NCBI GenBank assembly: GCA_018655525.1
Contig: JABIJM010000030.1
Coordinates: 28,083-92,082 of the forward strand
Length of the DNA stretch: 64,000 bases
DNA from: Candidatus Woesearchaeota archaeon
GTDB taxonomy: Archaea; Nanobdellota; Nanobdellia; Woesearchaeales; GW2011-AR9
Reading direction: 5' to 3'
Shown here: positions 1 through 64,000 of the stretch, in pieces
Layout: each line of letters opens with the position of its first letter
How positions within the stretch are numbered: position 1 is the stretch's first letter
Translations under genes and position numbers: made by a program
Notes under the pieces: model-generated
Database searches by the model: none
What the model was told of the DNA's origin: nothing
Seen by the model: only the letters and a program-made list of their open reading frames with translations

Positions 1-418
1 TAAGTTGATAATTATTTGCTTCTATTGCCAATTCTCGTTCTTCTGTTCCTTCAGGCATTGAAACTGCAAATGAAAACTTTGTTTCTCCTTTAAATTCTAA
101 TTTAACAGTCCTAATTAACCTTCCTATAGCTAAATCAACCCCTTTAGTTTTACTGATTGCTTTCTCGTCAGCTTCTGTTAAAGGTTCAGAAACACCAGCT
201 CCTGGTGGACCAAAACCACCTCCTGCTGCTTGCACAATTAATTTATCAGTTCCCAACTGTACAAACTGTTGAGCCACTGCATCTTGAAGACCTTGACTTA
301 GAGAAATTAACGCTACAACCGCAGCAATTCCAATAAATATACCAATCATGGTTAACCAAGAACGAAGTTTACGTTGTTTAACGTTTCTATATCCTAACCG
401 AAAATAATCTTTAATCAT
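1..418 (-). CDS. ABC transporter permease, FtsX/MacB family (N-terminal part; gene runs off window start)
   Basis: Minus-strand ATG at 416-418 gives MIKDYFRLGYRNVKQRKLRSWLTMIGIFIGIAAVVALISLSQG..., the typical FtsX/MacB N-terminus (basic stretch then TM1). Not in the ORF track because it is truncated by the window edge. Confidence 0.55.
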   Translation of the reverse strand, partial: MIKDYFRLGYRNVKQRKLRSWLTMIGIFIGIAAVVALISLSQGLQDAVAQQFVQLGTDKLIVQAAGGGFGPPGAGVSEPLTEADEKAISKTKGVDLAIGRLIRTVKLEFKGETKFSFAVSMPEGTEERELAIEANNYQL

Positions 419-426
419 CCGTAGAC

Positions 427-1710
427 CTATTTCTTCTTTTTCGCATTAAATGTGAAACCAAAGATTTTAAGAGGCCGATTTTTCTTTTTATAATTCCGAT
501 AGTAGTAATAATACAATCCACCGAGTACAATTAAAATGAACACGAAGAAGCCAGTACTACTTTTTTCAATGATTCCAAATTTCTTTAATTCTGAGGTAGA
601 ATATAAGTCAAAGGTCAAATCAAACTGTTGTTGGAATGGTTTATTATTTGAATCAACATATTTTAATTTAACAGGAACATGTAGCACATCCCTTCTTTTA
701 TTCACATAAACATCAAGCTCTTCACTTTCTGTATCATCAGAATCTATATCACCAATGTAAAAATAATTTGTAGGAGAAACCAATTTATAATCTTCTGATT
801 CTTCTAAAATTAATTCTACAAATTTTACATCTGCAGTCCCTGCATTCGCAATTCCAAGTGTAATTTTTCCAGATTCACCTGATTGAAAAACCGTAGTTTT
901 CTTAATAAAAGGACGAACTTTAGGGACATCCCCCACAGAAACTGCTAAAAAGTCATCAAGAGAATATGCACTTCCTTTCTCATCATTATATGTAATGGTC
1001 ACTGGAACTTTATATAATCCAGGTGTTGCATCAGGTTTTGCAATAATCCGAAATGTTAACGCATCTTGAAAATCATTATTTAAGTTAGAGATTCTCCTTT
1101 CAGAAGAACTTTGGAATGGTGCTAATGGAATATCGTCACCATCAAAATCTAATTTGAATTTAATATCTTTTAATAAAGAATCTGCTTCATTTTTGACAAC
1201 AATCGTTACTTTAGCATCTTCTCCTGGTGCAACTTGTTCTGGTTCAGATTTAATAGAAATAATATCTAAGATTGCATCCTGTGTTTGCACATCAATTAAA
1301 AATTGATCATCAACAAATGTTACTGAATTTGTGCCTAAGTTTACTTCTACTTCTAATTCAAGATCACCTTCAACTGCATCCTCATCAACTTTCAAGGTAA
1401 AAGTAACATATTCTGCATCTGCTCCGGTAGAACTTGCACGTAATTTCCCGAGGTTTTTAGAAGCTGATTCCCCGTACATTTTAAAGGGATATTTTGGATG
1501 TAAAGTCATAATTGCATCTTTATTTGTTTCTTCAGCTTGATTCTCTATTTTAAACTTCACATCAAAAATTTGACCGGGTTCAACTGGATCAGGGGTCTGT
1601 GAAACTAATGTGACAGAGATATCTGAAACGTCTGCAACTGCCAAAGGAATTAATGACAAAAGAAAAATGCTAAGTACAACTAATAAAATTGTTTTTTTTG
1701 AAACCACCAT
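427..1710 (-). CDS. Secreted or cell-surface protein with N-terminal signal/TM, beta-sandwich (CARDB-like) repeats, C-terminal TM and a short basic tail
   Basis: N-terminal hydrophobic segment, acidic repetitive body, C-terminal FFVFILIVLGGLYYYY TM followed by a KKKNRPLK tail. It lies directly upstream of the FtsX-type permease on the same strand. Confidence 0.45.
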   Translation of the reverse strand: MVVSKKTILLVVLSIFLLSLIPLAVADVSDISVTLVSQTPDPVEPGQIFDVKFKIENQAEETNKDAIMTLHPKYPFKMYGESASKNLGKLRASSTGADAEYVTFTLKVDEDAVEGDLELEVEVNLGTNSVTFVDDQFLIDVQTQDAILDIISIKSEPEQVAPGEDAKVTIVVKNEADSLLKDIKFKLDFDGDDIPLAPFQSSSERRISNLNNDFQDALTFRIIAKPDATPGLYKVPVTITYNDEKGSAYSLDDFLAVSVGDVPKVRPFIKKTTVFQSGESGKITLGIANAGTADVKFVELILEESEDYKLVSPTNYFYIGDIDSDDTESEELDVYVNKRRDVLHVPVKLKYVDSNNKPFQQQFDLTFDLYSTSELKKFGIIEKSSTGFFVFILIVLGGLYYYYYRNYKKKNRPLKIFGFTFNAKKKK

Positions 1711-1792
1711 TTTTAAGTGTAGGAGAACTTTATAATTTATAAATGTTCTGATAAAGGTAAGATTAATAAAGGAATTTGCTTTTATTTCTTCA

Positions 1793-2602
1793 ATGGAATT
1801 TAAAGTTGAACGTAAAGGAAACGAAAATATTCATAAATATCCTACAGAAGATCTCAAGGTTGCAGAGAAATTCTCAGATGCGTTAAAGAAAGAGCTTCAT
1901 GAATTCTTAATAGGTGTTGTTGCTTTTGGAAGCAGAGCACGGCGTGAAGCAAAAGAAACAAGTGATATTGATATTCTTGTCATCATGGATGATGTTACAT
2001 TTGTAATCACAGAACCCATGGTTGAAAGTTACAAATTAATCGTAGATAATATTATTAGAAAAACATCTATGAGGTTGCATATAACATCCATGACATTAAC
2101 ATCTTTCTGGGAACATGTGAAAGTAGGTGACCCAATTACAGTTAATATTTTAAGAGATGGCGTTGCAATTATTGATCAAGGAATGTTTGATCCACTTCAA
2201 AAATTATTAAAACAAGGAAGAATCCGCCCATCTGAAGAATCAGTGTGGCGATATTACGGACGATCTCCAAAAACCTTATTAAATTCTAGATGGCATGTAT
2301 TGCAAGGTATGTTAGATCTTTATTGGGCTGTGATTGATGCAGCACATGCAGCATTAATGCGTGCGAATCAAATCCCTCCAACACCGGAACATGTCGCAGA
2401 TTTACTTGAAAAAGTCTATGTCAAACCTAAAAAATTAGAAAAAAAATACGCTGATACTATGCGTAAGTTCTACAGATTAAGTAAAGCAATTACACATAGA
2501 GAAATTAAATATGTAACAGGTTTAGAATTTGAAAAGAATTACAAAGAAGCCGATGACTTCGTTAAAAGAATGAAGAAATTAATTGAACACAATAGTCATT
2601 AA
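1793..2602 (+). CDS. Fused minimal nucleotidyltransferase (MNT) plus HEPN-like domain protein
   Basis: GSRARREAKETSDIDILVIMDD is the pol-beta-type NTase motif (GS...DxD). The C-terminal helical region (LQGMLDLYWAVIDAAHAALMRANQIP) is HEPN-like. Confidence 0.5.
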   Translation: MEFKVERKGNENIHKYPTEDLKVAEKFSDALKKELHEFLIGVVAFGSRARREAKETSDIDILVIMDDVTFVITEPMVESYKLIVDNIIRKTSMRLHITSMTLTSFWEHVKVGDPITVNILRDGVAIIDQGMFDPLQKLLKQGRIRPSEESVWRYYGRSPKTLLNSRWHVLQGMLDLYWAVIDAAHAALMRANQIPPTPEHVADLLEKVYVKPKKLEKKYADTMRKFYRLSKAITHREIKYVTGLEFEKNYKEADDFVKRMKKLIEHNSH

Positions 2603-2604
2603 AA

Positions 2605-3030
2605 ATGAGATTTCTTAAAACAATTTATAGATTATTTCAACCAGTAGACCCCATAGTTTCTAAAAATTTAAAATTGATGGAGAGTGTGGAAGAAGGAGGC
2701 CTTCAAGATTTAGTTACGCAAGAAAGTGCAGGTGGTAATGCAGGGTCATTCCAGGGAAAACTTTGCGCAGGTGCAAACTTCCATTTTGATGAAACTGGAT
2801 TAATTCATGAATTTACAAATGATCCGTCAAAAAAGTATTTTGAAGGACGATTCAAAATTAAAACTGGAATCCCATCGGATATGCGAACTGTTGATTTCGA
2901 TAATTACCGTGAACAATCTAATGAATCAAACAAAATTATCAGAACTGAATATGATTCCCCTAATGTTCCAAAAGAAGCAAAAATAATGATTGAATTAAGT
3001 GTGAAATTGTATAATGAATTACGAGAATAG
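2605..3030 (+). CDS. Hypothetical protein, translationally coupled to the MNT-HEPN gene (starts 3 nt after its stop)
   Basis: ORF with coding-like composition. No recognisable motif. Confidence 0.35.
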   Translation: MRFLKTIYRLFQPVDPIVSKNLKLMESVEEGGLQDLVTQESAGGNAGSFQGKLCAGANFHFDETGLIHEFTNDPSKKYFEGRFKIKTGIPSDMRTVDFDNYREQSNESNKIIRTEYDSPNVPKEAKIMIELSVKLYNELRE

Positions 3031-3066
3031 ATATAAAATTACTTTAAAAAAATAAGAAAGAAATTA

Positions 3067-3363
3067 TTATCCCATTAAATCTGTGAGATATTTTGGAGCC
3101 CTAAGATTTTCAATTTCTCTTGGAAGTGGCGTCTCAGTTAACGCATCATGTAAATACCCCATCATTTTTGCGTGATACATAAATTCTCCACCTTCATGAT
3201 CCAAAGGAACATCTGGAAGACAGATGGAGGGACTAATATAATCAGTATCATGTACTGTACGATTTGGTTCACGCCCACCTGAAATAGCGTCTAACCTACT
3301 TGCCACATAACTCATATCATGTACAATTTGAATCCTATGTTCTAAACTTAATACCATTTTCAA
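3067..3363 (-). CDS. Hypothetical small protein
   Basis: 98-aa ORF, His/Asp-rich (LDHEGGEFMYH). No firm family. Confidence 0.3.
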   Translation of the reverse strand: MKMVLSLEHRIQIVHDMSYVASRLDAISGGREPNRTVHDTDYISPSICLPDVPLDHEGGEFMYHAKMMGYLHDALTETPLPREIENLRAPKYLTDLMG

Positions 3364-3467
3364 CTTCTAATATTTTATTAGTATTTAAGGTGAATACAGA
3401 ATATATAAAGGTTATTAAACACAACCATCACTAGAAACATTTAAGAATCACTTCTTCTTTCTAATTC

Positions 3468-5171
3468 TTGATGAAAGACACTGTAAGAAAATTTGTTTTG
3501 AAAAATGCATTAGATTTCAAAGGAAGCGTGAATCCAAAAGCAATTTTAGGTTTAATTCTACGAAGTTCTCCAGAATTTAAAAAAGATTTTCAAAAGTTAA
3601 ACAAAGAGATTGAATCTTGTATTGCAGATATTAAAGATAAAGATCTCAAAGACATTAAAAAAGAATTAGAAAAATTAGATCCAAACCTTCTAAAAGAAAA
3701 AAAGAAAGAAGTGCCTAAAGGTCCACTTAAACCATTACGAAATGCAGAGAAAGGAAAGGTTGTTGTAAGAATTGCACCATCTCCTTCCGGTGCGTTACAT
3801 ATTGGACATGCTTATGGTTCTTCATTAAACGCATTATATGCACAAATGTATAATGGAAAATTTATTCTAAGAATTGAAGATACAAATCCTGAAAATATCT
3901 ATTCTGGTGCCTACAAACTCATAGAAGAAGATGCACAATGGTTAACAAATAACAATGTATCTCAAGTGATTATTCAATCTGAACGATTAGAAACATACTA
4001 CAAACATGCAAAAACGCTCGTTGATAAAGAAAATGCATATGTTTGCACATGCGATGCAGACACCTGGCGAGAGATGAAAAACAATGGTGAAGCGTGTGCC
4101 TGTAGAAGCTTACCAATAAAAGAACAGCAAGATCGTTATCAAAAAATGTTTAAGGGATTTGCGGAAGGTGAAGCCGTTTTACGTTTAAAAACAGATATTA
4201 AACATAAAAATCCCGCAATGCGAGATTTCGGATTAATGAGGATTAACGATCATTTGCATCCAAAAACAAAAAAAGCAAGCAGAGTGTGGCCATTGATGGT
4301 TCTTTCAGTTGCAATTGATGACCATGAACTCGGTGTAACTCATGTTCTCAATGGAAAAGATCATGCAGATAATGCAAAGAAAGAAACCATGATAATGGAA
4401 CTTCTAGGTTGGAAAGCACCTGAATATCAACATTGGGGAAGAATCAATTTTGAAGGATTTACATTAAGCACATCTAAAACAAGAATAGCAATTGAACAAA
4501 ATGAATATACAGGATGGGATGATGTACGCTTACCTTTTTTACCTGCATTACGTAAACGAGGATATCAATCAGGTGCATTCCAAAAATTCTCAAGTGAGAT
4601 TGGACTTTCACTTACTGATAAAACAGTAAGTGTAGAAGAATTCTGGAAAATGATTAATGCATTCAATAAAGATATCATTGAACCTACTTCAAACAGATAT
4701 TTCTTTGTAGAAGCACCAGTTAAAGTCACGATTAAAAATGCGCCTGAAAAAGAAGTAAAGATAGATTTACATCAAGAAGATAAAAAGCGAGGTGCACGAA
4801 CTTTACAAGGAAAAGGAAAAATTCTCATTCAGAAGAAAGACCGTAAAGATTTAGTTGAGAAAAGAACACACAGATTAATGGATTATTGCAATTTTGAAGT
4901 TAAAGGCGAAGGTGAAACGTTTTCTTCTCAAGATTATGAAGATTACAAAAATGCTGAAAACAAAGGAAAAATAATTCATTGGCTTCCAGATTCAAACGAT
5001 TTAATTAACGTAGAGATTATCATGGGAGACAATTCACGGTTACAAGGAAAAGGAGAATCTGGATTAAAAAATGTAAAAGAAGGTGACATCGTTCAATTTG
5101 AACGATTTGCCTTTGCCAGATTAGATAAAAAGGAAAAAAACAAGCTTGTATTTTGGTACTTGCATAAATAA
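3468..5171 (+). CDS. gltX: Glutamyl-tRNA synthetase, archaeal/eukaryotic type
   Basis: Class I HIGH motif (RIAPSPSGALHIGHAYG), LSTSKT (KMSKS-like), archaeal GluRS length and domain order. An AT-rich TATAAAGG box sits about 60 nt upstream. Confidence 0.85.
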   Translation: MMKDTVRKFVLKNALDFKGSVNPKAILGLILRSSPEFKKDFQKLNKEIESCIADIKDKDLKDIKKELEKLDPNLLKEKKKEVPKGPLKPLRNAEKGKVVVRIAPSPSGALHIGHAYGSSLNALYAQMYNGKFILRIEDTNPENIYSGAYKLIEEDAQWLTNNNVSQVIIQSERLETYYKHAKTLVDKENAYVCTCDADTWREMKNNGEACACRSLPIKEQQDRYQKMFKGFAEGEAVLRLKTDIKHKNPAMRDFGLMRINDHLHPKTKKASRVWPLMVLSVAIDDHELGVTHVLNGKDHADNAKKETMIMELLGWKAPEYQHWGRINFEGFTLSTSKTRIAIEQNEYTGWDDVRLPFLPALRKRGYQSGAFQKFSSEIGLSLTDKTVSVEEFWKMINAFNKDIIEPTSNRYFFVEAPVKVTIKNAPEKEVKIDLHQEDKKRGARTLQGKGKILIQKKDRKDLVEKRTHRLMDYCNFEVKGEGETFSSQDYEDYKNAENKGKIIHWLPDSNDLINVEIIMGDNSRLQGKGESGLKNVKEGDIVQFERFAFARLDKKEKNKLVFWYLHK

Positions 5172-5182
5172 GAGGGATAAAA

Positions 5183-5710
5183 ATGGGAAAAATTTCAAGA
5201 GATACGCCACTTGCAGAAATCACATTACGAAGATATGAAAAACCAACGATGAATGATCGGGATTTGGTGAGAAAATTATGTCTTTCTATTGGATTATTAC
5301 AACCGGGAGATTCACGAGATGTCGTTGTAGATGTTCTTCAAGTGTTATTACATGCGAAACAACGTCGTGAAGAATTACATTCTGAAGAAGTTAAAAATCT
5401 TGTAATGGACCATAGAAAACAAAAACAATTACCAATGTTAGGCGTTGCATCTTCAAATATAAGGCGTCAATTAAAACGACTTAAAGACCTTCATTTAATT
5501 GAAACAAATGCGAATTTGTACAGAATTAGCGAATGGAATAATATGACTGAAATCTTTGAAGAAAAAATCCACAACTTCCTTTTACAATCCGTTATTAGTA
5601 GAGTAAAAGATTACGTAGAGAAAATTGATCAAGAATTCTCTGTTGTCAAAGAAGAAGAATCCGTTAATGGTCAGAAGAATTTATTTGAAACACCTGTAAA
5701 AGAGGATTAA
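5183..5710 (+). CDS. Putative winged-helix DNA-binding protein (hypothetical)
   Basis: 175 aa. The central segment (GVASSNIRRQLKRLKDLHLIE..YRI) resembles a wHTH recognition helix plus wing. Starts 12 nt after gltX. Confidence 0.35.
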   Translation: MGKISRDTPLAEITLRRYEKPTMNDRDLVRKLCLSIGLLQPGDSRDVVVDVLQVLLHAKQRREELHSEEVKNLVMDHRKQKQLPMLGVASSNIRRQLKRLKDLHLIETNANLYRISEWNNMTEIFEEKIHNFLLQSVISRVKDYVEKIDQEFSVVKEEESVNGQKNLFETPVKED

Positions 5711-5916
5711 GGTTTAATAACAACTGTTTCAAGATTTCCTAGATCCTCAAATTGAATGTTACCTTCAGAAAAATTTTTTCTAAATCTAAGAAGATTTAAC
5801 CCTGCTTTTGAGATCTTAGAATTATAATCTCTGATTGCAAAATCGCGAGCAATTTGTCTCATGTAAGAAGCCCTTGCAGTAAATGGGTCCACATATTCTT
5901 TTTGATGATAAACCAT
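5707..5916 (-). CDS. Hypothetical small basic protein
   Basis: 69-aa ORF convergent with the upstream gene. No family recognised. Confidence 0.3.
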   Translation of the reverse strand: MVYHQKEYVDPFTARASYMRQIARDFAIRDYNSKISKAGLNLLRFRKNFSEGNIQFEDLGNLETVVIKP

Positions 5917-5928
5917 AAAAATAAAAAA

Positions 5929-6201
5929 TTAAATAATATCTTCTTCAGCTACGACAATAAAGTCACCTGAAGCAATTACAGCAGAGAAAGGAATTAAAAT
6001 TTGTCCATCTTTAGTTTTCTCTAATTCCATACGATCTGTGTAAGATGTTGGATTACGTAATAAAATATGAATTAATTCTCCTGAACCAACTTCAAAAATT
6101 AAATCACCTACGTGACCAAATTTTTTACCTGATTTTGAAACTATTGTTTTTCCTAGAAGTTCTTTTGAATAGACTTTATCTTTATCAACCATTATTTTCA
6201 C
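5929..6201 (-). CDS. PRC-barrel domain protein
   Basis: 90 aa. The GKxVxSKSGKKFGHVGDLIFEVGSGELIHILL pattern is typical of archaeal PRC-barrel proteins. Confidence 0.55.
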   Translation of the reverse strand: MKIMVDKDKVYSKELLGKTIVSKSGKKFGHVGDLIFEVGSGELIHILLRNPTSYTDRMELEKTKDGQILIPFSAVIASGDFIVVAEEDII

Positions 6202-6309
6202 CCTCTCAATTACTGTTTTTAGGTTGGATTGGTAAGTATATAAAGTTTACGGTAGTCCTACGTTTATAATTGACAAACTATATAAACATCATTTCAATTT
6301 AAGAGGACT

Positions 6310-7098
6310 ATGTGGATTCATACACTTAACCCAGTACTTCTTAGCTTAGGACCATTAGAAATCAGATGGTATGGCATATCCTACGTTCTTGGATTTTTTC
6401 TAACTATATGGTGGATGCAATACATGCGGAAAAAGGGAGAGTTAAATCTCTCTAAAGACGAAGTATGGGATTTTGGATTCTGGATTCTTGTTGGAGTGAT
6501 TGTAGGATCACGTTTATTTGAAGTATTCTGGGAACCAGCACTTTATCTTACAAATCCACTTAATTTTCTCTATATATGGAAAGGTGGCATGAGTTTTCAT
6601 GGTGGTTTTGTAGGAACACTTGTTGCAGTGTATTGGTATTCAAGAAAGAAGCATCTTAATATCGCAAAGGTCTTTGACATTCTTGCAGTACCAACAATAT
6701 TTGCATTAGGATTAGGAAGAATCGCAAATTTTTTCAATGGAGAATTATGGGGACGCCCATTTAATGGAAATTGGTGTGTAAACTTCAAAAATACAGGAGG
6801 AGGAGATGTATGCAGGCACCCTTCAACATTATATGCAGCTGGAAAAAGATTCCTTGTGTTTGGATGGTTGTTATTCCTTGCATTAAAAAATAAGTTCAAA
6901 CCAGGTTTCATTGCATTAAATTTTGTATTTTGGGAGGGGCTAGGACGATTTATCGTTGACTTTTACAGAGATGAAAAAGTATTTTATCTTGCAAACACCT
7001 TCACAATGGGACAAATCCTTAGTGCAATTATGGTAGTTGTAGCAGGTTGGATATTGTTAAAACATTACAACGCAGAATGGAAAAAGATTTTAAAGTAA
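6310..7098 (+). CDS. lgt: Prolipoprotein diacylglyceryl transferase
   Basis: N-terminus LGPLEIRWYGISYVLGF, GGMSFHGGFVG, and the Lgt signature LGRIANFFNGELWGRP. Multi-TM, 262 aa. Confidence 0.8.
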   Translation: MWIHTLNPVLLSLGPLEIRWYGISYVLGFFLTIWWMQYMRKKGELNLSKDEVWDFGFWILVGVIVGSRLFEVFWEPALYLTNPLNFLYIWKGGMSFHGGFVGTLVAVYWYSRKKHLNIAKVFDILAVPTIFALGLGRIANFFNGELWGRPFNGNWCVNFKNTGGGDVCRHPSTLYAAGKRFLVFGWLLFLALKNKFKPGFIALNFVFWEGLGRFIVDFYRDEKVFYLANTFTMGQILSAIMVVVAGWILLKHYNAEWKKILK

Positions 7099-7114
7099 GT
7101 TCTTTCTTAATGTT

Positions 7115-7474
7115 ATGAGACACATACTATTAATTGTAATTACCCTACTTTTTCTTGTTGGATGTTCACAAGAAGTTCAACAACCAATACAAGAATCCAC
7201 TGAACTCCCACTAGAAGTTGAATTTAGTAATCCGAATCCTAAAACACATCACATTTTAATTGACTATACTATGAAGCCATCAACATTAAACATCAATAAA
7301 GGAGATTCTGTAGTATGGTTAAATACACATGATTCTTATAGCAATTTAATCTTCAGTGAATTTGATATCATTATTCCTGGAAAAACAATCATAGAAAAAA
7401 CATTCCTAAGTGTCGGAGAATATTATTATACTGCTAAAGAAACTGGGAATAGTGGTATTGTGAGAGTTAATTGA
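7115..7474 (+). CDS. Putative lipoprotein with a cupredoxin-like beta-sandwich but no Cu ligands
   Basis: Signal peptide ending in the lipobox LVGC|S, 17 nt downstream of lgt. Plastocyanin-like GDSVVWLNTHDS segment, but no C-terminal Cys/His/Met copper ligands. Confidence 0.45.
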   Translation: MRHILLIVITLLFLVGCSQEVQQPIQESTELPLEVEFSNPNPKTHHILIDYTMKPSTLNINKGDSVVWLNTHDSYSNLIFSEFDIIIPGKTIIEKTFLSVGEYYYTAKETGNSGIVRVN

Positions 7475-7517
7475 AGAAAATGAATTTTCTTAAAATCAAA
7501 AGTGAACCACTTTAGAT

Positions 7518-9281
7518 TTAACTATAATACCAATTCCCATTGGATTTCTGTTCTCTATCTTTTACAGAATGCGGCTTATTGATTCTTGGTCTATTAGATG
7601 TAACATCTCTACGCAAGGTGATTCCAAGTTCTTTTAAGAAAAGATTCATTCCATCTTCCATCGAGAATGGGCCACGTAATAAACCTTCTTTTGCAGGAAC
7701 TCCTGTAAAAACTGCAAGTTTGTGAGATAAATTATCAAGAAACATTAAATCGTGATCTACAATGAGAATAGTGATATCTCGTTCAGCTGCAACATTTTTA
7801 ATTAATTTTGATACTGCAAGACGTTGCTCGATGTCAAGATATGCAGAAGGCTCATCCAATAAAAATAATTCAGCATCTTCAGCAAGACATTTGGCAATTG
7901 ATACTCGTTGTAATTCTCCACCAGAAAGATCACATAATTTTTGCGTAAACAATTTTTCTAAATCTAAATGATTCACAAGTTGAGCGCTATATTTTGCAAT
8001 CGCTTCATGAATATATTCCGCAACCAAAGTCTCAGATTCCGTATCTAAATATTGAGGTTTGTACGCAACTTTCACTTCAGAATCTAATTCTCCAGAATCT
8101 AATTTATGGACACCTGCAAGAAGTTTGATAAAAGTCGTTTTACCAATACCATTTTCTCCTAAAATACCGATCACTTCTCCTTTGTTAAGAGTTCCTTCTT
8201 CTGTCCTAAATTTAAAATTTCCTAATGTTAAACTAAGATTTTTCCATGAAATTAAAGGAACAGGAATTGCAGTAGACACGTCTTTAAATGTTTCAAATTT
8301 AATTGCTCTTGGTCTAAATCGTACATTTTCTTCTTTCAAAAATCCTTCTAAAAATGAATTAATTCCTTCTCGTGTACTTTTCACACCAGAAACAATTCCG
8401 AATGCTCCTTCATGACCATACATGATATTCAATAAATCAGTCATATAATCAAGAATAATTAAATCGTGTTCAATTACGATTGTTGAGGTATCTTCTTTAG
8501 CTAAGGATGCAATAAATTTTGAAATATTAATTCTCTGTTTAATATCTAAATAAGAAGTTGGCTCATCAAACAGAAATAAATTTGCCTCTTTTAAAACACA
8601 AGCAGCAATTGCAACTCTTTGCAACTCTCCACCTGAAACTTTTGAGATGTGAGTTTCTAAAAAATTTGTAAGTTCTAACTTTTCAGCCATTTCTTCAAGT
8701 TTATTCTTCGCATCAACTTTTGTTAATAATTCTCGTACAGTTCCATCAAACTGTTTAGGGATCAAATCAACTTGTTGAGGTTTATAAGAAAGATTAATTT
8801 CATTTTTACCAAGTTTCTCCATGAATTTTTGTGTTTCAGTACCTTTGAAATAATTAATAACTTCTTTGAAATCTGTATCTTTTTTCCAATCACCTAAATT
8901 AGGTGTAAGAATATTCGCCATGACTTTCATAGCGGTAGATTTTCCGATTCCATTCTTTCCAAGAATTCCCGTTACTTTTCCAAATAAAGGTGTAGGTAAA
9001 GAATAAAGTTCAAACATGTTTTCTCCATATCTATGAACGGGAGATTTTGTTAATGTACCTGGAAGATTAATAATTTGAATCGCACCATAAGGACATCGTG
9101 TAGGACAGATCCCACATCCTGTACAAAGAACTTCGTCTATCTTTGCTTTCTTATCAATTTCTCCTTCAGTGATACAATCTCCACCCATCCGATTTACAGG
9201 ACAAAGTTTCATACAGAGATAATTTCCACATTCTTGAGGGTGACATTTGTTCTTGTCAATAATCGCGATTCGCTTTTTCAT
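7518..9281 (-). CDS. abcE1: ABCE1 / RNase L inhibitor (ribosome recycling ATPase)
   Basis: N-terminal double 4Fe-4S ferredoxin motifs (CHPQECGNYLCMKLCP; CTGCGICPTRCP) followed by two ABC ATPase domains with Walker A, signature and Walker B. 587 aa. Confidence 0.9.
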   Translation of the reverse strand: MKKRIAIIDKNKCHPQECGNYLCMKLCPVNRMGGDCITEGEIDKKAKIDEVLCTGCGICPTRCPYGAIQIINLPGTLTKSPVHRYGENMFELYSLPTPLFGKVTGILGKNGIGKSTAMKVMANILTPNLGDWKKDTDFKEVINYFKGTETQKFMEKLGKNEINLSYKPQQVDLIPKQFDGTVRELLTKVDAKNKLEEMAEKLELTNFLETHISKVSGGELQRVAIAACVLKEANLFLFDEPTSYLDIKQRINISKFIASLAKEDTSTIVIEHDLIILDYMTDLLNIMYGHEGAFGIVSGVKSTREGINSFLEGFLKEENVRFRPRAIKFETFKDVSTAIPVPLISWKNLSLTLGNFKFRTEEGTLNKGEVIGILGENGIGKTTFIKLLAGVHKLDSGELDSEVKVAYKPQYLDTESETLVAEYIHEAIAKYSAQLVNHLDLEKLFTQKLCDLSGGELQRVSIAKCLAEDAELFLLDEPSAYLDIEQRLAVSKLIKNVAAERDITILIVDHDLMFLDNLSHKLAVFTGVPAKEGLLRGPFSMEDGMNLFLKELGITLRRDVTSNRPRINKPHSVKDREQKSNGNWYYS

Positions 9282-9475
9282 TCTATATGTATTCTGAAGT
9301 TCTTTTTATATTACTTTTGGTGTAGATTCTGTGAAGTGGATGAGCAGCGCCAATGGAGGCGCATTTTCTTACTTTAGTAAGGAAATCTACCGCGCCGTGC
9401 CCTGCTCATATAGAACGCACGGAATTTACACTACTTTTGGTAATCTTTTTAAAGAAAGACGTCACCCAGTGAATT

Positions 9476-9640
9476 ATGGGAAAATGCACAATATGTGGAG
9501 AAAAAATCCAAGAATTGTTCCTAGGTAAGATCAAAGGAACAATCGTACGAAAACCAGGAAAAGAGAAACAATACGAAGTCTGTTTCCAGTGTCAGAAGAA
9601 GCTTGGAAGTAAAGATAAGATTTTAGAGAATATCAAGTAA
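9476..9640 (+). CDS. Small zinc-ribbon protein (54 aa; CxxC...CxxC), absent from the ORF track
   Basis: ATG at 9476, TAA at 9638-9640. MGKCTICGEKIQELFLGKIKGTIVRKPGKEKQYEVCFQCQKKLGSKDKILENIK. Confidence 0.4.
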   Translation: MGKCTICGEKIQELFLGKIKGTIVRKPGKEKQYEVCFQCQKKLGSKDKILENIK

Positions 9641-9715
9641 TGCCTCTGGTAGCAAATGTAGCAACATTTGATAGTGCATATGATCTGCACTACGTTTGAC
9701 CATATAAACAATAAT

Positions 9716-9832
9716 GCCTCTGTAGCATAGTGGCTAATGCGTCTGCCTCGTAAAATCTAGGTTTCCTTGATTTGTTCAGAAATCTTGATTTCAGACAGCA
9801 GAAGATCGGGAGTTCAAATCTCCCCAGGGGCT
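9716..9832 (+). tRNA. tRNA-Thr (anticodon CGU) with a 44-nt canonical intron (9753..9796) after position 37
   Basis: Hand-folded cloverleaf. Acceptor GCCTCTG/CAGGGGC (one G-U), U8 A9, D-arm GCAT-AGTGGCTA-ATGC, anticodon stem TCTGC/GCAGA interrupted by the intron, T-arm GGGAG-TTCAAAT-CTCCC, discriminator U. Oligo-T follows. Confidence 0.75.
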
Positions 9833-9860
9833 TTTTATTCTTTTTGAAGAAAATTAAAAT

Positions 9861-10577
9861 CTAACGATACATGTCTCTAAGAACGAGATCAAAAACTCTT
9901 GGAAGAAATTGTTCTTGAACTCTAACAGATTCACCCAAAAGTAAATTAGAATATGTTTGTGTTTTATCTAACTCTTTCTGCAAAATGGCGGGTATATGAT
10001 GTAATCGTGTTTCTTGACCTTTACGTTTATTTCTAGTTACTTCATGAGCAAATAATTTTAAAGGTGAAACATACGCATTAGAGAAATCTTCAACACTTCC
10101 ATAAACTTGGGTAAATTCTGCGTCCATTAATTCAGGAGTTAATTCTGAATGTTGAGATAATCCTTCAACAAAGCGAACAGTTCGTGAATATGCACCAAGA
10201 GTAGTATCCAAAACTCTTTGATCCTCTGAATTTAATGTATCATCACTTCCTTGAACTTCTTCCAGAATCTTTTTTGCAATAACATAAGATGCAGCGAAAA
10301 ATGCACTTGTAACCTCTAGAATATTATCTCTTCCAAAATAATTAACAATATCCTCAGAATGATCTGGTTGTAAATCTGATGAAACAGTTCCATCAATTTC
10401 AGCTTTTAGAGCATTTGCAAAATCAGAAGTATATTTATCACTAAATTTTCCACCAAACCATCCATTTACTTGTCCTAAGGTTTGTTCTAAATCCATATAT
10501 TTTTTCACTTTAAGGGGTATATAAAGATTATGGATGTGTAAACAACTTGTTTTTAACATCACTAAAGCATAAACCAT
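9861..10577 (-). CDS. Hypothetical protein. The likely true start is the internal ATG at 10496 (MDLEQTLGQVNGW...)
   Basis: The first 27 codons of the track ORF are AT-rich and leader-like. A TTTATATACC box lies about 25 nt upstream of the 10496 ATG on the minus strand. Confidence 0.4.
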   Translation of the reverse strand: MVYALVMLKTSCLHIHNLYIPLKVKKYMDLEQTLGQVNGWFGGKFSDKYTSDFANALKAEIDGTVSSDLQPDHSEDIVNYFGRDNILEVTSAFFAASYVIAKKILEEVQGSDDTLNSEDQRVLDTTLGAYSRTVRFVEGLSQHSELTPELMDAEFTQVYGSVEDFSNAYVSPLKLFAHEVTRNKRKGQETRLHHIPAILQKELDKTQTYSNLLLGESVRVQEQFLPRVFDLVLRDMYR

Positions 10578-10627
10578 TTATAAACACATTCACAAATTAT
10601 ATAAACGATAAACACAAATTTCTCTAA

Positions 10628-11356
10628 ATGGATGAAAATCAAGAAGAAGATGTCCAAATAGAACCTACATCTGAAGAGAAATATAACCCAGAATTAGATG
10701 TAGATACAAAATCCAATACAAAATACCTTATTATCATGGTTGCGATTGTTATCGGGATATTTGCAGTTTCTTTAGGTGGATTCACATTTTTAGATGATGG
10801 AATCACAGGTGGTACTGTTGTAGATGTGGATCAACAACATCAAGATAATAAGGAAGGTCTTCTTGACGAAAAGGAGGGATATATTTACAATGGATTTAGT
10901 TTTGTAAAAATAGATGGATTATGGTGGACGGAACGTAAAGCACAAGATAGGATTATCAAAATCCCATTACATTTCGCACCAAAAGATTTAGAATACATTC
11001 CTGTAACAGGAACTTTAGCACCTGAGTTTAATATGGGAGATAAAGTGTATGTTGCAATTGATCCAAAAACTGAAGATAAATTTTACACTTTAGGGATCTC
11101 AGAATTAAGTTTCAATATGGCGAAAGGTGTCAATCGTGATCCCGTTGGAGCATGCATTGAAGAAAACGAAGCATGTGCAGATTATGAAGTGATCAGTTGC
11201 GATAATAATGGTGGAAAACCAGTTGTTGAACTTGTTCTAGGAAAAACAGAATCTGTAGAACTTAAAGGAACCTGTATGAAGATTACGGGTAAAGATATGG
11301 GATTCGTAAAAGCTGTTGACCGGGCATTGCTTAAGTGGTACGGCATGATGAGTTAA
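10628..11356 (+). CDS. Membrane-anchored hypothetical protein (acidic N-terminus, single TM, Cys-containing extracytoplasmic domain)
   Basis: TM segment YLIIMVAIVIGIFAVSLGGFTFL. No family recognised. Confidence 0.4.
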   Translation: MDENQEEDVQIEPTSEEKYNPELDVDTKSNTKYLIIMVAIVIGIFAVSLGGFTFLDDGITGGTVVDVDQQHQDNKEGLLDEKEGYIYNGFSFVKIDGLWWTERKAQDRIIKIPLHFAPKDLEYIPVTGTLAPEFNMGDKVYVAIDPKTEDKFYTLGISELSFNMAKGVNRDPVGACIEENEACADYEVISCDNNGGKPVVELVLGKTESVELKGTCMKITGKDMGFVKAVDRALLKWYGMMS

Positions 11357-11387
11357 TTATATTAACTCACACTTCTTTCTTTCTATT

Positions 11388-12131
11388 ATGATCATAAGCT
11401 TTTTTGAAGAATATCCCACAAAAGAAAACCTTGCAAAACTTTCTCTTATAGAAAATCCAACAAAATTATACATTGGAGCAAAATCTCTGAAAGAATTCAA
11501 CCAAATCAAATCTACAATAAATAACCCTTATGTCAAAGAAATAATATGGTGGATTCTCTTAGAAAACAATGAAGGGTACTGGTTTTCTCCATTTACAAAG
11601 ACAACCGCATTAAAACGTGTATTTGAAGAAGCAAAAGACACACCCGTTATGATTGATGCCGAATATCCATTACGACATAGCCCTTGGTTATTCTTCACAC
11701 AACTACCTTCTTTTTTCAAAAATAGAACTTTAATTAGAAATTTCATTAAGAATCATAAAAATATTTACGTTGCAGAGTATTTTCCAGAAGGAAATTGGAA
11801 AGATAAATGGATGCATTTTATGGGCATGCATTTTGATGCAAATATATATAATTGTAAAACGATGAAAATGATTTATCATTCAATTGTTCCTTACCTTAAA
11901 GGTGGAATCACAAAGAAATTTCAAAGAGCAAAAAGACTCTACAAAGACAACTACATTCCAGGTTATGGCACAATTGCTACAGGTGTTCTTGGAAACGAAC
12001 CAATTCTTAAAACAACTCAATTAGAAAAAGATTTACAACATGCAAAAGATGCAAATATGAAAGAAGTTGTCATTTTCAGATTAGGTGGTCTTAACAAAAA
12101 TTATAGGGATATAATCAAAAGATTCACTTAA
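11388..12131 (+). CDS. Hypothetical protein
   Basis: 247-aa ORF with coding-like composition. No motif recognised. Confidence 0.35.
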   Translation: MIISFFEEYPTKENLAKLSLIENPTKLYIGAKSLKEFNQIKSTINNPYVKEIIWWILLENNEGYWFSPFTKTTALKRVFEEAKDTPVMIDAEYPLRHSPWLFFTQLPSFFKNRTLIRNFIKNHKNIYVAEYFPEGNWKDKWMHFMGMHFDANIYNCKTMKMIYHSIVPYLKGGITKKFQRAKRLYKDNYIPGYGTIATGVLGNEPILKTTQLEKDLQHAKDANMKEVVIFRLGGLNKNYRDIIKRFT

Positions 12132-13219
12132 AATAAATATCTCAGAAATCTCAAGAATCTAGGTTCCCTAAGCAATACATGCGAAATTAAAGGGATTGGA
12201 TTATCTCTGGTATATCTTTCAAAAACTTTCTGAATTTTTGGTTGTGCAACATACCCTACTAAATGATCCCAATCACCATCACTAAATTTCTCCATTATCT
12301 TCTGTACTTGAAGATGTGTCCACATTTGTTTCCGTAGCGGTTTCATCTCTTTATACAAATCCTTTCCATTCAAAATGCAATCAACTGTAATTTGAACTTG
12401 CTGAAACGCTGGTACAATGCCTCCAAGTGTTGTCGCTTTAACATACGAAGAAGCATCTCCTACAACATAACAGTTTCCTTTCTTCAACTTTTGCTTGGGA
12501 TGATACAAAGGAATTGTGCCTGCTTGCATCTCTTTAACTTTCCATCCACGTCCTTCAACAAACTTTTCAAAGAATACACGTGAATTTTTCTTCATTGCTA
12601 AACCAACTCTCGCCAGATGCTGAGATTCAGGAGTCACCCATGCAAATAATCCTGGACACACATCACTTCCAAAGTATGTTTTAATTACATTTGGTTCAAA
12701 ATTTCCTTCCATTACTGCTTGAATCCCATAATAGTTCTCTCTTCCTTCATGATATAGACCAAAAGCTTTCGCTGTGGAACTTAATGGACCATCAGCAGCA
12801 ATGACAACATCTGCAGTAACGCGTTTCTCTTTACCTTCATTAACAACCACTAAATCATTACCTTCTTTACGGACAAAAGTATGATTTAAGAAAAATTTTG
12901 CACCTTCTTTCTCTGCAATCTTAGAAAAATACTGATCAAACTTTGTTCTACAAACAATGTAGTCTTTTTGTTTTATTTCTAATTTTTTCTTTGGAGAATA
13001 AACTTTAATTGTATCAATGGTATTTACCAAGTAATCTTCCATTGGAAAATTGAATTGATCAAAAGATGAGGTTAATATGCCTGTACATTGGATAGGTGCA
13101 CCAATCTTAGCATGGTTCTCATAAATAGAAACTTCTTTGCCTTCTTTTGCAAGTAAATATCCTGCATAACATCCTACTGGTCCACCTCCAATAATAGCTA
13201 TTTTCATTTTAGAATCCAA
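12128..13219 (-). CDS. Geranylgeranyl reductase family FAD-dependent oxidoreductase (archaeal lipid saturation)
   Basis: Rossmann dinucleotide-binding N-terminus (MKIAIIGGGPVGCYAGYLLAKEG...SIYE) and the downstream PIQCTGIL motif typical of GGR. Confidence 0.75.
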   Translation of the reverse strand: MDSKMKIAIIGGGPVGCYAGYLLAKEGKEVSIYENHAKIGAPIQCTGILTSSFDQFNFPMEDYLVNTIDTIKVYSPKKKLEIKQKDYIVCRTKFDQYFSKIAEKEGAKFFLNHTFVRKEGNDLVVVNEGKEKRVTADVVIAADGPLSSTAKAFGLYHEGRENYYGIQAVMEGNFEPNVIKTYFGSDVCPGLFAWVTPESQHLARVGLAMKKNSRVFFEKFVEGRGWKVKEMQAGTIPLYHPKQKLKKGNCYVVGDASSYVKATTLGGIVPAFQQVQITVDCILNGKDLYKEMKPLRKQMWTHLQVQKIMEKFSDGDWDHLVGYVAQPKIQKVFERYTRDNPIPLISHVLLREPRFLRFLRYLF

Positions 13220-13312
13220 TTTAAGTGATTATAAAAAACTTATTAAAAAAAAGATCAAAAAAAAATCCAAATAAAAAAAAAAGAAAAAAAGATTTGGAAG
13301 AAAAAAACACAC

Positions 13313-14641
13313 TTAATAATATGTTTGTTCTTCGTCTTCGTCGTCTTTACGTAAACGGCTGAAACCGATGATTAAACCAATTAATACTAGTAATACAACT
13401 AATACAATTAAAGCTAATTCTAATCCGTTTCTTAAACTTACTCCGTCTTCACCAGCAACTACGTTTGCATTTAGGCTTACAGTTTCTAAAACTTCATCGC
13501 CTGCTTTAACAGCTACAGATGCTACGTGATTACCAGCAGCAGCGTCTCCAGAGACAGCTACATTAACGTAAACAACTTTGTTTTTACCAGGTTCTAATAC
13601 TACTAAGTTGTCACTGAATGAAGCAGTTGCCCAGTCACCAGTTACAGCTTCTAAAGTATAAGCTTTTGAAGTTGTTCCAGCGTTGGTTAATGCTACACCG
13701 TATGTTGCTGTTTTACCGGTTGCAACAGTTTGTGTTGAAGGACCAACAGCTAATACTAACTTATCAGATCCTGCAAACTTACTGTCTGCTACTACGTGTA
13801 CGGTTCCTGTTTTTGTAACAGTTTCTCGTAAATCATCATACATTGCAGTTACTTTGATTTCGTAATCACCTTCTGCGGTACTTGCAGGGATAGGTAAGAA
13901 CATTTCTTCAACATCTTCGTAATCTACATTGTGGTTATCTGTTTTTACAACGTCAACGTATTTACTTGTGGTAACTCCTAAAGCAGGAATACTTACAGTA
14001 ACTTTAACGTCTTTCTGATCTTTGTCACCGAAGTTCTCTAAAAGAACGGTAGGGTGAATTGATCGTCCAGCTTTAACAGTAGAACCAGGGAATAATGTTA
14101 CTTCCTTAATATCTAAAGCATGACGTGCAGGTTCAACATTTAATTTTACAACTCTTCCAATAGGAGCAGATGCACTATTATAAATGTTTAAGTGTAACCA
14201 ATATACTTGCTTATCTAAGTTTTTAGGTAAGTCAATGTTTAACTTAACAGTTTTTTGTGTATTTGCAGCCATATCAAACAGATGTGTTGAATCGCTTAAT
14301 TTTTCATAATCAGAGTATTCATAACCCTTGATCTTTGCTTCAACTTCAACGTTTTGAACTGCTTCTTTAGTGAAAAGAGTTACTTCAACTTGCATCTTTT
14401 CTCCTTCTTCAACAGTTACGGAAGGTACATTTACTGCAACATTCCCGTTGAAATCCACTACATCTTCACCAATTTTATTTCCATTAACATCTAACACGTT
14501 TACTGCTTTGTTTCCAAAGCTTACACTATTGCCATCTACTTCTACTTCCCATGCGAAGTTGGAATCATCCAAAGCTACCACGCTGGAAACCATAAGTAAA
14601 CTGATGACGAATAATGCCATTATACTTACTATTTTTTTCAT
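13313..14641 (-). CDS. Cell-surface protein: signal peptide, tandem beta-sandwich (CARDB/Ig-like) domains, C-terminal TM and acidic tail
   Basis: N-terminal MKKIVSIMALFVISLLMVSSVVA signal. C-terminal LALIVLVVLLVLIGLIIGF TM plus RLRKDDEDEEQTYY tail. Confidence 0.5.
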   Translation of the reverse strand: MKKIVSIMALFVISLLMVSSVVALDDSNFAWEVEVDGNSVSFGNKAVNVLDVNGNKIGEDVVDFNGNVAVNVPSVTVEEGEKMQVEVTLFTKEAVQNVEVEAKIKGYEYSDYEKLSDSTHLFDMAANTQKTVKLNIDLPKNLDKQVYWLHLNIYNSASAPIGRVVKLNVEPARHALDIKEVTLFPGSTVKAGRSIHPTVLLENFGDKDQKDVKVTVSIPALGVTTSKYVDVVKTDNHNVDYEDVEEMFLPIPASTAEGDYEIKVTAMYDDLRETVTKTGTVHVVADSKFAGSDKLVLAVGPSTQTVATGKTATYGVALTNAGTTSKAYTLEAVTGDWATASFSDNLVVLEPGKNKVVYVNVAVSGDAAAGNHVASVAVKAGDEVLETVSLNANVVAGEDGVSLRNGLELALIVLVVLLVLIGLIIGFSRLRKDDEDEEQTYY

Positions 14642-14771
14642 TTTATTCTTCCTCCAAATCTAATTTTCAATTTTGGAATATGTTTTCTCGTCAAAACGAA
14701 GATTGTTTTTTAAACCTTTCGTTGTTTTGAGTATGGTTGAGTAACTACACCTAATAACTATTGTAAAATAA

Positions 14772-16817
14772 TTATTGGATGGTTACTGTTCTGTACACCA
14801 CACTATTGTGGTGGTCGTTGCTTACAGTCAACACAAGAGTATAAGTTCCTGGTTGAACGTCATATGGCACATTTACGTAAAGGGTCTTCGTTTCTGAATC
14901 TCCTTTTTTCAAGTCAAACTCTCCTGAAGTTCCATACATATTTGCGTCATAAACGAATGCTCGGATGTTTGTATCATCCCAGTCTTCGTTACCATTATTC
15001 TTTACATGTACTCCTACAGTGATATAATCCCCAGGTGTTGCCACTTCTGGTAACACGTGTACGGATGAAATCTTTGTATTTGCGTACCCTGCACGAACTG
15101 TAATTGTAAATGTTTGTGAGAAAGATTGTTTCCCATCATTGATTGCTAAAATCACTTCATGAGATCCTTCTTCTGCAACCCATTCAACTAAACCTGTTTT
15201 TGATACTTTCATACCAGCAGGTCCTTTTACAACATAATATTGGATTGGTTTATCACTTTCAGCTAAAATCTGATAGGTATAATCTTCACCATCTGTTGCG
15301 GTTGTAACTGGTGTTGATACGATTTTCAAAGTATCAACGATTACAGGATTTACTGGATCACAAGCATCTCCTTTACCATCTTTATCTGTATCTTTTTGAT
15401 CAGGGTTAAATGTTAAAGGGCAGTTATCTTGACCATCTGGGATTCCATCTTTATCAGAATCTAAGATTACAACGCCAACACCAATCTTGTAAGATTGTGT
15501 GGTAATTCCTCCAAATCCATCTGCAACTTGTACAGACACATCAAAAGAATTTCCTGAATCTGTTGCAATAGGAGTCCAACTTACGATACCGTTAACAAGA
15601 TTCATTCCTGCAGGTTTTTGTGTTAAACTTACAGTTAATGCATCATTATCTGCATCACTTGCTTTTACAGCATAAGTATATTCAACACCAACAGTTGCGG
15701 AATGACCTGGTTGAGAGGTAATTGTTGGATCTCTGTTTACATCTGCAACAGTAATTGTTACAGTTTGTGATTCAGAGTATGTTTTTCCATCATAAGATTG
15801 AAATTTAATTTTCACATCTTTTGATGTTGCAGGATGTTGAACAAAGTCAAATCCTGGCGTAATGGTGAATTTTCCTGTAGATTCATCAAAGGTTACTTCT
15901 TTAGGTAAAGCCGTACTTTTGAACATGTTATTTACTTGACATCCAAATTCAAACCATTTACATGATTTTAAATTTGTAACATCTTTCGCAACATAACTAG
16001 ATCCACCAGAAACTGTGAAAGTTTTTGATACTCCTTCATTAACAATGTGGTTTTTTACACCTACTTCTAAGGTAGGAGGTTTGTTTTGATCAACAACAGT
16101 TAATTGAACAGTTGCTTTTCCGATTCCACCCTTACCATCATTTCCTTCAAAAACAACATCATATGTTCCTTGATCTTCAAAGGTTGGTTGCCATGAAAAA
16201 GTATATACAGCTCCCCATTTTTGAATGTTAGATCCTTTTGGTAAATTGTTACTTGTTACAGTTACAACATCACCATCTACATCAGAAGGTACAATTACAA
16301 AGTTAAAGTAAACATCTTCATTTACTGTTTTTTTGTATACTTTAGCTGGTTTTGATTGTACTACTTCTAAATCAGGCATGGTTAATTCTGGATTGTTATT
16401 ACCAGATAAAACGTTTAATTCTAAAAAGTCTGTTTTAATAGAATTGCTATCTGCAAGTTTTACGGTAACAACATAGTTTCCTACTTTATCATTATAATTT
16501 TTAGGAACAACAGTAATTTCTTCGTATGCTATATTCTTTGTATCAATTGTATTTTGAGCTACAACACCAACAATGTTTCCTGTTGCCTTATCATTAATTT
16601 GAACTGTTAACAATACACTATTTTCAGGAGATGAGAAATATCCTGTTGCAAATTTTGCTGATTGACCGTTCACAATAGTTTTACTCATTGATCCGTCATC
16701 CCATGCAAAAAGTTGTTTACCTTGAGCTGCTTGTGTCCAATCTACTTGTGCAACTGCTGCACTTGAAACTAGCATTAAAGCAAACATAAGTACAATTAGA
16801 TGTTTAAATATATTCAT
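14772..16817 (-). CDS. Large secreted adhesin-like protein with Ig/cadherin-like domains and thrombospondin type-3 (Ca-binding) repeats
   Basis: Signal peptide. [35 protein letters not shown] is a TSP3-type DxDxDG repeat. Many beta-sandwich repeats. Confidence 0.5.
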
Positions 16818-17830
16818 TTTTTACTCTCACTTCCTCTACAATATCCTAATGCTACTCCAAAGAATTTATCTCCTTCAGTTGAGATCATTGCTGTAGGTGT
16901 AACACATACACCGTGACCATTTCCAGCTTCAATTCTGATTGGAACTGCTAATCTTACATAAGGTGAAATAGATTCATCAACGCCACCTTTCTGATCAAAA
17001 GAACCTGCGCCTTGCATTACAACACCATCAATTGCTTTTGAGACATAAGTAGATTCGTTCCATGTAGTTTCTTTACTTAATACTCCAGCTGTGAATCCTA
17101 AACCAAGACCTACACGACTTCCATTGTAAAGTAAGGTATTGTTTTGTAATGATAATCCTAAAGCGGTTGCTGATAATTGTGCATCACTAGTACTATCTTC
17201 AGTTAATGTTAAACTTCCAGCTAATGGACCTTTTGCTGCATCTTTTACAACTTGATCTTTGTTAATTAAAGTCTCACCAGAATATAATCCTACATGAGCT
17301 CCTAAACTCCAATCTCTTCCGGTAGGATGATATCGTAATCCAATATCAATTCCGGTTGTGTTTTGGATATTTCTATTTGATTCTGCTAAAACTCCATAAA
17401 CCCCACCAAGTTCAACTTCAGGTAAACCTGCTAATGTTGGAACATGGTTTGTGATTGTTTTTGTAATTGTTACAGGTGTTGCAGCATAAGATAATCCTAC
17501 TGGTGTTGCACTTCCAGGTAAAGTTACCCCACGTGCCATTGTAACTTTAGTTGCACCATCAGGTAATCCTACTGGTGTTACTTTTTGTGGTAAACCAACA
17601 ACATCATCTAAACTTGCGTTAGAAGGTATAGTTACGGTTCTTTTTGTTGTAAAATTGTAAGTTGTTTTTCCATCCTGAACGTTTTGAACTTGAACAGTTG
17701 TTTGTGGTGCTTTAGCTAATACACTTGGTGCGTATGCTGCTACTGCTAATCCTGCTGCTAATACAACAGGCGCAACCACTTTATTTTTTAAATATGTAAA
17801 CATTTTATTGTCCTCCTTGATTCCTTGCAT
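16814..17830 (-). CDS. Secreted Gly/Thr-rich protein with alternating-hydrophobic, beta-strand-like segments
   Basis: Signal peptide [15 protein letters not shown]. Repeated GLxxG / GVALGY patterns. 4-nt overlap with the upstream gene. Confidence 0.35.
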
Positions 17831-18506
17831 GTAGAGAATCTAATTTTTTTTGAAATTCATCATAAGAAAATGATTGTGTCCCTGCAACTTCTGGAAAATT
17901 ATAATCTGCTCCTTTCACTCTAGCTGCAAGAGTTTGTGGCGCTGGATTAGTCTTTCCTAATACACGACAAAAGTTAGGAGTTTCTTCAACAGTATCTAAT
18001 TTAGAATTTTTTAAATAAGGACGAGAACTTCTTTTTCGTTTCCCAAAGCCATCAACGCCAATGCTTAAACCATTTTCATCAATTGACAATACAATCTCTT
18101 CTTTGCCTTCAAGAGCTCTTTGTGATTGTACTCTGTATTTATTCCAAAATCTTTTGTGAGGGTGACGTGGATTTTCAGCAAAGCATGCATCGTTATGTTT
18201 CATAACTGCAAATAATAAACTTTTCTTCACACCATCCATTTCAAAGTATTTTACAGGAAAGAAATTTGTTTCTCCTTCCTTAACAACATAACCTAATTCA
18301 CCAGTATGTTGAGTTTTAGATTCCTCAATGGAAGGGCCATTATATTCTACAGTGACTTCAGTTCTAGTCTGAGGTAAAACTGGAGACATACATCCTCCTA
18401 AAGCAGACGCTATGTAAATTCCACCGGCAACGATTGCCGTTTTTACAGTTGATTCTAAAATTGATTTATATGACATTTTATTTCTCCTCCTAATACGGAA
18501 CCTCAT
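17805..18506 (-). CDS. Putative lipoprotein or membrane-anchored protein
   Basis: N-terminal TM ending in SALGGC|M, a weak lipobox (LGGC). Confidence 0.35.
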   Translation of the reverse strand: MRFRIRRRNKMSYKSILESTVKTAIVAGGIYIASALGGCMSPVLPQTRTEVTVEYNGPSIEESKTQHTGELGYVVKEGETNFFPVKYFEMDGVKKSLLFAVMKHNDACFAENPRHPHKRFWNKYRVQSQRALEGKEEIVLSIDENGLSIGVDGFGKRKRSSRPYLKNSKLDTVEETPNFCRVLGKTNPAPQTLAARVKGADYNFPEVAGTQSFSYDEFQKKLDSLHARNQGGQ

Positions 18507-19692
18507 CGGTTTCTAATTGTTTTCTAAACCTTCTCACACGAGGAGATCTTCTTGTTCGTTTTCTTGAACATCGTTCTTTTAATGAATCGTATTTACCTTG
18601 CAAATTACTATAGTCTGAATTGCATTTATTAAGATCATTTACAACCCATCCAACAGATTGTGAATCACCGTTAGCTAAAGTTATCATTCGTTTATCATTA
18701 TCTTGACAGACACCTAATTTTTGCTCTAAAGTCGCTTTAGCTGTATTAGCAGATTTTAATTTACCATCTAATTCAGTTACTTTTGCTTCAGAAGTGTTTA
18801 ATTTTCCACGTGTTGTATCTAATTCAGCCTGTGCTGTCTCGTACAATCCTTTATTTGCATTTGCATCCGCTAATTGTCCAGCATCTGGCCTTTGACTTAA
18901 TACATAAGTAATAGTTGCCAAACCTGCACTTGCAACTAATGCAACACCTGCAACAATTTTTGCAAGGTTTCCATATCCAATTGCCTTTCGTTGAGAATTA
19001 ACATGACCAAGACGTAATCCAGTATAAGATTTTCTTCCTTCTGAACCAAGTTGTAAATAATCAATAACTTTTTCTTCTGCAATCACAACATCATGATTTA
19101 ATGTTATGATAGCGGATCTCTTTTCTCCAAGTTCATTAGTTAAAGAAGCTAACTCAACATTACCTTTATCATCTAATTTTCCATTATCTCTTGATTTTTC
19201 AAGCAGTTTAATATCTTCAAGATCAACAGTATATTCTCCTTCAAGACCTACAAGTGTTAATTTTTTATTATAATAATCACCTTGATCTAAAGATTTATCA
19301 ATCCAAGAATCTACAACTTCTAAACTTCCTGCACCATAAACTTGATTAAGTGAATCATATGCCGCAAGTGCAAATTTAGAGTTATATGCCGCTAATTTGT
19401 CTAATGTATTTACTAAATGAGCTTCAACTTCTCCAATTCCATTATTTTCAAGAACGCCTAATATTCCATCTTTTTTCCTATAAAGACCCCGTACTTCATC
19501 TGCAAATTCATTTACAAATAAAGCCTTAGTATCAGGAAATTGAAGTCCTTCATGTGCATATTTTTTTTCAATTCCTTCAATTCTATCAAGAAGATTGCTT
19601 TGGTATAAAGGAATTGTTACTGTATCGTTAACATTACCGTCGCCAGCACGCTTTGTATCATTATTATTATCAGTCATAATTATAACCCCCAA
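18490..19692 (-). CDS. Coiled-coil protein with one internal TM segment and an Arg-rich C-terminus
   Basis: Long heptad-like region (LEQKLGVC..., LDGKLKSANTAKATLEQKL), TM IVAGVALVASAGLATITYVLS, C-terminal RKRTRRSPRVRRFRK. Confidence 0.4.
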   Translation of the reverse strand: MGVIIMTDNNNDTKRAGDGNVNDTVTIPLYQSNLLDRIEGIEKKYAHEGLQFPDTKALFVNEFADEVRGLYRKKDGILGVLENNGIGEVEAHLVNTLDKLAAYNSKFALAAYDSLNQVYGAGSLEVVDSWIDKSLDQGDYYNKKLTLVGLEGEYTVDLEDIKLLEKSRDNGKLDDKGNVELASLTNELGEKRSAIITLNHDVVIAEEKVIDYLQLGSEGRKSYTGLRLGHVNSQRKAIGYGNLAKIVAGVALVASAGLATITYVLSQRPDAGQLADANANKGLYETAQAELDTTRGKLNTSEAKVTELDGKLKSANTAKATLEQKLGVCQDNDKRMITLANGDSQSVGWVVNDLNKCNSDYSNLQGKYDSLKERCSRKRTRRSPRVRRFRKQLETDEVPY

Positions 19693-19809
19693 GTTATGTG
19701 AATACTACTCCCAAGTAAACACTTCTTTATAAACTTTTTGGAACAGTTGTTAGAATATAGTAGTTACAAACCACTGATGACCTTATTTAAGCTTAAAAAC
19801 ACCAATTAG

Positions 19810-21066
19810 TTATAAAAATTGTGAAAGAATTCCTAATGCAAAAAGAAGAATTAATACAATTCCAAGAATTTTATGTTTGCCCATTTGGTACTCTGGTTTC
19901 CGTTCTCCAAGCCTTTTGACTTTCCAATACATCAGGATTACAAGTATCGCATCCAATCCACCAGCGAATGCACCAGTTAATCCTAATATCGCAATAAAAC
20001 TTGTAACATCAAACAACACAATAATTAAAGGAACAAGAAAAGCAAGTGCTAAAGCATATGTTCTTTTAAGATTATAATCTAAATGATACATATCAACTAA
20101 TGCTAAACCTAATGTTAAAAACGAGGTAAACATTGCAAGTACTGCAAGAAGGTTTGCAAATAATCCAAGAATAGGATTTGTATAAATGCTTAATGCAACA
20201 GTTGCGATTCTTTGATTCGCTTCAAGAAGTGAAAAATTTTGGAACCCAATAGATCCAACAACAATAAATGTGAAAATGATGTAAAGTAAGATAGGTGTTA
20301 AAGATCCGAAAATGATTGCCTTTTTCATTTTCTTTCTATCTTTATCAAAGATCTGACGAATTTCAGGAATTGCGGGCGATCCCATTAATGCAAATAAAAT
20401 CACTCCATATGGTGCAATGAAGATTCCAATATTAGAAAACAACACATTTTTGATTGATCCTAAAAATGCCATAAATCCAGATCCAAATAAAGATCCTGCA
20501 AGATTCATAAAAATAGTCGTGTCAATTCCTAAAAGGTTAGTTAATTGAATTTTATCATAGGATAATAAACCAATAATCCCTACAACAACAAATAAAAGAC
20601 TAATTAAAATTAATTCCATGGTGCCTGTAGCTTTAACTCCCCTTGAAATAATTATAAAAGTTACAACAAAGAAGATTAAAGTATAATACAAAGGTTCACC
20701 CCAACCAAAAATAGAATGTAATGTTGCACCTTCTCCAATAAGATATGCAATTAATGCACCATAGCCATTAATGAGCAAAGAAACCATCATAAAACGTTTC
20801 CCTGTTTTTCCCAAATATTTTTCTGCATAACCTGTTAATTGATGAGGTTTTTTTGTCCTTAAAACAATCTCTCCTAGAAAAAGATTTAACATCAAAAATG
20901 CAAGACCTAATACAATAATTAAAAATGAACCATAGACAAAACCAACTTGAGAGATCACAAAAGGAATTCCCAACATTCCTGCACCTACGATGGTACCAAT
21001 TAATGTTGTAATTGCCATCAAAAACTTTTTGTTAGCAAGAACTGGATTTAGTTCACCCTTTTTCAT
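19810..21066 (-). CDS. Amino-acid permease family (APC-like) transporter, about 12 TM
   Basis: 418 aa, hydrophobic throughout, with Gly-rich TM1 (GTIVGAGMLGIPF) typical of APC-family amino-acid permeases. Confidence 0.55.
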   Translation of the reverse strand: MKKGELNPVLANKKFLMAITTLIGTIVGAGMLGIPFVISQVGFVYGSFLIIVLGLAFLMLNLFLGEIVLRTKKPHQLTGYAEKYLGKTGKRFMMVSLLINGYGALIAYLIGEGATLHSIFGWGEPLYYTLIFFVVTFIIISRGVKATGTMELILISLLFVVVGIIGLLSYDKIQLTNLLGIDTTIFMNLAGSLFGSGFMAFLGSIKNVLFSNIGIFIAPYGVILFALMGSPAIPEIRQIFDKDRKKMKKAIIFGSLTPILLYIIFTFIVVGSIGFQNFSLLEANQRIATVALSIYTNPILGLFANLLAVLAMFTSFLTLGLALVDMYHLDYNLKRTYALALAFLVPLIIVLFDVTSFIAILGLTGAFAGGLDAILVILMYWKVKRLGERKPEYQMGKHKILGIVLILLFALGILSQFL

Positions 21067-21114
21067 ATACTAAAGAAGATATTTTATGTTTATATATCTG
21101 TTGGAAAAATAAGA

Positions 21115-21146
21115 GCACTCCCCACACTCGACAAGTACGGACAAGG
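21115..21146 (-). promoter_or_regulatory. Operator-like motif CCTTGTCCGTACTTGTCGAGTGTGGGGAGTGC (minus-strand reading), immediately downstream of a TTAAATA box and about 50 nt upstream of the permease start
   Basis: 26/32 identical to 63489..63520 in the same orientation relative to its gene. It contains direct CTTGT repeats spaced about 10 nt apart. Confidence 0.5.
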
Positions 21147-21159
21147 TATTTAAGTAATC

Positions 21160-21864
21160 TTGATTTTTATTTTTAAGACACTCCAATCTTTTGTATTGCG
21201 AAAAGATGAGAGGTCAACGAAAATGAAAAATAAAGAGACATTAGCTGAAATCATTGGAATAATGCTTGGAGATGGTTGTTTGTACAAAGGACACGGATCA
21301 TATCAAACAATAATTACTTCTGGAAAAAATGAAAGAGAGTGGATAATGTATGTTAAAAATTTATTTGAAAACTATTTTGAGAAAACATTTAAAATTGTTG
21401 AAATCAAGTATGGGATTCAAGCAAAATGTCATTCAAAGGAAATTTTAGAGAAATTTTTAGAGGTGGGATTATGTCATGGAAATAAAGTCCATAATAAAGT
21501 CACGATCCCACCCTGGTTATTTCTTAAGAGAAAGTATTTAATTAAAACTGTTCAAGGTTTATTTGATACAGACGGTTGTGTTTATAATAAATATGGGAAA
21601 TATGCTCAAATTGAATTTAAATTTGGTTGTGAAGAAACAACAATATCTGTTTGTAACGCCGTAAGTAATTTGGGTTTTAATACTACAAAAGTTCAAAAAC
21701 AATATAATAATGCAACAGGCAAATATAGGTGGAGATTCTACTTATGTAGACAAAAAGAGATTGATTTATTTTTTGATATAATTAAACCAAAAAATTCTAA
21801 ACATATTGAAAGATATAAAAAAATAAGAAGTGGGGATACTGGGACTTTCAAATGGAAACGTTAA
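21160..21864 (+). CDS. LAGLIDADG homing endonuclease (double-motif; probable start at ATG 21223, MKNKETLAEIIGIMLGDGCL)
   Basis: Two LAGLIDADG motifs (IIGIMLGDGCL; VQGLFDTDGCVY). Paralog of 52946..53662. Confidence 0.7.
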   Translation: MIFIFKTLQSFVLRKDERSTKMKNKETLAEIIGIMLGDGCLYKGHGSYQTIITSGKNEREWIMYVKNLFENYFEKTFKIVEIKYGIQAKCHSKEILEKFLEVGLCHGNKVHNKVTIPPWLFLKRKYLIKTVQGLFDTDGCVYNKYGKYAQIEFKFGCEETTISVCNAVSNLGFNTTKVQKQYNNATGKYRWRFYLCRQKEIDLFFDIIKPKNSKHIERYKKIRSGDTGTFKWKR

Positions 21865-22082
21865 AAGTTTTCAAACGTTAATATCCATATTTGAACCCAG
21901 ATCTAAAGCTTGCTTCAAGGGAAGTTTATCATCGCCGAAGCTCAACATTCCATTACTGGAGGCTCCTATTCTACCAAGTTATACTATATCCCCACTACAG
22001 GAACAAAAGACACGCTCTCTTTTATTAAAGTTTCTCTTAAATTAACAATAAACATAAAAACAACGCCCTTATCTCAAAGAAC

Positions 22083-23189
22083 ATGATAGAATTAGATGGC
22101 GCATATTTGGAAGGCGGCGGAGCCTTAGTGAGAGTGGCGTTAGCTCTTTCAACAATCACAGGCCAACCTTTCAAAGTTACAAACATCCGTGCAGGAAGAC
22201 CAAAACCAGGATTAAAAGCGCAACATCTTACATCAATCAACACGTTAAAAGAATTATGTGATGCAAAGACTTCTGAAGTAAAGCTAGGAACAACTGAATT
22301 CTGGTACCATCCTAAAACTATTAAAAAAGGTAAGTTTGAGGTAGACATTGGTACGGCAGGTTCAATTTCTCTTCTACTTCAAGCATTAATGCTCCCTTCA
22401 TTATTCGCACCTGGAAAAGTAACTCTTACAATTAAAGGAGGAACATGTGGGAAATGGCAAGCCTCTGTAGATTACTTACAAAACATTTTACTCCCATATT
22501 TAAACAGATTTGTAGATTCCATTGAGATGAAAATCTTGAAGCGAGGATATTATCCAAAAGGTGGTGGAGAAATTCTTTTAGAGATACGACCACGATTTCA
22601 CATCAAAGAATTTGAAAATTTTAATTTATTTATGGAAGAGCTCCAATTCAAAACTCCACCAGTTACATTAATTGAACAAGGAAAATTGGAACAAATACGA
22701 GGCGTCATTAATGTTTCTTTAGAATTACAAGAAAAAGAAGTAGGTGATCGTATTAAGAGAATGATGGAATCAGTATTGAAGACCTATGAAGTTCCAATAA
22801 ACATTAGGGATGAATACGTAAATGCACGAAGTATTGGCGGGGAAACAGTTGTGTGGGCATTATTTAGTAAAGAAGGACAGATGGATTATGACAATCCAAT
22901 TATCCTTGGTGCAAGTGCATTAATTGAACCAGGAAGATCCTCAGAGGAGATTGGAAAAGAAGCAGCGAATAAATTAAAAGAACATATTAATTCAGAAACC
23001 GCAGTTGAGGAACATCTTGCAGACCAACTAATTCAATTCATGGGGTTAAGATTAGATTCAAAAATTAAAGTTGAAGAGATTACAAATCATACGAAAACAA
23101 ATATTTATGTTGCAGAAAAATTCTTACCAATTGGATTTAAGGTTGAAAAGAATATGATTAGTGTAGAATCTTCCTCAGAATCTCATTAA
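22083..23189 (+). CDS. rtcA: RNA 3'-terminal phosphate cyclase
   Basis: LDGAYLEGGGALVRVALALSTITGQPFKVTNIRAGRPKPGLKAQHL matches the RtcA N-terminal signature. 368 aa. Confidence 0.8.
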   Translation: MIELDGAYLEGGGALVRVALALSTITGQPFKVTNIRAGRPKPGLKAQHLTSINTLKELCDAKTSEVKLGTTEFWYHPKTIKKGKFEVDIGTAGSISLLLQALMLPSLFAPGKVTLTIKGGTCGKWQASVDYLQNILLPYLNRFVDSIEMKILKRGYYPKGGGEILLEIRPRFHIKEFENFNLFMEELQFKTPPVTLIEQGKLEQIRGVINVSLELQEKEVGDRIKRMMESVLKTYEVPINIRDEYVNARSIGGETVVWALFSKEGQMDYDNPIILGASALIEPGRSSEEIGKEAANKLKEHINSETAVEEHLADQLIQFMGLRLDSKIKVEEITNHTKTNIYVAEKFLPIGFKVEKNMISVESSSESH

Positions 23190-23982
23190 CTTCTTCAAAA
23201 CTTCCATCTTCTGTAATCACAACATCAAATTTCTCAGAATATGCACCTAACAACTCTTCTATTTTATCATTAAGAAAACCAATACGAATTACTTCGTCAT
23301 GATTCATTCCTTCTGTCATACCTAAATCTCCTAAACTATCTCCAAGTAAAATGACATTTGATTTTTTTGTTATTTCTTTTTGATATGGCGTAGAAGAAAT
23401 TTCATATTCATTCTTATTGAATGTATGTACATAATGTTCTGGAATTTCTTTAATTTTTCCATCTTCACTGAACGTAAAGAAATTCGCAACAAGATGAACA
23501 TTTGGTTTCATTAAATTCTCGGATTTTAAATATAATTCAATTAGATTACCAAAGCCAGCTGAGAAAATTAAAATTGGAACATCACCTAATAATGTGAAAA
23601 AATCTTCTGCACCAGAACGTAATTCTAATTTTCCTTTACTAATAACATCTTCCAACACACCCTGGTTCATTCCAGAATTCCACATTAATTCCCAATGTTC
23701 TTTCCACCATTGATCCATATATTTCTTCTTTTTATCTAAAGAAATTGTATTTGAAATTTCATAAGGATGATATTTATCAAAAAGAGCGTATGCTTGTTTT
23801 ACATAGTCAGGAGAAAGGTAATTTCCTTCACGAATTAAAGAATATGAAGAAAGAACTTTTTTTCCTTGAACAAACGCTTTTGTAAGAGTTTTATCAAAAT
23901 CAGAAACAACATGAAAATTATCTTTATTGAATTTTCCTAACTTTCGTTTTAGTTCTTCTGGATTTTGAATATATAGTGCCAT
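23158..23982 (-). CDS. HAD-superfamily hydrolase, pyrimidine 5'-nucleotidase (cN-III)-like
   Basis: HAD motif I VVSDFDKTLT, later ILLGDSLGD (motif IV-like). Size and cap are consistent with the cN-III family. Confidence 0.5.
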   Translation of the reverse strand: MALYIQNPEELKRKLGKFNKDNFHVVSDFDKTLTKAFVQGKKVLSSYSLIREGNYLSPDYVKQAYALFDKYHPYEISNTISLDKKKKYMDQWWKEHWELMWNSGMNQGVLEDVISKGKLELRSGAEDFFTLLGDVPILIFSAGFGNLIELYLKSENLMKPNVHLVANFFTFSEDGKIKEIPEHYVHTFNKNEYEISSTPYQKEITKKSNVILLGDSLGDLGMTEGMNHDEVIRIGFLNDKIEELLGAYSEKFDVVITEDGSFEEVNEILRKILH

Positions 23983-24014
23983 AACTTAATGGAGAAGTCA
24001 TTTCTTTATAAAAT

Positions 24015-24647
24015 CTAAGGAGCTGTACTTCCTGGGATAAGATAATTCATGGGACAACAATTATTCCTCCCCATTTTCTTAACATCATATAGACCTTTAT
24101 CCGCAGAAACAATCATTCTATTTGCCATTTCTTCACGCTCAGTAGAAGAACCCAAATCAATTTTGGGTGTAAGTTTCCCATAAGAATCAACATCTAACGT
24201 TGAAATTCCTGCACTAAAGGTTATTCCTCTCGTAACACCTTCTTTTGGATTAAAAACAACTTTCTTAAAAGCCCAATGTAATCGCTGAAATGTTGCCAAT
24301 GCATTTTCAAAGTTAGTTTCAGGCATAATAATCCCAAACTCTTCTCCCCCATATCGTGCAAAAAGGTCTGTAGCCCTAAGGTGTTTTGAATAGAAATCCG
24401 CTGCCTTTTTAATAACATAATCACCTTCCAAATGACCAAAATTATCATTGTAAGCTTTAAAATTATCAATATCCATCATTGCCAAAGATAAAGGATGTTT
24501 TGATCTATCAAATAACGCAATGTGATATTGTAATTGATCAATAAATGTTCCTTTATTTGCAACTCTCGTCATAGAATCTGTAATTGCCATAGATCTAAAC
24601 TCACTATTAATTAATGCCATTTCAACTCTTGCCAACAAAGAGTCCAT
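24015..24647 (-). CDS. GGDEF domain protein (diguanylate cyclase-like) with an intact GGEEF active site and RxxD I-site
   Basis: ITDSMTRVANKGTF, MMDIDNFKAYNDNFGHLEGD, LRATDLFARYGGEEFGIIMP, ADKGLYDVKKMGRNN. The N-terminus (LLARVEMAL) looks like the last helix of a receiver domain. Confidence 0.75.
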   Translation of the reverse strand: MDSLLARVEMALINSEFRSMAITDSMTRVANKGTFIDQLQYHIALFDRSKHPLSLAMMDIDNFKAYNDNFGHLEGDYVIKKAADFYSKHLRATDLFARYGGEEFGIIMPETNFENALATFQRLHWAFKKVVFNPKEGVTRGITFSAGISTLDVDSYGKLTPKIDLGSSTEREEMANRMIVSADKGLYDVKKMGRNNCCPMNYLIPGSTAP

Positions 24648-24649
24648 AT

Positions 24650-24940
24650 TTAGAGGTTTCTCATTAAATCTAGTCCATCACGAGGAGTTTTACCAAGATT
24701 TAAATCCATTAAAATGAGATGAGGCTCTGTTTTTTCTAAAAGTTGTTCTAATTCGGGAGCAGAAGAAGCAGTGTATAAACGTTCATATCCTGCACTTTTT
24801 AAAACCAATTCTGTAGTTCTTTGAACAGAAGGTTCGTCATCTACAATAATAATACTATAAAATGGTTTATCTTCAGGAGGAATTCTTTTTGGTCTTACCG
24901 TTGATTTTCCATTATTGTGAATGATATCCATAGCTGCCAT
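24650..24940 (-). CDS. Response-regulator receiver domain, truncated (beta1-beta3 only), immediately upstream of the GGDEF ORF
   Basis: IIIVDDEPSV acidic pocket and LILMDLNLG phospho-acceptor Asp. Stops after about 96 aa. TAA-AT-ATG junction with the GGDEF ORF. Confidence 0.6.
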   Translation of the reverse strand: MAAMDIIHNNGKSTVRPKRIPPEDKPFYSIIIVDDEPSVQRTTELVLKSAGYERLYTASSAPELEQLLEKTEPHLILMDLNLGKTPRDGLDLMRNL

Positions 24941-25067
24941 ATAATATTTTGAGAGGTGACCCTATAAAAAGATTATTGTGAAAAAGTGGATATAACACCT
25001 CCAAAGAATAGTGTCCTGAACTATCCTTGCGGAAAACTTTATAAACAGACCTAATCTCAAATGCAAA

Positions 25068-25235
25068 ATGGAAGAAAAAAAATGTTCATCTTGTAAAAGA
25101 AAAGTTGTCAATGACAAAGGTAGCGTAACATTCAAATGTCCGCAATGTAATGATGTAGAAGTCGTACGTTGTACTGAATGTAGAGCAAACGCAGTGAAAT
25201 ACAATTGTGGTTGTGGCTTTATTGGACCAAATTAA
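25068..25235 (+). CDS. Small Zn-ribbon protein (COG2888-like) conserved upstream of aEF-1beta. Absent from the ORF track
   Basis: MEEKKCSSCKRKVVNDKGSVTFKCPQCNDVEVVRCTECRANAVKYNCGCGFIGPN. Four CxxC pairs. 12 nt before ef1b. Confidence 0.6.
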   Translation: MEEKKCSSCKRKVVNDKGSVTFKCPQCNDVEVVRCTECRANAVKYNCGCGFIGPN

Positions 25236-25247
25236 GAGGATAATAAA

Positions 25248-25526
25248 ATGGGAAAAGCAGTAGTTACATTTAAAATAATGCCAGAAGGTGTAGAAGTAGA
25301 CTTAGGGCCAATTAAAGAAAAAGCAGAAAAAATTGCACGTGATGCAGGCGCAATTGGTCAGATGCAAGTAAAAGAAGATCCAATCGCATTTGGATTAAAA
25401 GCAGTTCTTGTTCTTGGCATGTATGAAGTAGAAGGTTCAGATTTTGAAAAAGTTGCAGAAGAAATGCAAAAAATTGAACACGTACAATCCGCAGAAATTG
25501 CAAAAATGGATCTTGCTTTAGGTTAG
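25248..25526 (+). CDS. ef1b: Translation elongation factor aEF-1 beta
   Basis: KIMPEGVEVDLGPIKEKAEKI...EDPIAFGLKAVLVLGMYEVEGSDFEKVAEEMQKIEHVQSAEI matches archaeal EF-1beta throughout. 92 aa. Confidence 0.85.
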   Translation: MGKAVVTFKIMPEGVEVDLGPIKEKAEKIARDAGAIGQMQVKEDPIAFGLKAVLVLGMYEVEGSDFEKVAEEMQKIEHVQSAEIAKMDLALG

Positions 25527-25593
25527 ATCTTTAGTTAATTTTTTATACTTCTTTTTATTATTACTTCTTATTCATAGTTTATGAATAAAAGAG

Positions 25594-25848
25594 GTGATTA
25601 ATTTGGCAAAACGTAAAGCTAAAAAAAGTGTAGTGAAAACTGCAAGTAAAAAATGTTCTTGGGGAAATTGTTCTGGATCTGATTGGTTTGGAACATTAAT
25701 CGCTGAAGCAGCAATCTATGGTTTCTTCTATTGTGGATTAAAATTCTTAGAATCTACAGGAAACTTATGGTGGAATGCATTAGTACTATTCGTGTTAGTA
25801 AATGTCGCATGGTTTGCATGCCCAGTTGTAAAAAAACATTTCTATTAA
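25594..25848 (+). CDS. Small membrane protein of the (M)AKRKxKK family. The probable start is the in-frame TTG at 25603
   Basis: Basic N-terminus AKRKAKKS then two hydrophobic segments. The upstream AAAAGAGGTGATTAAT is nearly identical to the region upstream of 59008. Confidence 0.45.
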   Translation: MINLAKRKAKKSVVKTASKKCSWGNCSGSDWFGTLIAEAAIYGFFYCGLKFLESTGNLWWNALVLFVLVNVAWFACPVVKKHFY

Positions 25849-25853
25849 TTTTT

Positions 25854-26219
25854 TTATTTATTTTTTATTGTATCTTTTTTAAATTCTAAAGCACCAGAAT
25901 TAACACAATACCTTTTCCCAGAGGGTTTAGGACCATCATCAAACAAATGTCCAAGATGTCCACCACATTTTTTACACACAACTTCTATTCGTTCCATTCC
26001 TAAACTAGTATCTTCATTCAACCCAACATTCTTTGCATCATGGAAACTTGGCCATCCACTTCCAGAATCAAATTTTGTATCTGAAGAAAACAATTCTGTG
26101 CCACATTGTGCACATTGATAGATGCCTTTTTCTTTATTGTGAAGAAGTTTTCCTGTTCCAGGAGCTTCCGTTCCTTTGTCAATCAGAATATGTTTTTGTT
26201 CAGTGGTTAATTTCTTCAT
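25854..26219 (-). CDS. msrB: Peptide methionine-(R)-sulfoxide reductase
   Basis: [11 protein letters not shown]...GWPSF...[16 protein letters not shown]...RYCVNS matches the MsrB SelR domain with both Zn CxxC pairs. Confidence 0.9.
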
Positions 26220-27271
26220 GATTTAAGTAAACCAATAACTTCCTTTAAACTTTTCCCTGTTTTCACACCAGTCAAACTAAAATGTGTACGTGTTCCTTTC
26301 AGTTTCTTCAAAGTTTCCTGCATATTAGGTGTTTGTAATTTGTACTTGCTTCCAACCACATTTAAATCATAGAACCCAAAAATATCTTTTTCATCCCTTA
26401 TTGTTTCAAGAAATTTTTGTTCTTCAGGAAATGAAACCTTACACATCTTATCAACCAATTTCTTATCTTTCAGTTTTCCAATCCACAATGGTCCAATATA
26501 ATCAAAACCTTTCTCTAAATTAAACCGAGAAGTTTTGAATTCAAGTGTTTTTGGATTGTACAAAAGATAGTGATGTTGTTTTAGAAGAGCATCACATTTT
26601 TCTTTACCCTTCTCTGAAATAAAATACACACGGAAATAATGGTCTTTGTGATAACTGAGGATTGGGATTAACGCTTTATCAAACTGAATACCTTGCAGTT
26701 GCACTTTTCTAATTAAAATTCTAAGACCAATTTCATGCATCATATAATTTTTAATATTCCGGCCCCAATACTTTCTCTGCGTTACTTTAGGATATGTTCC
26801 TGTTAATGCAGCTGTGTCTGTAGAGGTGATTGCAAGAATACCACCTTTAGAAATTGCCTGTACTGCTGAAGGTAAAAATGGATTTGGGCTCCCAAATGGG
26901 TCCACATCAATATAATCCAATTTCTTTTGTTTAAATAAGAATTGTGAAGCATCCTCATTAAAGATTTTGATTTTTGTAAATTTAAGATTATTTGATTTTA
27001 GTGCATTATTAAATTTTTTCTTAAAATTCTCCTTAAAATCATTCACAAACAATTTTTCAATATTCTTAACTTCCTTCAAAAAACGTAACGCACGAATTCC
27101 AGACCCCGCTAATGGTAACGCAAGGTTCAACTTCTTCTTCCCAAGTGCATTAAGTAATGTGATTGAAATGTTTCTATTAGAAACCATGAGAGGATTGTAA
27201 AATACATCCATTTCTCTAGAAACCTTTTTAGGAAGCTTTACATTCAGTGTAATGTCGTGTTCTGTGATCAT
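26216..27271 (-). CDS. trm1: tRNA (guanine26-N2)-dimethyltransferase
   Basis: [69 protein letters not shown] all follow the archaeal Trm1 pattern. Confidence 0.8.
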
Positions 27272-27303
27272 AATAAGAATAAAATAAAAGAAGTAATTAA
27301 GGT

Positions 27304-28197
27304 TTATGGTTTGACAATTATTTCAGTCTTTTCAGTTTCATACTTATTAAAGCCAGTAGAATCACTTTGGAAATTAACACCCATATTATTTTGCCAATCA
27401 TTAGATGGAAAATAAACTTCAACAGAAGCGCCTAAACCCCTACAAGCAGCTCCTTCCATCGTAGTTCCAAAATTTCTGACTAAATTAACAATATCAAGAT
27501 CTGCTGCAATAATCGCGACTTTGCTTGGTTGTTTCTTTAATGCAGATTGGTATGAAAAATCTATAGCTCGGCCAACTAATTCAGCATCAGCAAATGAAGG
27601 ACGTGCTGTGACTGCGGTCATCCTTTTCTGAAACTTCCCTTCATAAGGTCTATGGAGTGTAGATTCACGTAAAAATTTTGGAAAATCAATTTTTTCAAGT
27701 GGTGTGTAAGGAGTTAAACGTTGTCTTAACAATTGATAAATTGATTGATGAAATTCAATTATTTCCTCAAGAAGCACAAATTCATCATAAGAGGAATGAG
27801 GATGAGATTTGGGATTATGTGTTGCGTCCTGAAGAAGATAAATATATTGATCATATTCCGAAATAATCTTAGGAGAAGTGACAATATTCTCATAGACCTC
27901 AATTGTTTCTAAGAATGATTTTGTATGGTCATGCTGTTGTTGAAGACGAGACCCATCAGGAAATCCCCACCCGTTACTTGATCCCCATCTGTTGCTAGTC
28001 CCAAAGTCGTCAGGAGATTTCTGTTCCATACCATGACGAAGATAATCCAAATATGATTGCATAGGAGCACCATAATCCCTACTTAAAACACTATTATCCA
28101 AATAAATCCTAGACATATCCTTAGCAAGAACATCTAAAGTTGTTTGAGGAAGATCTTCTTGAACAACTTCCCGAGTTTGAATCTTAACATGAACCAT
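27304..28197 (-). CDS. Hypothetical protein
   Basis: 297-aa ORF. No family recognised. Confidence 0.35.
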   Translation of the reverse strand: MVHVKIQTREVVQEDLPQTTLDVLAKDMSRIYLDNSVLSRDYGAPMQSYLDYLRHGMEQKSPDDFGTSNRWGSSNGWGFPDGSRLQQQHDHTKSFLETIEVYENIVTSPKIISEYDQYIYLLQDATHNPKSHPHSSYDEFVLLEEIIEFHQSIYQLLRQRLTPYTPLEKIDFPKFLRESTLHRPYEGKFQKRMTAVTARPSFADAELVGRAIDFSYQSALKKQPSKVAIIAADLDIVNLVRNFGTTMEGAACRGLGASVEVYFPSNDWQNNMGVNFQSDSTGFNKYETEKTEIIVKP

Positions 28198-28263
28198 ATT
28201 TTATTGATAAAGGGAGTTATTTATATTGGTATTGGTATAAAATAACTATTCTTTGATACATAT

Positions 28264-28710
28264 TCAATCTACAATAAAATGATTATTTTCCTCGTTGCTT
28301 TCTGGAACGTGATTTAATCCATCAACAAGTATACTCAAATCCTGACAATTTTTGTTTGAAACATTACTATTTTCCAAAACAACATAAATAGATTCTCTCC
28401 CATAAGAACCAAAAGGTGATGCAATATTGTGTGTATGGACAGAATTAAATTTCTTTCCACCATTGCCAAAATGGTGAATGGTTTGTACATCAAAAGGGAC
28501 ATATATTGCATTTGGCGAATTGTTTACAACATCAAAATGAAAATGGTATTTGGTAGTTTGATTTCCATCCTCTCTCTCAAAATGAACCAGTTCTATTCCT
28601 AAATCAGGAAGACCAACAGAACTTTGAGGTTCAGACTCACAAGCATAAAGCGAACATGCAAGGGCAATCCCTGTAATTACCTTTCTTAATATCACGAGTG
28701 ATATGCACAA
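28264..28710 (-). CDS. Small secreted or membrane-anchored hypothetical protein
   Basis: N-terminal hydrophobic segment VITGIALACSLYAC then a His-rich domain (HFHFDV, HHFGNGG). Confidence 0.35.
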   Translation of the reverse strand: MCISLVILRKVITGIALACSLYACESEPQSSVGLPDLGIELVHFEREDGNQTTKYHFHFDVVNNSPNAIYVPFDVQTIHHFGNGGKKFNSVHTHNIASPFGSYGRESIYVVLENSNVSNKNCQDLSILVDGLNHVPESNEENNHFIVD

Positions 28711-28782
28711 TAAACCCTACTTAAAGATTTCTTTAGAAGAGAATACAGATAAACTTAAAAAGAACCTTAAAAAATATTATTT

Positions 28783-30570
28783 ATGGCAATCAGAAAGGTA
28801 TTGGTAACAGTTGTTGGACATGTAGATCACGGTAAGACTTCTTTATTAGATAATATTAGAAGAACTGCGGTTACAAATAGTGAAGCTGGTGCAATCACAC
28901 AAGCAATTGGAGTATCTATTATTCCGATTGAAACGATTAAAAAAATATGTGGACCACTTCTTAACTCAATGAAAGAAAATTTGACTGTACCTGGCTTATT
29001 AACTATTGACACACCTGGACACGCTGCATTTACTTCCCTAAGAAAGAGAGGAGGATCTCTTGCAGATATTGCAATTCTTGTGGTAGATATTAATGAAGGA
29101 TTCAAACCACAAACAATTGAATCTATTGAAATTCTCAAAGCAAATAAAGTTCCGTTCATTGTTGCTGTAAATAAAATTGATTTATCACATGGGTGGCACT
29201 ATGATAAAAGTAAAAACATTCTTGCAAACATTTCTTCGTTAGGAAACCTAGAACAAGAAGCATTTGAAAAGAAAATGTACGAAGTTGTTGGTCAATTTCA
29301 TGAACACGGATTACAAGCAGAACGATTTGATAGAGTGGAAGATTATACAAAACAAGTAGCACTCGTTCCTATTTCTGCAAAAACGGGTCAAGGAATTCCT
29401 GAACTTTTAATGGTACTTACAGGATTAGCTCAAAAATATTTTGAAAAGAAACTAGAAATTGAAGAAACAGGAAATGCGAAAGGAACTATTCTTGAAGTAA
29501 AAGAAGAAAAAGGGTTAGGAGTAACATTAGATACAATTCTCTACAATGGATCATTAAAAGTTAATGATACCCTTGTAATTGGAAATCTTGGAGAACCTAT
29601 TGTAACAAAAGTACGCGCATTATTAGAACCTGCAGAATTGGCTGAAATGAGAGAAAAGAAAAGTCAATTCAAGAATGTGAAAGAAGTTACAGCTGCAACA
29701 GGTGTAAAAATTGCAGCACCTAATTTAGATGGCGCAATCTCTGGTATGCCAATTAGAAGTTGTTCAGGCGATAAAGAAGAAATTAAAAAATTAATTGAAG
29801 AAGTAAAAGAAGAAGTCGGTGAAGTTCTATCAGAAACAAATGAAGATCAAGGTGTAATGATTAAAGCTGATACAATTGGTGGATTAGAAGCATTACGAAA
29901 CTTATTATCAGAAAAAGAGGTTCCGATTGCATCTGCATCACTTGGAAATGTAACTAAAAAAGATCTTTCAAGATTAGAATCTTTAAAAGATAAAGATGAA
30001 TTCACAGGAGTGTTACTTGGATTTAATATTAATATTCCTTCAGATATTACGGAAATAATCAAATTAAAAGGATTAAAGGTAATTACACATCCGGTAATCT
30101 ATAAAACAATTGAAGATTATGAGGAATACGTTGAAAACTTAAAGAAAACAATTCAAATGAAAGAACTAAGTAAAGTTGTGAGGCCTTGTAAATTTGCAGT
30201 GTTAAAAGGATATACGTTTCGTCAATCAAATCCTGCAATTGTTGGAGTAGAGATTGAAATTGGAAAAATCAAAACAGGCGATGGAATCATGAACCTTTCT
30301 GGAACACGTGTTGGTACAGTTAAAAGTTTAAAGGAAGGTCAAGAAAATGTATCTTTAGCTGAACAAGGAAAACAACTTGCAATGGCAATGGAAGGAGTTA
30401 CAGTTGGAAGACAAGTTGATGAGGGAGATTTTCTTTATGCAGACATCCCTGAAGAAGACTTTGTAAAATTAAAAGAAATGAAGAAACATCTTTCAAAGAT
30501 GGAAATTGAAGTTCTTAAACAAATTGCAGAAATAAAACGAAGAGATAACCCAGTTTGGGGTGTTGGTTAA
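28783..30570 (+). CDS. infB: Translation initiation factor aIF5B (IF-2 homolog)
   Basis: G-domain VVGHVDHGKTSLLD, DTPGHAAF, NKID. 595 aa with the archaeal aIF5B domain order and no bacterial N-terminal extension. Confidence 0.9.
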   Translation: MAIRKVLVTVVGHVDHGKTSLLDNIRRTAVTNSEAGAITQAIGVSIIPIETIKKICGPLLNSMKENLTVPGLLTIDTPGHAAFTSLRKRGGSLADIAILVVDINEGFKPQTIESIEILKANKVPFIVAVNKIDLSHGWHYDKSKNILANISSLGNLEQEAFEKKMYEVVGQFHEHGLQAERFDRVEDYTKQVALVPISAKTGQGIPELLMVLTGLAQKYFEKKLEIEETGNAKGTILEVKEEKGLGVTLDTILYNGSLKVNDTLVIGNLGEPIVTKVRALLEPAELAEMREKKSQFKNVKEVTAATGVKIAAPNLDGAISGMPIRSCSGDKEEIKKLIEEVKEEVGEVLSETNEDQGVMIKADTIGGLEALRNLLSEKEVPIASASLGNVTKKDLSRLESLKDKDEFTGVLLGFNINIPSDITEIIKLKGLKVITHPVIYKTIEDYEEYVENLKKTIQMKELSKVVRPCKFAVLKGYTFRQSNPAIVGVEIEIGKIKTGDGIMNLSGTRVGTVKSLKEGQENVSLAEQGKQLAMAMEGVTVGRQVDEGDFLYADIPEEDFVKLKEMKKHLSKMEIEVLKQIAEIKRRDNPVWGVG

Positions 30571-30959
30571 TCATTTTTAAGAGCAATATAATCTAAATGA
30601 GAATATGCATCTTTTCCTTCTCGTATTACATGAACACTATATTCTCTTTCATCTGGTTCATGTATCTGAATAATATTAACCCATCCATTAAAAAAAATAT
30701 AATTAATTGGTGAATTATCCTTATTAGTAATACTAAAATTTAAGGGATGGTTGCTTTTAGAAGTAATAACATATTTGAAAAGAGTTCTTTTATTCTGATC
30801 CCAATCAGGATTTCGTGCAACTCTTAAAGAATTATGTTTAGCTCCGTTATCAAGGAAAATTCCGCATCTTTCAAGATGATTAAGAAGATCCGTTAATTCA
30901 CCCTCTTTTTGTACCATACATTTATTAAAAATAAAAGAAATCATTAAAAAACTTTGCAT
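30567..30959 (-). CDS. Hypothetical protein
   Basis: 130-aa ORF. No family recognised. Confidence 0.3.
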   Translation of the reverse strand: MQSFLMISFIFNKCMVQKEGELTDLLNHLERCGIFLDNGAKHNSLRVARNPDWDQNKRTLFKYVITSKSNHPLNFSITNKDNSPINYIFFNGWVNIIQIHEPDEREYSVHVIREGKDAYSHLDYIALKND

Positions 30960-30976
30960 AGAATGAAATACAAAAA

Positions 30977-31447
30977 ATGATGAAAAGGTTAAATTTTCTC
31001 AACACAAGAGAAGTCAAAAAAATACGAGAACAAGTAATCGTAGATTTTGGATTCTTTCCAAAAGGCGATTATGCATTTCTTAAAAGCGATAAAGATCGTT
31101 TGTTTATTGTAAATAAAGATGTTGCAAAGCTTGAACTCAAAAACTTACGCATTGATAGAATGGGATTATATTTAGGCGAAGTAAAGCCTAACCAAATCCG
31201 TTTAAGTAAAGAAGGAGCCCAATTAATTGTAAGGTTAGGAGGGAATAAAGTAACAAATATTGTAGAAATTAATGAAGAAGAAGTAAAAGAATATTTTCAA
31301 GGAAACGATTTAATTAAAGATTTAGGAGAGAAAAACCGATTAATTATTCTTAAACATAAAAAAGAGATCTTAGGATGTGCATCATATAAAGAAGGAAAAA
31401 TATTAAATTTTCTACCTAAAATACATAGAGGCACAGTTATTGTCTAG
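30977..31447 (+). CDS. NIP7-like PUA-domain protein (ribosome biogenesis), tentative
   Basis: The pattern KDRLFIVNKDVAKL...NRLIILKHKKEILGCASYKEGKIL resembles archaeal NIP7/UPF0113 in its N- and C-lobes. Confidence 0.4.
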   Translation: MMKRLNFLNTREVKKIREQVIVDFGFFPKGDYAFLKSDKDRLFIVNKDVAKLELKNLRIDRMGLYLGEVKPNQIRLSKEGAQLIVRLGGNKVTNIVEINEEEVKEYFQGNDLIKDLGEKNRLIILKHKKEILGCASYKEGKILNFLPKIHRGTVIV

Positions 31448-31727
31448 TAACTTCCTTATAAATACGATCAAGTAATCCAGAATTAAGACGACTAATTTCA
31501 GATGAAGAAGTAATACCAGTACTTTGATTATTATATAAAGAAGTTAAAGCACCTAAAAGATCCGATTTCTTCACATGATCCCCATCACATAATGAATGAT
31601 GAGGTTTAGTACCATCACGAGCCCACATTAATCCATTAGTGGTCCTTGAAATTTGAAATCCGCTATTTACTTTTCCTCGAGGACCATAAATGTTCACAGT
31701 TCCATCATATAAATCTCTTGTTGTCAT
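31437..31727 (-). CDS. Hypothetical small protein
   Basis: 96-aa ORF. No family recognised. Confidence 0.3.
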   Translation of the reverse strand: MTTRDLYDGTVNIYGPRGKVNSGFQISRTTNGLMWARDGTKPHHSLCDGDHVKKSDLLGALTSLYNNQSTGITSSSEISRLNSGLLDRIYKEVTRQ

Positions 31728-31883
31728 GATTCTCCAAAAACATATGTTTTATATAAATCTTATCTCTTTTCGCCTTTGTTACTGGAGAGTAGCACAAACA
31801 ACGAAACATTTATATAGAATCCAACATAATTATTGTAAAATGACGTTCCTACATGGAAGTCAATCACTTAGGGGAAAATAAAA

Positions 31884-33524
31884 ATGAATATTAAAAAAAC
31901 TGTAGCAATAACATTGTTAGTATTGTTTGTACTGAGTATTGTAGGACAAAGCGTATTAGCAGAACCATTTAATCCTAATTTTAATTACGGAGATTATGAA
32001 TTTGAGTTTAAACAAGATTTTTACGATAATGAAATGTTTAATCCAATTGATGCACCTTTCAATAAACTTCCAGCTGAATTTAATACAGCACCAAAATTCA
32101 GTGTAGGTCAAAAATACTTTAATGCGAAAGAAGGAGAAATCTTTACATTCAATATGATTGCAGATGATAAAGAAACAAGTAACTTAAAATTTAGCTTTAA
32201 AGAAAATTTAGACAAAGCATACATTTCCTCAAATGGAAAAGCAGCAAAATTCACATGGACTATTCCTTATACCGCAGTAGAAGGAGATTCAAAATTTCAA
32301 GAAATAAACTTTGTAGTAAGTGATGGACAATCTTTAGATAATATGAAGATTGTTGTAAATATTGAAAATGTGAACAAATTACCTTATATTCAAACATTAA
32401 ATACCTTAACATTTACAGAAAATGAAGTAAATACACATTACATTTATGCATATGATTTAGATGTAATTGATACTGCAAAATTAACTGTAGATGAATCAAC
32501 ATTACCTCAAGGAGCTAAATTTTTACCGAACTCACAAAGTTCAGGAAACATCTTTTGGCAACCAACCTTTGAACAAGGTAACAAAGATTACAAAGTAATA
32601 TTTACAGCAGATGATGGTAAAGGAAAAACCAACAGAGTTGTAACATTCAAAGTTGTTGATAAAAACCAAGCACCAGTAATCACAATTGCAGATCAAACTG
32701 TTACCGCTGGAGCAACATTAGAATTAGATTTAAAGAGCAAAACTTCAGATGCTGATAATGATGCATTAACTATAACTGTTGAAGGAACATTAAAAAACTA
32801 TTTTGATGCAACTTCAGGAAAATTCACATGGAAACCTTCAGTCTTAAACTTAGGTGAACACACATTAACAATTGTTGTTACCGATGGAACAGACGTTGTG
32901 AAGAAAGATGTGAAAATCACAGTTAAAACTTCAGCGGCAAATGGAAATAATAACAACCCAATTCCAGGCGTACCAAAAACAGCTGCTCAGCTAGCATTAG
33001 ATGCAGATTATACAGATTTAAATGTAGATTTCAAAGATTTAGAAAATGACTTTGATGAATACGAAGAAGATTACAATAAAGCAAAGAAAGTAAATAACCT
33101 TAACAATGTTGACAAATATGCTAGTAAACTAGAAAAAGTTGACGACAAGTTAAAGGATCTTCGTAATGAAGTTAAAGATTTCATTGACAAAGCTGAAAAA
33201 ACTGCAGGTAGCAACAAGAATGTTATTGATAACGCTGAAGAATTAAAAAATGATATTGAAGAATTACGTGATGATATTGACGTTGTTTTAGGAAAGAAAA
33301 CCGCAACAACCGTATCTGGAAGCATCTTCAAATCTGGAAGCGTTTCATCTCAAGATTCCAATAAACCTGTTGAAGTAAATATGTTACAGTTCCCTTTAAC
33401 CGGCGGAGCAGTTGCAGACACAACTTCAACTGGCACAGGATTCGGAGAATTAGCATTCTTAATTGGAGGAATTGTAATCTTGTTTACGATTATAATGTTC
33501 CTTTTAGTTGTGTTACTGAAATAA
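31884..33524 (+). CDS. Cell-surface protein: signal peptide, Ig-like repeats, coiled-coil stalk, C-terminal TM anchor
   Basis: Signal MNIKKTVAITLLVLFVLSIVGQSVLA. Repeated beta-sandwich units. DLENDFDEYEEDYNKAKK coiled coil. C-terminal LAFLIGGIVILFTIIMFLLVVLLK. Confidence 0.5.
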   Translation: MNIKKTVAITLLVLFVLSIVGQSVLAEPFNPNFNYGDYEFEFKQDFYDNEMFNPIDAPFNKLPAEFNTAPKFSVGQKYFNAKEGEIFTFNMIADDKETSNLKFSFKENLDKAYISSNGKAAKFTWTIPYTAVEGDSKFQEINFVVSDGQSLDNMKIVVNIENVNKLPYIQTLNTLTFTENEVNTHYIYAYDLDVIDTAKLTVDESTLPQGAKFLPNSQSSGNIFWQPTFEQGNKDYKVIFTADDGKGKTNRVVTFKVVDKNQAPVITIADQTVTAGATLELDLKSKTSDADNDALTITVEGTLKNYFDATSGKFTWKPSVLNLGEHTLTIVVTDGTDVVKKDVKITVKTSAANGNNNNPIPGVPKTAAQLALDADYTDLNVDFKDLENDFDEYEEDYNKAKKVNNLNNVDKYASKLEKVDDKLKDLRNEVKDFIDKAEKTAGSNKNVIDNAEELKNDIEELRDDIDVVLGKKTATTVSGSIFKSGSVSSQDSNKPVEVNMLQFPLTGGAVADTTSTGTGFGELAFLIGGIVILFTIIMFLLVVLLK

Positions 33525-33613
33525 ATTTTTATTTTTTTACTTTTATTTTCTTTATAATTTGTTTATTGATACTTTCTAAAAATTAATTTGAAAAATATAG
33601 AATAAAAAAAGAA

Positions 33614-33919
33614 TTAATTAAGGACGTCTTCAATTGGTTTTTTTCCTTTTAATTTTTTTGTTGTTGATTTCTTTGCTTCTGCTACTAAATCTACACCTAA
33701 ATCTTTCAATTCTTTAATGTGCATTTGCATTAACTGTTCAACAATTTGTAGGATTCGCATAAACTCTTCGCGTTCTTTTGTTAAGGTTGCAAGAGATCCC
33801 TTATGAAAACCAATTCTTTCTGCATTATCTTGTTTTTTTGCCATACCACTCAAATGCTTGGTTTCTTTATTAAGTTTTTGGCTAAACCCCGAAAACTTTA
33901 AAACCCTTAAGATAATCAT
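33614..33919 (-). CDS. Hypothetical small helical protein (likely start at internal M, MAKKQDNAER...)
   Basis: Lys-rich helical ORF. No family recognised. Confidence 0.3.
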   Translation of the reverse strand: MIILRVLKFSGFSQKLNKETKHLSGMAKKQDNAERIGFHKGSLATLTKEREEFMRILQIVEQLMQMHIKELKDLGVDLVAEAKKSTTKKLKGKKPIEDVLN

Positions 33920-33925
33920 CTTCCT

Positions 33926-34345
33926 ATGGGTGCGTTAAATAAACTAATGTTCTGGAAGAAAGATGATGACTTTGATTTTGATAGTGCATTGAATAAAGAA
34001 ATGACTCCAAGTGACATCCCTCCAATGGATAATCTTGGTTTAGATAGCCAGCCAACAGGCTTAGAAGAAAAATCTCCTTTTGATCATCCTGCACAACCAA
34101 CTGCAACAAGACCTTTTCAACAACAAGCAGCAAGCCCTTATGCTGCTCCTCAACAGCCTCAGCAAGCTTTTCCTTCGCCAGGTCAACCTTTACAAAGACC
34201 GGGATTTCAGCAACCTCCACCGCAAAATAATGATCTCATAAGTAGTAAATTAGATACCATTAAAGCACAATTAAGTTCTATTGAACAGCGTCTTGTAAAC
34301 TTAGAAAGAGCTGCGGGCGTACAGCAACAGAAAAAGTTATGGTAA
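33926..34345 (+). CDS. Gln/Pro-rich low-complexity protein with a C-terminal coiled coil
   Basis: PQQPQQAFPSPGQPLQRPGFQQPPPQ then LDTIKAQLSSIEQRLVNLERA. Preferred over the overlapping minus-strand ORF 33924..34220. Confidence 0.35.
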   Translation: MGALNKLMFWKKDDDFDFDSALNKEMTPSDIPPMDNLGLDSQPTGLEEKSPFDHPAQPTATRPFQQQAASPYAAPQQPQQAFPSPGQPLQRPGFQQPPPQNNDLISSKLDTIKAQLSSIEQRLVNLERAAGVQQQKKLW

Positions 34346-34782
34346 ATTATAAAAAATTCTTTTGGAGTATTGTGACTTTAGTTGTAGTTTTAGATCAATT
34401 AACAAAGTATTTGATTTCTACGTTTAAACCAAACCTTGATTTGGTTCTGCTCAAAATCCATTATCTTACAAACACAGGAGCAGGATTCAGTATTCTTACG
34501 GGAAAAACGTGGATTCTAGCGATAATATCATTGATTGTGATTATAGGATTAATCTATTATTACAAAGATATTCCTAAACAAAAGACACCACAATTATTAT
34601 TTGCGTTATTTCTTGGAGGTGCAATTGGAAATTTTATTGATAGGGCACTTAGAAATTATGTCATAGATTTTATTGACTTCGGTTGGTGGCCAGCATTTAA
34701 TATTGCAGATATGGCATTGACAATCTCTGTGGTTGGATTAATTCTATATTACATTATAGAAGAAAAAAGTAACAAAAAATAA
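34339..34782 (+). CDS. lspA: Lipoprotein signal peptidase (signal peptidase II)
   Basis: NTGAGFSIL, LGGAIGNFIDRA, VIDFIDFGWWPAFNIADMALT are the LspA conserved boxes, including the catalytic Asp pair context. Confidence 0.8.
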   Translation: MVNYKKFFWSIVTLVVVLDQLTKYLISTFKPNLDLVLLKIHYLTNTGAGFSILTGKTWILAIISLIVIIGLIYYYKDIPKQKTPQLLFALFLGGAIGNFIDRALRNYVIDFIDFGWWPAFNIADMALTISVVGLILYYIIEEKSNKK

Positions 34783-34786
34783 AAAA

Positions 34787-35347
34787 TCACTCAACACATT
34801 GATGAGCTTTATATCCTGATTCCCATGCATCTTCTTTCTCTGCAAACCATGTTTGACGATCTTTCTTAATCTTCTTTGCCCATTCACATTTCGGTGCATG
34901 ATAAATATTACTTTTGCTACTTGCAACATATTTGCCTGGAGAATGTTTCGTTAATGCTTTCGTTACAACTGGATCAAAGACCATGCTGTGAGGTTCTTCT
35001 TGTTTAGGTGTTAGTTTTTTAGATTCTTTTTTCCGTGGAAAAGATAACAAGAATCCAATTACTGAAAGTAAACCTAATGTTGCATAAAGTGTACCATTAA
35101 ATGTCCAAAGTAATACGAGATTTCCCAAATATGCTAAGAATACAAAGAAAAATAAATTTTCTCCCCATCCATCTTTGTATGCAATAAATCCAAGAAGTAC
35201 TAAAAAACCTAACCCTAAGAATCCAATTAATTCTAACGTAAAGAATAAACCACTTCCATTTACAAATAACTGCACAAATGCTAAAAATAATACTAAAATT
35301 AACACTCCATAAATAAATAATTTAAATGAACTTTTTTCGTTTGCCAT
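34787..35347 (-). CDS. Polytopic membrane protein with a C-terminal Ada-like Zn-binding domain
   Basis: 4-5 TM segments, then YHAPKCEWAKKIKKDRQTWFAEKEDAWESGYKAHQC, the pattern of the Ada metal-binding domain (HxxxC...F...A...G.+.C). Confidence 0.4.
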   Translation of the reverse strand: MANEKSSFKLFIYGVLILVLFLAFVQLFVNGSGLFFTLELIGFLGLGFLVLLGFIAYKDGWGENLFFFVFLAYLGNLVLLWTFNGTLYATLGLLSVIGFLLSFPRKKESKKLTPKQEEPHSMVFDPVVTKALTKHSPGKYVASSKSNIYHAPKCEWAKKIKKDRQTWFAEKEDAWESGYKAHQCVE

Positions 35348-35414
35348 ATAAAAATAAGCGAAAATTGATATTTAAGCATTTATATGCTAAGTTATTTATA
35401 ATTTAATGTAACTA

Positions 35415-35732
35415 TTAGAATTCGTCTTCAAGATTTTTCAAGAAACCCTTACGTTTTAAGAATGCAACTTCTGCTTTACTTCTATATTTATAGACAACAT
35501 CTCCTTTCGCATCGCCACCAAGTTCCCAAGGTTCAATGATTACAATATTTTTCTCACGGACCCATAAAGCTCTCCGTAATCTTCCTGGAATTCTACAAAT
35601 ACGTTCTTTTCCATCAAGACATTGCACACGCATTCTACTTCCACCTAAACGTTGTTGTACAACTCCTAGAATTTCTTTTCCTTTTGGAATCCGTACCCTT
35701 ACTACTTGTGGTTCTTCTGGTTGATGTGCCAT
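35415..35732 (-). CDS. eif1a: Translation initiation factor aIF-1A
   Basis: RVRIPKGKEILGVVQQRLGGSRMRVQCLDGKERICRIPGRLR..WVREKNIVIIEPWEL matches the eIF1A OB-fold. Confidence 0.9.
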   Translation of the reverse strand: MAHQPEEPQVVRVRIPKGKEILGVVQQRLGGSRMRVQCLDGKERICRIPGRLRRALWVREKNIVIIEPWELGGDAKGDVVYKYRSKAEVAFLKRKGFLKNLEDEF

Positions 35733-35789
35733 TTACTATTATATTATAGTAGTTCGTTTATAAAGTTATGGGGAAGAATGGCTACGTTC

Positions 35790-35889
35790 GGAATAGAGTG
35801 TTTTTGTATACTGCCTGCAATAGGTGCATTTTTTCTTTCCAAGAAAAAATAGTCGCACCGGCACGCAGTATACCTATTTCCTCTATTCC
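35790..35889. repeat. 100-nt imperfect palindrome or long hairpin in the divergent intergenic region
   Basis: Arms GGAATAGAG/CTCTATTCC, GTATACTGC/GCAGTATAC, GTGC/GCAC, with an inner TTTTTTCTTTCCAAGAAAAAAT palindrome. Confidence 0.6.
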
Positions 35890-35906
35890 GAATAAAGCCA
35901 GGAAGA

Positions 35907-36893
35907 ATGATTATTTCCATAAGAACAATACTAATCAAACAACAAAAGACATTTAAACAACCCACCTCCCAAGAATGTATGGCAAAGAGGTTAGAGTCCC
36001 CATCATCAATTAATACATTCAAGCAATGTAAGAGAAAATATTATTATCAATATATTGAAAAACTTCCAACTTCTTCCTCCATTCATTTAGTACGAGGAAA
36101 CATTGCCCATTCTGTGTTAGAAGATTTCTATGACATCAACATTGCAGATTTTAACGAAGAGAATTATCAACTTAAATTCAAAGAAGCAATTCAAAAATTA
36201 TTATTGTATCAATGGAATAAATATAAATCAGGATTAGATGAGTTAGAATTATCTCCAGACCAAATTACATTCTATTTTGAAGAAACAATGTTTATGCTTA
36301 TGAATTGGTGTAACCAATTTTTGGAAGAATTTGATAGAATGCGTAAAGAAAAAGATATTTCTATGGGAGAAACATTCATGAAACTTACACCAATCAGAGA
36401 ATTGCAATATAAATCTGAAGAACATCACGTACGTGGATTTATAGATGCAATCCAACACACCGAGAATGAAGTCCACATTATAGATTATAAAACAAATGCG
36501 AAATTTGATTTTAAGCAAAGTATTAAGCTCCAACTTGCAATTTATTCAATGATGTATTATGAAAAACATGGAAAAATGCCAAACAAAGTAGGCATATTCT
36601 TTTTACGTCAAAAGTTAAGAATGATGGATGTTGATATGAATCTAATTGAAATGGCAAAGAAAGAGATTACGGAAGTACATGAACACACATCATCCTGTGA
36701 ACATGCACACGAATATCCAAGAACAATTACACCTTTATGTAAATGGAGAACTGGAGAATGTAATTTCTATGCAGTTTGTAAACCCAAAGAAACAAATGAA
36801 GAACAAGAACGTATGATTTTTGAAGAAAAGAATAGAACCTCAGAAAAAATAGAAATTAAAGAAAATAAAAGCAAATTGAGTGCATTCTTCTAA
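35907..36893 (+). CDS. Cas4/RecB-like PD-(D/E)XK nuclease with a C-terminal Cys cluster (likely start at ATG 35982, MAKRL...)
   Basis: FIDAIQHTENEVHIIDYKTNAK (D...EXK) and C-terminal SCEHAHEY...CKWRTGECNFYAVC. Confidence 0.5.
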   Translation: MIISIRTILIKQQKTFKQPTSQECMAKRLESPSSINTFKQCKRKYYYQYIEKLPTSSSIHLVRGNIAHSVLEDFYDINIADFNEENYQLKFKEAIQKLLLYQWNKYKSGLDELELSPDQITFYFEETMFMLMNWCNQFLEEFDRMRKEKDISMGETFMKLTPIRELQYKSEEHHVRGFIDAIQHTENEVHIIDYKTNAKFDFKQSIKLQLAIYSMMYYEKHGKMPNKVGIFFLRQKLRMMDVDMNLIEMAKKEITEVHEHTSSCEHAHEYPRTITPLCKWRTGECNFYAVCKPKETNEEQERMIFEEKNRTSEKIEIKENKSKLSAFF

Positions 36894-37828
36894 GCAAACG
36901 CCCTTATACTCAACCGAATAATCTCATTGTAAATGTCTACATTATCTAAGACCCATGCTTCTACACCTGCTCCTAAAAGCAAAAATAATAATGCAAATAG
37001 CAAGAGATAAAGATTAAATCCAAAGACTTCAAAGAAACGGTCAGATGCAAATTTTTCTAGCACTACATCTTTAGAGATTACACTTCCTGAAATGGCCGCA
37101 AGGAAATAAGACATTCCTTCAATCATCATGTGAGGAAATACTATTAACATGATTAATCCAAATATCACTAAAGGGTTACCTCCAATTACGGAAGCTGCTC
37201 CTTTGGCTGTAATACCAAAGATCGTGCCCCAGACCGAAGCATTCCATGAGATTAAGAATATTGCACCATCTCCCGTAAGTAGAGCCATGATAAAACATGC
37301 CATCAGCACAAGGAAATTATTTTCCAATAAGCCAAAGAATAATCTCCAACTCCATGTAAATTTATCAGCAAAGAAATTTGATTGTAATTCTCCTTCACCT
37401 ATTTGTAGTTCTCCCGTAGGTAAATCTCCATGGAACCTAATCTCTAATTGTTCCCGAAATAAAGAGTTTGTTTGCATTGCTGGCAAAAACATAGCGCCAA
37501 CACTATATACTAAAATCATACCTAAGAAAAGGAATACATAGATACGTACTAATTCTATATCATCCCTCCAAAGAGCTTTCATGGTAATTTTCTGTTCCAT
37601 ACTTTCTTTACGCTCTTCAATTGAAAAAATCTTATACAATTCTGGTAAAAGGAATAATGATGTAAATGCGACTGCAACTAATGCAGGATCTGAAGGAAAT
37701 AACCAGGCTGCAATCAATACTGCAACAACCGAATACATTGCACCAAGTAAAAATGCGTACCTTCCTTTATGTTCTAACCAATCTTCTGGGAATATGTGTT
37801 CTAATACCATTTTAGAAGCCACCTCCAA
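36890..37828 (-). CDS. SpoIIM/DUF95-like integral membrane protein (paralog 2)
   Basis: Shared N-terminus MVLEHIFPEDWLEHKG and TM layout with 37812..38681. Confidence 0.45.
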   Translation of the reverse strand: MEVASKMVLEHIFPEDWLEHKGRYAFLLGAMYSVVAVLIAAWLFPSDPALVAVAFTSLFLLPELYKIFSIEERKESMEQKITMKALWRDDIELVRIYVFLFLGMILVYSVGAMFLPAMQTNSLFREQLEIRFHGDLPTGELQIGEGELQSNFFADKFTWSWRLFFGLLENNFLVLMACFIMALLTGDGAIFLISWNASVWGTIFGITAKGAASVIGGNPLVIFGLIMLIVFPHMMIEGMSYFLAAISGSVISKDVVLEKFASDRFFEVFGFNLYLLLFALLFLLLGAGVEAWVLDNVDIYNEIIRLSIRAFA

Positions 37829-38681
37829 TACTTAACGCTTCTTTTAACCCTTCAGCAAACACAGAAACATTTGCTGAGAACCATGATTCAACACCTACAC
37901 CGATGAGTAGAATAACTAATCCTACCAATAAAAGGTAAAGGTTAAAACCAAAAACTTCAAAGAAACGATGAGAAGCAAATTGTTCTAATAACACATCTTT
38001 TGAGATTATGCTTCCCGCAATAGCTGCGCAAGCATATGATGCTACTGTGATTAACGATATTAGTAAAACACTTCCTATGAAAATTAAAGAGTTTACTATT
38101 GTTGCTGTGTCTCCTGTGAATAATCCTAACCAGAAATGTGATCCGAATAATAAAAGTGTTCCAAATACGGAAGCTTTCCATGTTATTAAGAAAACTGCCC
38201 CATCACCAGTTAATAATGCGATTAAAAAGATTGCAAGAAGGAAGAATAAGTTCTTTTTTAGGAGCAATAAAAAGCCGCCAGTAGAAATTGCCTGAATTTG
38301 TGTATTGAATAACATGTTACTCATGTGAGGGATAATTTTTGGAAGAAGTAATGGAACTAATGCATATGCGACAACAATAGAGACAAATAACGTTAAATAA
38401 ATTTTAACCATACCCATATCGTCTTTCCAAATTTCTAATAATGTGATTTTTTGTTCTAAACTCTCTTTACGTTCTTCAATTGAAAATATTTTGTAAAGTT
38501 CTGGTAAAATAAGTAATGCTGTAAATGCAACCGCAACAAGCATTGGATCTGTAGGGAATAATGCACCTGCAATCGCAAGCCCAATTGTGGAATAGATAAA
38601 ACCTAATAAGAATACAAATAGAATGGACATGAAACCTTTTCTTTCTAACCAATCTTCTGGAAATATGTGTTCTAAAACCAT
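37812..38681 (-). CDS. SpoIIM/DUF95-like integral membrane protein (paralog 1)
   Basis: MVLEHIFPEDWLERKG... Tandem duplicate of the downstream gene. Conserved ILPELYKIFSIEERKES block. Confidence 0.45.
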   Translation of the reverse strand: MVLEHIFPEDWLERKGFMSILFVFLLGFIYSTIGLAIAGALFPTDPMLVAVAFTALLILPELYKIFSIEERKESLEQKITLLEIWKDDMGMVKIYLTLFVSIVVAYALVPLLLPKIIPHMSNMLFNTQIQAISTGGFLLLLKKNLFFLLAIFLIALLTGDGAVFLITWKASVFGTLLLFGSHFWLGLFTGDTATIVNSLIFIGSVLLISLITVASYACAAIAGSIISKDVLLEQFASHRFFEVFGFNLYLLLVGLVILLIGVGVESWFSANVSVFAEGLKEALSIGGGF

Positions 38682-38819
38682 TTAACAACCTCTTTTAGAA
38701 TCTTATAAAACATTTTGAGTTTATATATGTTTCTTAGAATGAGTGCAGTTAACACAGAGTATTAGGTTTCTTGAATTTACAACCACAACTTATTTAAAGC
38801 CTCTAAATCTTAAATTTTT

Positions 38820-39677
38820 ATGTTTAAATCTCAGATAAAAACAGTACTATTATTAGGAGGATTAACAGGTCTCCTTCTAGGAATTGGACAAATTCTTGGT
38901 GGAAGACAAGGATTAATTATAGGGTTATTATTTGCTGGAGGAATAAATTTTTTCTCGTATTGGTTCTCAGATAAAATTGTGTTGAAAATGTACAAAGCAA
39001 AAGAAGCTGATCAATCTCAACATTCTGATTTATACCAAATGGTAAGGGAAATTACTTCACATGCAAAACTTCCAATGCCTAAAATTTATGTGATTGAAAC
39101 ACAACAAGCAAACGCATTTGCAACTGGACGTAATCCAAAACATGCAGCAGTTGCTGTCACAACAGGTATCACACAATTATTAACAAAAAGCGAACTTAAA
39201 GGCGTTCTTGCACATGAAATAGCACACGTAAAAAATAGAGACATCTTAATTTCATCCGTAGCAGCAACAGTTGCAGGAGTTATTTCATATCTTGCGATGA
39301 TAGCACGATGGGGTGCAATCTTCGGAGGATTCGGTGGAAGAGATAATGATAACGGGGGCATTGTAGAATTATTAGTATTAGCAATTGTTGCGCCCATCAT
39401 GGCATTAATAATCCAAATGGCAATTTCTAGAAGTAGAGAATTCTTAGCAGATGAAACAGGTGCAAAATTAATCAGAGACCCTTATTCACTTGCATCAGCT
39501 TTGGAAAAAATAGAAGCAAACGTTAACCATTTCCCTCTTAAAAAAATGGGATCAACAGAAGCAACTGCTCACATGTTTATCCACCATCCATTTAGAGGAA
39601 AAAGTATGTTCAAGATGTTTTCTACACATCCCTCTACAAAAGAAAGAACAAAAAAATTACGTGCAATGAAACTTTAA
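38820..39677 (+). CDS. htpX: HtpX-like M48 zinc metalloprotease
   Basis: HEIAHVKNRD (HExxH), N-terminal TM pair, downstream E...Gly-rich TM, C-terminal THPSTKERTKKL. Confidence 0.85.
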   Translation: MFKSQIKTVLLLGGLTGLLLGIGQILGGRQGLIIGLLFAGGINFFSYWFSDKIVLKMYKAKEADQSQHSDLYQMVREITSHAKLPMPKIYVIETQQANAFATGRNPKHAAVAVTTGITQLLTKSELKGVLAHEIAHVKNRDILISSVAATVAGVISYLAMIARWGAIFGGFGGRDNDNGGIVELLVLAIVAPIMALIIQMAISRSREFLADETGAKLIRDPYSLASALEKIEANVNHFPLKKMGSTEATAHMFIHHPFRGKSMFKMFSTHPSTKERTKKLRAMKL

Positions 39678-39901
39678 GATTTTAATTCTTGAACCTTTGC
39701 AGTGACATTGTCAGCAAGCGTATTCTTCCTTACTGCAATTTGATTATTTGCAGTTGCTACAACATCACCTGGAGCAGCTCCTTGAGGGTTCTTTTTTGAA
39801 GCTTCAAGGCTACTTATATCATTTTGTGCAGCTTGAAATAACGCTAAAATTTCAGCACGTACTGACCTTAATTGTGAATCTTGTTTACTAAACCATCCCA
39901 T
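39674..39901 (-). CDS. Hypothetical small protein
   Basis: 75-aa ORF. No family recognised. Confidence 0.3.
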   Translation of the reverse strand: MGWFSKQDSQLRSVRAEILALFQAAQNDISSLEASKKNPQGAAPGDVVATANNQIAVRKNTLADNVTAKVQELKS

Positions 39902-40007
39902 TTTATATTACCTCATTTAAGTTTTTTATATATCAACATTTCCACCTTTATTAAGATTGTGCCTATTGAACGCAAGTTTTATCAACTAGAATTTAATCAA
40001 AAGAGAT

Positions 40008-40358
40008 ATGATCACAATATACTACAACTCAAAATGTAGCAAATGTAGACAAACGCTTGCATTATTACAAGAAAAAACAGATGAAGAGATTAATATCATT
40101 GAATATCTAAAAACGCCACCTTCAATTGAAGAACTTCAACAAATCCTACAAAAATTAAATCTAAATCCTCAAGAGATCATCAGAAAAGGTGAAGAAGAAT
40201 TTCAAGAATTTAAGGGAAAAGAATTCTCAGATAAAGAATGGATCCAGATATTACACGATCACCCAAAATTAATTCAACGACCAATTGTAATTATAAATGA
40301 GAAAGCAGTTATTGCACGACCACCAGAAAATGTGTTAAAAATATTACAACTCCCGTAA
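40008..40358 (+). CDS. ArsC/Spx-family thioredoxin-fold protein
   Basis: MITIYYNSKCSKCRQTLALL (CxxC near the N-terminus), IQRPIVIINEKAVIARP. 116 aa. Confidence 0.7.
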   Translation: MITIYYNSKCSKCRQTLALLQEKTDEEINIIEYLKTPPSIEELQQILQKLNLNPQEIIRKGEEEFQEFKGKEFSDKEWIQILHDHPKLIQRPIVIINEKAVIARPPENVLKILQLP

Positions 40359-42974
40359 CTTCTTCAAGGTATCATCAACATGTGTTTTCTTTTCCTTAAT
40401 TGCTTTTGGAGATCCACCACCATGCCATGTAAATCGTGGACGCATTTGTACAGGGAAAATACGTTCATTTGCATCATCAAAGACAACTGCTGCTCCTTTC
40501 ACACGCGGGAGATGATCTATTTCATCTACCAATCCAGTACGCATGTAACTCTGTGTTAATTGTCCTAACGCCTCTGTATCCATTTGTGCTGTTAATCTAT
40601 GAGCAAGAACCGTATCTGATTGTGTCATAACATCTGTGTGAATTTTTGCAGGTTGTTGAGTTGCAAGAATTAAACTGATTCCTGGTTGACGTCCTTCACG
40701 TAAAATTGTAATTAATGCATCTGAAGCTGCTGTTTTTCCATCATGAGGAAGAAGTTCATGTGCTTCATCAATTGCGAGCCATACTAACGGTTCTGTCATT
40801 TTTTCTTCAGTATCTTTAGAAAAATAATGCATTGCAGCATCTACAGATTTGAATTCTTCTGTCTTTCGTGCAAGCATTCTTTGATTAAACAATGTCCGAC
40901 TAATTAAACCTACAACTAACGCTTTAATTTCCCAACCAGAAGCCATAGTTGCATAAGGAGAAACATCTAAAACAGTTACTTGACCGCCTGCAACAATATC
41001 CTTCAAGGGGGTTCCTTCTTTAGAAAAAATACCCCATCCTTTTGCTTTTTGAAATTGATTTTCAACAATATTTCTTACAACTTTTTCTGAATCTTTTTCT
41101 TGAGAGATAAGAGAAATGAGTTCTTCCATATCATAAGACTCATTTTTATCTTTTAAATTTTGAACCACTTTTGAAATAAGAACACCTTCAGCAGTATTCA
41201 ATGAAATGTCAAATGCCCGACTCCAGTCTAAAGGATCAACATCAATTGGACGTATTGAAAACGGAAAATCTGTAGGGATTCCTTGTTCTTTATATTTGTA
41301 AAAGAAACCTGAAGGGGTATAAATTTTGACATCTAATGCCTTTGGATCAAATCCCCATTGTTTCACGAGATCTGAGTCTTGAAGATTAGGATATTTCATT
41401 GTCCAATAAATACCCATCGTATCCAATAAAACAATAGAAAGGTTTTGTTTGATTTCAACGGGTAAATCCGCTAAACCTTCTGCAATAGAACCCATGGTGT
41501 ATGAATTATGAACAATGATACCATTAGCAACAAAATTGTGAGTTTCAGGAACAGTAATGTCATAAACAGTTTCATTTCCTTCAATTTCTTTGATAGCCAC
41601 TATTTCATCCCAAAAAATATCTGAATTCGCAAACTTAGAAAGTAAATCAGATTCATCTGCAACAGCAATTTGTAATAATTTTTGTCGTGAAGGAGAATAT
41701 TTTGTACTTTCACGTAAAGCTTTAGGATGAGCATAACCCATCTTCCTTCCAATTGCTGCCCAATTATCTGGTTTATACATATCCCAAATTTCTTTTGGAA
41801 CAGTATCAACATTAGGGTTTCTAATAATTTTCACTGATTCTTTTAAAGCAATTACAGAACGTTCTTCTTTTTTACCATAAAAACCTATCTCCTGAAGATA
41901 CGTGTTAACATTTTCTCCATAAATCTCCAATTCATTAGCCTCAAATCCCTTTTGATTAACTTTTTTACGGATTTTAGCTACAATTCCGAAACGTAATAAT
42001 AAATGTTGTACCTGAGAAATTAATTGATCAGAAATAGAACAATAACTTACAAACCAATGATTTGCTTTTTTGTAAATTGTCCCATCGCAAGAAAACAAAC
42101 GATTTAAAAATAAACTAATTTGATGTTTTGGCATTGTAAAAATACAATCAGGAACAAATTTTGTTAAAGACCTAGTCTCATAAAGTTTAAGTTCTTCAAG
42201 CCAATTACGTATTGATGAATGATCCCATTTTGGATTGTTAATAAATTGTCCATTCTCATCTCTTGAACTTTGCTCTTTCATTACTTTTTTGATTTGGGAA
42301 ACTCTAAAGCAAGAATCATCACTGTGCCGTTCAATTCTTAAATTATCATCAAAATCATAAACTGATTGTTTAAAATCTGAAACAATTTTTTGATCTTTAT
42401 TAGAAAATAAAACAAATCTATTTCCTAAATGGCCTTCAGCAATAAGATAAGCTAAAAGTTTAACTTCACATTCCTTTATTGATAAATCACCAAAAGATTC
42501 CAATTTACGTGGTGTTGCAACTCTTGAACCTATATTCAATTTTTCTATTGGAGACCAACCCTTAACAGTTAACAATGGATGCTCCGGAGTTAATTTAATG
42601 ATTTTACCGGTTCTAAACTTAACTTCAAATATTCGATCAACCTCCCTTTTATAAAAGTGAGATTTTTGACCTTCTTGAATCTTAAAATCAGAATTTAAAG
42701 TATAAATATTTTGATTCTTTTCTTCTAAATCTTTAATTTTTACAAGAGAACCATCATCAAGTGTAATTAAAGTATCACCATGAAGACATTTTCCACTCCC
42801 TCTTTTGCCGACGATAAAGACAACATGCGCTCCTGCGACATCCATGTACACAGGATTAGAAAGAGATGTGGTTTGACCCATCTTAACATATTGTTTTCCA
42901 ATAAGAACGGTTCCTTCCTTGCCAAACTTTTCCACGTCTTTTTTGCTTCTGCCGATAATAACATCAAACACCAT
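40344..42974 (-). CDS. HerA/DUF87-type P-loop ATPase (FtsK-HerA superfamily) interrupted by an intein in the Walker A motif
   Basis: Extein: VVFIVGKRGSGK|SYTMGS (Walker A), LAIDEAHELLP (Walker B), ILATQQPAKI (DUF87 ATQRP-like). Extein total about 448 aa. Confidence 0.6.
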   Translation of the reverse strand: MVFDVIIGRSKKDVEKFGKEGTVLIGKQYVKMGQTTSLSNPVYMDVAGAHVVFIVGKRGSGKCLHGDTLITLDDGSLVKIKDLEEKNQNIYTLNSDFKIQEGQKSHFYKREVDRIFEVKFRTGKIIKLTPEHPLLTVKGWSPIEKLNIGSRVATPRKLESFGDLSIKECEVKLLAYLIAEGHLGNRFVLFSNKDQKIVSDFKQSVYDFDDNLRIERHSDDSCFRVSQIKKVMKEQSSRDENGQFINNPKWDHSSIRNWLEELKLYETRSLTKFVPDCIFTMPKHQISLFLNRLFSCDGTIYKKANHWFVSYCSISDQLISQVQHLLLRFGIVAKIRKKVNQKGFEANELEIYGENVNTYLQEIGFYGKKEERSVIALKESVKIIRNPNVDTVPKEIWDMYKPDNWAAIGRKMGYAHPKALRESTKYSPSRQKLLQIAVADESDLLSKFANSDIFWDEIVAIKEIEGNETVYDITVPETHNFVANGIIVHNSYTMGSIAEGLADLPVEIKQNLSIVLLDTMGIYWTMKYPNLQDSDLVKQWGFDPKALDVKIYTPSGFFYKYKEQGIPTDFPFSIRPIDVDPLDWSRAFDISLNTAEGVLISKVVQNLKDKNESYDMEELISLISQEKDSEKVVRNIVENQFQKAKGWGIFSKEGTPLKDIVAGGQVTVLDVSPYATMASGWEIKALVVGLISRTLFNQRMLARKTEEFKSVDAAMHYFSKDTEEKMTEPLVWLAIDEAHELLPHDGKTAASDALITILREGRQPGISLILATQQPAKIHTDVMTQSDTVLAHRLTAQMDTEALGQLTQSYMRTGLVDEIDHLPRVKGAAVVFDDANERIFPVQMRPRFTWHGGGSPKAIKEKKTHVDDTLKKLREL
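41505..42788 (-). mobile_element. Intein (428 aa) with an embedded LAGLIDADG homing-endonuclease domain
   Basis: Starts CLHGDTLITLDDG and ends IIVHN|S. Internal LLAYLIAEGHLGN and LNRLFSCDGTIY motifs. Inserted after the Lys of GKRGSGK. Confidence 0.7.
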
Positions 42975-43012
42975 ATCAAGTATAAATAAGAAGAATGTAA
43001 TAAAGGTTTGGG

Positions 43013-43555
43013 TTAGAATATATCTCTTAACCGAGATTCAATTGAGCCTTCAACATGTAAACTTCCTTTAGGGATATCTTTACTAGAAAACGCATAATTA
43101 GATTTAATTCTAGAAAGACCAAGATGTTTTTTTCCACTTGGAGCAGGATCCACTAAGTGGTGTGCATCCCAAGGAAGAACATAAATGTCCCTATACAATA
43201 TTGATCGTTCAGACACACTCCTCATTTCTGTAGGGGCATTCTTTGATTGACCCAACAACAAAAGCCAATACAATGTTAATTCAGAATTTTGGGAGTGACC
43301 TTCATAATTCTTAATTTGGTCAACATCTAATGGCCACCATTCAAAATCTGATCTTGGTCGTTTTCGCATGCCATTTTGAACTAAAGGATATGTACGAGAT
43401 TTTAATTCAAATATCGCTTCCTTACCAATTAAATCAGGTTGAATCATACTATCCTGATGTTGATGTATCGGATGCCTCTCTAAATCAAAATTCCTACACA
43501 AATAGCGAAGATGCAAGGTCTCAAGATGATTCTTTACAGAACTACTACTTAACAT
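43013..43555 (-). CDS. Hypothetical protein, possibly a PD-(D/E)XK nuclease (Hjc-like core)
   Basis: IQPDLIGKEAIFELKSRT resembles the D...ExK core of Hjc-type resolvases. Weak. Confidence 0.3.
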   Translation of the reverse strand: MLSSSSVKNHLETLHLRYLCRNFDLERHPIHQHQDSMIQPDLIGKEAIFELKSRTYPLVQNGMRKRPRSDFEWWPLDVDQIKNYEGHSQNSELTLYWLLLLGQSKNAPTEMRSVSERSILYRDIYVLPWDAHHLVDPAPSGKKHLGLSRIKSNYAFSSKDIPKGSLHVEGSIESRLRDIF

Positions 43556-43616
43556 AGATATTTTGAGATTATATGTTATATAAAATTAATTAAAAAAAAA
43601 TTAAAAGAAAAAAAAT

Positions 43617-44900
43617 CTAAATTTTATCTTCAGTAAGAACATTCACTCTACTTGATTTAACTTTACTTGAAGTTCCAACAACGTGATTTACACCAACTTT
43701 CTCAGCTAATTGCGCAAGATCATCGTTTACTTCACCATCTAAAGCTAATGCGTGAACACCGCCACTTAGACTTTTTAATGTTGCACCAAGTTCACTTAAA
43801 GGAACATTTCCAAGAACTTTCATACCCTTATCAAAAATCCGCGCTCCACGTGTTCCAAATAAATCTTCCATAGCATCCTTCAAAATTTTACCTTCAGGTG
43901 CTGCTAACGGTTTACTAGAACTTCTTGGAGCCATTGGTCGTTTATTCGCACTATGCGCAGGTCTCTGTGGACGTCCATTTGGTCTTTGTGAAGCTTGATG
44001 AGGCGCTCTTTGGTTCTTAAATTGACGAGTTGGACGTGCTTCTTCTTTCAAAGAACCATCGTCATTTACACCTAAATCAAGTTTACCTTGTTCAGCGGTA
44101 ATTTTTCCACGTAAAGCTTTATGGATTTCTTTTTTCGTAAGTTCTTCAACTTCTTTTCCATCAGGAGCTTTACACACAAAATCAATTTCAGCTACACCTA
44201 ATAATTCACGAACAATTAGATCTCCACCACGATCACCATCAACAAATACAGTTGTGGTTTTCTTCTTGGTTAAATCTTTGATTGTCTGTGGACATGAAGT
44301 ACCATTCATTGTAATTACATTCTTAAATCCGTGTTTAAGTAATACAAGAACATCTGCTCTTCCTTCTACAATGATAATATCTTCACTGTCATCAATCATT
44401 GGACCAGCTGCTAATTTCTCTGAACCGTATTCAACCATTTCCATTTGACGTACTGATTGAGAGACTTCATCTGCCAATTCTTGAGAATCAGGAAAAGAAC
44501 TATCTGTTAAGTTACGTAGTAATTCTTTTGCTCTGTTAACAACAAATTGTCGTTTACTTGTACGAACATCTTCAATTTTTTGAACTAAAACTTTTGCATT
44601 ACAAGGACCAATTCTTTGAATGATCTCTAATGCTGCTGCAACAATTGCAGTTTCTGTTTTATCAAGAGAACTTGGAATTATGATTTCTCCTTTAGTTTTT
44701 CCACTTACTGTTTTTACGTTTACTTCAATTCGGCCAATTCTACCCGATCTTTGTAATTCACGTAATTCTAAATCGTTTCCTAACAAACCTTCTGTTTGTC
44801 CGAAAATAGCTCCAATTACATCTGGTCTATCAACTACACCAGAAATGTTAATTTCAGCTGTTACTATGTATTTTGCCGCTACTGGGCTTATTTTTGCCAT
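43617..44900 (-). CDS. dnaG: Archaeal DnaG-like primase (Toprim; exosome-associated)
   Basis: N-terminus MAKISPVAAKYIVTAEINISGVVDRPDVIGAIFGQTEGLLG, Toprim IIIVEGRADV...VDGDRGGDL, basic unstructured C-terminal half. Confidence 0.85.
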   Translation of the reverse strand: MAKISPVAAKYIVTAEINISGVVDRPDVIGAIFGQTEGLLGNDLELRELQRSGRIGRIEVNVKTVSGKTKGEIIIPSSLDKTETAIVAAALEIIQRIGPCNAKVLVQKIEDVRTSKRQFVVNRAKELLRNLTDSSFPDSQELADEVSQSVRQMEMVEYGSEKLAAGPMIDDSEDIIIVEGRADVLVLLKHGFKNVITMNGTSCPQTIKDLTKKKTTTVFVDGDRGGDLIVRELLGVAEIDFVCKAPDGKEVEELTKKEIHKALRGKITAEQGKLDLGVNDDGSLKEEARPTRQFKNQRAPHQASQRPNGRPQRPAHSANKRPMAPRSSSKPLAAPEGKILKDAMEDLFGTRGARIFDKGMKVLGNVPLSELGATLKSLSGGVHALALDGEVNDDLAQLAEKVGVNHVVGTSSKVKSSRVNVLTEDKI

Positions 44901-45115
44901 TTTTATTTCCCCCTAGAAAGAGTAGCTTTTAGAGAGGTTGTTTCTCTGATTGTAAGCTAATGTAATGATCGTGATAAACGTTTATAACGTTTTTATGAGC
45001 ATACTCTTTCTTTGTCTTTATAGAAAAATAGATATCACTTTTACTGTTCTTATTGTGAATGTAAATTATGTGATTTAAACCTATTTTTCAGGTTTTTTGT
45101 GTCTTTAATGATTAT

Positions 45116-45190
45116 GAAGCCCGAGTCACTAACCCCTGAATTCATCGCTTGGTTTTACCGTAGACTCCACCAGGTACTCTCGCGACGGGC
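45116..45190 (+). ncRNA. Candidate structured RNA (GC-rich island in a 570-nt intergenic region). Strand and identity unknown
   Basis: GCCCGAGTCACTAACCCCTGAATTCATCGCTTGGTTTTACCGTAGACTCCACCAGGTACTCTCGCGACGGGC. Terminal GCCCG/CGGGC closure and internal GAGTC/GACTC, CCTG/CAGG, GGT/ACC pairings. It stands out against about 30% GC surroundings. Confidence 0.3.
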
Positions 45191-45392
45191 TATGAAATTA
45201 AATTGTGTGGTCTAGTATATAAACCTTATGCTAGAAAAGTAGAATGGTTTGAAAACAAAGGAATTTTGAGCTTATTTTATTGAAAAAACCTAAAATTTTA
45301 AAGTAAAAAAACCCCAGCAAACCAACATTAGATGCTGACTTACTGAGGAAAAGAGGTGGTTTTGAGGTGTATTCCTATTTTTGGAGGAGTTC

Positions 45393-45402
45393 TTTATAAA
45401 GG
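45393..45402 (+). promoter_or_regulatory. TATA box (TTTATAAAGG) for the rio1/KH operon
   Basis: Same 10-mer plus a downstream TTTTGYCTYTTTT block as at 50701. Start codon about 70 nt downstream. Confidence 0.5.
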
Positions 45403-45473
45403 TTTTGTCTTTTTTGTAACTTTTTAGTAAGTACACCCAAACCTACTTAAACTAGGAAGCAATTAAGCTCAAT

Positions 45474-46184
45474 ATGGTTACACTAAAACATCAAGAACGA
45501 TTCAGAACTGCTAAAGGCGTCTTTGATGCTCACACAGATAGAACACTCTTTGAACTTCAAAGTAGAGGTATTTTTGATGAATTAGAAAGCCCACTTTCTG
45601 TAGGAAAAGAAAGCAATGTATTCATTGCATTAAAAGATGGAGAAAAAGTCATTGTTAAAATTTATCGTATGCAAAATTGTGATTTTAATTCAATGTTTGA
45701 TTATATTCGTAAAGATCCAAGATACGAATTTATGAAGAAACATAGAAGACAAATTATCATGGCATGGGCACAACGTGAGTTTAAGAACCTGATAAAAGCA
45801 GAAAGAGCAGGAATTAAAACACCAGAACCTTTAGGATGGCGAAATCATATCGTAGTAGAAGAATTTATTGGAGATGTTGAAGCAGCACCTCCATTAAAAG
45901 ACCAATATCCTGAAGATCCAGAAAAATTCTTTGAAACAACAATAAAACAAATGAAAATGTTATATGATGCGGGTTTAATCCATGGAGATTTATCTTCATT
46001 CAATATTTTGAATCATAACGAAGAACCTTATTTTATAGATTACTCACAAGGAACATTAACAAAAACACCAAATTCAATGGAATTACTTGAAAGGGATGTT
46101 AGAAATATTTGTAAATTTTTCAAAAAATTAGGTGTTGACACAAATTACGAAGAAACACTTAAAAAGATCGTTGCAAAAAAGTAA
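45474..46184 (+). CDS. rio1: RIO-type serine/threonine kinase (Rio1-like)
   Basis: KESNVFIAL (ATP-binding Lys), LIHGDLSSFNIL (catalytic loop), DYSQG (metal-binding). No N-terminal wHTH. Confidence 0.85.
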   Translation: MVTLKHQERFRTAKGVFDAHTDRTLFELQSRGIFDELESPLSVGKESNVFIALKDGEKVIVKIYRMQNCDFNSMFDYIRKDPRYEFMKKHRRQIIMAWAQREFKNLIKAERAGIKTPEPLGWRNHIVVEEFIGDVEAAPPLKDQYPEDPEKFFETTIKQMKMLYDAGLIHGDLSSFNILNHNEEPYFIDYSQGTLTKTPNSMELLERDVRNICKFFKKLGVDTNYEETLKKIVAKK

Positions 46185-46188
46185 GATA

Positions 46189-46728
46189 ATGGAAGAATCA
46201 CAAGCAGAGTTTAGTTATGAACTAAAAGTTCCCGAGGAACGAGTTGCAGTTTTGATAGGAACAGATGGTACTACAAAAAAACAAATTGAAGAACAAACAG
46301 GCTGTAGTTTAGATATTTCTAAAGAAGGAGACGTTACAATTATGGGTGAAGACGGTATGCAACTTTACACCACAAAAGATATTGTAAAAGCAATTGGACG
46401 CGGATTCAATCCAAGAATTGCATTATTATTATTAAAACCAGATTATGCTTTTGAATTAATTGACATGACCGATATTACAGGAAAAAGTAAAAATGATTTA
46501 TTACGTGTAAAAGGACGTGTGATCGGAAAGGGTGGGAAATCACGTGAAGAAATTGAACGTTTAACTGATACAAACATCACCGTTTATGGAAAAACAGTAG
46601 GTATGATTGGTGAAGTTGCACAGGTAACCGTTGCACGTCAAGCAATTGCAATGCTGCTTAAAGGAAGTATGCATAAAACAGTCTATCATTTCTTAGAACG
46701 AAAGAAAAAAGAGATGTTATTTGGATGA
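46189..46728 (+). CDS. KH-domain RNA-binding protein (aDim2/Pno1-like), downstream of rio1
   Basis: Two KH motifs (VLIGTDGTTKKQIEEQTG; GRVIGKGGKSREEIERLTD). The ATG at 46189 follows the rio1 stop. Confidence 0.65.
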   Translation: MEESQAEFSYELKVPEERVAVLIGTDGTTKKQIEEQTGCSLDISKEGDVTIMGEDGMQLYTTKDIVKAIGRGFNPRIALLLLKPDYAFELIDMTDITGKSKNDLLRVKGRVIGKGGKSREEIERLTDTNITVYGKTVGMIGEVAQVTVARQAIAMLLKGSMHKTVYHFLERKKKEMLFG

Positions 46729-46773
46729 ATCACACCAAAACACTTATAAATTCTCTACGAAATTCCAAAGTCA

Positions 46774-48504
46774 ATGGCCAAAAGATCCGCGGAAGAACTT
46801 GCTAAAAATCAAAGAGAAATTTCCATTGCAGAATTTTTTGAAAAAAATAGACATTTATTAGGATTTGATAATCCACGACGTTCACTTCTAACAACAATCA
46901 AGGAAGCAGTTGATAATGCATTAGATGCATGTGAAGAAGCACGTATTCTTCCAGAGATTCAAGTTGAACTGATTCAATTATCAGAAACAAGGTTTCGTGT
47001 AATCATTGAAGATAATGGTCCAGGAATTATTAAGAAACAAATTCCAAAGATTTTTGCAAAGTTACTTTATGGTTCAAAATTCCATAAACTTTCTGCAACA
47101 CGAGGTCAACAAGGTATTGGGATCTCTGCTGCGGTATTATATGGGCAATTAACAACAGGGAAACCTGCGTCTATTACATCTAAAACAGGAAAAGGTAAAC
47201 TTGCAGAATTTGTAAAACTTAAAATTAATACATCAACAAATAATCCTGTTCTTTCAGATGAAAAAGAAGTTGAATGGGAAGAAAAAGATCACGGAACACG
47301 GATTGAAATTGATATGGAAGCAGCATATCTGAAAGGACGTCAATCAGTTGATGAATATATCAAACAAACCGCAATTGTAAATCCACATTGTACAATCATA
47401 TACACAGATCCAAGTGCAAATCAAATTATTTTTCCGAGAGCAACTGAAGATTTACCTCCAGAAGCTGTAGAAATTAAACCACATCCTTATGGAATTGAAC
47501 TTGGAAGATTAATCAAAATGATTGAAATGACTGCTGCAAAAACATTGCAACAGTTCTTAATGACCGAATTTGTACGTGTCAGTAGCAAAGTTTCAAAAGA
47601 AATATGTGAAAATTCTGCCTTATTACCAAAAACAAAACCTAAAAAGATTACACGAGATTTAGCAGAAAATTTGTATAAGGGAATCAAAAAAACAAAAATC
47701 ATGGCACCACCAACTGATTGTATTTCACCGATTGGTGCAGATTTATTAGAACGAGGATTACGAAAAGAAATTAACGCAGAATTTTATTGTTCCACTACAA
47801 GACCAGCTTCAGTATACAGAGGTAACCCTTTCGTAGTTGAAGCAGCGATGGCATATGGAGGAGAGCAACCTGCAGATAAAACAGTAAGAGTCATGCGTTT
47901 TGCAAATCGTGTTCCTTTATTATATCAACAAGGAGCATGTGGAATTACAAAATCCATTCAAACAACTGCATGGAAGTCCTATGGATTACAACAAAGTAGA
48001 TCCGCTTTACCAGTTGGACCTTGTTCCATTGTATTACACGTAACCTCAGTATGGGTTCCATTCACATCAGAAGAAAAATCAGCATTAGCACATTACGATG
48101 AATTAATGAAAGAAATGCGTCTTGCATTACAAGAATGTGGGCGGAAATTAGCTTCATTCGTAAATAAAAAGAAACGTCTTAAAGATGAAGTAAAAAAACG
48201 AAGTTACATTGAAAAATATATCCCTCACGTTGCTGAAGGATTAAAAGAAATCATGAATTTTGATGAAATCAAAAAAAGGGAAATTGAAGATTACCTCTCA
48301 GAGATTCTTGAGCATACGCGGGGAGAAATTGAAGAGATTAAAGTTGACAATCCAGATTACGATCCAGAATTTGCAGCTATCGGAAAAGAAGTTGTTGAAA
48401 AACCAAAAGAAGAAGAAAAAAACGAAGATAAAGAAGAGAATGAAGAAGAATCAAATGATGATGATAGTGTTCCAAAAGAAGAAAAACAAACAACATTAGG
48501 ATAA
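46774..48504 (+). CDS. top6B: DNA topoisomerase VI subunit B
   Basis: Bergerat fold: [41 protein letters not shown]. Acidic C-terminal tail. Confidence 0.9.
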
Positions 48505-48508
48505 AACC

Positions 48509-49603
48509 ATGGCTAAGAAAGAAAATATTGTAGAAGAAAAGATCAAAGAGATCGCACAAGAAGTGTATGATACAATTCATCTAAAAGAAAAACCAGAATT
48601 AGAATCTCCAATTAGATCCTTAAACAATGTTTCTTACAATGAACAAGAAGGATTCTTTAAAATATTAGGAAAAACAAAAGTAAGAACTCTTACTGCAAAT
48701 ACGATCAAAACATTCGCACAAACTCTTAGAATGATGGCACTTTCTAAAGATCTTGTATCTGATAATGAAATCGCAACAAAAAGGGAAGCATATTATTTAA
48801 GTAAGAACTGGGGAGAAGCACGGTTCAAAGAACAACCAGAATCAGATTCCGTGATGGATGATATTGAAGCAATGATGGGTGTGAATCGTGAACAGATTGG
48901 TTTCATTCCAGGAGAAAAAGGTGGTGCAGTTGCAGGAGAATTAACCGTAATTGATGTTGATTCCGAAAGCAAGGAAAAACTTGAAATTGATTGTACCAAA
49001 TTCGGATCAGGTGCATATGCAATCCCAAGTTCTGTAGAACATTTAAAATTTAAAACAAAAGCAAAATTTGTCTTAGCAATAGAAACAGCTGGTATGTTTG
49101 AACGTTTAAACAAACACAAATATTGGAGAACTGCAAATTGTATCATTATTGCAATGTCAGGAGTTCCAACACGAGCAACAAGACGATTTATGCGAAAATT
49201 AGCAGATGAAAACAAATTACAAGTGTATGTGTTTACAGATGGAGACCCTTATGGATTCTTTTCAATTTACAGAACACTAAAAGTTGGATCTGGAAACGCA
49301 GCACATATTAATCAATATTTCTGTGTGCCAAATGCGAGATTTATAGGAGTAACACCACAAGATATTATTGATTACAAACTACCAACACATCCATTAAAGG
49401 AAGTTGACTTCAAAAAGATTAAAGACGTTCTTAAAAATGATCCATTCTGTAAACATCATAAAGAATGGCAGAAAGCATTGAAACAAATGGCACAGATGAA
49501 GGTAAGGGTAGAGCAGCAAGCATTCTCTGCACATAGTTTGAATTTTGTAATAGATGAATATTTGCCAAATAAATTAAAGAATTCTAAAACGTGGTTGCCT
49601 TAA
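48509..49603 (+). CDS. top6A: DNA topoisomerase VI subunit A (Spo11-like)
   Basis: CAP/winged-helix with the catalytic Tyr region (REAYYLS) and Toprim (VLAIETAGMFERL, VFTDGDPYG). Starts 5 nt after top6B. Confidence 0.9.
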   Translation: MAKKENIVEEKIKEIAQEVYDTIHLKEKPELESPIRSLNNVSYNEQEGFFKILGKTKVRTLTANTIKTFAQTLRMMALSKDLVSDNEIATKREAYYLSKNWGEARFKEQPESDSVMDDIEAMMGVNREQIGFIPGEKGGAVAGELTVIDVDSESKEKLEIDCTKFGSGAYAIPSSVEHLKFKTKAKFVLAIETAGMFERLNKHKYWRTANCIIIAMSGVPTRATRRFMRKLADENKLQVYVFTDGDPYGFFSIYRTLKVGSGNAAHINQYFCVPNARFIGVTPQDIIDYKLPTHPLKEVDFKKIKDVLKNDPFCKHHKEWQKALKQMAQMKVRVEQQAFSAHSLNFVIDEYLPNKLKNSKTWLP

Positions 49604-49605
49604 GT

Positions 49606-50322
49606 TTATTCTAATTTTAAATCTGGGAAATCGGGAAACTGTAAATTTTCCAATCCAATTATATCTTGGTCAATTGTTGTAGATCCTTGTTGATATTTTC
49701 TTTGATGATCCTCTAAAACATAGATTACTAACTTAGGTATTTCCGAAATAATCTGGGGAACTTTAAGAACATGCTCTTCACACGAATGAGATCCTTTTAA
49801 TTGACTTTCAAATCCTTGTAAAGAAATTTGACTTAATCCAGTTCTAAATTTATCTTTGCTTAATTTTTCACGTATAGGAGTATATACATATCCATTATAT
49901 TCATAATCACAAGAAAGAGATGTGATTATAGCTTTATGATTAAAATTACAATCAATTTCTAATTGCTTATAATACGTGTCAAAAAGTTTTTTAGAGAAAG
50001 TTAATTTTAAAGAATAACTTTTTTTTGAAAACCAACCCTCGTGAGAGTTACACTCTATCCTTGTTAAAAAATTATCCGAATAACTTTTACTTCCTGAAAA
50101 TTTTGAACTAAGATCTTTCAAAAAATCAACAGCCCTTATAACTTGAACAAGATAAATTTCTAACACACCAATTGCGCGATCATAAGTTTCCATAAACGTA
50201 CTATGGGCAGCATGAATTCTAGGTTGACAATCAGGAGAATCTTCATCTATTGATTGAATTAAACCTTCTGTTCTTTGAATTAATTCATCTAAATCTTGGT
50301 CAGCCATATTATTACGCAACAC
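49606..50322 (-). CDS. Hypothetical protein
   Basis: 238-aa ORF. No family recognised. Confidence 0.35.
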   Translation of the reverse strand: MLRNNMADQDLDELIQRTEGLIQSIDEDSPDCQPRIHAAHSTFMETYDRAIGVLEIYLVQVIRAVDFLKDLSSKFSGSKSYSDNFLTRIECNSHEGWFSKKSYSLKLTFSKKLFDTYYKQLEIDCNFNHKAIITSLSCDYEYNGYVYTPIREKLSKDKFRTGLSQISLQGFESQLKGSHSCEEHVLKVPQIISEIPKLVIYVLEDHQRKYQQGSTTIDQDIIGLENLQFPDFPDLKLE

Positions 50323-50665
50323 ATGCGCATCTTTTCAAACCTTTGTTTAAAGCCGTGTTCTTTGAAGCGAATCGTACTTTGTTTTTAGGTTTAATGTTTT
50401 TTGCAAATGCACATTTTGTACTGTGAAATTTGCTTCCTGTTTTAGATGCAAGAAATGATGCTTTTGTCTTTCTAGTTATAATTTTCTTAGAAATTTTTGT
50501 AACACGTTTTGTGTTTAAACTAGCTACTTTCGCAACAAGATCTAAGTTTGATCTACGTAAATATGCTACATCTGATCGTAATCCTGTGATGATTTCGTAT
50601 AATCTACTAATATCTACTTTTACTAAATTAAATGAGTTAATTGTGTTTTTTTCTAATTGGTTCAT
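50312..50665 (-). CDS. Small coiled-coil protein with a C-terminal Ada-like Zn-binding domain
   Basis: KFHSTKCAFAKNIKPKNKVRFASKNTALNKGLKRCACVA parallels the C-terminus of 34787..35347. Confidence 0.4.
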   Translation of the reverse strand: MNQLEKNTINSFNLVKVDISRLYEIITGLRSDVAYLRRSNLDLVAKVASLNTKRVTKISKKIITRKTKASFLASKTGSKFHSTKCAFAKNIKPKNKVRFASKNTALNKGLKRCACVA

Positions 50666-50700
50666 GGTAATTTCCTCCTAATACCTATTTAGAAACCTCT

Positions 50701-50710
50701 TTTATAAAGG
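50701..50710 (+). promoter_or_regulatory. TATA box (TTTATAAAGG) for the cyclophilin lipoprotein gene
   Basis: 21/23 identity with the 45393 promoter core (TTTATAAAGGTTTTGYCTYTTTT). Flanking CCTATTT and TAGTA blocks are also shared. Confidence 0.5.
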
Positions 50711-50768
50711 TTTTGCCTCTTTTTAGTAGTATCATAAAATACTTAAAACATACAATAAAAATCAACCC

Positions 50769-51335
50769 ATGAAAACAACAATCTTAATATTGGGATTATT
50801 AACAGTACTCTTCATCGCAGGATGTGGTGGAGAAGAACCACAAGAGGAAACAACAATGAAAACAGCAACATTTGATACAACATTAGGAACATTTAAACTT
50901 GAATTATTCACAGATTCAATGCCAATTACAACAAAGAACTTCATAGATCTCGCAGAGAAAGGATTTTATGATGGTACAAGATTTCATCGTGTAATCTCAG
51001 GATTCATGGTACAAGGTGGAGACCCATTAAGTAAAGAGAAATCAAAAGTTTCAATGTGGGGGACAGGAGATCCAGGTTACAAGATTCAAGATGAATTCAC
51101 AAATGCTAATAAAAACGACCGCGGTACAATCTCCATGGCAAACGCAGGACCAAACACAGGAGGATCACAATTTTTCATCAATGTTGTAAACAACAACTTC
51201 TTAGATGACAAACATCCAGTATTTGGAAAAGTTGTAGAAGGTATGGACATTGTAGATTTAATTGTAAACACACCAACAGCAAGTCAAGATAGACCAAAGG
51301 AAGACGTTGTTGTGAATAAAGTTACGATTGAGTAA
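50769..51335 (+). CDS. ppi: Cyclophilin-type peptidyl-prolyl cis-trans isomerase with a lipoprotein signal peptide
   Basis: Signal MKTTILILGLLTVLFIAGC (lipobox IAGC). FHRVISGFMVQGGDP, MANAGPNTGGSQFFI cyclophilin signatures. Confidence 0.8.
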   Translation: MKTTILILGLLTVLFIAGCGGEEPQEETTMKTATFDTTLGTFKLELFTDSMPITTKNFIDLAEKGFYDGTRFHRVISGFMVQGGDPLSKEKSKVSMWGTGDPGYKIQDEFTNANKNDRGTISMANAGPNTGGSQFFINVVNNNFLDDKHPVFGKVVEGMDIVDLIVNTPTASQDRPKEDVVVNKVTIE

Positions 51336-51394
51336 TTTTTTTATTTTTTCTTATTTAGAGTAAGGTTTATATACTTTTTAATATTATTTATTTT

Positions 51395-51961
51395 ATGAAA
51401 AAATATTCCAAATTATCTTGGAGAAAAAATTTTGATCAGGGTTCTAATTTTAAAGTTGAAAGGGAATATTTTGAAATTCTAATTAATGGTAAGTCTATTA
51501 ATCAGATTTTAGGATCCTGGGGAAATCTTTGTGGCATATTCGGAAGATTTGGGTTTGAACACGATAAACAAATAATTAATCAACATTTCTTAAAGGGTAA
51601 ACCAGAGTTAGATAGTGGAAGAATCATTATTTCAAGTTGTAATCATTGTGGAGATATAGGTTGTGGTGCCCTTACATTTAAATTAATAATTGGAAAAGAT
51701 ATTATTTGGAAGGATTTTCGTTATGAAGTTGACCATGATGATGATACCGTCAATCAACAGTATGATAAAAAAAAAAGGTTCAAATTTGAAGAAAAAGAAT
51801 ACAAAAAATATTTTAAAGATTTAATCATTGAATTAAAAGTTTATTACGCTTCTAAAGATAAAGATTCACAAAACAATAAAAATAAGAAAGGGAACAAATA
51901 TCTCCAAAATATTAAAAATAAACTTTTTAGTTTAAAAAATAAAAATCTTCCTAAAAAATAA
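51395..51961 (+). CDS. Hypothetical Lys-rich protein with a CxxC..C cluster
   Basis: 188-aa ORF with SSCNHCGDIGCG. No family recognised. Confidence 0.3.
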   Translation: MKKYSKLSWRKNFDQGSNFKVEREYFEILINGKSINQILGSWGNLCGIFGRFGFEHDKQIINQHFLKGKPELDSGRIIISSCNHCGDIGCGALTFKLIIGKDIIWKDFRYEVDHDDDTVNQQYDKKKRFKFEEKEYKKYFKDLIIELKVYYASKDKDSQNNKNKKGNKYLQNIKNKLFSLKNKNLPKK

Positions 51962-51962
51962 A

Positions 51963-52571
51963 TCAACATTTCTTCCCAATAATCATTTCCTTATAAGAAC
52001 TCAATTCTGAAGGAACATCTATTCTTTCTAAGTCCAACTTCTGAAATCCAGAATCGCTAATCAACACGCCACCTTGATTCAAAGAATCAAATACCTTATT
52101 TTCATAATTAGGATCAGAATCTTTCATAATTCTGAAAGCACGTTCAAAGTAAATATCATGTTTTGGTAAATCAATCTGGAATACATTTGCAACATCAAAT
52201 TTCACATGAATCAAGATTCCATTCCAATAAAAAGAATTATGTGAATCTATTGAAATACCTAAATCATGCAATATTGAGTTCATTAAAAGAAGACAATTAT
52301 GAATGTCCATAAAATGGAACGTAATTTCTTTAATTTCTGGAAACAGATGTTCCACAAAAAGACAAGGAAAAATAATATCTGCCCCTGATCCTGGATAAAA
52401 TAATATTGAATTATCCGAAACCCGTAACTTCTGAATCTTTTCCAACAATTGAATATTATCAAAATCATCATCAAACATATGGTTTTTGAGAGAATTTTGA
52501 CTTATCTGATGATCTTTATCAAGTTCTTTGAATACTACTTCTTTAGGGATATCTGTGATCAAATTAGCCAT
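51963..52571 (-). CDS. Hypothetical protein
   Basis: 202-aa ORF. No family recognised. Confidence 0.3.
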   Translation of the reverse strand: MANLITDIPKEVVFKELDKDHQISQNSLKNHMFDDDFDNIQLLEKIQKLRVSDNSILFYPGSGADIIFPCLFVEHLFPEIKEITFHFMDIHNCLLLMNSILHDLGISIDSHNSFYWNGILIHVKFDVANVFQIDLPKHDIYFERAFRIMKDSDPNYENKVFDSLNQGGVLISDSGFQKLDLERIDVPSELSSYKEMIIGKKC

Positions 52572-52627
52572 AAACAGGAGTTACATACGAAATATTTAAA
52601 AGTTGTCTGTTGATATAAGGTAATTGT

Positions 52628-52727
52628 GGGCCTGTAGCCTAGCCTGGATAGGGCGCCAGCCTTCTATATGAGAAAGCAATTCTCTGAAGGCAGCTGGATA
52701 CCGTGGGTTCGAATCCCTCCTGGCCCG
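52628..52727 (+). tRNA. tRNA-Arg (anticodon UCU) with a 25-nt intron (52667..52691) after position 37
   Basis: Acceptor GGGCCTG/CTGGCCC (one U-U), D-arm GCCT-AGCCTGGATA-GGGC, anticodon stem CCAGC/GCTGG around loop CUUCUA+A, T-arm GTGGG-TTCGAAT-CCCTC (one U-U), discriminator G. Confidence 0.55.
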
Positions 52728-52945
52728 CTCTTTCTTTTTATTTCTTGTTGAATTTAATATATTCCCAATTTATAGCAATTATTAAAGCAAAACAATATTA
52801 AAAATTCCAGATTAATTTTGATTTTGTCTAGTGCCAGAGGATTTAATCTTTAATAATTTGGGCATTTCAGCATGTTTTAACAACAAAATTCCACACTGGA
52901 CAACTACGCGTATAACTTATAAATACATTTTTCCATTTAATTCTA

Positions 52946-53662
52946 ATGAAAATGGATAAAATAAATTTATATGAGTTTATTGGAATTATGATTGGTGATG
53001 GATGTTTATTAGATTATCCTAAACATAACATTTATGGTATAGAAATAACGGGAAACGCAACTGAAGAAGTAGATTTTTATAAAAAAATAGAAGAGTTCAT
53101 TAAATCAAATTTTGATGTGAATGTAAGAGTTCATGTTCGTAAAGATAAAACGGGACAATCCTTAAAATTAATTTGTTACAGCAAAATACTAGCAAATTTT
53201 CTAAAGAAACAAGGTATAAAAAGAAATAAAACCTATTCAACACAAATTCCAAGTCATTTATTAGAATGGAAATACAGTAAATATGTGATTAAAGGAATCT
53301 TTGAAACTGATGGCTGCATTTATTTCTCTAAATCTAAAAAGATAGCTTATCCAACCTATCCGCGTCTTGAAATTTGTACAGCTAGTTTACAGTTAGCTAC
53401 TCAAATCATTAAAATTTTAAACACAAATGGATTTACCGCAAGATCATATATTAACAAAAACACGATAACTATTTATATGAGCGGTGAAAATATGCTTAAT
53501 AAGTGGTCTACAGAGATAGGCTGGAGCGGTCTAAAAAATCAAACAAAATATGACCTTTGGAAATCTTTAGGATACTACATCCCAAAAATTTCACTTCCAG
53601 AAAGATTAAAATTATTAGGCGTCGGTGGCAAAGTGGCTAATATTGACCTCATAAGTCGATAG
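52946..53662 (+). CDS. LAGLIDADG homing endonuclease (double-motif)
   Basis: FIGIMIGDGCL and IKGIFETDGCIY motifs. Paralog of 21160..21864. Its last about 14 codons overlap the 5' exon of the downstream tRNA-Cys candidate. Confidence 0.7.
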   Translation: MKMDKINLYEFIGIMIGDGCLLDYPKHNIYGIEITGNATEEVDFYKKIEEFIKSNFDVNVRVHVRKDKTGQSLKLICYSKILANFLKKQGIKRNKTYSTQIPSHLLEWKYSKYVIKGIFETDGCIYFSKSKKIAYPTYPRLEICTASLQLATQIIKILNTNGFTARSYINKNTITIYMSGENMLNKWSTEIGWSGLKNQTKYDLWKSLGYYIPKISLPERLKLLGVGGKVANIDLISR

Positions 53663-53715
53663 CAAGCAGTCCCCTGCAGAGGGACGGATCGGGGGTTCGA
53701 GTCCCTCCCGGCGCT
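53619..53715 (+). tRNA. tRNA-Cys (anticodon GCA) candidate with a 21-nt non-canonical insertion (53648..53668) between D-arm and anticodon stem
   Basis: The 3' part is unambiguous: anticodon arm GTCCC-CUGCAGA-GGGAC, variable GGATC, T-arm GGGGG-TTCGAGT-CCCTC, acceptor 3' CCGGCGC, discriminator U. The candidate 5' part GCGTCGG-TG-GCAA-AGTGGCTAATA-TTGA has a perfect acceptor match and D-loop invariants, but a weak D-stem. Confidence 0.45.
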
Positions 53716-53745
53716 TCATTTTTAATCTTTAATTTAGAATACCAT

Positions 53746-53982
53746 TCAAAGTTGATTCCCTTCTACAAACCCAGTTCCAAAACCCTTCAACTTCTGACAT
53801 AATGCAACTGCATCCCTAACATCTTCATAGAAATCATATAACTTTATCAATTCTCCATCAGCTTTCCGAATTTTCGTATGTTTCAAGCAACTACAACACC
53901 TCAGAACTGCTGTCATCATATCATTTATTTGAATCGTTTGCAACGTGTTACACTTCGGACAATTAGCTACAGTAAATATCAT
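53746..53982 (-). CDS. Small Cys-rich (zinc-ribbon-like) protein
   Basis: NCPKCNT...RCCSCLKH. 78 aa. Confidence 0.35.
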   Translation of the reverse strand: MIFTVANCPKCNTLQTIQINDMMTAVLRCCSCLKHTKIRKADGELIKLYDFYEDVRDAVALCQKLKGFGTGFVEGNQL

Positions 53983-54668
53983 TATTTTAATGTAATCCTC
54001 TTTTCAAATTGCAAATTATGTGATAAAAAAATAATCCTAAAATTCCCTTTCTGTGCAAATTCTATAGGATGTAACGCACGAGATGCGGGGATGAATTTTT
54101 TAAGAATGTCCTTTTCAGATTTTTTAAATTTTCCAATTGTATTTAGCTTCGTTTTATGTCCAGCTTTCTTAAATGAATAATTTACTAATTCCGTACAAAA
54201 GAATTTATTAGCTTTCCCAGAAAAATCAAAGTCATACGGTTTTCCTACTTGTTCCAATGCATGTTTAATTGTAAGTGAGATAATTTTCTTTCTATTTTTG
54301 ATTCCCTTCGGTAAACGCATAATAATCATTGTATCATATTCTGTAAAAAAATGATGTAATGAATTTACACCAACACCATCACCTACTGCTTCAACAAACT
54401 TCTTTCTTCCGATATACAAACTTGCATGCGTAACTGGACCTTTAATGAATAATGAAGATACTTCACGTAAGTTTCCCCACAATACCACGTCTCCCTTTCG
54501 TAACTTTAATCTAGCTTTTAATAAATCAACATGATTCAACTGATTCTTTCGCTTATGGATAACAAGTCCGGTGATGAAATAAATGAAATTTGCAGAGATT
54601 TTTTTGTAAAAAGGATAGTCTTTAGGAAAATTCGTAATTAAATGATATTTTTTAATAATTTCAAACAT
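53982..54668 (-). CDS. YiiX/DUF830-like permuted papain-fold (NlpC/P60-like) hydrolase
   Basis: GDVVLWGN...VTHASLYIGRKK (Cys/His-containing N-motif region) and later YDFDFSGKANKFFCTELV (catalytic Cys context). Confidence 0.45.
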   Translation of the reverse strand: MFEIIKKYHLITNFPKDYPFYKKISANFIYFITGLVIHKRKNQLNHVDLLKARLKLRKGDVVLWGNLREVSSLFIKGPVTHASLYIGRKKFVEAVGDGVGVNSLHHFFTEYDTMIIMRLPKGIKNRKKIISLTIKHALEQVGKPYDFDFSGKANKFFCTELVNYSFKKAGHKTKLNTIGKFKKSEKDILKKFIPASRALHPIEFAQKGNFRIIFLSHNLQFEKRITLK

Positions 54669-54740
54669 AGAAAGAGAATTCTTTGTAATGATATAAAGAT
54701 TACGGCAACATTCTTAAAGAACAAGCCTATTTCTACCTGT

Positions 54741-55811
54741 ATGAAGAAAGGAATCTCATCTCTGGAACTTACGGCACTTGTGAATGAACTTCAATTCCTT
54801 GCGAAAGGAAAGATCAGCCAGATTTATCACAAAGATCAGGAAGTAATCCTTCAACTACATGCAACGGGAGAAGGAAAACAACTTCTCAAAATCATCCCAG
54901 GAAAATATTTAAGTTTAACACATGAAAAAGAATCCGCATTACGTCCATCTGGATTCTGTATGCAGCTTCGGAAATATCTAAGTAATGCATTCATTAAAAG
55001 TATCACACAAAGGGGTGCAGAACGGATTGTAGTTTTTGAGTTTGAGAAAAAAGAAACATTCTATTTAATTGTAGAATTATTCAGTAAAGGAAATGTTGTC
55101 TTGACTGATAAAGATTACAACATTATTTCAGTGTTTGTCTGGCAGAAATGGAAAGATAGAACCGTTAAACCTAAAGAAATTTACAAATTTCCCGAACCTG
55201 GACAAAATTGGAAAAAGATTTCTGAACAAAAATTAATTATCATTCTAAAAAACAGTGAAAAACGTAATCTCGCAACCTGTTTAGCTACAGAACTAAATTT
55301 AGGAGGGGTATATGCAGAAGAAGTTCTCAAAAGGATTGATGTTGATAAAAACGTATTACCAAAAGAAGGTAATGCTAAAAAAATCATTGCAGAAATCAAA
55401 AAGATGATTAAAGAGATTAAAGAACCAAAAGGTTACATCTATGATGAAGACATGACTCCAATTCCATTACAGGATCAAAAAGAAAACTCAATCACAAAAA
55501 CTTATAATGAAGCTATTAGCACAATCGATCCATTCCATGTGAAATCTCCCTATGAAAAAAAGATTGCAGCCTTAAAAAATACAATAGCACATCAAGAAGA
55601 AGCAATCGCCATGCAAGAACAAAATATTGATGAAAACACACAAAAGGGAGAATTAATTTATGAAAAATATCAACCTCTTCAGAAATTATTAGATATTGTT
55701 AAAGAAATGAAGAAAACCAAAGAATGGAATGAAATTGAAACAGCCTTGAAAAAAGAAAAGAAAATTCAATCTGTTGATTTGAAGAACAAAAAAGTTGCCA
55801 TTGAATTATAA
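54741..55811 (+). CDS. NFACT-N domain protein (Rqc2/Tae2/FbpA-like, N-terminal half). The track ORF begins at 54642
   Basis: MKKGISSLELTALVNELQFLAKGKISQIYHKDQEVILQL matches the NFACT-N start. Coiled-coil region follows. Confidence 0.5.
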   Translation: MKKGISSLELTALVNELQFLAKGKISQIYHKDQEVILQLHATGEGKQLLKIIPGKYLSLTHEKESALRPSGFCMQLRKYLSNAFIKSITQRGAERIVVFEFEKKETFYLIVELFSKGNVVLTDKDYNIISVFVWQKWKDRTVKPKEIYKFPEPGQNWKKISEQKLIIILKNSEKRNLATCLATELNLGGVYAEEVLKRIDVDKNVLPKEGNAKKIIAEIKKMIKEIKEPKGYIYDEDMTPIPLQDQKENSITKTYNEAISTIDPFHVKSPYEKKIAALKNTIAHQEEAIAMQEQNIDENTQKGELIYEKYQPLQKLLDIVKEMKKTKEWNEIETALKKEKKIQSVDLKNKKVAIEL

Positions 55812-55814
55812 AAA

Positions 55815-56615
55815 ATGTCACTTGAAAAATTAGCTAATTCTCTTATTGAAATTGGAATAGATGAAGACACAGTTAATGAAGCAATTGAGTTAACAAAAGA
55901 AAGATGGAGTCACAAAAGCCATATTGTCACTGATAAAATTGATTTATGGATTCCTTTTTTTAAAGAATTATTCCTCAATTACCCTAAAATACATCCTAAA
56001 GCATTATATGGGATGATTGATGGAAGTTTTTCTGTTGATAGCGCTATCGTTAAAGAAGATAAATTACATGAAGACCATAATGGTTATTACAAAATGGTTT
56101 TAGGTTCAGGAGAAGTTATAAAATTTAATCAAGAAACATTGAATGACTTCAACAATCTTTTAGTATTACAACAAAAATATGAAGCAGAAATTCCAGCGGA
56201 TGTTGAAATTATTTTTAATAATGGACTTGAATACTTACTTGGAAGAATTAAAATTCCAAATCTAATGAAAGTTGAATCCGAAGATGAATCTGATCCTTTT
56301 TCTGAATTTTATCACTTAGTTCTTGGAAATCAAAATACTGCTCTAATCAATAAAGAGATGTGTTTTTATGACTTTAATATTTCAAAAATAAACCAAATAG
56401 GAGTTCATACACATCCAGAAAGTAAGAATAATTTCAATGATAATAGGTACCCTTCTTTTGAAATTTGTGATTTAAAAGATCTACCTTACCAAAACGAAGA
56501 AGGTACAAAATATCCTTTTGCATTAATCGTAACTTCTTTAAAAGGAAAAAAATATATTACTGCTTATAGTATTGACCAAAAAGAAGATTATTATATTGCT
56601 ATATTTGAATTATAG
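55815..56615 (+). CDS. Hypothetical protein downstream of the NFACT-N gene (4-nt gap)
   Basis: 266-aa ORF. No family recognised. Confidence 0.3.
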   Translation: MSLEKLANSLIEIGIDEDTVNEAIELTKERWSHKSHIVTDKIDLWIPFFKELFLNYPKIHPKALYGMIDGSFSVDSAIVKEDKLHEDHNGYYKMVLGSGEVIKFNQETLNDFNNLLVLQQKYEAEIPADVEIIFNNGLEYLLGRIKIPNLMKVESEDESDPFSEFYHLVLGNQNTALINKEMCFYDFNISKINQIGVHTHPESKNNFNDNRYPSFEICDLKDLPYQNEEGTKYPFALIVTSLKGKKYITAYSIDQKEDYYIAIFEL

Positions 56616-56636
56616 AAAAAATAAAAAAATAAAAAA

Positions 56637-57398
56637 TTACTTCTTACCTTTCTTTGTAAAACCTTCAAATGCTTTCAAGATTTCTAAAGGCATTGCAAAA
56701 ATAACCGTATTACTTTGATCACTTGAAATATCATTAATACTTTGCAAGGTCCGAAGATGTAAAGCTCCTGGTGCTGTTGCAAGCATCTTTGCTGCTTTCG
56801 CCATGTTATCTGCTGCGATTGCTTCACCTGATGCTTTAATGATTACAGCTCGCTTCTCACGTTCTGATTCAGCTTCTCGTGCCATCATACGCTTCATATC
56901 TTGAGGTAATTCAATATGTTTCAAATCTACAGAATCAACTTTGATACCCCATGGATCTGTTGCTTTATCAACAAGTTGCTGGATTCTTTTAGATAACACA
57001 TCTCGTTTACTTAATAAGTCATCTAAGCTAACTTCTCCCACTACATCTCGCATGGTTGTTTGTGATAATTGTGAAGTTGCATAAAAGTAATTTTCTACAG
57101 ATAAAATTGCCAGTTTGGAATCTGCAATCTTAAAATACAGAACTGCATTTACACGTACCGAAACATTATCCTTTGTAATACAATCTTGATCTGGAACATC
57201 AACAGCTTTAACCCGCATATCTACTCTATCCCAAGATTGAAATAAAGGGATGATGAGCCGTAATCCGGGTTTCATAATACCTGAATATTTTCCTAATGTG
57301 AATTTCACACCACGTTCGTATTCCTTCACAACTTTCAAGCCTGAAAGAATAATAAATACTACTGCAATAATAATCCCATTTGTTAAAAAAAATGCCAT
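56637..57398 (-). CDS. SPFH/band-7 (stomatin/prohibitin-like) membrane protein
   Basis: N-terminal TM, then the band-7 core (RERGVKFTLGKY..., QDCITKDNVSVRVNAVLYFKI, coiled EAESEREKRAVIIKASGEA). Confidence 0.85.
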   Translation of the reverse strand: MAFFLTNGIIIAVVFIILSGLKVVKEYERGVKFTLGKYSGIMKPGLRLIIPLFQSWDRVDMRVKAVDVPDQDCITKDNVSVRVNAVLYFKIADSKLAILSVENYFYATSQLSQTTMRDVVGEVSLDDLLSKRDVLSKRIQQLVDKATDPWGIKVDSVDLKHIELPQDMKRMMAREAESEREKRAVIIKASGEAIAADNMAKAAKMLATAPGALHLRTLQSINDISSDQSNTVIFAMPLEILKAFEGFTKKGKK

Positions 57399-57479
57399 TT
57401 ATTAATACCCCCTAAAGTGAATTATGTAGAGATATATGAATATATAAATGTAATGCTTTAAGAGCATAGAAAGACCTAA

Positions 57480-57791
57480 TTACAAAGAAGTACGTTTTTC
57501 ATTTCTTAAATGAAGTAATTTTCCAAAAGAATGATAACCATGAGTTCCACTAGCAACATACACACTATTACTTCTCACATCATAAGCTGGACCAGGAAGT
57601 TGTGGATCTAATTGTTGACGAGAGAGATAACCCTTCCACCCATTAAGATGTCTATCAAAATCATGATTATTATCAAATTCTTGACCCACAAATTGTTCTA
57701 AGAAACCATGAACTCTAGAGAAATAAGGATCTTGAAGAGTTCCAGAAGGTAAACTCTTAAAATTAAATGTGCATCGCCATTCTAAACTCAT
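57480..57791 (-). CDS. Hypothetical small protein
   Basis: 103-aa ORF. No family recognised. Confidence 0.3.
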   Translation of the reverse strand: MSLEWRCTFNFKSLPSGTLQDPYFSRVHGFLEQFVGQEFDNNHDFDRHLNGWKGYLSRQQLDPQLPGPAYDVRSNSVYVASGTHGYHSFGKLLHLRNEKRTSL

Positions 57792-57871
57792 AATGAAAGA
57801 TTAACAATAATGATATTTAAATTTTTAGATTATAGACAAAGTATATAAACAAATAACTCTTTCTAAACCCC

Positions 57872-58975
57872 ATGAAAGTAACACCATGGGAAGTTTCAGG
57901 TACAATTGATTATAAAAAATTAATCACAAAGTTTGGGCTTCAGCATATGAAAGGTCTTCCTAAAACATTTCAAGAGAATGTATTATTCAGAAGAGGTCTT
58001 ATTTTTGCACATAGAGATTTCCCACAAATTTTAGATACGATCAAAAACAAAAAACGGTTTGCAATGATGACAGGTTTAATGCCATCTGGTAAATTTCATT
58101 TTGGTCATAAAATGGTGGCTGATCAGATTGTGTTTTATCAAAAATTAGGTGCAAAAATTTATCTTACTGTAGCTGATGTTGAAGCATACAATTCTAGAAA
58201 CGCAAATTTAAAAGAATTACATAAAACAGCAATTGAAGAATATCTTACAAATTATGTTGCATTAGGCTTAGATTTAAAAAAATGTGATTTTTATTTTCAA
58301 TCTCAAAGGTCAAAAGATGGAAAGAAAGCAAGTGCATATTACAGCTTAGCAAACATGCTTGGAAGACATGTAACATATAACGAATTTAAATCAATTTATG
58401 GGGAAGTTTCTCCAGGAAAATTATCTGCTTCTTTATTACAAGCTGCAGATATGTTACATCCACAATTAATGGAATTTGAGAAGCCACTCCCTGTTGTTGT
58501 ACCAGTAGGTGCAGACCAAGATCCACATTTACGTCTTGCACGAGATTTATCTAAAAGAATCAAACTACATAAATTCAAAACATTAAGTTCAACATATCAC
58601 AAATTTATGCCTGGATTAAAGGGTGGAAAGATGTCTTCTTCAGATGAAAATTCTTACATAGCATTATCAGAAAAACCAGAAGACGTTGCAAAGAAAATCA
58701 AAAAATATGCTTTTTCTGGTGGAAGAGCAACGTTAGAAGAACATCGGAAGAAAGGCGGAAACCCAGACGTTGACGTTGCGTATCAAATGCTTCTTTACGG
58801 GATGGAACCAGATGATCAAAAATTGCAAACAATTTATGATGATTATAAATCTGGAAAACTATTATCCGGAGAACTCAAAAATATCCTTATTGAAAAAATG
58901 ACTTCCTTCCTAAAAGAACATCAAAAAAAACGTATAAAAGCAAAGAAGGTTGTGGCAAAGTTTATAAACGAGTAA
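57872..58975 (+). CDS. trpS: Tryptophanyl-tRNA synthetase (archaeal/eukaryotic type)
   Basis: PSGKFHFGH (HIGH-class motif), KMSSS (KMSKS), AADMLHP, GADQDPH. 367 aa. Confidence 0.85.
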   Translation: MKVTPWEVSGTIDYKKLITKFGLQHMKGLPKTFQENVLFRRGLIFAHRDFPQILDTIKNKKRFAMMTGLMPSGKFHFGHKMVADQIVFYQKLGAKIYLTVADVEAYNSRNANLKELHKTAIEEYLTNYVALGLDLKKCDFYFQSQRSKDGKKASAYYSLANMLGRHVTYNEFKSIYGEVSPGKLSASLLQAADMLHPQLMEFEKPLPVVVPVGADQDPHLRLARDLSKRIKLHKFKTLSSTYHKFMPGLKGGKMSSSDENSYIALSEKPEDVAKKIKKYAFSGGRATLEEHRKKGGNPDVDVAYQMLLYGMEPDDQKLQTIYDDYKSGKLLSGELKNILIEKMTSFLKEHQKKRIKAKKVVAKFINE

Positions 58976-59007
58976 ATAATTCTACTACCATCAAAAAGAG
59001 GTAATTA

Positions 59008-59226
59008 ATGGCAAAACGTAAATCTAAAAAGAGTGATTGGCCTATTAAATGGGTTCCAAAACCATCCCCTGGTAGTTTTATGATTCTTGCAATGATTGGA
59101 TTCTTAGTAACCGCATATCTTGTACTACCGATAAGCACAGATTTTGCAGTTGCGTTAATGGTTGTATTTGCAGCAATGTTTATAGCTGCAATTATTAGCA
59201 CAACAAAAGCACCTTTAATGAAATAA
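59008..59226 (+). CDS. Small membrane protein, MAKRKxKK family (72 aa, two TM)
   Basis: MAKRKSKKSDWPIKW then hydrophobic segments. GAGGT 6 nt upstream of the ATG. Confidence 0.45.
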   Translation: MAKRKSKKSDWPIKWVPKPSPGSFMILAMIGFLVTAYLVLPISTDFAVALMVVFAAMFIAAIISTTKAPLMK

Positions 59227-59269
59227 AAAAATGAAAATAGGAATTTTCAATCATTCCTAAAGGAATAAA

Positions 59270-59746
59270 ATGGCAAAAAGAAAAACAAAAAAAACAGCAC
59301 CAAAATCTACAGGTGTTGTAAAATGGAAATTTCCAACAAGCGAATTTTATATGATGCGTCTTGAATCGCTTGCAGTAGGAATTATCGCAATCCTAATTTT
59401 CGTCGTTGCAATCTTTAATGTAAACGGCGCATGGCCATCTTTCCTTTTAACAGTTCTATTCGTAGGAATTTATATCTTAGTATCAAGTTTGATTCAAAAG
59501 ATTCGGCAAGTACAAGAAACCTATGAAGTTAAAAACAATCATTTACATATCACACGAAAAACTAAATTTAAAACAAGAAAAGAAAAAATCCCATTAAAAG
59601 ATATTGATTTACATAAATTAGACAGATTATTTTTAGGTGGATACCTTGTAAGTAGCAAAGGAAGACATGCATTATTCTTTCAAGCTGTGGAAGATTTAGA
59701 AAAGTTTGAAAAAGCACTTCTTAAAGGAATGAAGAAACGCAAATAA
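59270..59746 (+). CDS. Membrane protein, MAKRKxKK family (158 aa) with a C-terminal soluble extension
   Basis: MAKRKTKKTAPKSTGVVKWKFP then two TM segments. Adjacent to its paralog. Confidence 0.45.
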   Translation: MAKRKTKKTAPKSTGVVKWKFPTSEFYMMRLESLAVGIIAILIFVVAIFNVNGAWPSFLLTVLFVGIYILVSSLIQKIRQVQETYEVKNNHLHITRKTKFKTRKEKIPLKDIDLHKLDRLFLGGYLVSSKGRHALFFQAVEDLEKFEKALLKGMKKRK

Positions 59747-60046
59747 TTATTTTTTAAACATACTATCAAACTTCTCTTTTGCTTTATGTTCTTTTACAAA
59801 CACAACATGAGAAGATCGCTTATCAAATAATGCAACTGCGAGTGAAACAACATTCCGGTCATCATTCATTTGATTCTTAATTGCAAGAGACTTCGCTTCA
59901 CGCAAACATTCATCTAATAACATAAGCTGCTCACGTCTTGCTTCTTCTTCTGCTTGACCTTCTTCCTCATCTGTGAGAATAATCTCTTTCCATTCAGGAT
60001 AATTGCTTCCTTCTACATCTTTAGGAAACTTCTTTGAAAATGCCAT
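59747..60046 (-). CDS. Hypothetical small acidic protein
   Basis: 99-aa ORF. No family recognised. Confidence 0.3.
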   Translation of the reverse strand: MAFSKKFPKDVEGSNYPEWKEIILTDEEEGQAEEEARREQLMLLDECLREAKSLAIKNQMNDDRNVVSLAVALFDKRSSHVVFVKEHKAKEKFDSMFKK

Positions 60047-60098
60047 AAATACAAAAACCGGAGGGAATATTTATAAGTTTATACACTGAATAACATAT

Positions 60099-60830
60099 AT
60101 GCCATCATTTTGGAGACACGTAAACCTTGTACTTAAAGAATCAGAAATCGTCATTGAAGTACTTGACGCTAGACACATCAATGAAACAAGAAATGTGGAA
60201 ATTGAAAAGAAAATAGAAAAGTATGGAAAGAAAATTCTCTATGTTATCAATAAATGTGATTTAGTAAGCAAAAAAGAATTACAAGCTTCAAAACGAAAAT
60301 TACATCCTTCTGTGTTTATTTCAAGTAAAGATCATCTTGGAACAACAATGTTAAAACATAAAATCTTAGAATTATCTAGAGGAGAAAATACGACCGTTGG
60401 TATTGTAGGATACCCAAATGTAGGAAAATCTTCTCTTATTAACGCATTAGCAGGAAGAGGAAAAGCACGAACATCTTCCGAAAGTGGATTTACCAAAGGA
60501 GTTCAAAAAGTACGAGTGGATGCAAAAATCGTGGTATTAGATACACCGGGAGTATTTCCAGATATGGAAAAAGATAATGAAAAATTTGGAAAAACAGGTG
60601 CAATTGATTACAGTAAAATCAAAGATCCAGAGATTGCAGCATTAAAATTAATTGAAGAGAAAAAAGAAGTATTACAAAAACATTTTGACATTCATGAAGA
60701 TGATGAAGAAGAATTCTTAGAACAAATTGCTTTTAAATTCAAAAAGATGGCAAAAGGCGGAAAACCAGATGTTGAAGCTGCTGCTCGTTTACTCTTAAAA
60801 GAATGGCAAACTGGAAAAGTAAAGGCATAA
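60099..60830 (+). CDS. Circularly permuted GTPase (YlqF/Nug1/MJ1464-like ribosome-biogenesis GTPase)
   Basis: Permuted order: VINKCDL (G4) before GYPNVGKSSLINAL (G1) and DTPGV (G3). Confidence 0.65.
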   Translation: MPSFWRHVNLVLKESEIVIEVLDARHINETRNVEIEKKIEKYGKKILYVINKCDLVSKKELQASKRKLHPSVFISSKDHLGTTMLKHKILELSRGENTTVGIVGYPNVGKSSLINALAGRGKARTSSESGFTKGVQKVRVDAKIVVLDTPGVFPDMEKDNEKFGKTGAIDYSKIKDPEIAALKLIEEKKEVLQKHFDIHEDDEEEFLEQIAFKFKKMAKGGKPDVEAAARLLLKEWQTGKVKA

Positions 60831-60872
60831 AAGTTATAAACATATTAACAATAGTTAAGATAAGGTGATATT

Positions 60873-61253
60873 ATGTGTATTAAAAAATATGTAAAAGGAA
60901 AAGAAGCTATTTTCTATGGAATTTTTAGAATTTTAGTTGGGTTAATGTTCTTTCTTCATGGATGGACAAAATTATTTGGTGCAAAACCAGTTGCATTAAT
61001 GAGTTTAATGGGAGCAGCAGGAGTTATTGAATTAGCTGTAGGAATTATGTTAGTATTAGGATTGTGGACTAGATTAGGTGCATTGATTGCAGGAATTGAA
61101 ATGTTAGTAGCATACTTTATGGCACACTTTCCTAACGGATGGAATCCTTTGACAAACAACGGAGAACCAGCATTACTCTTTTTTGCAGCATTCCTTGTAG
61201 TATTATACCATGGAAACGGTAAATGGGCTGTAGAGAAAAAAGAAACATTTTAG
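60873..61253 (+). CDS. DoxX-family membrane protein
   Basis: FRILVGLMFFLHGWTKLFG and 4 TM in 126 aa are typical of DoxX. Confidence 0.55.
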   Translation: MCIKKYVKGKEAIFYGIFRILVGLMFFLHGWTKLFGAKPVALMSLMGAAGVIELAVGIMLVLGLWTRLGALIAGIEMLVAYFMAHFPNGWNPLTNNGEPALLFFAAFLVVLYHGNGKWAVEKKETF

Positions 61254-61265
61254 TTTCTTTATTTT

Positions 61266-63458
61266 TTATTTTTTTATTATGTATTCTTTCTTAAAGAAAT
61301 CAACCAACCTTTCAGCTGTTTTCTTTCCAATACCTTCAATTTTCACCAAATCTTCAACAGACGATTCTACAACAGATTTAATTGATCCAAAACACTCCAA
61401 CAACCTTCTAGCATTTACCAAACCCATATTAGGGATTGAGGAAATAAAGAATTCTTGTTGCTCTTTCTCAGATACTGGTTTTCCCGCATGTAAGGAATAT
61501 GTTCTTCCAGTATCCTGTTCACGTTTTGCCATCACTGCAAGTAATGCAGCCGTATCTTTTGGATTCTTCGTATGAAGAATAGGGATATTAAATCCAAGTG
61601 CAATTGAAGCTAACATGCCTCTGATTGCATTCGCATGAACTTTACGGATAGAATACATATCTTCTTCACCTTCAATAATAAGAACTGATTTTTCAAAATT
61701 CGCTTTAAGATCCCTCATTTGATCTAATAAACGACGATCAATAATAGATGCAATAAAGTCAGGAATTTTTTTCAATTCCACACCCACTTTTCCAGAGACA
61801 ACATAATCTGCAGATACTAATTGTTCCGTTTTTACAGAGAGACCCATTTCAATTAATTCTTTAACAATACGATTGTTTTTTTCTCTATGATCTGCAACCA
61901 CTGCAACAACTTGATTTTTAGGAATAAATTGATCTAAAGTTTTATTTTGCTGTTGTTGAACTAATGTGAAATCAGATTTTAATTTGTCTAAATTACGATA
62001 CATCCGCTTCTCTTTATGATGTGCACTCCATTTGTAACCTTCATCCCTTGTACCTGAAGTCATTAAAACTGTAACTTCTCCTTTTTCTAATCTTCCCGTT
62101 CGTCCTCTTCGTTGAATTGCTCTAATTGCAGAAGGCACAGGTTCATAGAAAATAACTTCGTCCACTTTTGGAATATCTAATCCTTCTTCTGCAACAGATG
62201 TCGCAACAAGAATTTGAAATTCACCGTTCCGAAATTGATCCAAGATTTCTTTTTGTTTTTTTTGAGAAAAACCAATACCTTTCTTCTTCGCTTGACCAAC
62301 AAAGATATGAGCCGTAATATTCATTTCTTCTAAATTCTTTACGATTAAACTTGCAGAGTCACGAAATTGAGTGAAAATAATCGCTTTCTTTTCTTTTGTA
62401 ATATCCGAAAGCATTTCTTTCATTTTTGTAAGTTTGGGATGTTCAACATTATTCTCAACCAACTTTTGACTGTGATATAATGCAGATTTAAAATTCGCAT
62501 CCAACATTAAATTCTTTACAGCCTTCGTTTTAGATGTTGCAGCTTGCTTTACAATCCCATCAAGATATTCATAACATTGATGAACACCTTGACACTCCAA
62601 CATTTCAATTCCATGTTCAACCTTCAATGCTTCTGCAACAAGTGACATAGAACGCATTGCATCAAAATCTTTTTCTCCAGAAGAGATTTTCTTAATCAAT
62701 TCTCCTTGTAATCGTAATAAATCTGTTTTACGTGCTTCAGGATCATTACAAAATCCTAATCCTTTTGCTTCTAATAATTTAGATTTCCTACAATCTTTCA
62801 AATATTTCTGAACAATCTTATATTCTTCTGGAAATTTCACAGGAACCCAATTTAATTGTACATCTTGAATATACGGTTTCATATCTGGATCCCTATCCGT
62901 TCGTACTTCCAACTTTTCAATCTTTAAATTGGAACACACTTCCTTTACCGTTTCTAAATCTGAACCAGGAGACGCAGTTAATGCAAGAATTCTACTATAT
63001 TTAGATGTTTTTTCATATCTATCTGCAATCCATACATATGCATATTCTCCCGTTGCATGATGCGCTTCATCAAATATTAACAATGAAACATCTTGAAGCT
63101 TAACTCGTTGATTAATAACATCATTCTCCAAACCTTGTGGCGTTGATACAATTACCTGCGCATCCTTCCATAAAATCTCTCTTTTCTCGGGTTTCACGGA
63201 TCCTGTAAACAACACAACATTCTCTTCTGCAACATTAAGATGATTCTTGAAAGATTCCACATGCTGCTCACACAACGGTTTTGTTGGTGCAAGCATAAGA
63301 ATCTTAGATTTTGGATAATGATGCAACCTTTGAGCTGCCAATAAAAAAGCTAATGCAGTCTTTCCCATACCTGTAGGTAAAACTACTAAAGTATTGGCTC
63401 TAGCAGCAGTGCCTAAAATTGTTTGTTGATACAATCTTGGAGAGAAGTTCTTAATCAT
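61266..63458 (-). CDS. hef: Hef helicase-nuclease (archaeal XPF/FANCM homolog)
   Basis: SF2 helicase (LPTGMGKT, DEAH, TSVAEEGLDIP, QRRGRTGR), then the ERCC4 nuclease (IIDRRLLDQMRDL...LIIEGE) and C-terminal HhH2 (GIGKKTAERL). Confidence 0.85.
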   Translation of the reverse strand: MIKNFSPRLYQQTILGTAARANTLVVLPTGMGKTALAFLLAAQRLHHYPKSKILMLAPTKPLCEQHVESFKNHLNVAEENVVLFTGSVKPEKREILWKDAQVIVSTPQGLENDVINQRVKLQDVSLLIFDEAHHATGEYAYVWIADRYEKTSKYSRILALTASPGSDLETVKEVCSNLKIEKLEVRTDRDPDMKPYIQDVQLNWVPVKFPEEYKIVQKYLKDCRKSKLLEAKGLGFCNDPEARKTDLLRLQGELIKKISSGEKDFDAMRSMSLVAEALKVEHGIEMLECQGVHQCYEYLDGIVKQAATSKTKAVKNLMLDANFKSALYHSQKLVENNVEHPKLTKMKEMLSDITKEKKAIIFTQFRDSASLIVKNLEEMNITAHIFVGQAKKKGIGFSQKKQKEILDQFRNGEFQILVATSVAEEGLDIPKVDEVIFYEPVPSAIRAIQRRGRTGRLEKGEVTVLMTSGTRDEGYKWSAHHKEKRMYRNLDKLKSDFTLVQQQQNKTLDQFIPKNQVVAVVADHREKNNRIVKELIEMGLSVKTEQLVSADYVVSGKVGVELKKIPDFIASIIDRRLLDQMRDLKANFEKSVLIIEGEEDMYSIRKVHANAIRGMLASIALGFNIPILHTKNPKDTAALLAVMAKREQDTGRTYSLHAGKPVSEKEQQEFFISSIPNMGLVNARRLLECFGSIKSVVESSVEDLVKIEGIGKKTAERLVDFFKKEYIIKK

Positions 63459-63480
63459 CTCAATTTACGTAGAATCTGAG

Positions 63481-63520
63481 TATAAAAGGCTTGTGGGTAC
63501 TTGTCTAGTGTGGGGTGTGG
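63481..63520 (+). promoter_or_regulatory. TATA box (TATAAAAG) followed directly by the operator-like motif GCTTGTGGGTACTTGTCTAGTGTGGGGTGTGG
   Basis: Second copy of the 21115..21146 motif in the same orientation relative to its downstream gene (start 63565). Confidence 0.5.
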
Positions 63521-63564
63521 GAAATTTCCAAAACTCTTATTAAAACCTAAATCTTACACATTAT

Positions 63565-64000
63565 ATGCAAATACATATCTCAACAAGAAAAGAATGGCGA
63601 GAATGGTTAAGAAAAAATCACAAAAAACAATCTAAAGTCGCCATTATTCTTCACAAAAAGCACACTGGAAAACCTTCTATTTCACATAAAGAATCCATGG
63701 AAGAAGCAATTTGTTTTGGATGGATTGATACGACACTTAAAAGAATTAACGAAGATACCTATCAACGAACATTTGTACGGAGAACAGATAAAAGTAAATG
63801 GAGTAGAAACACCCTTAGATATGCTCAAGAACTCATAAAGAAACGAAAAATGGCCAAAGAAGGTTTACGTAGATACAACCAAGCTAAAGATATACCTCCT
63901 TTGGATCATGATCTTCCAAAGAACCCCGAACCGTCAGAACTTATGAAAAAGATGTTAGGAAAAAATCTAAAAAAATTTCTAAAACTTCCAAAATCAACAA
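63565..64000 (+). CDS. YdeI/OmpD-associated (DUF1801-like) protein, 3'-truncated by the window end
   Basis: MQIHISTRKEWREWLRKNHKK...GWIDTTLKR pattern. No stop before 64000. Confidence 0.45.
   Translation, partial: MQIHISTRKEWREWLRKNHKKQSKVAIILHKKHTGKPSISHKESMEEAICFGWIDTTLKRINEDTYQRTFVRRTDKSKWSRNTLRYAQELIKKRKMAKEGLRRYNQAKDIPPLDHDLPKNPEPSELMKKMLGKNLKKFLKLPKST

Follow-up and report, generated by a model that had tools for sequence, protein, structure and literature searches.

In a stretch of 64,000 nucleotides of DNA from a Woesearchaeota archaeon (hereafter the window, meaning the whole of this stretch), we identified two adjacent open reading frames (ORFs) carrying part of a receiver (REC) domain and a GGDEF domain, respectively (Table 1). 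The two domains do not lie on one polypeptide in the window, being encoded by separate ORFs in different frames.

Table 1. Features of the split REC-GGDEF gene (positions counted from the first nucleotide of the window)
Feature	Coordinates	Strand	Description
TATA-box-like element TTTTTATA	24963..24970	-	Begins and ends 30 and 23 nt ahead of the ATG that opens the REC ORF
REC ORF	24650..24940	-	96 aa; N-terminal extension (~28 aa, clade-specific) and REC beta1-alpha3; truncated
Deletion scar GATTTAATGAGAAACC	24655..24670	-	From DNA alignment A1 and codon alignment with L010, L016, L020 and L017
Stop/start junction TAA-AT-ATG	24645..24652	-	Stop 24650-24652, ATG 24645-24647
GGDEF ORF	24015..24647	-	210 aa; receiver helix alpha5/linker (MDSLLARVEMALINSEFRSMA), then complete GGDEF domain
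I-site RATD (RxxD)	24366..24377	-	Five residues upstream of GGEEF; RATD-LFARY-GGEEF
GGEEF active-site motif	24336..24350	-	Regex match; invariant columns

Profile searches with PF00990 (E = 8.3e-35, 120.4 bits, cut-off 23.8) and TIGR00254 (E = 2.2e-41, 141.3 bits, cut-off 37.4) recovered a complete GGDEF domain from the downstream ORF. Examination of this ORF for a set of motifs comprising GG(D/E)EF, DxD..FKxxND, GHxxGD and the C-terminal K..GRN helix revealed that all nucleotide- and metal-binding motifs are kept, with MMDIDNFKAYNDNFGHLEGD and ADKGLYDVKKMGRN matching both invariant columns and WspR, and that the Arg and Asp columns of the I-site are likewise invariant (alignment A2). The retained motifs include the Asp of GHxxGD, which marks specificity for c-di-GMP rather than for Hypr/cGAMP. 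The domain also has a clade-specific insertion of ~17-18 aa that precedes its last helix, and the C-terminal tail (NNCCPMNYL) contains Cys residues. The 633-nt ORF contains no further stop or frameshift, in a genome of 33% GC.

The upstream ORF matched the receiver profile PF00072 (E = 1.4e-11, 44.9 bits, cut-off 30.2) at profile positions 1-64 of 111 only, corresponding to beta1 to alpha3 and not to a whole (beta-alpha)5 fold. Its acidic pocket and phospho-acceptor Asp are retained in IIIVDDE (VDDE) and LILMDLNL (LMDLNL), whereas the Ser/Thr at the end of beta4 and the Lys at the end of beta5, which intact orthologues carry in IVISG and (F/L)EKP and which are invariant in the clade, are absent. 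Alignment with intact orthologues placed the start of the GGDEF ORF at receiver helix alpha5. These alignments and profile matches bear out the anatomy proposed in an earlier note made from the sequence alone, namely half a receiver with the Asp pair and phospho-acceptor present and the Thr/Lys half gone, alpha5 at the head of a complete GGDEF domain with GGEEF and a RATD I-site, about 35 missing residues, and a frame break, all in an archaeal host. The same note had raised degeneration of the catalytic residues as grounds for doubt; all of these proved invariant in the alignment.

Comparison with the orthologous locus of a sister species (L010) traced the split to a deletion. The sister locus carries an intact REC-GGDEF protein of 342 aa (P0002; NQV91436.1) with 77-78% amino acid identity in the same position, within a shared gene order of Zn-ribbon protein, REC-GGDEF, RtcA and permease, and with flanks 81-85% identical in nucleotide sequence. 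DNA alignment A1 shows one gap of 109 nt (36 codons plus 1) in the window, bordered by GATTTAATG and GATTTTATG, which removes receiver beta4-alpha4-beta5, including the Ser/Thr and Lys codons, and shifts the frame, such that the last three codons of the REC ORF (RNL) and its stop are frameshifted sequence. The breakpoint falls within a short direct repeat, with a 5' copy GATTTAATG(A)GAAA and a 3' copy GATTTTAT(G/T)GAAAA, and the deletion may have arisen through one slipped-strand or microhomology event. A minimal half-receiver regulator, which the earlier note had offered as one explanation, finds no support here: the piece is what the deletion left of a gene that the sister species retains whole. 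Loss of the missing elements would be expected to leave a receiver stump unable to fold or signal, with phosphorylation-dependent activation lost. At the junction itself (...AGA AAC CTC TAA AT ATG GAC...) the ATG of the GGDEF ORF aligns with an Ile codon (ATA) in L010 and with a Val codon (GTT) in L016. Upstream of this ATG there is neither a Shine-Dalgarno motif nor a correctly spaced TATA box, and any translation of the GGDEF part would presumably proceed by termination-reinitiation at TAA-AT-ATG.

Taken alone, the window would be compatible with a frame break introduced by sequencing or assembly into a gene that is in truth one intact REC-GGDEF ORF, given that low-coverage metagenome contigs do contain errors. 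However, nine contigs assembled independently from nine samples, with SPAdes-, MEGAHIT- and Logan-style assemblers, carry the same pair of 96- and 210-aa ORFs with 0 differences over 926 bp; source samples include ERZ4200979, SRR3725015 and JGI 3300072015. Overall, these contigs are 99.6-100% identical to the window, two of the nine differing from it elsewhere by 0.3-0.4%. A JGI sample provides a tenth occurrence of the layout, from gene calls alone, and both proteins are also present in four NCBI Woesearchaeota metagenome-assembled genomes (MAGs). This recurrence of the identical split across samples and MAGs refutes the assembly frameshift considered in the earlier note; moreover, what sets the window apart from the intact orthologue is the loss of 109 nt and not a homopolymer miscount, leaving an artefact with virtually no probability. 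The lesion is real and was found in every sampled contig of the population. Programmed -1 ribosomal frameshifting near the junction, joining both ORFs into one functional protein, is very improbable. Although the GGDEF ORF is read at -1 with respect to REC, and the frames overlap in sequence context, GAT TTA ATG AGA AAC CTC TAA contains no slippery heptamer of the form X XXY YYZ, a TGA 33 nt upstream of the ATG closes the GGDEF frame, and a fused product would still lack beta4-alpha4-beta5.

Bacterial-type regulators on archaeal contigs have raised concern about contamination (Galperin et al. 2018, PMC5847659), and reviews of the field have questioned the authenticity of GGDEF genes on such contigs (PMC5847659; PMC10086821). 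That the present gene lies on bacterial DNA misjoined or misbinned with an archaeon is nevertheless hardly conceivable. GC content is uniform across the window (29-37%), with the gene inside this range, and both flanks of the gene pair consist of archaeal genes. Pfam domains in the window include topoisomerase VI A/B, eIF-1A, aIF5B, Hef, RLI, an intein-bearing ATPase and an HVO_2753-type Zn protein, to which precomputed annotation of identical contigs adds EF1_GNE and TRM, and Rfam searches identified tRNAs of intron-containing length. Further, a host-type TATA box is still present for the REC ORF, with the same spacing as those of neighbouring genes; TATA-like motifs occur at -45 to -15 in 24 of 57 window ORFs. 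From its sequence and position, TTTTTATA is likely an archaeal promoter, giving a transcript with a short leader or none (its TTTATA was located by a sigma-70 promoter/terminator scan that is otherwise not applicable to an archaeon). Synteny with the sister species argues against contamination as well, as do the archaeal contigs of 0.6-1.56 Mb on which clade members sit.

REC and GGDEF domains are joined in a single polypeptide in orthologues P0002, P0003, P0004, P0006-P0008, P0077-P0080 and P0082. In profile searches the Woesearchaeota clade scored at least 284 bits, as against at most 231 bits for bacterial homologues. Intact members comprise 329-376 aa and were found on a 677-kb contig and on the 1.56-Mb contig Ga0172379_10000001, and neighbours of clade members include the S13-S4-S11-RpoD operon, TrmB regulators and a beta-CASP/KH nuclease. 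Scans of GTDB genome contigs with the clade alignment and of metagenome contigs with P0002 returned, among the matches listed, bacterial loci at 26-43% identity, only L103 being informative among those listed; how widely the clade is distributed across archaeal taxa is therefore judged only from names in protein databases. On the evidence of its own clade, synteny and long contigs, the family is truly resident in archaea. Because it is common to the whole Woesearchaeota clade, within which identity falls to 45-48%, its acquisition is old: an ancestor of this clade probably acquired the REC-GGDEF gene long ago, and the gene has since settled as an ordinary resident under a host-type promoter.

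We also surveyed the window for signalling partners. Consistent with the earlier note as regards EAL, HD-GYP and PilZ, a six-frame regex scan of the window detected no EAL or HD-GYP motif and no credible PilZ or MshEN motif; two PilZ-pattern matches contained stops and were discarded as artefacts. Pfam searches of nine otherwise unassigned window ORFs yielded no EAL or HD-GYP domain; for ~40 ORFs of the window the assessment was by eye only. No c-di-GMP riboswitch (GEMM) was found by Rfam in the window or in L010, L013 and L017. A 189-aa neighbour of the distant orthologue P0008, annotated as MshEN (PF05157), was considered as a c-di-GMP receptor and dropped: its match covers residues 96-184 only (the C-terminal subdomain), the N-terminal RLGxxLLxxG motifs were not seen, and the window holds no homologue of it. 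For histidine kinases, the six-frame scan of the window gave no H-box match, the only HATPase_c domain among the scanned window ORFs belongs to topoisomerase VI B, and precomputed annotation of the flanks of related clade loci includes no HisKA domain or histidine kinase. The same scan of the window returned one match to the G2-box pattern (GDGVGV, 54366..54383).

Examination of the remaining clade revealed independent lesions in five of ~13 lineages, the window lineage included. These comprise a TAG in place of a conserved Gln (L020-22), 1-nt frameshifts in receiver alpha1 (L183-185) and, separately, within an A-run (L186), and a deletion of ~300 nt that removes nearly the whole receiver domain and leaves a 204-aa GGDEF ORF in at least 8 contigs (L187-191). 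Judged from these sequences, decay is lineage-specific and recurrent, having struck four other lineages independently, and the frequency of lesions suggests that these reduced genomes can do without the system. Given that one lineage carries a nonsense codon inside GGDEF, the cyclase is dispensable in at least some members. In four of the five lesions the receiver is struck and the GGDEF domain spared; however, finding four lesions out of five within the first 41% of the gene does not reach significance (binomial p ~0.1), with searches biased toward GGDEF-containing pieces. Between the window and intact orthologues dN/dS was 0.10-0.17, the same as among intact orthologues (0.18), and parsimony assigned 10 non-synonymous and 16 synonymous changes uniquely to the window lineage, which shows no rate acceleration relative to outgroups. 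As branch-specific estimates by parsimony these values are crude, with dS near saturation (0.5-1.4), and cannot date the lesion; they are equally compatible with a very recent lesion and with purifying selection that still acts on the GGDEF piece. Polymorphism within the population is uninformative on selection because the gene pair shows zero differences across the nine contigs.

Taken together, we consider it likely that the window gene is a recently inactivated remnant of a DgcR/WspR-type REC-GGDEF regulator, itself an old, domesticated horizontal acquisition. Of the explanations put forward in the earlier note, a decaying horizontally acquired gene fits best, with the corrections that the acquisition is old, being common to the whole clade, and that the decay is lineage-specific and recurrent. 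The GGDEF part would then be intact because the lesion is young, and its product, if translated, would be a poorly dimerising, unregulated cyclase of low activity. Less likely, though with some plausibility, is that the GGDEF ORF still works, termination-reinitiation yielding a predicted stand-alone, signal-independent cyclase limited by its I-site, and that receiver loss is tolerated or selected in small-genome archaea apparently lacking a cognate kinase. Such a role is consistent with the intact ORF and its full set of catalytic and I-site residues, with the dN/dS values and the 10 to 16 ratio of unique changes, and with an ATG created at the junction, precisely 2 nt past the stop, at a codon that encodes Ile or Val in relatives. 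Receiver-side lesions beside an intact GGDEF in L183-185, L186 and L187-191, the lack of a histidine kinase seen adjoining any clade member, and a Glu replacing the phospho-acceptor Asp in the subclade P0079, P0082 and P0085 point in the same direction, and from the ATG position and the four receiver-side lesions receiver loss could be tolerated or even favoured. Against this, clustering of the lesions is not significant given the search bias, the GGDEF ORF has neither a Shine-Dalgarno motif nor its own promoter, and the GGDEF domain of one lineage is itself interrupted. In addition, isolated GGDEF domains of REC-GGDEF cyclases are only weakly active, since catalysis requires a dimer, which the receiver or stalk supplies. 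It is improbable, if conceivable, that this DPANN clade runs a minimal signalling system based on c-di-GMP or another GGDEF product without kinase, EAL/HD-GYP or PilZ, in which the receiver lesions of the window, L183-185, L186 and L187-191 would represent a selected, recurrent conversion to stand-alone, I-site-limited cyclases.

While the window copy, as a broken gene, is itself of limited interest, the locus and its relatives answer the contamination caveat for one clade, with a resident gene, syntenic between species, under a host-type promoter and on archaeal contigs that reach 1.56 Mb. No archaeon has so far been found to contain c-di-GMP (PMC10249747). Intact orthologues such as P0002 and P0008 are concrete candidates for testing biochemically, for the first time, whether archaea synthesise it.

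The earlier note's premise that c-di-GMP signalling is essentially bacterial overstates the surprise of the locus, given that GGDEF proteins of this clade are already annotated in NCBI and that more than 300 archaeal GGDEF matches, many in DPANN and Asgard, have been obtained by BLAST (Braun et al. 2021, PMC8646023). Earlier archaeal examples include Methanocella arvoryzae CAJ37382 and a REC protein with an inactive GGDEF domain in 'Ca. Micrarchaeum' (Galperin et al. 2018, PMC5847659). Compared with these, the present family forms its own clade, its active site is canonical and not degenerate, and synteny together with very long contigs supports its residence in archaea, although the window copy itself is disrupted. 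Among characterized systems, the closest solved full-length relative is DgcR of Leptospira biflexa (6zxb/6zxc/6zxm), a small prototypic Rec-GGDEF diguanylate cyclase that shares with the archaeal family one receiver, a short helical alpha5 linker leading straight into GGDEF, a GGEEF motif and an RxxD I-site. P0002 residues 24-295 align with DgcR chain residues 22-296 across REC, linker and GGDEF, yet DgcR and the archaeal clade are only ~30% identical, and the NCBIfam DgcR model matched the window GGDEF ORF (E = 6e-31) well below its equivalog cut-off. Unlike DgcR, the archaeal clade possesses a 28-40-aa N-terminal extension (NGKxxxRP), the ~17-18-aa insertion and the Cys-containing C-terminal tail, and the window copy consists of two pieces without beta4-alpha4-beta5. 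WspR of Pseudomonas (3bre, 3i5a; a GCN4-WspR fusion, 3i5c, is also listed in the PDB) and PleD of Caulobacter (1w25) are likewise response-regulator diguanylate cyclases with I-site feedback inhibition, and alignment with WspR matches the window GGDEF ORF to residues 165-331, a stretch that takes in the terminal ADKGLY..K..GRN helix. WspR and PleD are served by cognate kinases or chemosensory systems, of which none was found near any archaeal clade member; further, PleD has two receiver domains and WspR a long coiled-coil stalk, whereas the archaeal clade has a single receiver.

The gene pair under study encodes a complete GGDEF domain preceded by half a receiver. The GGDEF ORF matched PF00990 (E 8.3e-35; 120 bits, gathering score 23.8) and TIGR00254 (E 2.2e-41), and carries RATD five residues before GGEEF. 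Its DIDNFKAYND, GHLEGD and ADKGLYDVKKMGRN motifs occupy columns that are invariant across the family alignment, and the alignment to WspR extends through the last helix. The match of the REC ORF to PF00072 (E 1.4e-11) is confined to profile positions 1-64 of 111; the ORF keeps the DD pocket and phospho-acceptor Asp, and ends at helix alpha3. Judged from its sequence, this 96-aa stump, with two of five strands missing, cannot be a receiver. The two ORFs meet at ...AGA AAC CTC TAA AT ATG GAC TCT.... Since the GGDEF profile matches and motifs are complete, and the receiver match is partial with DD pocket and Asp retained, the anatomy proposed in the earlier note (a full GGDEF domain with GGEEF and RATD behind a half receiver, split at this junction) was right in all details.

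Positions of the gene pair and of other features observed in the window and at related loci
Feature	Sequence	Position	Strand	Basis
REC ORF, 96 aa	window	24650..24940	-	ORF reading
GGDEF ORF, 210 aa	window	24015..24647	-	ORF reading
GGEEF motif	window	24336..24350	-	motif scan
UMPH-1-type pyrimidine 5'-nucleotidase gene	window	23158..23982	-	PF05822, E 1.7e-72
tRNA-like gene, 166 nt	window	21830..21995	-	
Free-standing LAGLIDADG endonuclease-like ORF	window	21160..21864	+	
Free-standing LAGLIDADG endonuclease-like ORF	window	52946..53662	+	
Intron-length tRNA gene	window	52628..52727		
Intron-length tRNA gene	window	53619..53715		
Large ATPase, HerA/FtsK-like, split by intein with LAGLIDADG domain	window	40344..42974	-	by eye; Intein_splicing, E 1.3e-26; LAGLIDADG_3, E 4.3e-18
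Lgt-like and LspA-like candidates	window	6310..7098 and 34339..34782	+	by eye
Gene for 189-aa protein	L013	8761..9330	-	Pfam MshEN, E 2.6e-19
Acylphosphatase gene	L193	4249..4515	-	PF00708
P0082 gene	L192	10001..11128		

An assembly frameshift, one of the options raised in the earlier note, was ruled out as the cause of the split. The exact 210-aa protein occurs on at least 23 contigs, nine of which, from nine different samples and with SPAdes-, MEGAHIT- and Logan-style names, were compared as DNA. In all nine the 96-aa and 210-aa ORFs form a pair among the same neighbours, and identity to the window is 99.6-100%; two differ from it at 12-16 positions outside the gene pair, and the 926-bp pair itself shows no difference in any. 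The same arrangement was also found in a tenth place, a JGI sample, from gene calls only. The feature is real and had been correctly described.

Comparison with the sister-species locus L010 identified the lesion. L010 shares the gene order of the window (Zn-ribbon protein, REC-GGDEF, RtcA, permease) with flanks 81-85% identical at the nucleotide level, and carries a single unbroken 342-aa ORF (P0002; 77-78% amino acid identity). Alignment of the two DNAs revealed one gap in the window, of 109 nt (36 codons plus one base), in agreement with the previous estimate of about 35 missing residues and a frame break. The missing segment, KRIDEERLAVTDYIVISGERDHNLIGECMAYAIDFM, corresponds to beta4, alpha4 and beta5 and holds two clade-invariant residues, a Ser and, just after it, a Lys. 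The gap ends are imperfect direct repeats (5' GAT TTA ATG AGA AA; 3' GAT TTT AT(G/T) GAA AA), and because their short GAAA(A) homology sits in a different codon phase in each, a single slipped-strand or microhomology-mediated deletion, as reconstructed from extant sequences, would account for the frameshift as well as the loss of 36 codons. Past the junction the receiver frame runs for three codons (RNL) to TAA, while the GGDEF frame is shut by a TGA 33 nt upstream and opens at an ATG aligned to ATA (Ile) in L010 and GTT (Val) in the related locus L016. The window copy is best read as a lineage-specific, deletion-inactivated DgcR-like REC-GGDEF response regulator of a Woesearchaeota-specific clade.

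The UMPH-1-type gene lies between the GGDEF ORF and rtcA, and is missing at the equivalent position in L010 and the related locus L020, where REC-GGDEF directly abuts rtcA. The tRNA-like gene (acceptor GTGGGGA...TCCCCAC, GGGTTCAAAT T-arm, apparently two introns) was undetected by ARAGORN and by Rfam; its identity to L010, 90.6% over 149 nt, is above the conservation of flanking coding DNA. The first LAGLIDADG-like ORF has no counterpart at the syntenic L010 site, and the second lies between the two intron-length tRNA genes, its 3' end overlapping the one at 53619..53715.

Whether the GGDEF piece persists as a functional gene was considered from its substitution pattern and its signals for expression. 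Pairwise dN/dS between the window and intact orthologues was 0.10-0.17 for the GGDEF part and 0.15-0.17 for the receiver stump, compared with 0.18 and 0.20 between two intact genes; given dS of 0.5-1.4 between species and zero polymorphism within the population, these ratios show only that divergence mostly predates the lesion, and fit both a young pseudogene and a GGDEF domain still under selection, which they cannot separate. Changes exclusive to the window lineage in the GGDEF part comprise 10 non-synonymous and 16 synonymous substitutions, and damaged and intact lineages are equally distant from outgroups. Neither a Shine-Dalgarno motif (present in 6 of 57 window ORFs, by eye mostly genes close behind an upstream gene) nor a correctly spaced TATA box precedes the GGDEF ORF; its translation would therefore need reinitiation at TAA-AT-ATG. 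In WspR and DgcR, GGDEF catalysis requires a dimer supplied by receiver or stalk, and isolated domains are weak. Any residual product would thus be a low-activity, unregulated cyclase.

Lesions recur in the clade, affecting 5 of about 13 lineages, the window included. In L020/L021/L022 (three assemblies; 68% to P0002, same RtcA neighbour), TAG replaces a conserved Gln in LDQLQYH, giving 172 + 149 aa, with an extra frameshift in L022. In L183-185 the frame shifts by 1 nt within receiver helix alpha1 (72 + 278 aa; at least 10 contigs), and L186 has a 1-nt frameshift in an A-run after alpha3 (136 + 242 aa; 2 contigs), the gene being intact in its syntenic relative L192. In L187-191 (= L103), about 300 nt of receiver are lost and the frame is shifted as well (36 + 204 aa; at least 8 contigs, of which 5, from 5 samples, were examined as DNA). 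As each damaged lineage has only one or two lesions, of differing kinds, these are independent and fairly recent. The receiver is damaged and GGDEF intact in four of the five; about 41% of the gene is receiver and leader (p ~0.1 for four of five), and the searches favoured GGDEF-containing fragments; a receiver-side bias is not established. Within the P0008 cluster, single ENA contigs encode fragments of 206 and 108 aa that jointly lack the GGEEF segment (P0075/P0076) and an 85-aa receiver stump (P0073), which may reflect further damage at strain level or errors in low-coverage assemblies.

The host is an archaeon, and the REC-GGDEF gene is resident there. GC content is 29-37% along the window, with no step at the gene pair. 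Flanking genes identified by Pfam (Topo VI A and B, eIF-1A, aIF5B, Hef (helicase plus ERCC4), RLI/ABCE1, the intein-bearing ATPase and an HVO_2753-type Zn protein) have archaeal or archaeal/eukaryotic signatures; precomputed annotation of identical contigs adds EF-1beta (EF1_GNE) and Trm1, and Rfam three intron-containing tRNAs of 97-117 nt. A TTTTTATA element lies 23-30 nt 5' of the REC ATG. TATA-like motifs occur within -45..-15 in 24 of 57 window ORFs, several having, by eye, a CTTTATAAA-type box at equal spacing. At NCBI, four MAGs labelled Candidatus Woesearchaeota archaeon contain both proteins, 210 and 96 aa, in exactly this form (MBT3836623.1/MBT3836624.1 plus three more pairs; longest contig 275 kb). 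The window also holds putative bacterial-type lipoprotein machinery, namely candidates for an Lgt-like prolipoprotein diacylglyceryl transferase and an LspA-like signal peptidase II.

Consistent with the earlier note, which saw no EAL/HD-GYP or PilZ partner, no histidine kinase, EAL, HD-GYP, PilZ or MshEN protein was seen in the window by translations, six-frame motif regexes and Pfam, the last applied to nine unassigned ORFs (eight without a match, one papain-like amidase) with about 40 ORFs judged by eye only. No c-di-GMP riboswitch was found in the window or three related loci, and no kinase lay closer than about 10 kb to any of the clade members examined. At L013, the 189-aa protein gene adjoins, and is divergent from, the intact REC-GGDEF gene of P0008. 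This protein was not counted as a c-di-GMP receptor; its MshEN match covers residues 96-184, the C-terminal subdomain only, and the N-terminal c-di-GMP-binding RLGxxLL..G motifs are not apparent. At L193, which has no kinase nearby, the acylphosphatase gene overlaps the 3' end of the intact P0080 gene, an arrangement of possible relevance should small acyl phosphates serve as phosphodonor.

Galperin et al. 2018 (PMC5847659) found complete archaeal genomes to lack GGDEF regulators; their list has one Methanocella GGDEF and, in Micrarchaeum, a REC with an inactive GGDEF, and they warned explicitly of contamination. Braun et al. 2021 (PMC8646023) reported over 300 BLAST hits for GGDEF in archaea, many of them in DPANN and Asgard, and no c-di-GMP in Haloferax or Sulfolobus; Römling 2022 (PMC10086821) wrote that the presence of such proteins in archaeal contigs 'need[s] to be confirmed', and according to a 2023 review c-di-GMP was so far undetected in any archaeon (PMC10249747). 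From these reports and annotation, the existence of archaeal GGDEF genes was therefore already known. New here is one GGDEF clade demonstrably resident in archaeal chromosomes, with canonical catalytic residues and repeatedly being lost. The window copy itself is of moderate-to-low interest, and the intact orthologues are of more interest as test cases for archaeal c-di-GMP.

The clade, defined by searches with a profile built on six intact relatives, stands apart, its weakest member scoring 284 bits versus 231 bits for the top bacterial protein. Intact members (P0002, P0003, P0004/P0006/P0007, P0008, P0077, P0078, P0079/P0082 and P0080) are 329-376 aa long, occur on contigs as long as 677 kb and 1.56 Mb and, where named, belong to Candidatus Woesearchaeota. 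Genomic context varies among deep lineages and is archaeal in all, adjoining an S13-S4-S11-RpoD operon (L017), TrmB regulators, GAPDH and DnaJ (L013), MutS and a beta-CASP/KH nuclease (L183), or a methyltransferase (L192 and L186). In one subclade (P0079, P0082 and P0085 of L186), Glu replaces the phospho-acceptor Asp (LILTELDLG) and LDPN the DD pocket, which hints at a receiver working without phosphorylation; on these residues, it resembles a pseudo-receiver that needs no phosphorylation, fused to a GGDEF that appears active. We infer that the gene was acquired horizontally in the distant past and has since descended vertically within Woesearchaeota. Among the matches listed, the best bacterial relatives share 26-43% identity, and three clade traits have no bacterial counterpart: an N-terminal extension containing NGKxxxRP, some 17-18 residues inserted ahead of the final GGDEF helix, and a C-terminal N(G/N)C(Y/C)PxN(C/Y)L tail. 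Of the solved full-length structures, DgcR of Leptospira (6zxb/6zxc/6zxm) is the closest; it aligns from receiver through short linker to GGDEF.

What the first reader, a model, noticed from the sequence alone, without database searches (positions are those of the whole stretch)
34339..34782. Signal peptidase II (LspA) is present, completing a bacterial-type lipoprotein pathway
All LspA boxes are present (NTGAGFSIL, GGAIGNFIDR, FIDFGWWPAFNIADMAL). Together with Lgt 28 kb away, this gives the genome the two dedicated steps of bacterial lipoprotein maturation. The gene lies between a Q/P-rich coiled-coil protein and a membrane protein carrying an Ada-like Zn domain, not next to lgt. This argues against a single recent operon transfer.
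Basis: partly seen in the sequence, partly recalled or inferred. Interest (0 to 1): 0.65.

Follow-up and report, generated by a model that had tools for sequence, protein, structure and literature searches.

The report
Bacterial-type lipoprotein signal peptidase in an archaeon
The gene is a genuine, intact lipoprotein signal peptidase (LspA) which, together with an intact Lgt and lipobox-bearing secreted proteins, gives a DPANN (Woesearchaeota) archaeon the bacterial lipoprotein pathway that recent reviews say archaea lack.

Summary
ORF 34339..34782 (+, 147 aa) is a canonical LspA. It passes the Pfam PF01252 and TIGR00077 cutoffs, keeps every conserved LspA residue including the Asp dyad (D110/D124), and its model superposes on solved LspA structures. 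Lgt (6310..7098) is equally intact, and 3-4 of about 10 signal-peptide proteins in the window carry a lipobox.

The host is an archaeon: aIF-1A, aIF5B, ABCE1/RLI, Hef, Topo VI and over-long tRNA genes are all present. GenBank already names the identical protein "signal peptidase II [Candidatus Woesearchaeota archaeon]".

The gene is not a contaminant and not a recent arrival. Its base composition matches the host. It lies two genes from aIF-1A in independent assemblies and in relatives down to about 40% identity. lgt is always unlinked, 270 kb away on one 797-kb contig.

One new detail: lspA forms a translationally coupled pair (7-nt ATGGTAA overlap) with a conserved small protein of unknown function.

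The "Ada-like Zn domain" of the other neighbour is not supported by any HMM.

Literature from 2018 and 2025 states that no archaeal Lgt/Lsp homologues exist, so this is an unremarked exception. It is a new member of a known family, and the lipid donor is an open question.

The parts
34339..34782 (+). lspA: lipoprotein signal peptidase (signal peptidase II, peptidase A8), 147 aa. Catalytic dyad D110/D124.
   Evidence: PF01252 119.2 bits. TIGR00077 115.5 against 73.95. PDB 6ryo E 1.5e-22. 18 invariant columns in 27 archaeal-clade sequences, including D19 K23 N45 G47 N98 D101 R102 D110 F120 N121 A123 D124. AF2 pLDDT 91.9 with 4 TM helices. Foldseek TM 0.87 to 6ryp.
33926..34345 (+). Conserved small partner gene ('QP', 139 aa). 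It has an N-terminal MGxLNKLMFWKKDDDFDFD motif, a poorly conserved P/Q-rich linker modelled with low confidence, a C-terminal amphipathic helix (SSKLDxxK...QR..N.E) and a terminal Trp. Function unknown.
   Evidence: No Pfam hit. 62 clusters, all hypothetical proteins of Woesearchaeota/Nanoarchaeota. The profile finds 1092 50%-clusters at E<=1e-10. Invariant columns are listed. AF2 gives only one confident helix, residues 100-129. It sits directly upstream of Peptidase_A8 in 4 of 5 QP-anchored look-ups.
34339..34345 (+). 7-nt overlap ATGGTAA. The QP reading frame ends ..L W stop and the lspA frame starts M V N, which indicates translational coupling.
   Evidence: Sequence read directly. The same W-stop/start overlap occurs in 13 of 23 archaeal loci, and a 4-nt ATGA overlap in 2 more.
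33889..33905 (+). Possible archaeal BRE/TATA element (cgaaaactttaaaaccc) about 25 nt upstream of the QP start codon. Inferred promoter of the QP-lspA pair.
   Evidence: Read by eye from the sequence. Not tested.
6310..7098 (+). lgt: prolipoprotein diacylglyceryl transferase, 262 aa. This is the step before LspA.
   Evidence: PF01790 E 8.2e-67. TIGR00544 188.7 against 118.9. E. coli 5azb E 7.7e-32, with Y26, H103, R143, N146, E151, G154 and R239 kept and E243->D. The same residues are invariant in 29 archaeal-clade Lgt sequences.
7115..7474 (+). Predicted lipoprotein substrate (119 aa) starting 17 nt after the lgt stop codon. N-terminus MRHILLIVITLLFLVGC.
   Evidence: Lipobox rule match. No Pfam hit.
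50769..51335 (+). Predicted lipoprotein substrate: an extracytoplasmic cyclophilin-type peptidyl-prolyl isomerase. N-terminus MKTTILILGLLTVLFIAGC.
   Evidence: Lipobox rule. PF00160 E 1.5e-52.
17805..18506 (-). Predicted lipoprotein substrate (lipobox ...ASALGGC, best read from the internal Met).
   Evidence: Lipobox rule. No Pfam hit.
28264..28710 (-). Weak or uncertain lipobox protein (..IALAC / SLYAC).
   Evidence: It matches the loose PS51257-like rule only. It has a faint CARDB hit.
34787..35347 (-). Conserved neighbour: a membrane protein with about 3 hydropathy-predicted TM segments and a C-terminal domain with invariant H150, C154, H182, C184. Function unknown, and it is not demonstrably Ada-like.
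   Evidence: No Pfam or NCBIfam hit even at E<=10. No Ada match in the PDB by sequence or by profile. Invariant columns are listed. Syntenic in L006-L010, L012, L014 and L088.
35415..35732 (-). aIF-1A, an archaeal translation initiation factor. It is the housekeeping anchor of the conserved lspA neighbourhood.
   Evidence: PF01176. NF003084 119.1 against 91. It lies within about 0.4-2.6 kb of lspA (5 kb in L010) in 13 relatives' loci plus the window.
12128..13219 (-). Geranylgeranyl reductase family flavoprotein. This is context for the lipid-donor question, because it points to isoprenoid lipid handling.
   Evidence: TIGR02032 164.3 against 158.8. It is below the cutoffs of the DGGGPL-reductase equivalogs.

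Best explanation
This is a functional lspA gene of bacterial ancestry that is fixed in the chromosome of a Woesearchaeota (DPANN) archaeon.

Proposed mechanism:
- Secreted proteins with an L-x-G/A-C lipobox are exported.
- Lgt (6310..7098) attaches a glyceryl-lipid to the Cys thiol.
- LspA, a four-helix membrane aspartyl protease using D110 and D124, then cuts off the signal peptide just before the lipidated Cys. The protein is left anchored to the single archaeal membrane.
- No N-acyltransferase (Lnt) is encoded in the window. The product would therefore resemble the two-chain lipoproteins of bacteria that lack Lnt (inference from the window only).

History and arrangement:
- lspA is co-transcribed and translationally coupled with a conserved small cytoplasmic protein (QP) of unknown role.
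- Both lgt and lspA were acquired long ago, are inherited vertically across this archaeal clade, and are unlinked.

Shown here: family membership, intact catalytic residues, fold, archaeal host, presence of substrates, conserved synteny. Inferred: enzymatic activity in vivo, order of the steps, and the nature of the lipid donor.
For: Family and active site:
- HMM scores exceed the curated cutoffs.
- Both Asp and all conserved LspA residues are invariant over 27 clade members that average 49% column identity.
- The AF2 model (pLDDT 91.9) matches only LspA structures in the PDB, TM 0.75-0.87.

Lgt:
- HMM scores exceed the cutoffs, and essential residues are kept in the window protein and in 29 clade members.

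Substrates:
- There are 4 lipobox N-termini among about 10 signal-peptide proteins in the window. The same pattern occurs internally only twice in about 20,000 residues.
- Related archaeal loci carry lipobox ORFs at 7/325, similar to bacterial loci at 20/947.

Archaeal host:
- aIF-1A, RLI, archaeal-type GluRS, Hef, aIF5B, aEF-1beta, Topo VI A/B, RIO1 and DnaG-type Toprim are present.
- Three tRNA genes are 97-117 nt long.
- GenBank names the identical protein as Woesearchaeota.

Not chimeric:
- The identical lspA/aIF-1A arrangement is found in at least 6 independent assemblies.

Old and vertical:
- The QP-lspA-(membrane protein)-aIF-1A-nuclease order is kept in loci with 40-58% LspA identity.
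- LspA and aIF-1A identities fall together.
- GC is 0.295 and GC3 0.243, against 0.327+-0.028 and 0.206+-0.038 for window genes.
- Both genes sit on one 796,844-bp contig, 270 kb apart.

Coupling with QP:
- The 7-nt overlap is conserved in 13 of 23 loci.
Against: - No biochemical evidence exists.
- Woesearchaeota are reported to lack GGGP and DGGGP synthases and probably scavenge their lipids (PMC8421398). It is therefore unknown whether a phosphatidylglycerol-type donor with the stereochemistry Lgt uses in bacteria is available.
- In Haloferax the lipoprotein anchor is thioether-linked archaeol installed by AliA/AliB, not by Lgt (PMC12462473).
- The rest of the genome could not be searched, so AliA, Lnt and lipid synthesis genes remain unknown.
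- The NJ tree of 81 LspA sequences does not resolve archaeal monophyly: 0 of 200 bootstraps.
- One of the four window lipoboxes is weak.
Confidence: 0.85

Rival explanations
1. LspA is active, but its partner lipidation step uses archaeal ether lipids. Either the acquired Lgt has adapted to archaetidylglycerol-type donors, or a native AliA-like enzyme supplies archaeol-modified substrates. The anchor would then be archaeol rather than diacylglycerol.
For: - A geranylgeranyl reductase family gene lies in the window.
- Archaeol thioether anchors have been demonstrated in Haloferax (PMC12462473).
- The archaeal Lgt clade has its own invariant features: E243->D and two extra invariant Cys, C156 and C168.
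Against: - Lgt keeps all residues tied to phosphatidylglycerol use in E. coli.
- No AliA candidate was recognised in the window, though AliA could not be searched by sequence.
- The stereochemistry of archaeal lipids is opposite.
Confidence: 0.35
2. The genes are decaying or repurposed relics of transfer, and there is no working lipoprotein pathway.
For: - DPANN genomes carry many bacterial genes of unclear use.
- The protein is short (147 aa), with a trimmed extracellular loop compared with S. aureus LspA.
Against: - All catalytic and conserved residues of both enzymes are invariant across deep clades.
- The ORFs are intact in every locus.
- The operon overlap is conserved.
- Canonical lipobox substrates are present.
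Confidence: 0.05
3. This is a recent horizontal transfer into this one genome, as single genes or a broken operon.
For: - The closest non-archaeal LspA sequences, from Bacillota, Chloroflexota and Anaerolineae, are 35-46% identical.
- lgt GC3 is about 2 sd above the window mean.
Against: - About 100 archaeal clusters span 41-100% identity.
- Synteny with aIF-1A is kept at 40-58% identity.
- lspA composition is host-like.
- The best 120 Lgt clusters are all 55-100% identical, and every named one is archaeal.
Confidence: 0.03
4. A bacterial contaminant or chimeric assembly places a bacterial lspA on an archaeal contig.
For: None beyond the bacterial ancestry of the family.
Against: - lspA lies two genes from aIF-1A and lgt two genes from RLI/ABCE1.
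- The same joins appear in NCBI, JGI and several ENA assemblies.
- The same order is found in divergent relatives.
Confidence: 0.01

Closest known systems
Bacterial LspA (signal peptidase II, MEROPS A8; structures 6ryo/6ryp from S. aureus and 5dir from P. aeruginosa)
   Same: - The same Pfam and TIGRFAM family, above cutoffs.
- The same Asp dyad and conserved residue set.
- The same four-helix fold with a beta-cradle (TM 0.75-0.87).
- Lgt and lipobox proteins are present in the same genome.
   Different: - The host is a DPANN archaeon with a single membrane and, presumably, ether lipids.
- The protein is shorter (147 aa against 160-190), with trimmed extracellular loops.
- The gene is fused by a 7-nt overlap to a lineage-specific small protein, not to lgt, ileS or other usual bacterial neighbours.
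- No Lnt is seen nearby.
Bacterial Lgt (E. coli 5azb/5azc)
   Same: TIGR00544 is above its cutoff. Y26, H103, R143, N146, E151, G154 and R239 are conserved.
   Different: - E243 is Asp throughout the archaeal clade.
- The head region is shorter.
- Two clade-specific invariant Cys are present.
- The gene is unlinked to lspA.
- The lipid donor in an archaeal membrane is unknown.
Archaeal lipoprotein lipidation by AliA/AliB (arCOG02177/02178; Haloferax volcanii, PMC12462473)
   Same: The task is the same: a thioether lipid anchor on the lipobox Cys of archaeal secreted proteins. That paper notes archaeal genomes with many predicted lipoproteins but no AliA/AliB.
   Different: - AliA/AliB are not detectably homologous to Lgt.
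- No archaeal lipoprotein signal peptidase has been identified in that system.
- Here the enzymes are the canonical bacterial ones.
- The presence of AliA in this genome could not be tested.

Membership tests
LspA / signal peptidase II (Pfam PF01252, TIGR00077, MEROPS A8) | Profile HMM score above the curated family cutoffs over the full length | tested here: met
   PF01252 scores 119.2 bits against 25, covering profile positions 1-141 of 142. TIGR00077 scores 115.5 against 73.95.
LspA / signal peptidase II (Pfam PF01252, TIGR00077, MEROPS A8) | Catalytic aspartate dyad (P. aeruginosa D124/D143) and the surrounding conserved residues | tested here: met
   D110 (VIDFI) and D124 (FNIAD) align to the catalytic Asp of 6ryo and 9emz. 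D19, K23, N45, G47, A48, G94, G97, N98, D101, R102, V108, D110, F111, P118, F120, N121, A123 and D124 are invariant in 27 clade members. The P. aeruginosa residue numbers come from my own knowledge of the 5dir paper.
LspA / signal peptidase II (Pfam PF01252, TIGR00077, MEROPS A8) | Four transmembrane helices with an extracytoplasmic beta-cradle fold | tested here: met
   The AF2 model has pLDDT 91.9, helices 5-29, 57-77, 82-105 and 122-146, and strands 32-45 and 108-113. Foldseek against the PDB finds only LspA entries at E<1e-8, TM 0.75-0.87.
LspA / signal peptidase II (Pfam PF01252, TIGR00077, MEROPS A8) | Cleaves lipid-modified prolipoproteins before Cys+1 and is inhibited by globomycin | not testable with these tools
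   This needs biochemistry or complementation.
LspA / signal peptidase II (Pfam PF01252, TIGR00077, MEROPS A8) | Lgt and lipobox substrates co-occur in the same genome | tested here: met
   Lgt is at 6310..7098. Lipobox proteins are at 7115, 17805, 50769 and, weakly, 28264. Lgt and LspA lie on one 797-kb contig of a relative.
Lgt (PF01790, TIGR00544) | HMM score above cutoff and the essential residues Y26, N146, G154, R143, E151, R239, E243 (E. coli numbering) | tested here: met
   TIGR00544 scores 188.7 against 118.9. In the alignment to 5azb all are kept except E243->D. The equivalents are invariant in 29 archaeal sequences. The list of essential residues comes from my own knowledge of the E. 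coli mutagenesis and structure papers.
Lgt (PF01790, TIGR00544) | Uses phosphatidylglycerol as the diacylglyceryl donor | not testable with these tools
   The membrane lipids of this organism are unknown. Woesearchaeota reportedly lack GGGPS and DGGGPS (PMC8421398).
Lnt (apolipoprotein N-acyltransferase), third step of the Gram-negative pathway | A polytopic membrane protein of about 500 aa with a CN-hydrolase domain | tested here: inconclusive
   It is absent from the window. Of the ORFs of 400 aa or more, all have other assignments except 18490..19692, which gave no Pfam hit and which I judged non-membrane by eye. The rest of the genome was not available.
AliA/AliB archaeal lipidation enzymes (arCOG02177/02178) | Sequence membership in the arCOG | not tested
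   No AliA sequence or profile could be obtained with these tools, and the supplement is not held.
Ada N-terminal Zn-binding domain (PF02805), claimed for the neighbour 34787..35347 | HMM or sequence match to the Ada Zn domain, and a Cys4 site | tested here: not met
   There is no Pfam or NCBIfam hit even at E<=10. No Ada entry appears in PDB searches with the sequence or a 7-sequence profile. The conserved ligand candidates are H150, C154, H182 and C184, not Cys4.
LolCDE lipoprotein-release transporter (for the ABC genes just upstream of the window) | Scores above the TIGR02211, TIGR02212 and TIGR02213 cutoffs | tested here: not met
   LolD scores 237.5 against 307.75. lolCE scores about 62 against 362. 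The best match is the generic MacB type.

The most novel reading that the evidence does not exclude
A whole order-level clade of DPANN archaea runs a bacterial Lgt-LspA pathway on a non-bacterial membrane. Two things could follow. The acquired Lgt may have crossed the 'lipid divide' and now transfer an ether-linked archaeol-type moiety. Alternatively, these lipid-scavenging archaea may carry bacterial-type phosphatidylglycerol in their membranes. In addition, the translationally coupled small protein QP would be a previously unrecognised, lineage-specific LspA partner. This would be the 'additional archaeal lipoprotein pathway' that the AliA/AliB study (PMC12462473) says is yet to be discovered, and the first identifiable archaeal lipoprotein signal peptidase.
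Probability: 0.3. Interest if true: 0.75.

Novelty: new member of a known kind. Interest (0 to 1): 0.55.

Why it matters
A 2018 review (PMC6098224) and a 2025 primary paper (PMC12462473) on archaeal lipoproteins both state that no archaeal homologues of Lgt, signal peptidase II or Lnt have been identified. From this they argue that archaea need different enzymes because of their different lipids. The 2025 paper also notes archaeal genomes with many predicted lipoproteins but no AliA/AliB.

This window, together with roughly a hundred related LspA clusters and more than a hundred Lgt clusters named Woesearchaeota or Nanoarchaeota, shows that canonical, intact, long-resident Lgt and LspA do exist in one large archaeal lineage. 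That lineage is thought to be unable to make its own lipids.

This makes a concrete question testable: which lipid does a bacterial-type Lgt attach in an archaeon, and can LspA process it? The gain is limited in two ways. The family assignment itself is routine and already present in GenBank annotation. Bacterium-to-DPANN gene transfer is also common.

Tried and rejected
1. A neighbour-joining tree of 81 LspA sequences with 200 bootstraps. The first attempt timed out. The second was unresolved: archaeal monophyly got 0/200, and there were two archaeal groups with support below 0.6. I therefore make no claim about the donor phylum or a single origin from the tree, and rely on synteny instead.

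2. The Ada-like Zn domain of the neighbour. Pfam and NCBIfam at E<=10 and PDB searches with sequence and profile all found nothing.

3. A LolCDE reading of the MacB/FtsX ABC genes just upstream of the window. They fall below all Lol cutoffs.

4. Supplementary tables of PMC12462473, to see which DPANN genomes lack AliA. They are not held.

5. Orthologues of the four window lipoproteins in other loci, to test conservation of the lipobox Cys. None lay within the fetched flanks.

6. Pfam annotation of the window's 3' third through the look-up of encoding contigs. It returned only a 2-kb contig, so I used direct hmmscan instead.

7. Literature searches pairing DPANN, Woesearchaeota or Nanoarchaeota with Lgt, LspA or signal peptidase II. 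The only papers co-mentioning DPANN or these taxa with the enzyme terms are the two versions of the AliA/AliB study and the 2018 review, which state that no archaeal homologue is known.

8. SpoIIM adjacency as a functional clue. It is conserved only in the closer relatives, so I treat it as plain synteny.
Full report
**1. The observation**

An ORF runs from ATG at 34339 to a stop ending at 34782 on the + strand and encodes 147 aa.
- Pfam PF01252 (Peptidase_A8) matches with E 2.1e-34, 119.2 bits against a cutoff of 25, over essentially the whole profile.
- The NCBIfam equivalog TIGR00077 lspA scores 115.5 bits against a cutoff of 73.95.
- The only solved structures matched by sequence are LspA of S. 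aureus (6ryo, E 1.5e-22) and of P. aeruginosa (5dir, 9emz).

**2. Active site and fold**

I aligned 27 relatives with 39-84% identity to the window protein. Eighteen columns are invariant: M1, D19, K23, N45, G47, A48, L60, S64, G94, G97, N98, D101, R102, V108, D110, F111, P118, F120, N121, A123 and D124 are listed. These include the two catalytic aspartates, D110 in VIDFI and D124 in FNIAD. They align to the catalytic Asp of the crystallised enzymes.

An AlphaFold2 model built on that alignment has mean pLDDT 91.9. It shows four long helices plus two short beta elements. Foldseek against the PDB returns only LspA entries (6ryp, 6ryo, 5dir) with TM-scores of 0.75-0.87. Nothing else scores below E = 1.

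The protein is 10-40 residues shorter than the crystallised enzymes because extracellular loops are trimmed (alignment).

**3. The rest of the pathway**

Lgt is at 6310..7098 (+).
- PF01790 gives E 8.2e-67, and TIGR00544 gives 188.7 bits against 118.9.
- Against E. coli Lgt (5azb, E 7.7e-32), the residues I know to be essential or important are kept: Y26, H103, R143, N146, E151, G154 and R239. E243 is replaced by Asp.
- The equivalents are invariant in 29 archaeal-clade Lgt sequences: Y21, H97, R137, N140, E145, G148, R213 and D217. Two clade-specific Cys, C156 and C168, are also invariant.

The lgt start lies 28,029 nt upstream of the lspA start.

No Lnt-like gene is in the window. Every ORF of 400 aa or more has another assignment except 18490..19692, which gave no Pfam hit and which I judged non-membrane by eye. 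The remainder of the genome could not be examined.

**4. Substrates**

I applied a PROSITE-PS51257-like rule to the window's 83 non-overlapping ORFs. It finds four lipobox N-termini:
- 7115..7474 (LFLVGC), starting 17 nt after the lgt stop codon;
- 50769..51335 (FIAGC), a cyclophilin-type PPIase with PF00160 E 1.5e-52;
- 17805..18506 (ALGGC);
- 28264..28710, a weak case.

About six other proteins have signal-peptidase-I-type signal peptides. The same pattern occurs only twice in about 20,000 internal residues. About 0.15 N-terminal matches are therefore expected by chance.

In 20 related archaeal loci the rule finds 7 of 325 ORFs, one of which is probably false. That rate is like the 20 of 947 found in the bacterial loci fetched alongside.

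**5. The host is an archaeon**

Two genes from lspA lies aIF-1A (PF01176; NF003084 119.1 against 91). The window also encodes:
- RLI/ABCE1, an archaeal/eukaryotic-type GluRS, and Hef, a helicase-ERCC4-HhH fusion;
- aIF5B, aEF-1beta and Trm1;
- topoisomerase VI A and B, RIO1, a Pno1-like KH protein and a DnaG-type Toprim protein;
- three tRNA genes of 97-117 nt, long enough to hold introns.

The identical LspA is deposited as 'signal peptidase II [Candidatus Woesearchaeota archaeon]' (MBT3836639.1 and others). The near-identical Lgt is deposited as MBT3836607.1. Woesearchaeota is an archaeal phylum of the Nanobdellati/DPANN.

**6. Not an artefact and not recent**

The same order, QP-lspA-membrane protein-aIF-1A-nuclease, was assembled independently in JGI, NCBI (GCA_018672075.1) and several ENA samples. 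The same holds for the lgt region.

In species-representative genomes, the best LspA matches are 18 loci labelled Woesearchaeota, Nanoarchaeota/Nanoarchaeia, 'uncultured Methanosarcinales' or 'Methanobacteriota'. I doubt the last two labels. After them come Syntrophomonadaceae, Chloroflexota and Bacillota.

tblastn over these loci gives three results.
- QP is directly upstream of lspA in L006-L012, L014, L027 and L071.
- aIF-1A lies within about 0.4-2.6 kb of lspA (5 kb in L010) in 13 relatives' loci.
- LspA identity falls in step with aIF-1A identity: 44-55% where aIF-1A is 71-82%, and 40-46% where aIF-1A is 56-61%.

No archaeal locus has lgt within 10 kb, whereas eight bacterial loci have lspA and lgt adjacent. 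On one 796,844-bp contig of a relative, LspA (52% identical) and Lgt (57% identical) lie 270 kb apart. Each has the same kind of archaeal neighbours as in the window.

Composition is host-like. lspA has GC 0.295 and GC3 0.243, against window-gene means of 0.327+-0.028 and 0.206+-0.038. lgt is slightly high in GC3, about 2 sd.

The 120 best Lgt clusters are all 55-100% identical, and every named one is archaeal. About 100 LspA clusters precede the first named bacterium.

A distance tree of 81 LspA sequences is unresolved. The argument for old, vertical inheritance therefore rests on synteny, co-divergence and composition, not on phylogeny.

**7. A conserved operon partner**

The upstream gene (33926..34345, 139 aa) ends ..K-K-L-W-stop. 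Its last seven nucleotides, ATGGTAA, also encode the M-V-N start of LspA.
- The same Trp-stop/start overlap is present in 13 of 23 archaeal loci. A 4-nt ATGA overlap occurs in two more. This explains why almost all clade LspA proteins begin with MV followed by a residue whose codon starts with A.
- The protein family has invariant F9, W10, S107, K108, L109, D110 and E127, and a terminal Trp present in at least 90% of members. The P/Q-rich middle is variable.
- It has no Pfam match.
- The 62 word-search relatives are all hypothetical proteins of Woesearchaeota or Nanoarchaeota. A profile search finds 1092 50%-identity clusters at E<=1e-10.
- The AlphaFold2 model is low-confidence (mean pLDDT 60) except for one helix, residues 100-129.

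I looked up five family members without reference to LspA. Four are followed by a Peptidase_A8 gene. One is followed by a 608-aa DsbA/GILT-type thioredoxin protein. The function of QP is unknown. I infer only co-expression with LspA. A BRE/TATA-like element about 25 nt upstream of its ATG was read by eye and not tested.

**8. The other neighbour**

34787..35347 (minus strand) encodes a membrane protein with about three hydropathy-predicted TM segments. Its C-terminal domain has invariant P137, G138, K139, Y140, S143, H150, K153, C154, W156, W167, A174, K180, H182 and C184. No Pfam or NCBIfam family matches it even at E<=10. Neither its sequence nor a 7-sequence profile finds Ada in the PDB. 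'Ada-like' is therefore a resemblance of motif only. A His2Cys2 metal site is possible.

**9. Comparison with what is known**

As a protein, this is an ordinary member of the LspA family, and GenBank's pipeline already names it so. What is not ordinary is the host.
[quoted passage not shown] It shows a thioether-archaeol anchor. [quoted passage not shown]
- Full-text searches found no paper linking DPANN, Woesearchaeota or Nanoarchaeota with Lgt or signal peptidase II other than these.
- Woesearchaeota are reported to lack GGGP and DGGGP synthases and probably obtain lipids from partners (PMC8421398).
- The window does carry a geranylgeranyl-reductase family gene (TIGR02032 164.3 against 158.8).

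Which lipid this Lgt transfers is thus an open and testable question.

**10. Verdict**

It is a new member of a known family in an unexpected domain of life. It is long-resident, is paired with an intact Lgt and plausible substrates, and is coupled to a conserved small protein of unknown role.

Interest is moderate. The result contradicts a repeated statement in the archaeal lipoprotein literature and sets up a clean lipid-divide experiment. However, the assignment is routine, it already exists in database annotation, and gene flow from bacteria into DPANN archaea is common.

Noticed in passing
window 24015..24647 (-) and 24650..24940 (-): A GGDEF diguanylate-cyclase domain protein (PF00990, 120 bits) sits next to a stand-alone response-regulator receiver. 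To my knowledge, cyclic-di-GMP signalling genes are unusual in archaea, so this may be another bacterial-type acquisition in the same genome.
   Followed up: partly
L086 896..4109 (immediately upstream of window position 1; the window starts inside the last gene): A MacB_PCD/FtsX-type ABC transporter with two permease genes plus one ATPase, an architecture like LolCDE. All three score below the LolC/D/E cutoffs and match the generic MacB type best.
   Followed up: yes
window 36890..37828 (-), 37812..38681 (-), 38820..39677 (+): Two paralogous SpoIIM-like membrane proteins and an HtpX protease lie 2-4 kb from lspA. This arrangement is kept in the closer relatives L008, L009, L012, L088 and L090. 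PMC12462473 reports that AliA genes of other archaea are also often next to SpoIIM (arCOG01994). This may be coincidence or a shared link to membrane-protein maturation.
   Followed up: partly
L095 3001..5302 (GCA_964444505.1): One member of the QP small-protein family is followed by a 608-aa DsbA/GILT/thioredoxin protein rather than by LspA. That is another extracytoplasmic protein-maturation enzyme.
   Followed up: partly
window 9716..9832, 52628..52727, 53619..53715 (+): Rfam finds three tRNA genes that are 117, 100 and 97 nt long. ARAGORN calls only one of them, with an odd anticodon. They presumably contain archaeal introns.
   Followed up: no
window 21160..21864 (+), 52946..53662 (+), 40344..42974 (-): There are two free-standing LAGLIDADG endonuclease-like ORFs. 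The second runs into the tRNA gene at 53619. There is also an 876-aa HerA/FtsK-like ATPase interrupted by an intein with its own LAGLIDADG domain.
   Followed up: partly
window 6310..7098 (Lgt residues C156 and C168): Two cysteines in the extracytoplasmic part of Lgt are invariant in all 29 archaeal-clade sequences (motif WCV...CRHPS). I did not recognise them in the E. coli alignment. They may form a clade-specific disulfide.
   Followed up: no
window 12128..13219 (-): A geranylgeranyl reductase family protein passes the TIGR02032 cutoff but is far below the cutoffs of the digeranylgeranylglycerophospholipid reductase equivalogs. The lineage is said to lack the ether-lipid synthases (PMC8421398).
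   Followed up: partly
window 427..1710 (-), 13313..18506 (-), 31884..33524 (+): Several large secreted proteins carry CARDB, He_PIG, Big_9 or cadherin-like Ig domains. They have signal-peptidase-I-type signal peptides, and some have a C-terminal hydrophobic anchor. They are probably surface or adhesion proteins of the episymbiont type.
   Followed up: no
window 33614..33919 (-): A small, highly conserved protein lies divergent from the QP-lspA pair. It is 64-78% identical in L007 and L008, and its true start is probably the internal MAKKQDN. It has no family assignment.
   Followed up: no

Follow-up and report, generated by a model that had tools for sequence, protein, structure and literature searches.

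In the window, by which we mean the whole 64,000-nucleotide stretch of Candidatus Woesearchaeota archaeon DNA that was analysed, a core ATPase of the HerA superfamily (DUF87) is interrupted in frame, between the Lys and the Ser of its Walker A motif. The interruption is almost certainly a canonical class 1 bifunctional intein, in which a Hint domain is combined with a two-motif LAGLIDADG endonuclease. The 876-residue precursor is encoded by the open reading frame at 40344..42974 on the minus strand, and its residues 63-490 (41505..42788) form the 428-residue intein. This is a genuine ‘classic P-loop’ intein of familiar design; its novelty lies solely in the host protein family, which we met in no paper on inteins. 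It provides a clean case of the ‘classic’ Lys/Ser or Lys/Thr P-loop insertion (here and below a slash marks a junction), and extends the known intein hosts to a DPANN ATPase of the HerA superfamily.

Precursor, junctions and splicing domain

The boundaries given for the intein in an earlier note on this DNA (428 residues at 41505-42788) are exact to the base, and the profile scores over this interval lie above the Pfam and TIGRFAM cutoffs. The split of the Walker A motif described there, GKRGSGK/C...HN/SYT, is likewise confirmed at both ends: the N side reads GKRGSGK/CLHGD... and the C side ...IIVHN/SYTMGS, so that the Lys and the Ser of this motif flank the insertion point. The N-extein (42789..42974, minus strand, precursor residues 1-62) opens with MVFDVIIGR, a start shared with its orthologues, and ends in the first half of the Walker A motif, GKRGSGK (42789..42809). 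Cys1 of the intein is precursor residue 63 (42786..42788) and its terminal Asn is residue 490 (41505..41507). The C-extein (40344..41504, minus strand, residues 491-876 and the stop codon) matches HerA proteins both in PDB sequences and in structure. It opens with Ser+1 (41502..41504), which doubles as Walker A Ser and splicing nucleophile.

The reading frame is unbroken across 876 codons and every splicing residue is present, including the C-terminal His-Asn and the downstream nucleophile (Ser+1), on both of which the earlier note had made its reading depend. The same precursor is encoded, without a difference, on 10 independent contigs (NCBI, ENA, Logan and JGI), which rules out an assembly artefact. 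At NCBI its product is labelled only as a hypothetical protein. The GC content of the intein is 29.4%, compared to 37.0% in the extein and 33.5 +/- 1.8% in the long open reading frames of the window. A phmmer scan of all open reading frames in the window found no second intein.

Three profiles recognize the splicing domain, with scores far above what chance would give: Pfam Intein_splicing (E 1e-26 to 1e-27, 93.7-97.3 bits, cutoff 35.8), TIGR01445 intein_Nterm (51-52 bits, cutoff 24.5) and TIGR01443 intein_Cterm (40-43 bits, cutoff 15.6). The N-terminal Hint lobe spans intein residues 1-105 (42474..42788, minus strand), of which residues 2-99 align to the Ssp DnaB mini-intein 1mi8. Block A of this lobe is Cys1 itself, and block B (T67-P-E-H70, 42579..42590) lies within the aligned segment. 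The C-terminal lobe (residues 384-428, 41505..41639, minus strand) is the part matched by TIGR01443, and residues 383-427 align to 1mi8. It holds blocks F and G, VYDITVPETHNFVANGIIVHN (41505..41567), ending in His427-Asn428, so that all four blocks suggested as a check (A, B, F and G) have been located. C1, T67xxH70, D410, H427, N428 and Ser+1 are invariant across 32 allelic full-length inteins. An AlphaFold2 (AF2) model of the precursor (mean pLDDT 79), built from the more diverse alignment and used for both the intein and the host domains, resembles intein crystal structures such as 7qss and 1dq3 at a TM-score of 0.7. An N-terminal Cys, the TxxH of block B, His-Asn followed by Ser+1, and the Hint fold together place the element in class 1.

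Given that the catalytic residues are intact, and that an undamaged host gene is kept under strong constraint while its P-loop is otherwise split, autocatalytic splicing of the precursor can be predicted with near certainty. Translation would yield an 876-residue precursor with a split P-loop, unable to bind ATP. Cys63 would attack the carbonyl of Lys62 in an N-S acyl shift, assisted by the Thr and His of block B, and the thioester would be transferred to Ser491. Cyclisation of Asn490, with the assistance of His489, would then free the intein, and an O-N shift would restore the native GKRGSGKSYT P-loop in a functional 448-residue ATPase. The ligated extein would contain the junction peptide GKRGSGKSYTMGSIAEGLADLPVEIK.

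The host ATPase and its neighbourhood

The spliced extein (448 residues) scores 47.7 bits against Pfam DUF87 ‘Helicase HerA, central domain’ (cutoff 23.2) and carries the core features of this family (PF01935), Walker A GKRGSGKS and Walker B LVWLAIDEAH. The latter, LVWLAIDEAHELL, lies at 40749..40787 and a REGRQPGISLILATQQP motif at 40650..40700, both on the minus strand in the C-extein. The best PDB matches to the non-intein part of the AF2 model are the HerA hexameric translocases 9x1m, 4d2i and 7wrw. Profile score and fold match agree with the original description of the host as HerA/DUF87-type. In the model only about 50 residues, a beta-hairpin, precede the Walker A motif. A separate AF2 model of an intein-free orthologue (P0001, 24 close homologues) was set aside (pLDDT 52).

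More specific identities were considered and rejected. Against the bona fide HerA models NF040819 and NF040937 the host scores 42.7 bits (cutoff 970) and 29.2 bits (cutoff 800), its N-terminus has about 50 residues, and it has no NurA neighbour. An anti-phage HerA or MADS mad8 protein (NF042943/4) was rejected on a score of 51.4 bits against NF042944 (cutoff 850) and on a position in conserved core synteny. PADLOC scores were 81.5 bits for mad8, over the full profile, and at most 73 bits for the HerA models. The synteny around the ATPase is conserved in Woesearchaeota (DnaG, RIO1, KH and Topo VI), with DnaG and an M48 peptidase as conserved neighbours, and a search of viral contigs did not find the ATPase there. 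The host is an exceptionally conserved ATPase that is probably essential. The intein masks this uncharacterised protein and leads to mis-annotation: JGI entries and KEGG K02314 label several relatives ‘replicative DNA helicase’.

In the window the ATPase is accompanied by DnaG, a 180-residue orphan, ArsC and M48; a NurA gene is not among its neighbours. The orphan, which lies upstream, gave no family or structure match. It was dismissed as a conserved nuclease partner (an analogue of the HerA-NurA pair), being absent in the closest relative and in all 80 other loci. ArsC, a glutaredoxin-type arsenate reductase outside the intein element (40008..40358, plus strand), converges with the ATPase gene, and the 3' ends of the two genes overlap by the 15 nt first reported (the ATPase gene ends at 40344). 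Of the dual label ‘ArsC/Spx’ used previously, the ArsC half stands: its score exceeds the equivalog cutoff of arsC (TIGR00014, 122.7 bits, cutoff 106) and falls below the Spx cutoffs, which identifies it as an arsenate reductase. Among 87 loci, ArsC adjoins the ATPase only in the identical contigs L001-L003. As it is confined to the window's lineage in this position, the overlap is incidental.

Orthologues, empty sites and intein distribution

Thousands of intein-free orthologues from Woesearchaeota and Nanoarchaeota, many of them 445-450 residues long, share 75-85% identity with the spliced extein. One of these, P0001 (448 residues, 85% identity), aligns end to end and has an uninterrupted GKRGSGKSYTMGS. 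Continuity of the ATPase alignment and empty sites in relatives had both been named as checks, and both are found: the extein aligns end to end with intein-free orthologues, and an uninterrupted GKRGxGKS(Y) is present at 63 of the 80 species-representative loci as well as in most of the best 120 protein matches.

The occupied sites are distributed unevenly. Eight of the 80 species-representative genomes have an intein at the same site as the window; in three others an intein occupies a second site, which lies three codons upstream. In total, the host ATPase bears an intein in 11 of these 80 genomes, and the inteins belong to three lineages. Two sites 9 nt apart in one 10-residue motif have been taken by three independent intein lineages. 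Mini-inteins without an endonuclease are common at the window's site (L053, L057, L061 and P0220). The closest relative, L026, has an extein 96% identical in amino acids and about 85% identical in nucleotides, yet it lacks the window's intein and carries an unrelated one, three codons upstream of the window's site. Between the window and L052 the inteins are 53% and the exteins 79% identical; between the window and L059 the values are 72% and 73%. Intein distribution is thus patchy and incongruent with host divergence. This incongruence, together with the absence of the element from the nearest relative, argues for transfer between lineages.

The earlier note had called the host unusual for an intein. 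This agrees with the curated literature, as the main text of the intein survey by Novikova et al. (PMC4760082) mentions neither HerA nor FtsK. It does not hold within DPANN, where inteins recur in this ATPase, as the count in species representatives makes plain. In our literature search we came across no relevant description of inteins from Woesearchaeota, from DPANN or from HerA/DUF87/COG0433 proteins.

Endonuclease, mobility and alternative readings

The LAGLIDADG homing-endonuclease domain and a helical C-terminal region occupy intein residues 106-383 (41640..42473, minus strand) and match Pfam LAGLIDADG_3 (E 7e-19 to 4e-18, 65.8-68.4 bits, cutoff 22.5). Both LAGLIDADG blocks quoted in the earlier note are there: motif 1, LLAYLIAEGHLGN, at intein residues 111-123 (42420..42458) and motif 2, LNRLFSCDGTIY, at residues 228-239 (42072..42107), both on the minus strand. 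Each has its catalytic acidic residue (LLAYLIAE118G and LFSCD235G), and the acid-Gly pairs E118-G119 and D235-G236 are invariant in the 32 alleles. A further conserved motif of the endonuclease region, NPNVDTVPKEIW, lies at 41784..41819 on the same strand. In the AF2 model, the LAGLIDADG core has for the most part block means of pLDDT of about 84-96; the values drop to 54-86 in the helical C-terminal region and in a loop formed by precursor residues 231-250. The endonuclease region is conserved about as well as the splicing lobes, with a mean top-residue frequency of 0.61 versus 0.65 and 0.72 over the 32 alleles.

The endonuclease is likely to be active at present, and it is plausible that the intein is still mobile. 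The freed 428-residue intein would act as a site-specific endonuclease, its target being the DNA that encodes an intein-less P-loop, approximately TTTATCGTCGGCAAAAGAGGGAGTGGAAAA joined directly to TCATACACCATGGGTTCTATTGCAGAAGGT, with the insertion point between the two. Homing would follow when a cut allele is repaired from an occupied one, so that the intein is copied in; the evidence for this is indirect, namely the patchy distribution and the incongruence of inteins and exteins. Conserved motifs are nonetheless no guarantee of activity, and intein-associated endonucleases can be inactive, as one study reports (PMC8966425).

A rather unlikely reading is that the intein splices but is immobile: with its endonuclease dead or left without a target, it would be a fixed passenger inherited only vertically. 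No polymorphic empty allele was found in the same species, where 10 of 10 contigs are occupied; identity to the best intein-free relative reaches only 85%. The intein may therefore have become fixed in the species, with no targets left for homing. Nor was a general signal of co-conversion apparent when, among intein-bearing alleles, the identity of extein DNA close to the junction was compared with that further away, and the same-site mini-inteins named above show that endonuclease decay happens. These points have to be set against both catalytic acidic residues and the motifs around them, invariant in 32 alleles, against an endonuclease region about as conserved as the splicing lobes, and against the incongruent divergence of inteins and exteins, with a nearest relative that lacks the element.

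Two other readings concern what the insertion does to its host. Conditional splicing, reported for mycobacterial DnaB inteins (PMC6195587, PMC7360933), would make the intein a co-opted post-translational switch in which, for example, redox state or metals acting through Cys1 gate an essential ATPase. By sequence the window's intein falls into one clade with the DnaB P-loop inteins, and its position corresponds to theirs; it has several further cysteines, and the P-loop would be wholly disabled until splicing. We nevertheless consider a switch quite improbable: most orthologues, including those of the 63 species representatives with an empty site, function with no intein, and occupation by three unrelated lineages fits parasitism and not conserved regulation. 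That the insertion has simply inactivated the gene, leaving a pseudogene, a non-splicing fusion or an assembly chimera, is effectively refuted by the intact 876-codon frame with all of its splicing residues, by an extein 96% identical to L026 and 85% to the intein-free P0001 with zero frameshifts, and by the identical sequence in 10 independent assemblies.

Relatives and known systems

The nearest non-allelic relatives of this bifunctional intein are 26-37% identical over their full length, or nearly so, and share the GK/T position. They reside in bacterial DnaB, in a phage DnaB-like helicase (L089, 26% identity) and in a phage terminase (L088, a terminase-like open reading frame with a 33% identical intein at GRGTGK/C...HN/T). 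The position after GK, before Ser or Thr, is common to the intein of the DPANN HerA-like ATPase and those of bacterial DnaB, the phage DnaB-like helicase and the phage terminase. It is possible, and we suggest it tentatively, that the window's intein is one of a clade of ‘P-loop specialist’ inteins that have moved among ATPases that are not orthologous, and from one domain of life to another, plausibly carried by viruses. Within Woesearchaeota this clade would also be competing with at least two unrelated lineages for overlapping homing sites that lie three codons apart in a single Walker A motif, so that sister species carry mutually exclusive inteins. If true, ectopic transposition of inteins and interference between them could be studied here in a natural system. 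Three lineages in one motif, with relatives at the same position in unrelated ATPases, bear on how inteins arrive in new genes and exclude their neighbours.

The closest parallel is with the P-loop inteins of bacterial DnaB (site ‘b’ in the survey by Novikova et al., PMC4760082). Full-length matches are 30-37% identical over 98-100% of the intein, share both LAGLIDADG motifs, a QHLLLRFG motif and the SDI[FY]WDEI and HNFVAN blocks, and lie at the structural counterpart of the window's site, after the Walker A Lys and before a hydroxyl residue (ARPSMGK/C...VHN/T). The NCBIfam model of DnaB with an intein, PRK07773, scores 266 bits across the whole window intein. The DnaB inteins differ in host (a RecA-type SF4 helicase of Bacteria, as opposed to a HerA/FtsK-type ATPase of DPANN Archaea) and in the +1 residue (Thr instead of the window's Ser), and they are not allelic. 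The mycobacteriophage terminase intein TerL1-a (PMC5050341) belongs to another host family and another intein lineage.

Among solved structures, the Ssp DnaB mini-intein 1mi8 matches the two Hint lobes best in sequence (E 4.7e-23; residues 2-99 and 383-427), but it is engineered and without an endonuclease. Natively this intein lies in DnaB motif H4 and not in the P-loop. The window intein is built of a Hint domain into which a two-motif LAGLIDADG endonuclease is inserted, and shares this architecture with TliVMA and PhoVMA (7qss, 7qst), PI-PfuI (1dq3) and PI-SceI (1vde), which are also the best structural matches of the AF2 model (TliVMA 7qss, E 1.5e-24, TM 0.71). When normalised to the target, TM-scores are 0.59-0.72 for the VMA and PI-PfuI entries and 0.46-0.51 for PI-SceI. 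Sequence identity to these inteins is only 11-21% and their hosts differ, being V-ATPase subunit A for VMA and ribonucleotide reductase for PI-PfuI. Finally, the host shares its DUF87 core, Walker A and B, C-terminal motifs and fold with the HerA translocases (Sulfolobus 4d2i, Thermococcus HerA-NurA 9x1m, Deinococcus 7wrw and the anti-phage 8wiv/8xau). It departs from them in having only 448 residues, about 50 N-terminal residues in place of the full HAS barrel and no adjacent NurA, and it falls far under every cutoff for the HerA equivalogs (42.7 versus 970 bits; 51.4 versus 850 bits).

A class-1 intein in a P-loop

A single minus-strand open reading frame of 876 codons (40344..42974) contains the intein at 41505..42788 (-), a segment of 428 aa with the flanks GKRGSGK| and |SYTMGS. 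The junction strings, located in the translated frame, place Cys1 at 42786..42788 (-) (precursor residue 63) and the terminal Asn at 41505..41507 (-) (precursor residue 490); the coordinates, length and junctions given in the earlier note match base for base. Profile searches, a kind of check proposed there, find four models over their cutoffs, the two Pfam ones on the excised segment: Pfam Intein_splicing (E about 1e-27, 97 bits, cutoff 35.8), Pfam LAGLIDADG_3 (E 7e-19, 68 bits, cutoff 22.5), NCBIfam intein_Nterm (52 bits) and NCBIfam intein_Cterm (40-43 bits). Ten contigs from NCBI, ENA, Logan and JGI assemblies encode the identical 876-aa product, listed by NCBI as 'hypothetical protein [Candidatus Woesearchaeota archaeon]'. 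This is therefore a real allele whose intein was never annotated. A scan of the window detected no second intein.

We assign the intein to class 1 on the strength of Cys1, the TxxH in block B, Asp and not Cys in block F, and a C-terminal His-Asn followed by Ser+1. The Walker A serine doubles as the +1 nucleophile. In the precursor the P-loop is split as GKRGSGK-S, and only splicing would restore it. The Synechocystis DnaB mini-intein (PDB 1mi8) aligns to residues 2-99 and 383-427 (E 4.7e-23), the two Hint lobes. Among 32 full-length inteins aligned from the same site in related ATPases, Cys1, T67-x-x-H70 (block B), D410 (block F) and His427-Asn428 are invariant (32/32). In both LAGLIDADG motifs the acid-Gly pair (LLAYLIAE118G, LFSCD235G) is equally so, which bears out the claim that both blocks are kept. 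Mean top-residue frequency is 0.61 in the endonuclease region versus 0.65 and 0.72 in the splicing lobes, that is, the endonuclease is about as conserved as the lobes. The whole precursor was modelled with AlphaFold (mean pLDDT 79; blocks in most of the endonuclease core average about 84-96), and the model's top PDB hits are inteins that bear an endonuclease: TliVMA (7qss; E 1.5e-24, TM 0.71), PhoVMA, PI-PfuI and PI-SceI. Altogether, the earlier observation is confirmed and its interpretation supported: a bifunctional class-1 intein of textbook design occupies the textbook P-loop position.

A derivative of the same lineage (P0220, 651 aa, on 21 contigs) is without the LAGLIDADG core and retains a helical region with a conserved NPNxDTIPKEIW motif (window 41784..41819). 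Having outlasted the core, this region may have a part in folding or splicing, or it may bind DNA as a module of its own.

The host ATPase and its neighbours

With the intein removed, the 448-aa extein reaches 47.7 bits against Pfam DUF87 ('Helicase HerA, central domain'; cutoff 23.2), a score that the interrupted protein falls short of, and the proposed HerA/DUF87-type ATPase is thereby upheld. Its motifs include Walker A, Walker B (LVWLAIDEAH) and C-terminal HerA-like motifs. In a PDB search, the non-intein part of the precursor model best matches hexameric translocases of the HerA type (9x1m, Thermococcus HerA-NurA; 4d2i, Sulfolobus; 7wrw, Deinococcus; and anti-phage HerAs).

We nevertheless reject an identity as HerA proper, since the protein scores far under the cutoff of every NCBIfam HerA equivalog and the full HAS barrel is absent from the AlphaFold model, in which about 50 residues precede Walker A as a beta-hairpin. 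A defence HerA might be read from the best defence-library match, obtained with the intein-free orthologue P0001: PADLOC mad8 of the MADS defence system (81.5 bits, full profile) beats all HerA defence models. Despite this match we reject that reading too, because, across Woesearchaeota, the gene keeps conserved core/housekeeping neighbours: Topo VI B, KH, RIO1 and DnaG on one side, an M48 peptidase and a Cas4/Dna2-like nuclease on the other. We place the host in an uncharacterised subfamily of its own within the HerA/FtsK superfamily. Orthologues from different species are 75-85% identical, a level that suggests an essential role, and such a role would make the protein a good intein host.

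The convergent gene overlapping the ATPase stop region (40008..40358 (+)) had been called ArsC/Spx. The 15-nt overlap and the ArsC half of the name stand; having passed the arsC equivalog cutoff (TIGR00014), the product is a glutaredoxin-type arsenate reductase, not Spx. A 180-aa orphan ORF (43013..43555 (-)) lies between DnaG and the ATPase, 38 nt upstream of the latter on the same strand. Among 87 loci, ArsC and this ORF occur at the locus only in the identical contigs L001-L003, and they are not part of the intein element. The ORF is missing from all 80 other loci and from the closest relative, L026, where DnaG directly adjoins the ATPase with nothing between. Nothing in Pfam, NCBIfam, PADLOC, PHROGs or the PDB sequences matches it; judging from a PD...E-x-K-like motif seen by eye (QPDLIGKEAIFELK), it could be a small nuclease. 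Elsewhere in the window, Rfam identifies three unusually long tRNAs of 97-117 nt (9716..9832, 52628..52727 and 53619..53715, all (+)), probably intron-containing archaeal tRNAs. ARAGORN reports the third alone, with an anticodon that is not assignable.

Empty sites and competing lineages

With the spliced extein as query, over 6000 relatives were found. The top 120 are Woesearchaeota/Nanoarchaeota proteins at 73-85% identity, most of them 445-450 aa long with an unbroken GKRGSGKSYTMGS (e.g. P0001, 448 aa and 85% identical), and the extein thus gives a continuous ATPase alignment. Empty sites, sought in orthologues as the earlier note proposed, are found in 63 of the 80 loci obtained when a single genome per species was scanned. 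The site used in the window (GK|S, site b) is occupied in seven loci and in one further case truncated by its contig; of the seven, four (L051, L052, L055 and L059) hold full-length relatives of the window's intein and three hold unrelated mini-inteins of ~165 aa. Another three loci are occupied three codons upstream (GKRG|SGKS, site a). The protein sequence around the insertion site is near-invariant across the family (F[IV][VC]GKRG[SG]GK|SY[TS][ML]G..AEG), the kind of constrained target that inteins exploit.

The closest relative found, L026 (JABMOA010000102.1), has an extein with 95.8% protein identity to the window's, and over DnaG and both exteins its DNA is about 85% identical. The window's intein is absent there; site a instead holds a 370-aa intein with an endonuclease, only 30% identical to the window's. 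The NCBIfam DnaB-with-intein model (PRK07773) gives 266 bits on the window's intein and 74 bits on that of L026, for which an RFC intein is the best model. This unrelated, RFC-like lineage (GKRG|C...HN|SGKS) is found in L026, L054 and L058, in the motif that corresponds to window 42789..42809. The site-b mini-inteins, which start CV... (L053, L057, L061; P0071, P0108, P0112), score only 30 bits with the DnaB-intein model, hence do not derive from the window's lineage, and form a third. One Walker A therefore hosts three intein lineages at two sites. The sites are 9 nt apart, and insertion at either would destroy the target of the other intein. That agrees with sister species (window versus L026) holding mutually exclusive inteins. 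In haloarchaeal MCM, experiments have demonstrated that neighbouring inteins interfere with each other (PMC10643990).

Mobility

Host and intein divergence do not track each other: compared with the window, exteins and inteins are respectively 79% and 53% identical in L052, and 73% and 72% in L059. The intein has 29.4% GC, the extein 37.0%; all long ORFs of the window lie above the intein (33.5 +/- 1.8%, minimum 31.0%). Against present mobility, all copies from the window's species are occupied and the best intein-free relative is just 85% identical. Among occupied alleles, DNA identity near the junctions shows no general excess that would signal co-conversion. One pair, L001 and L052, agrees at 30/30 positions where the C-extein opens (window 41475..41504), with inteins only 53% and exteins 79% identical; other pairs lack this excess. 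On our reading, the window's intein is almost certain to splice, and its endonuclease is probably functional now or was recently.

Relatives in other hosts and known P-loop inteins

We classified the best 120 matches to the window's intein. Of these, 72 occupy the same site in DUF87 ATPases (43-97% identity) of Woesearchaeota, Diapherotrites, Pacearchaeota, Parvarchaeota and Nanoarchaeia, with exteins that, judged by eye, range from close orthologues to far more diverged proteins. Many GTDB representative MAGs with the Woesearchaeota-type ATPase gene are titled 'uncultured Methanosarcinales archaeon', probably a mislabel. The next group comprises at least 26 bacterial DnaB helicases whose own P-loop is interrupted by the intein (ARPSMGK|C...CVHN|T); those that match at full length are 30-37% identical over 98-100% of the window's intein, endonuclease included. 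It is because of this resemblance that several archaeal ATPases carry the JGI/KEGG K02314 label 'replicative DNA helicase', an artefact. Two viral contigs from IMG/VR have related inteins at GK|T, in a phage terminase-like ORF (L088 892..3711, 33% identity) and a phage DnaB-like helicase (L089 3308..5944, 26% identity), which makes viruses possible vectors for this P-loop-targeting clade.

An intein that separates the invariant Lys from the nucleophilic Thr has already been named the 'classic' P-loop intein insertion (PMC5050341), and P-loop insertions are documented in DnaB, MCM and RFC (PMC4760082). The view that the host is unusual agrees with the searched literature, including the main text of PMC4760082, where HerA, FtsK, DUF87 and COG0433 were not found as intein hosts. 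Relative to these known systems, what is new is the host family, the three lineages at two sites of one Walker A, and the presence of related inteins at this P-loop position in ATPases of bacteria and phages that are unrelated to the host.
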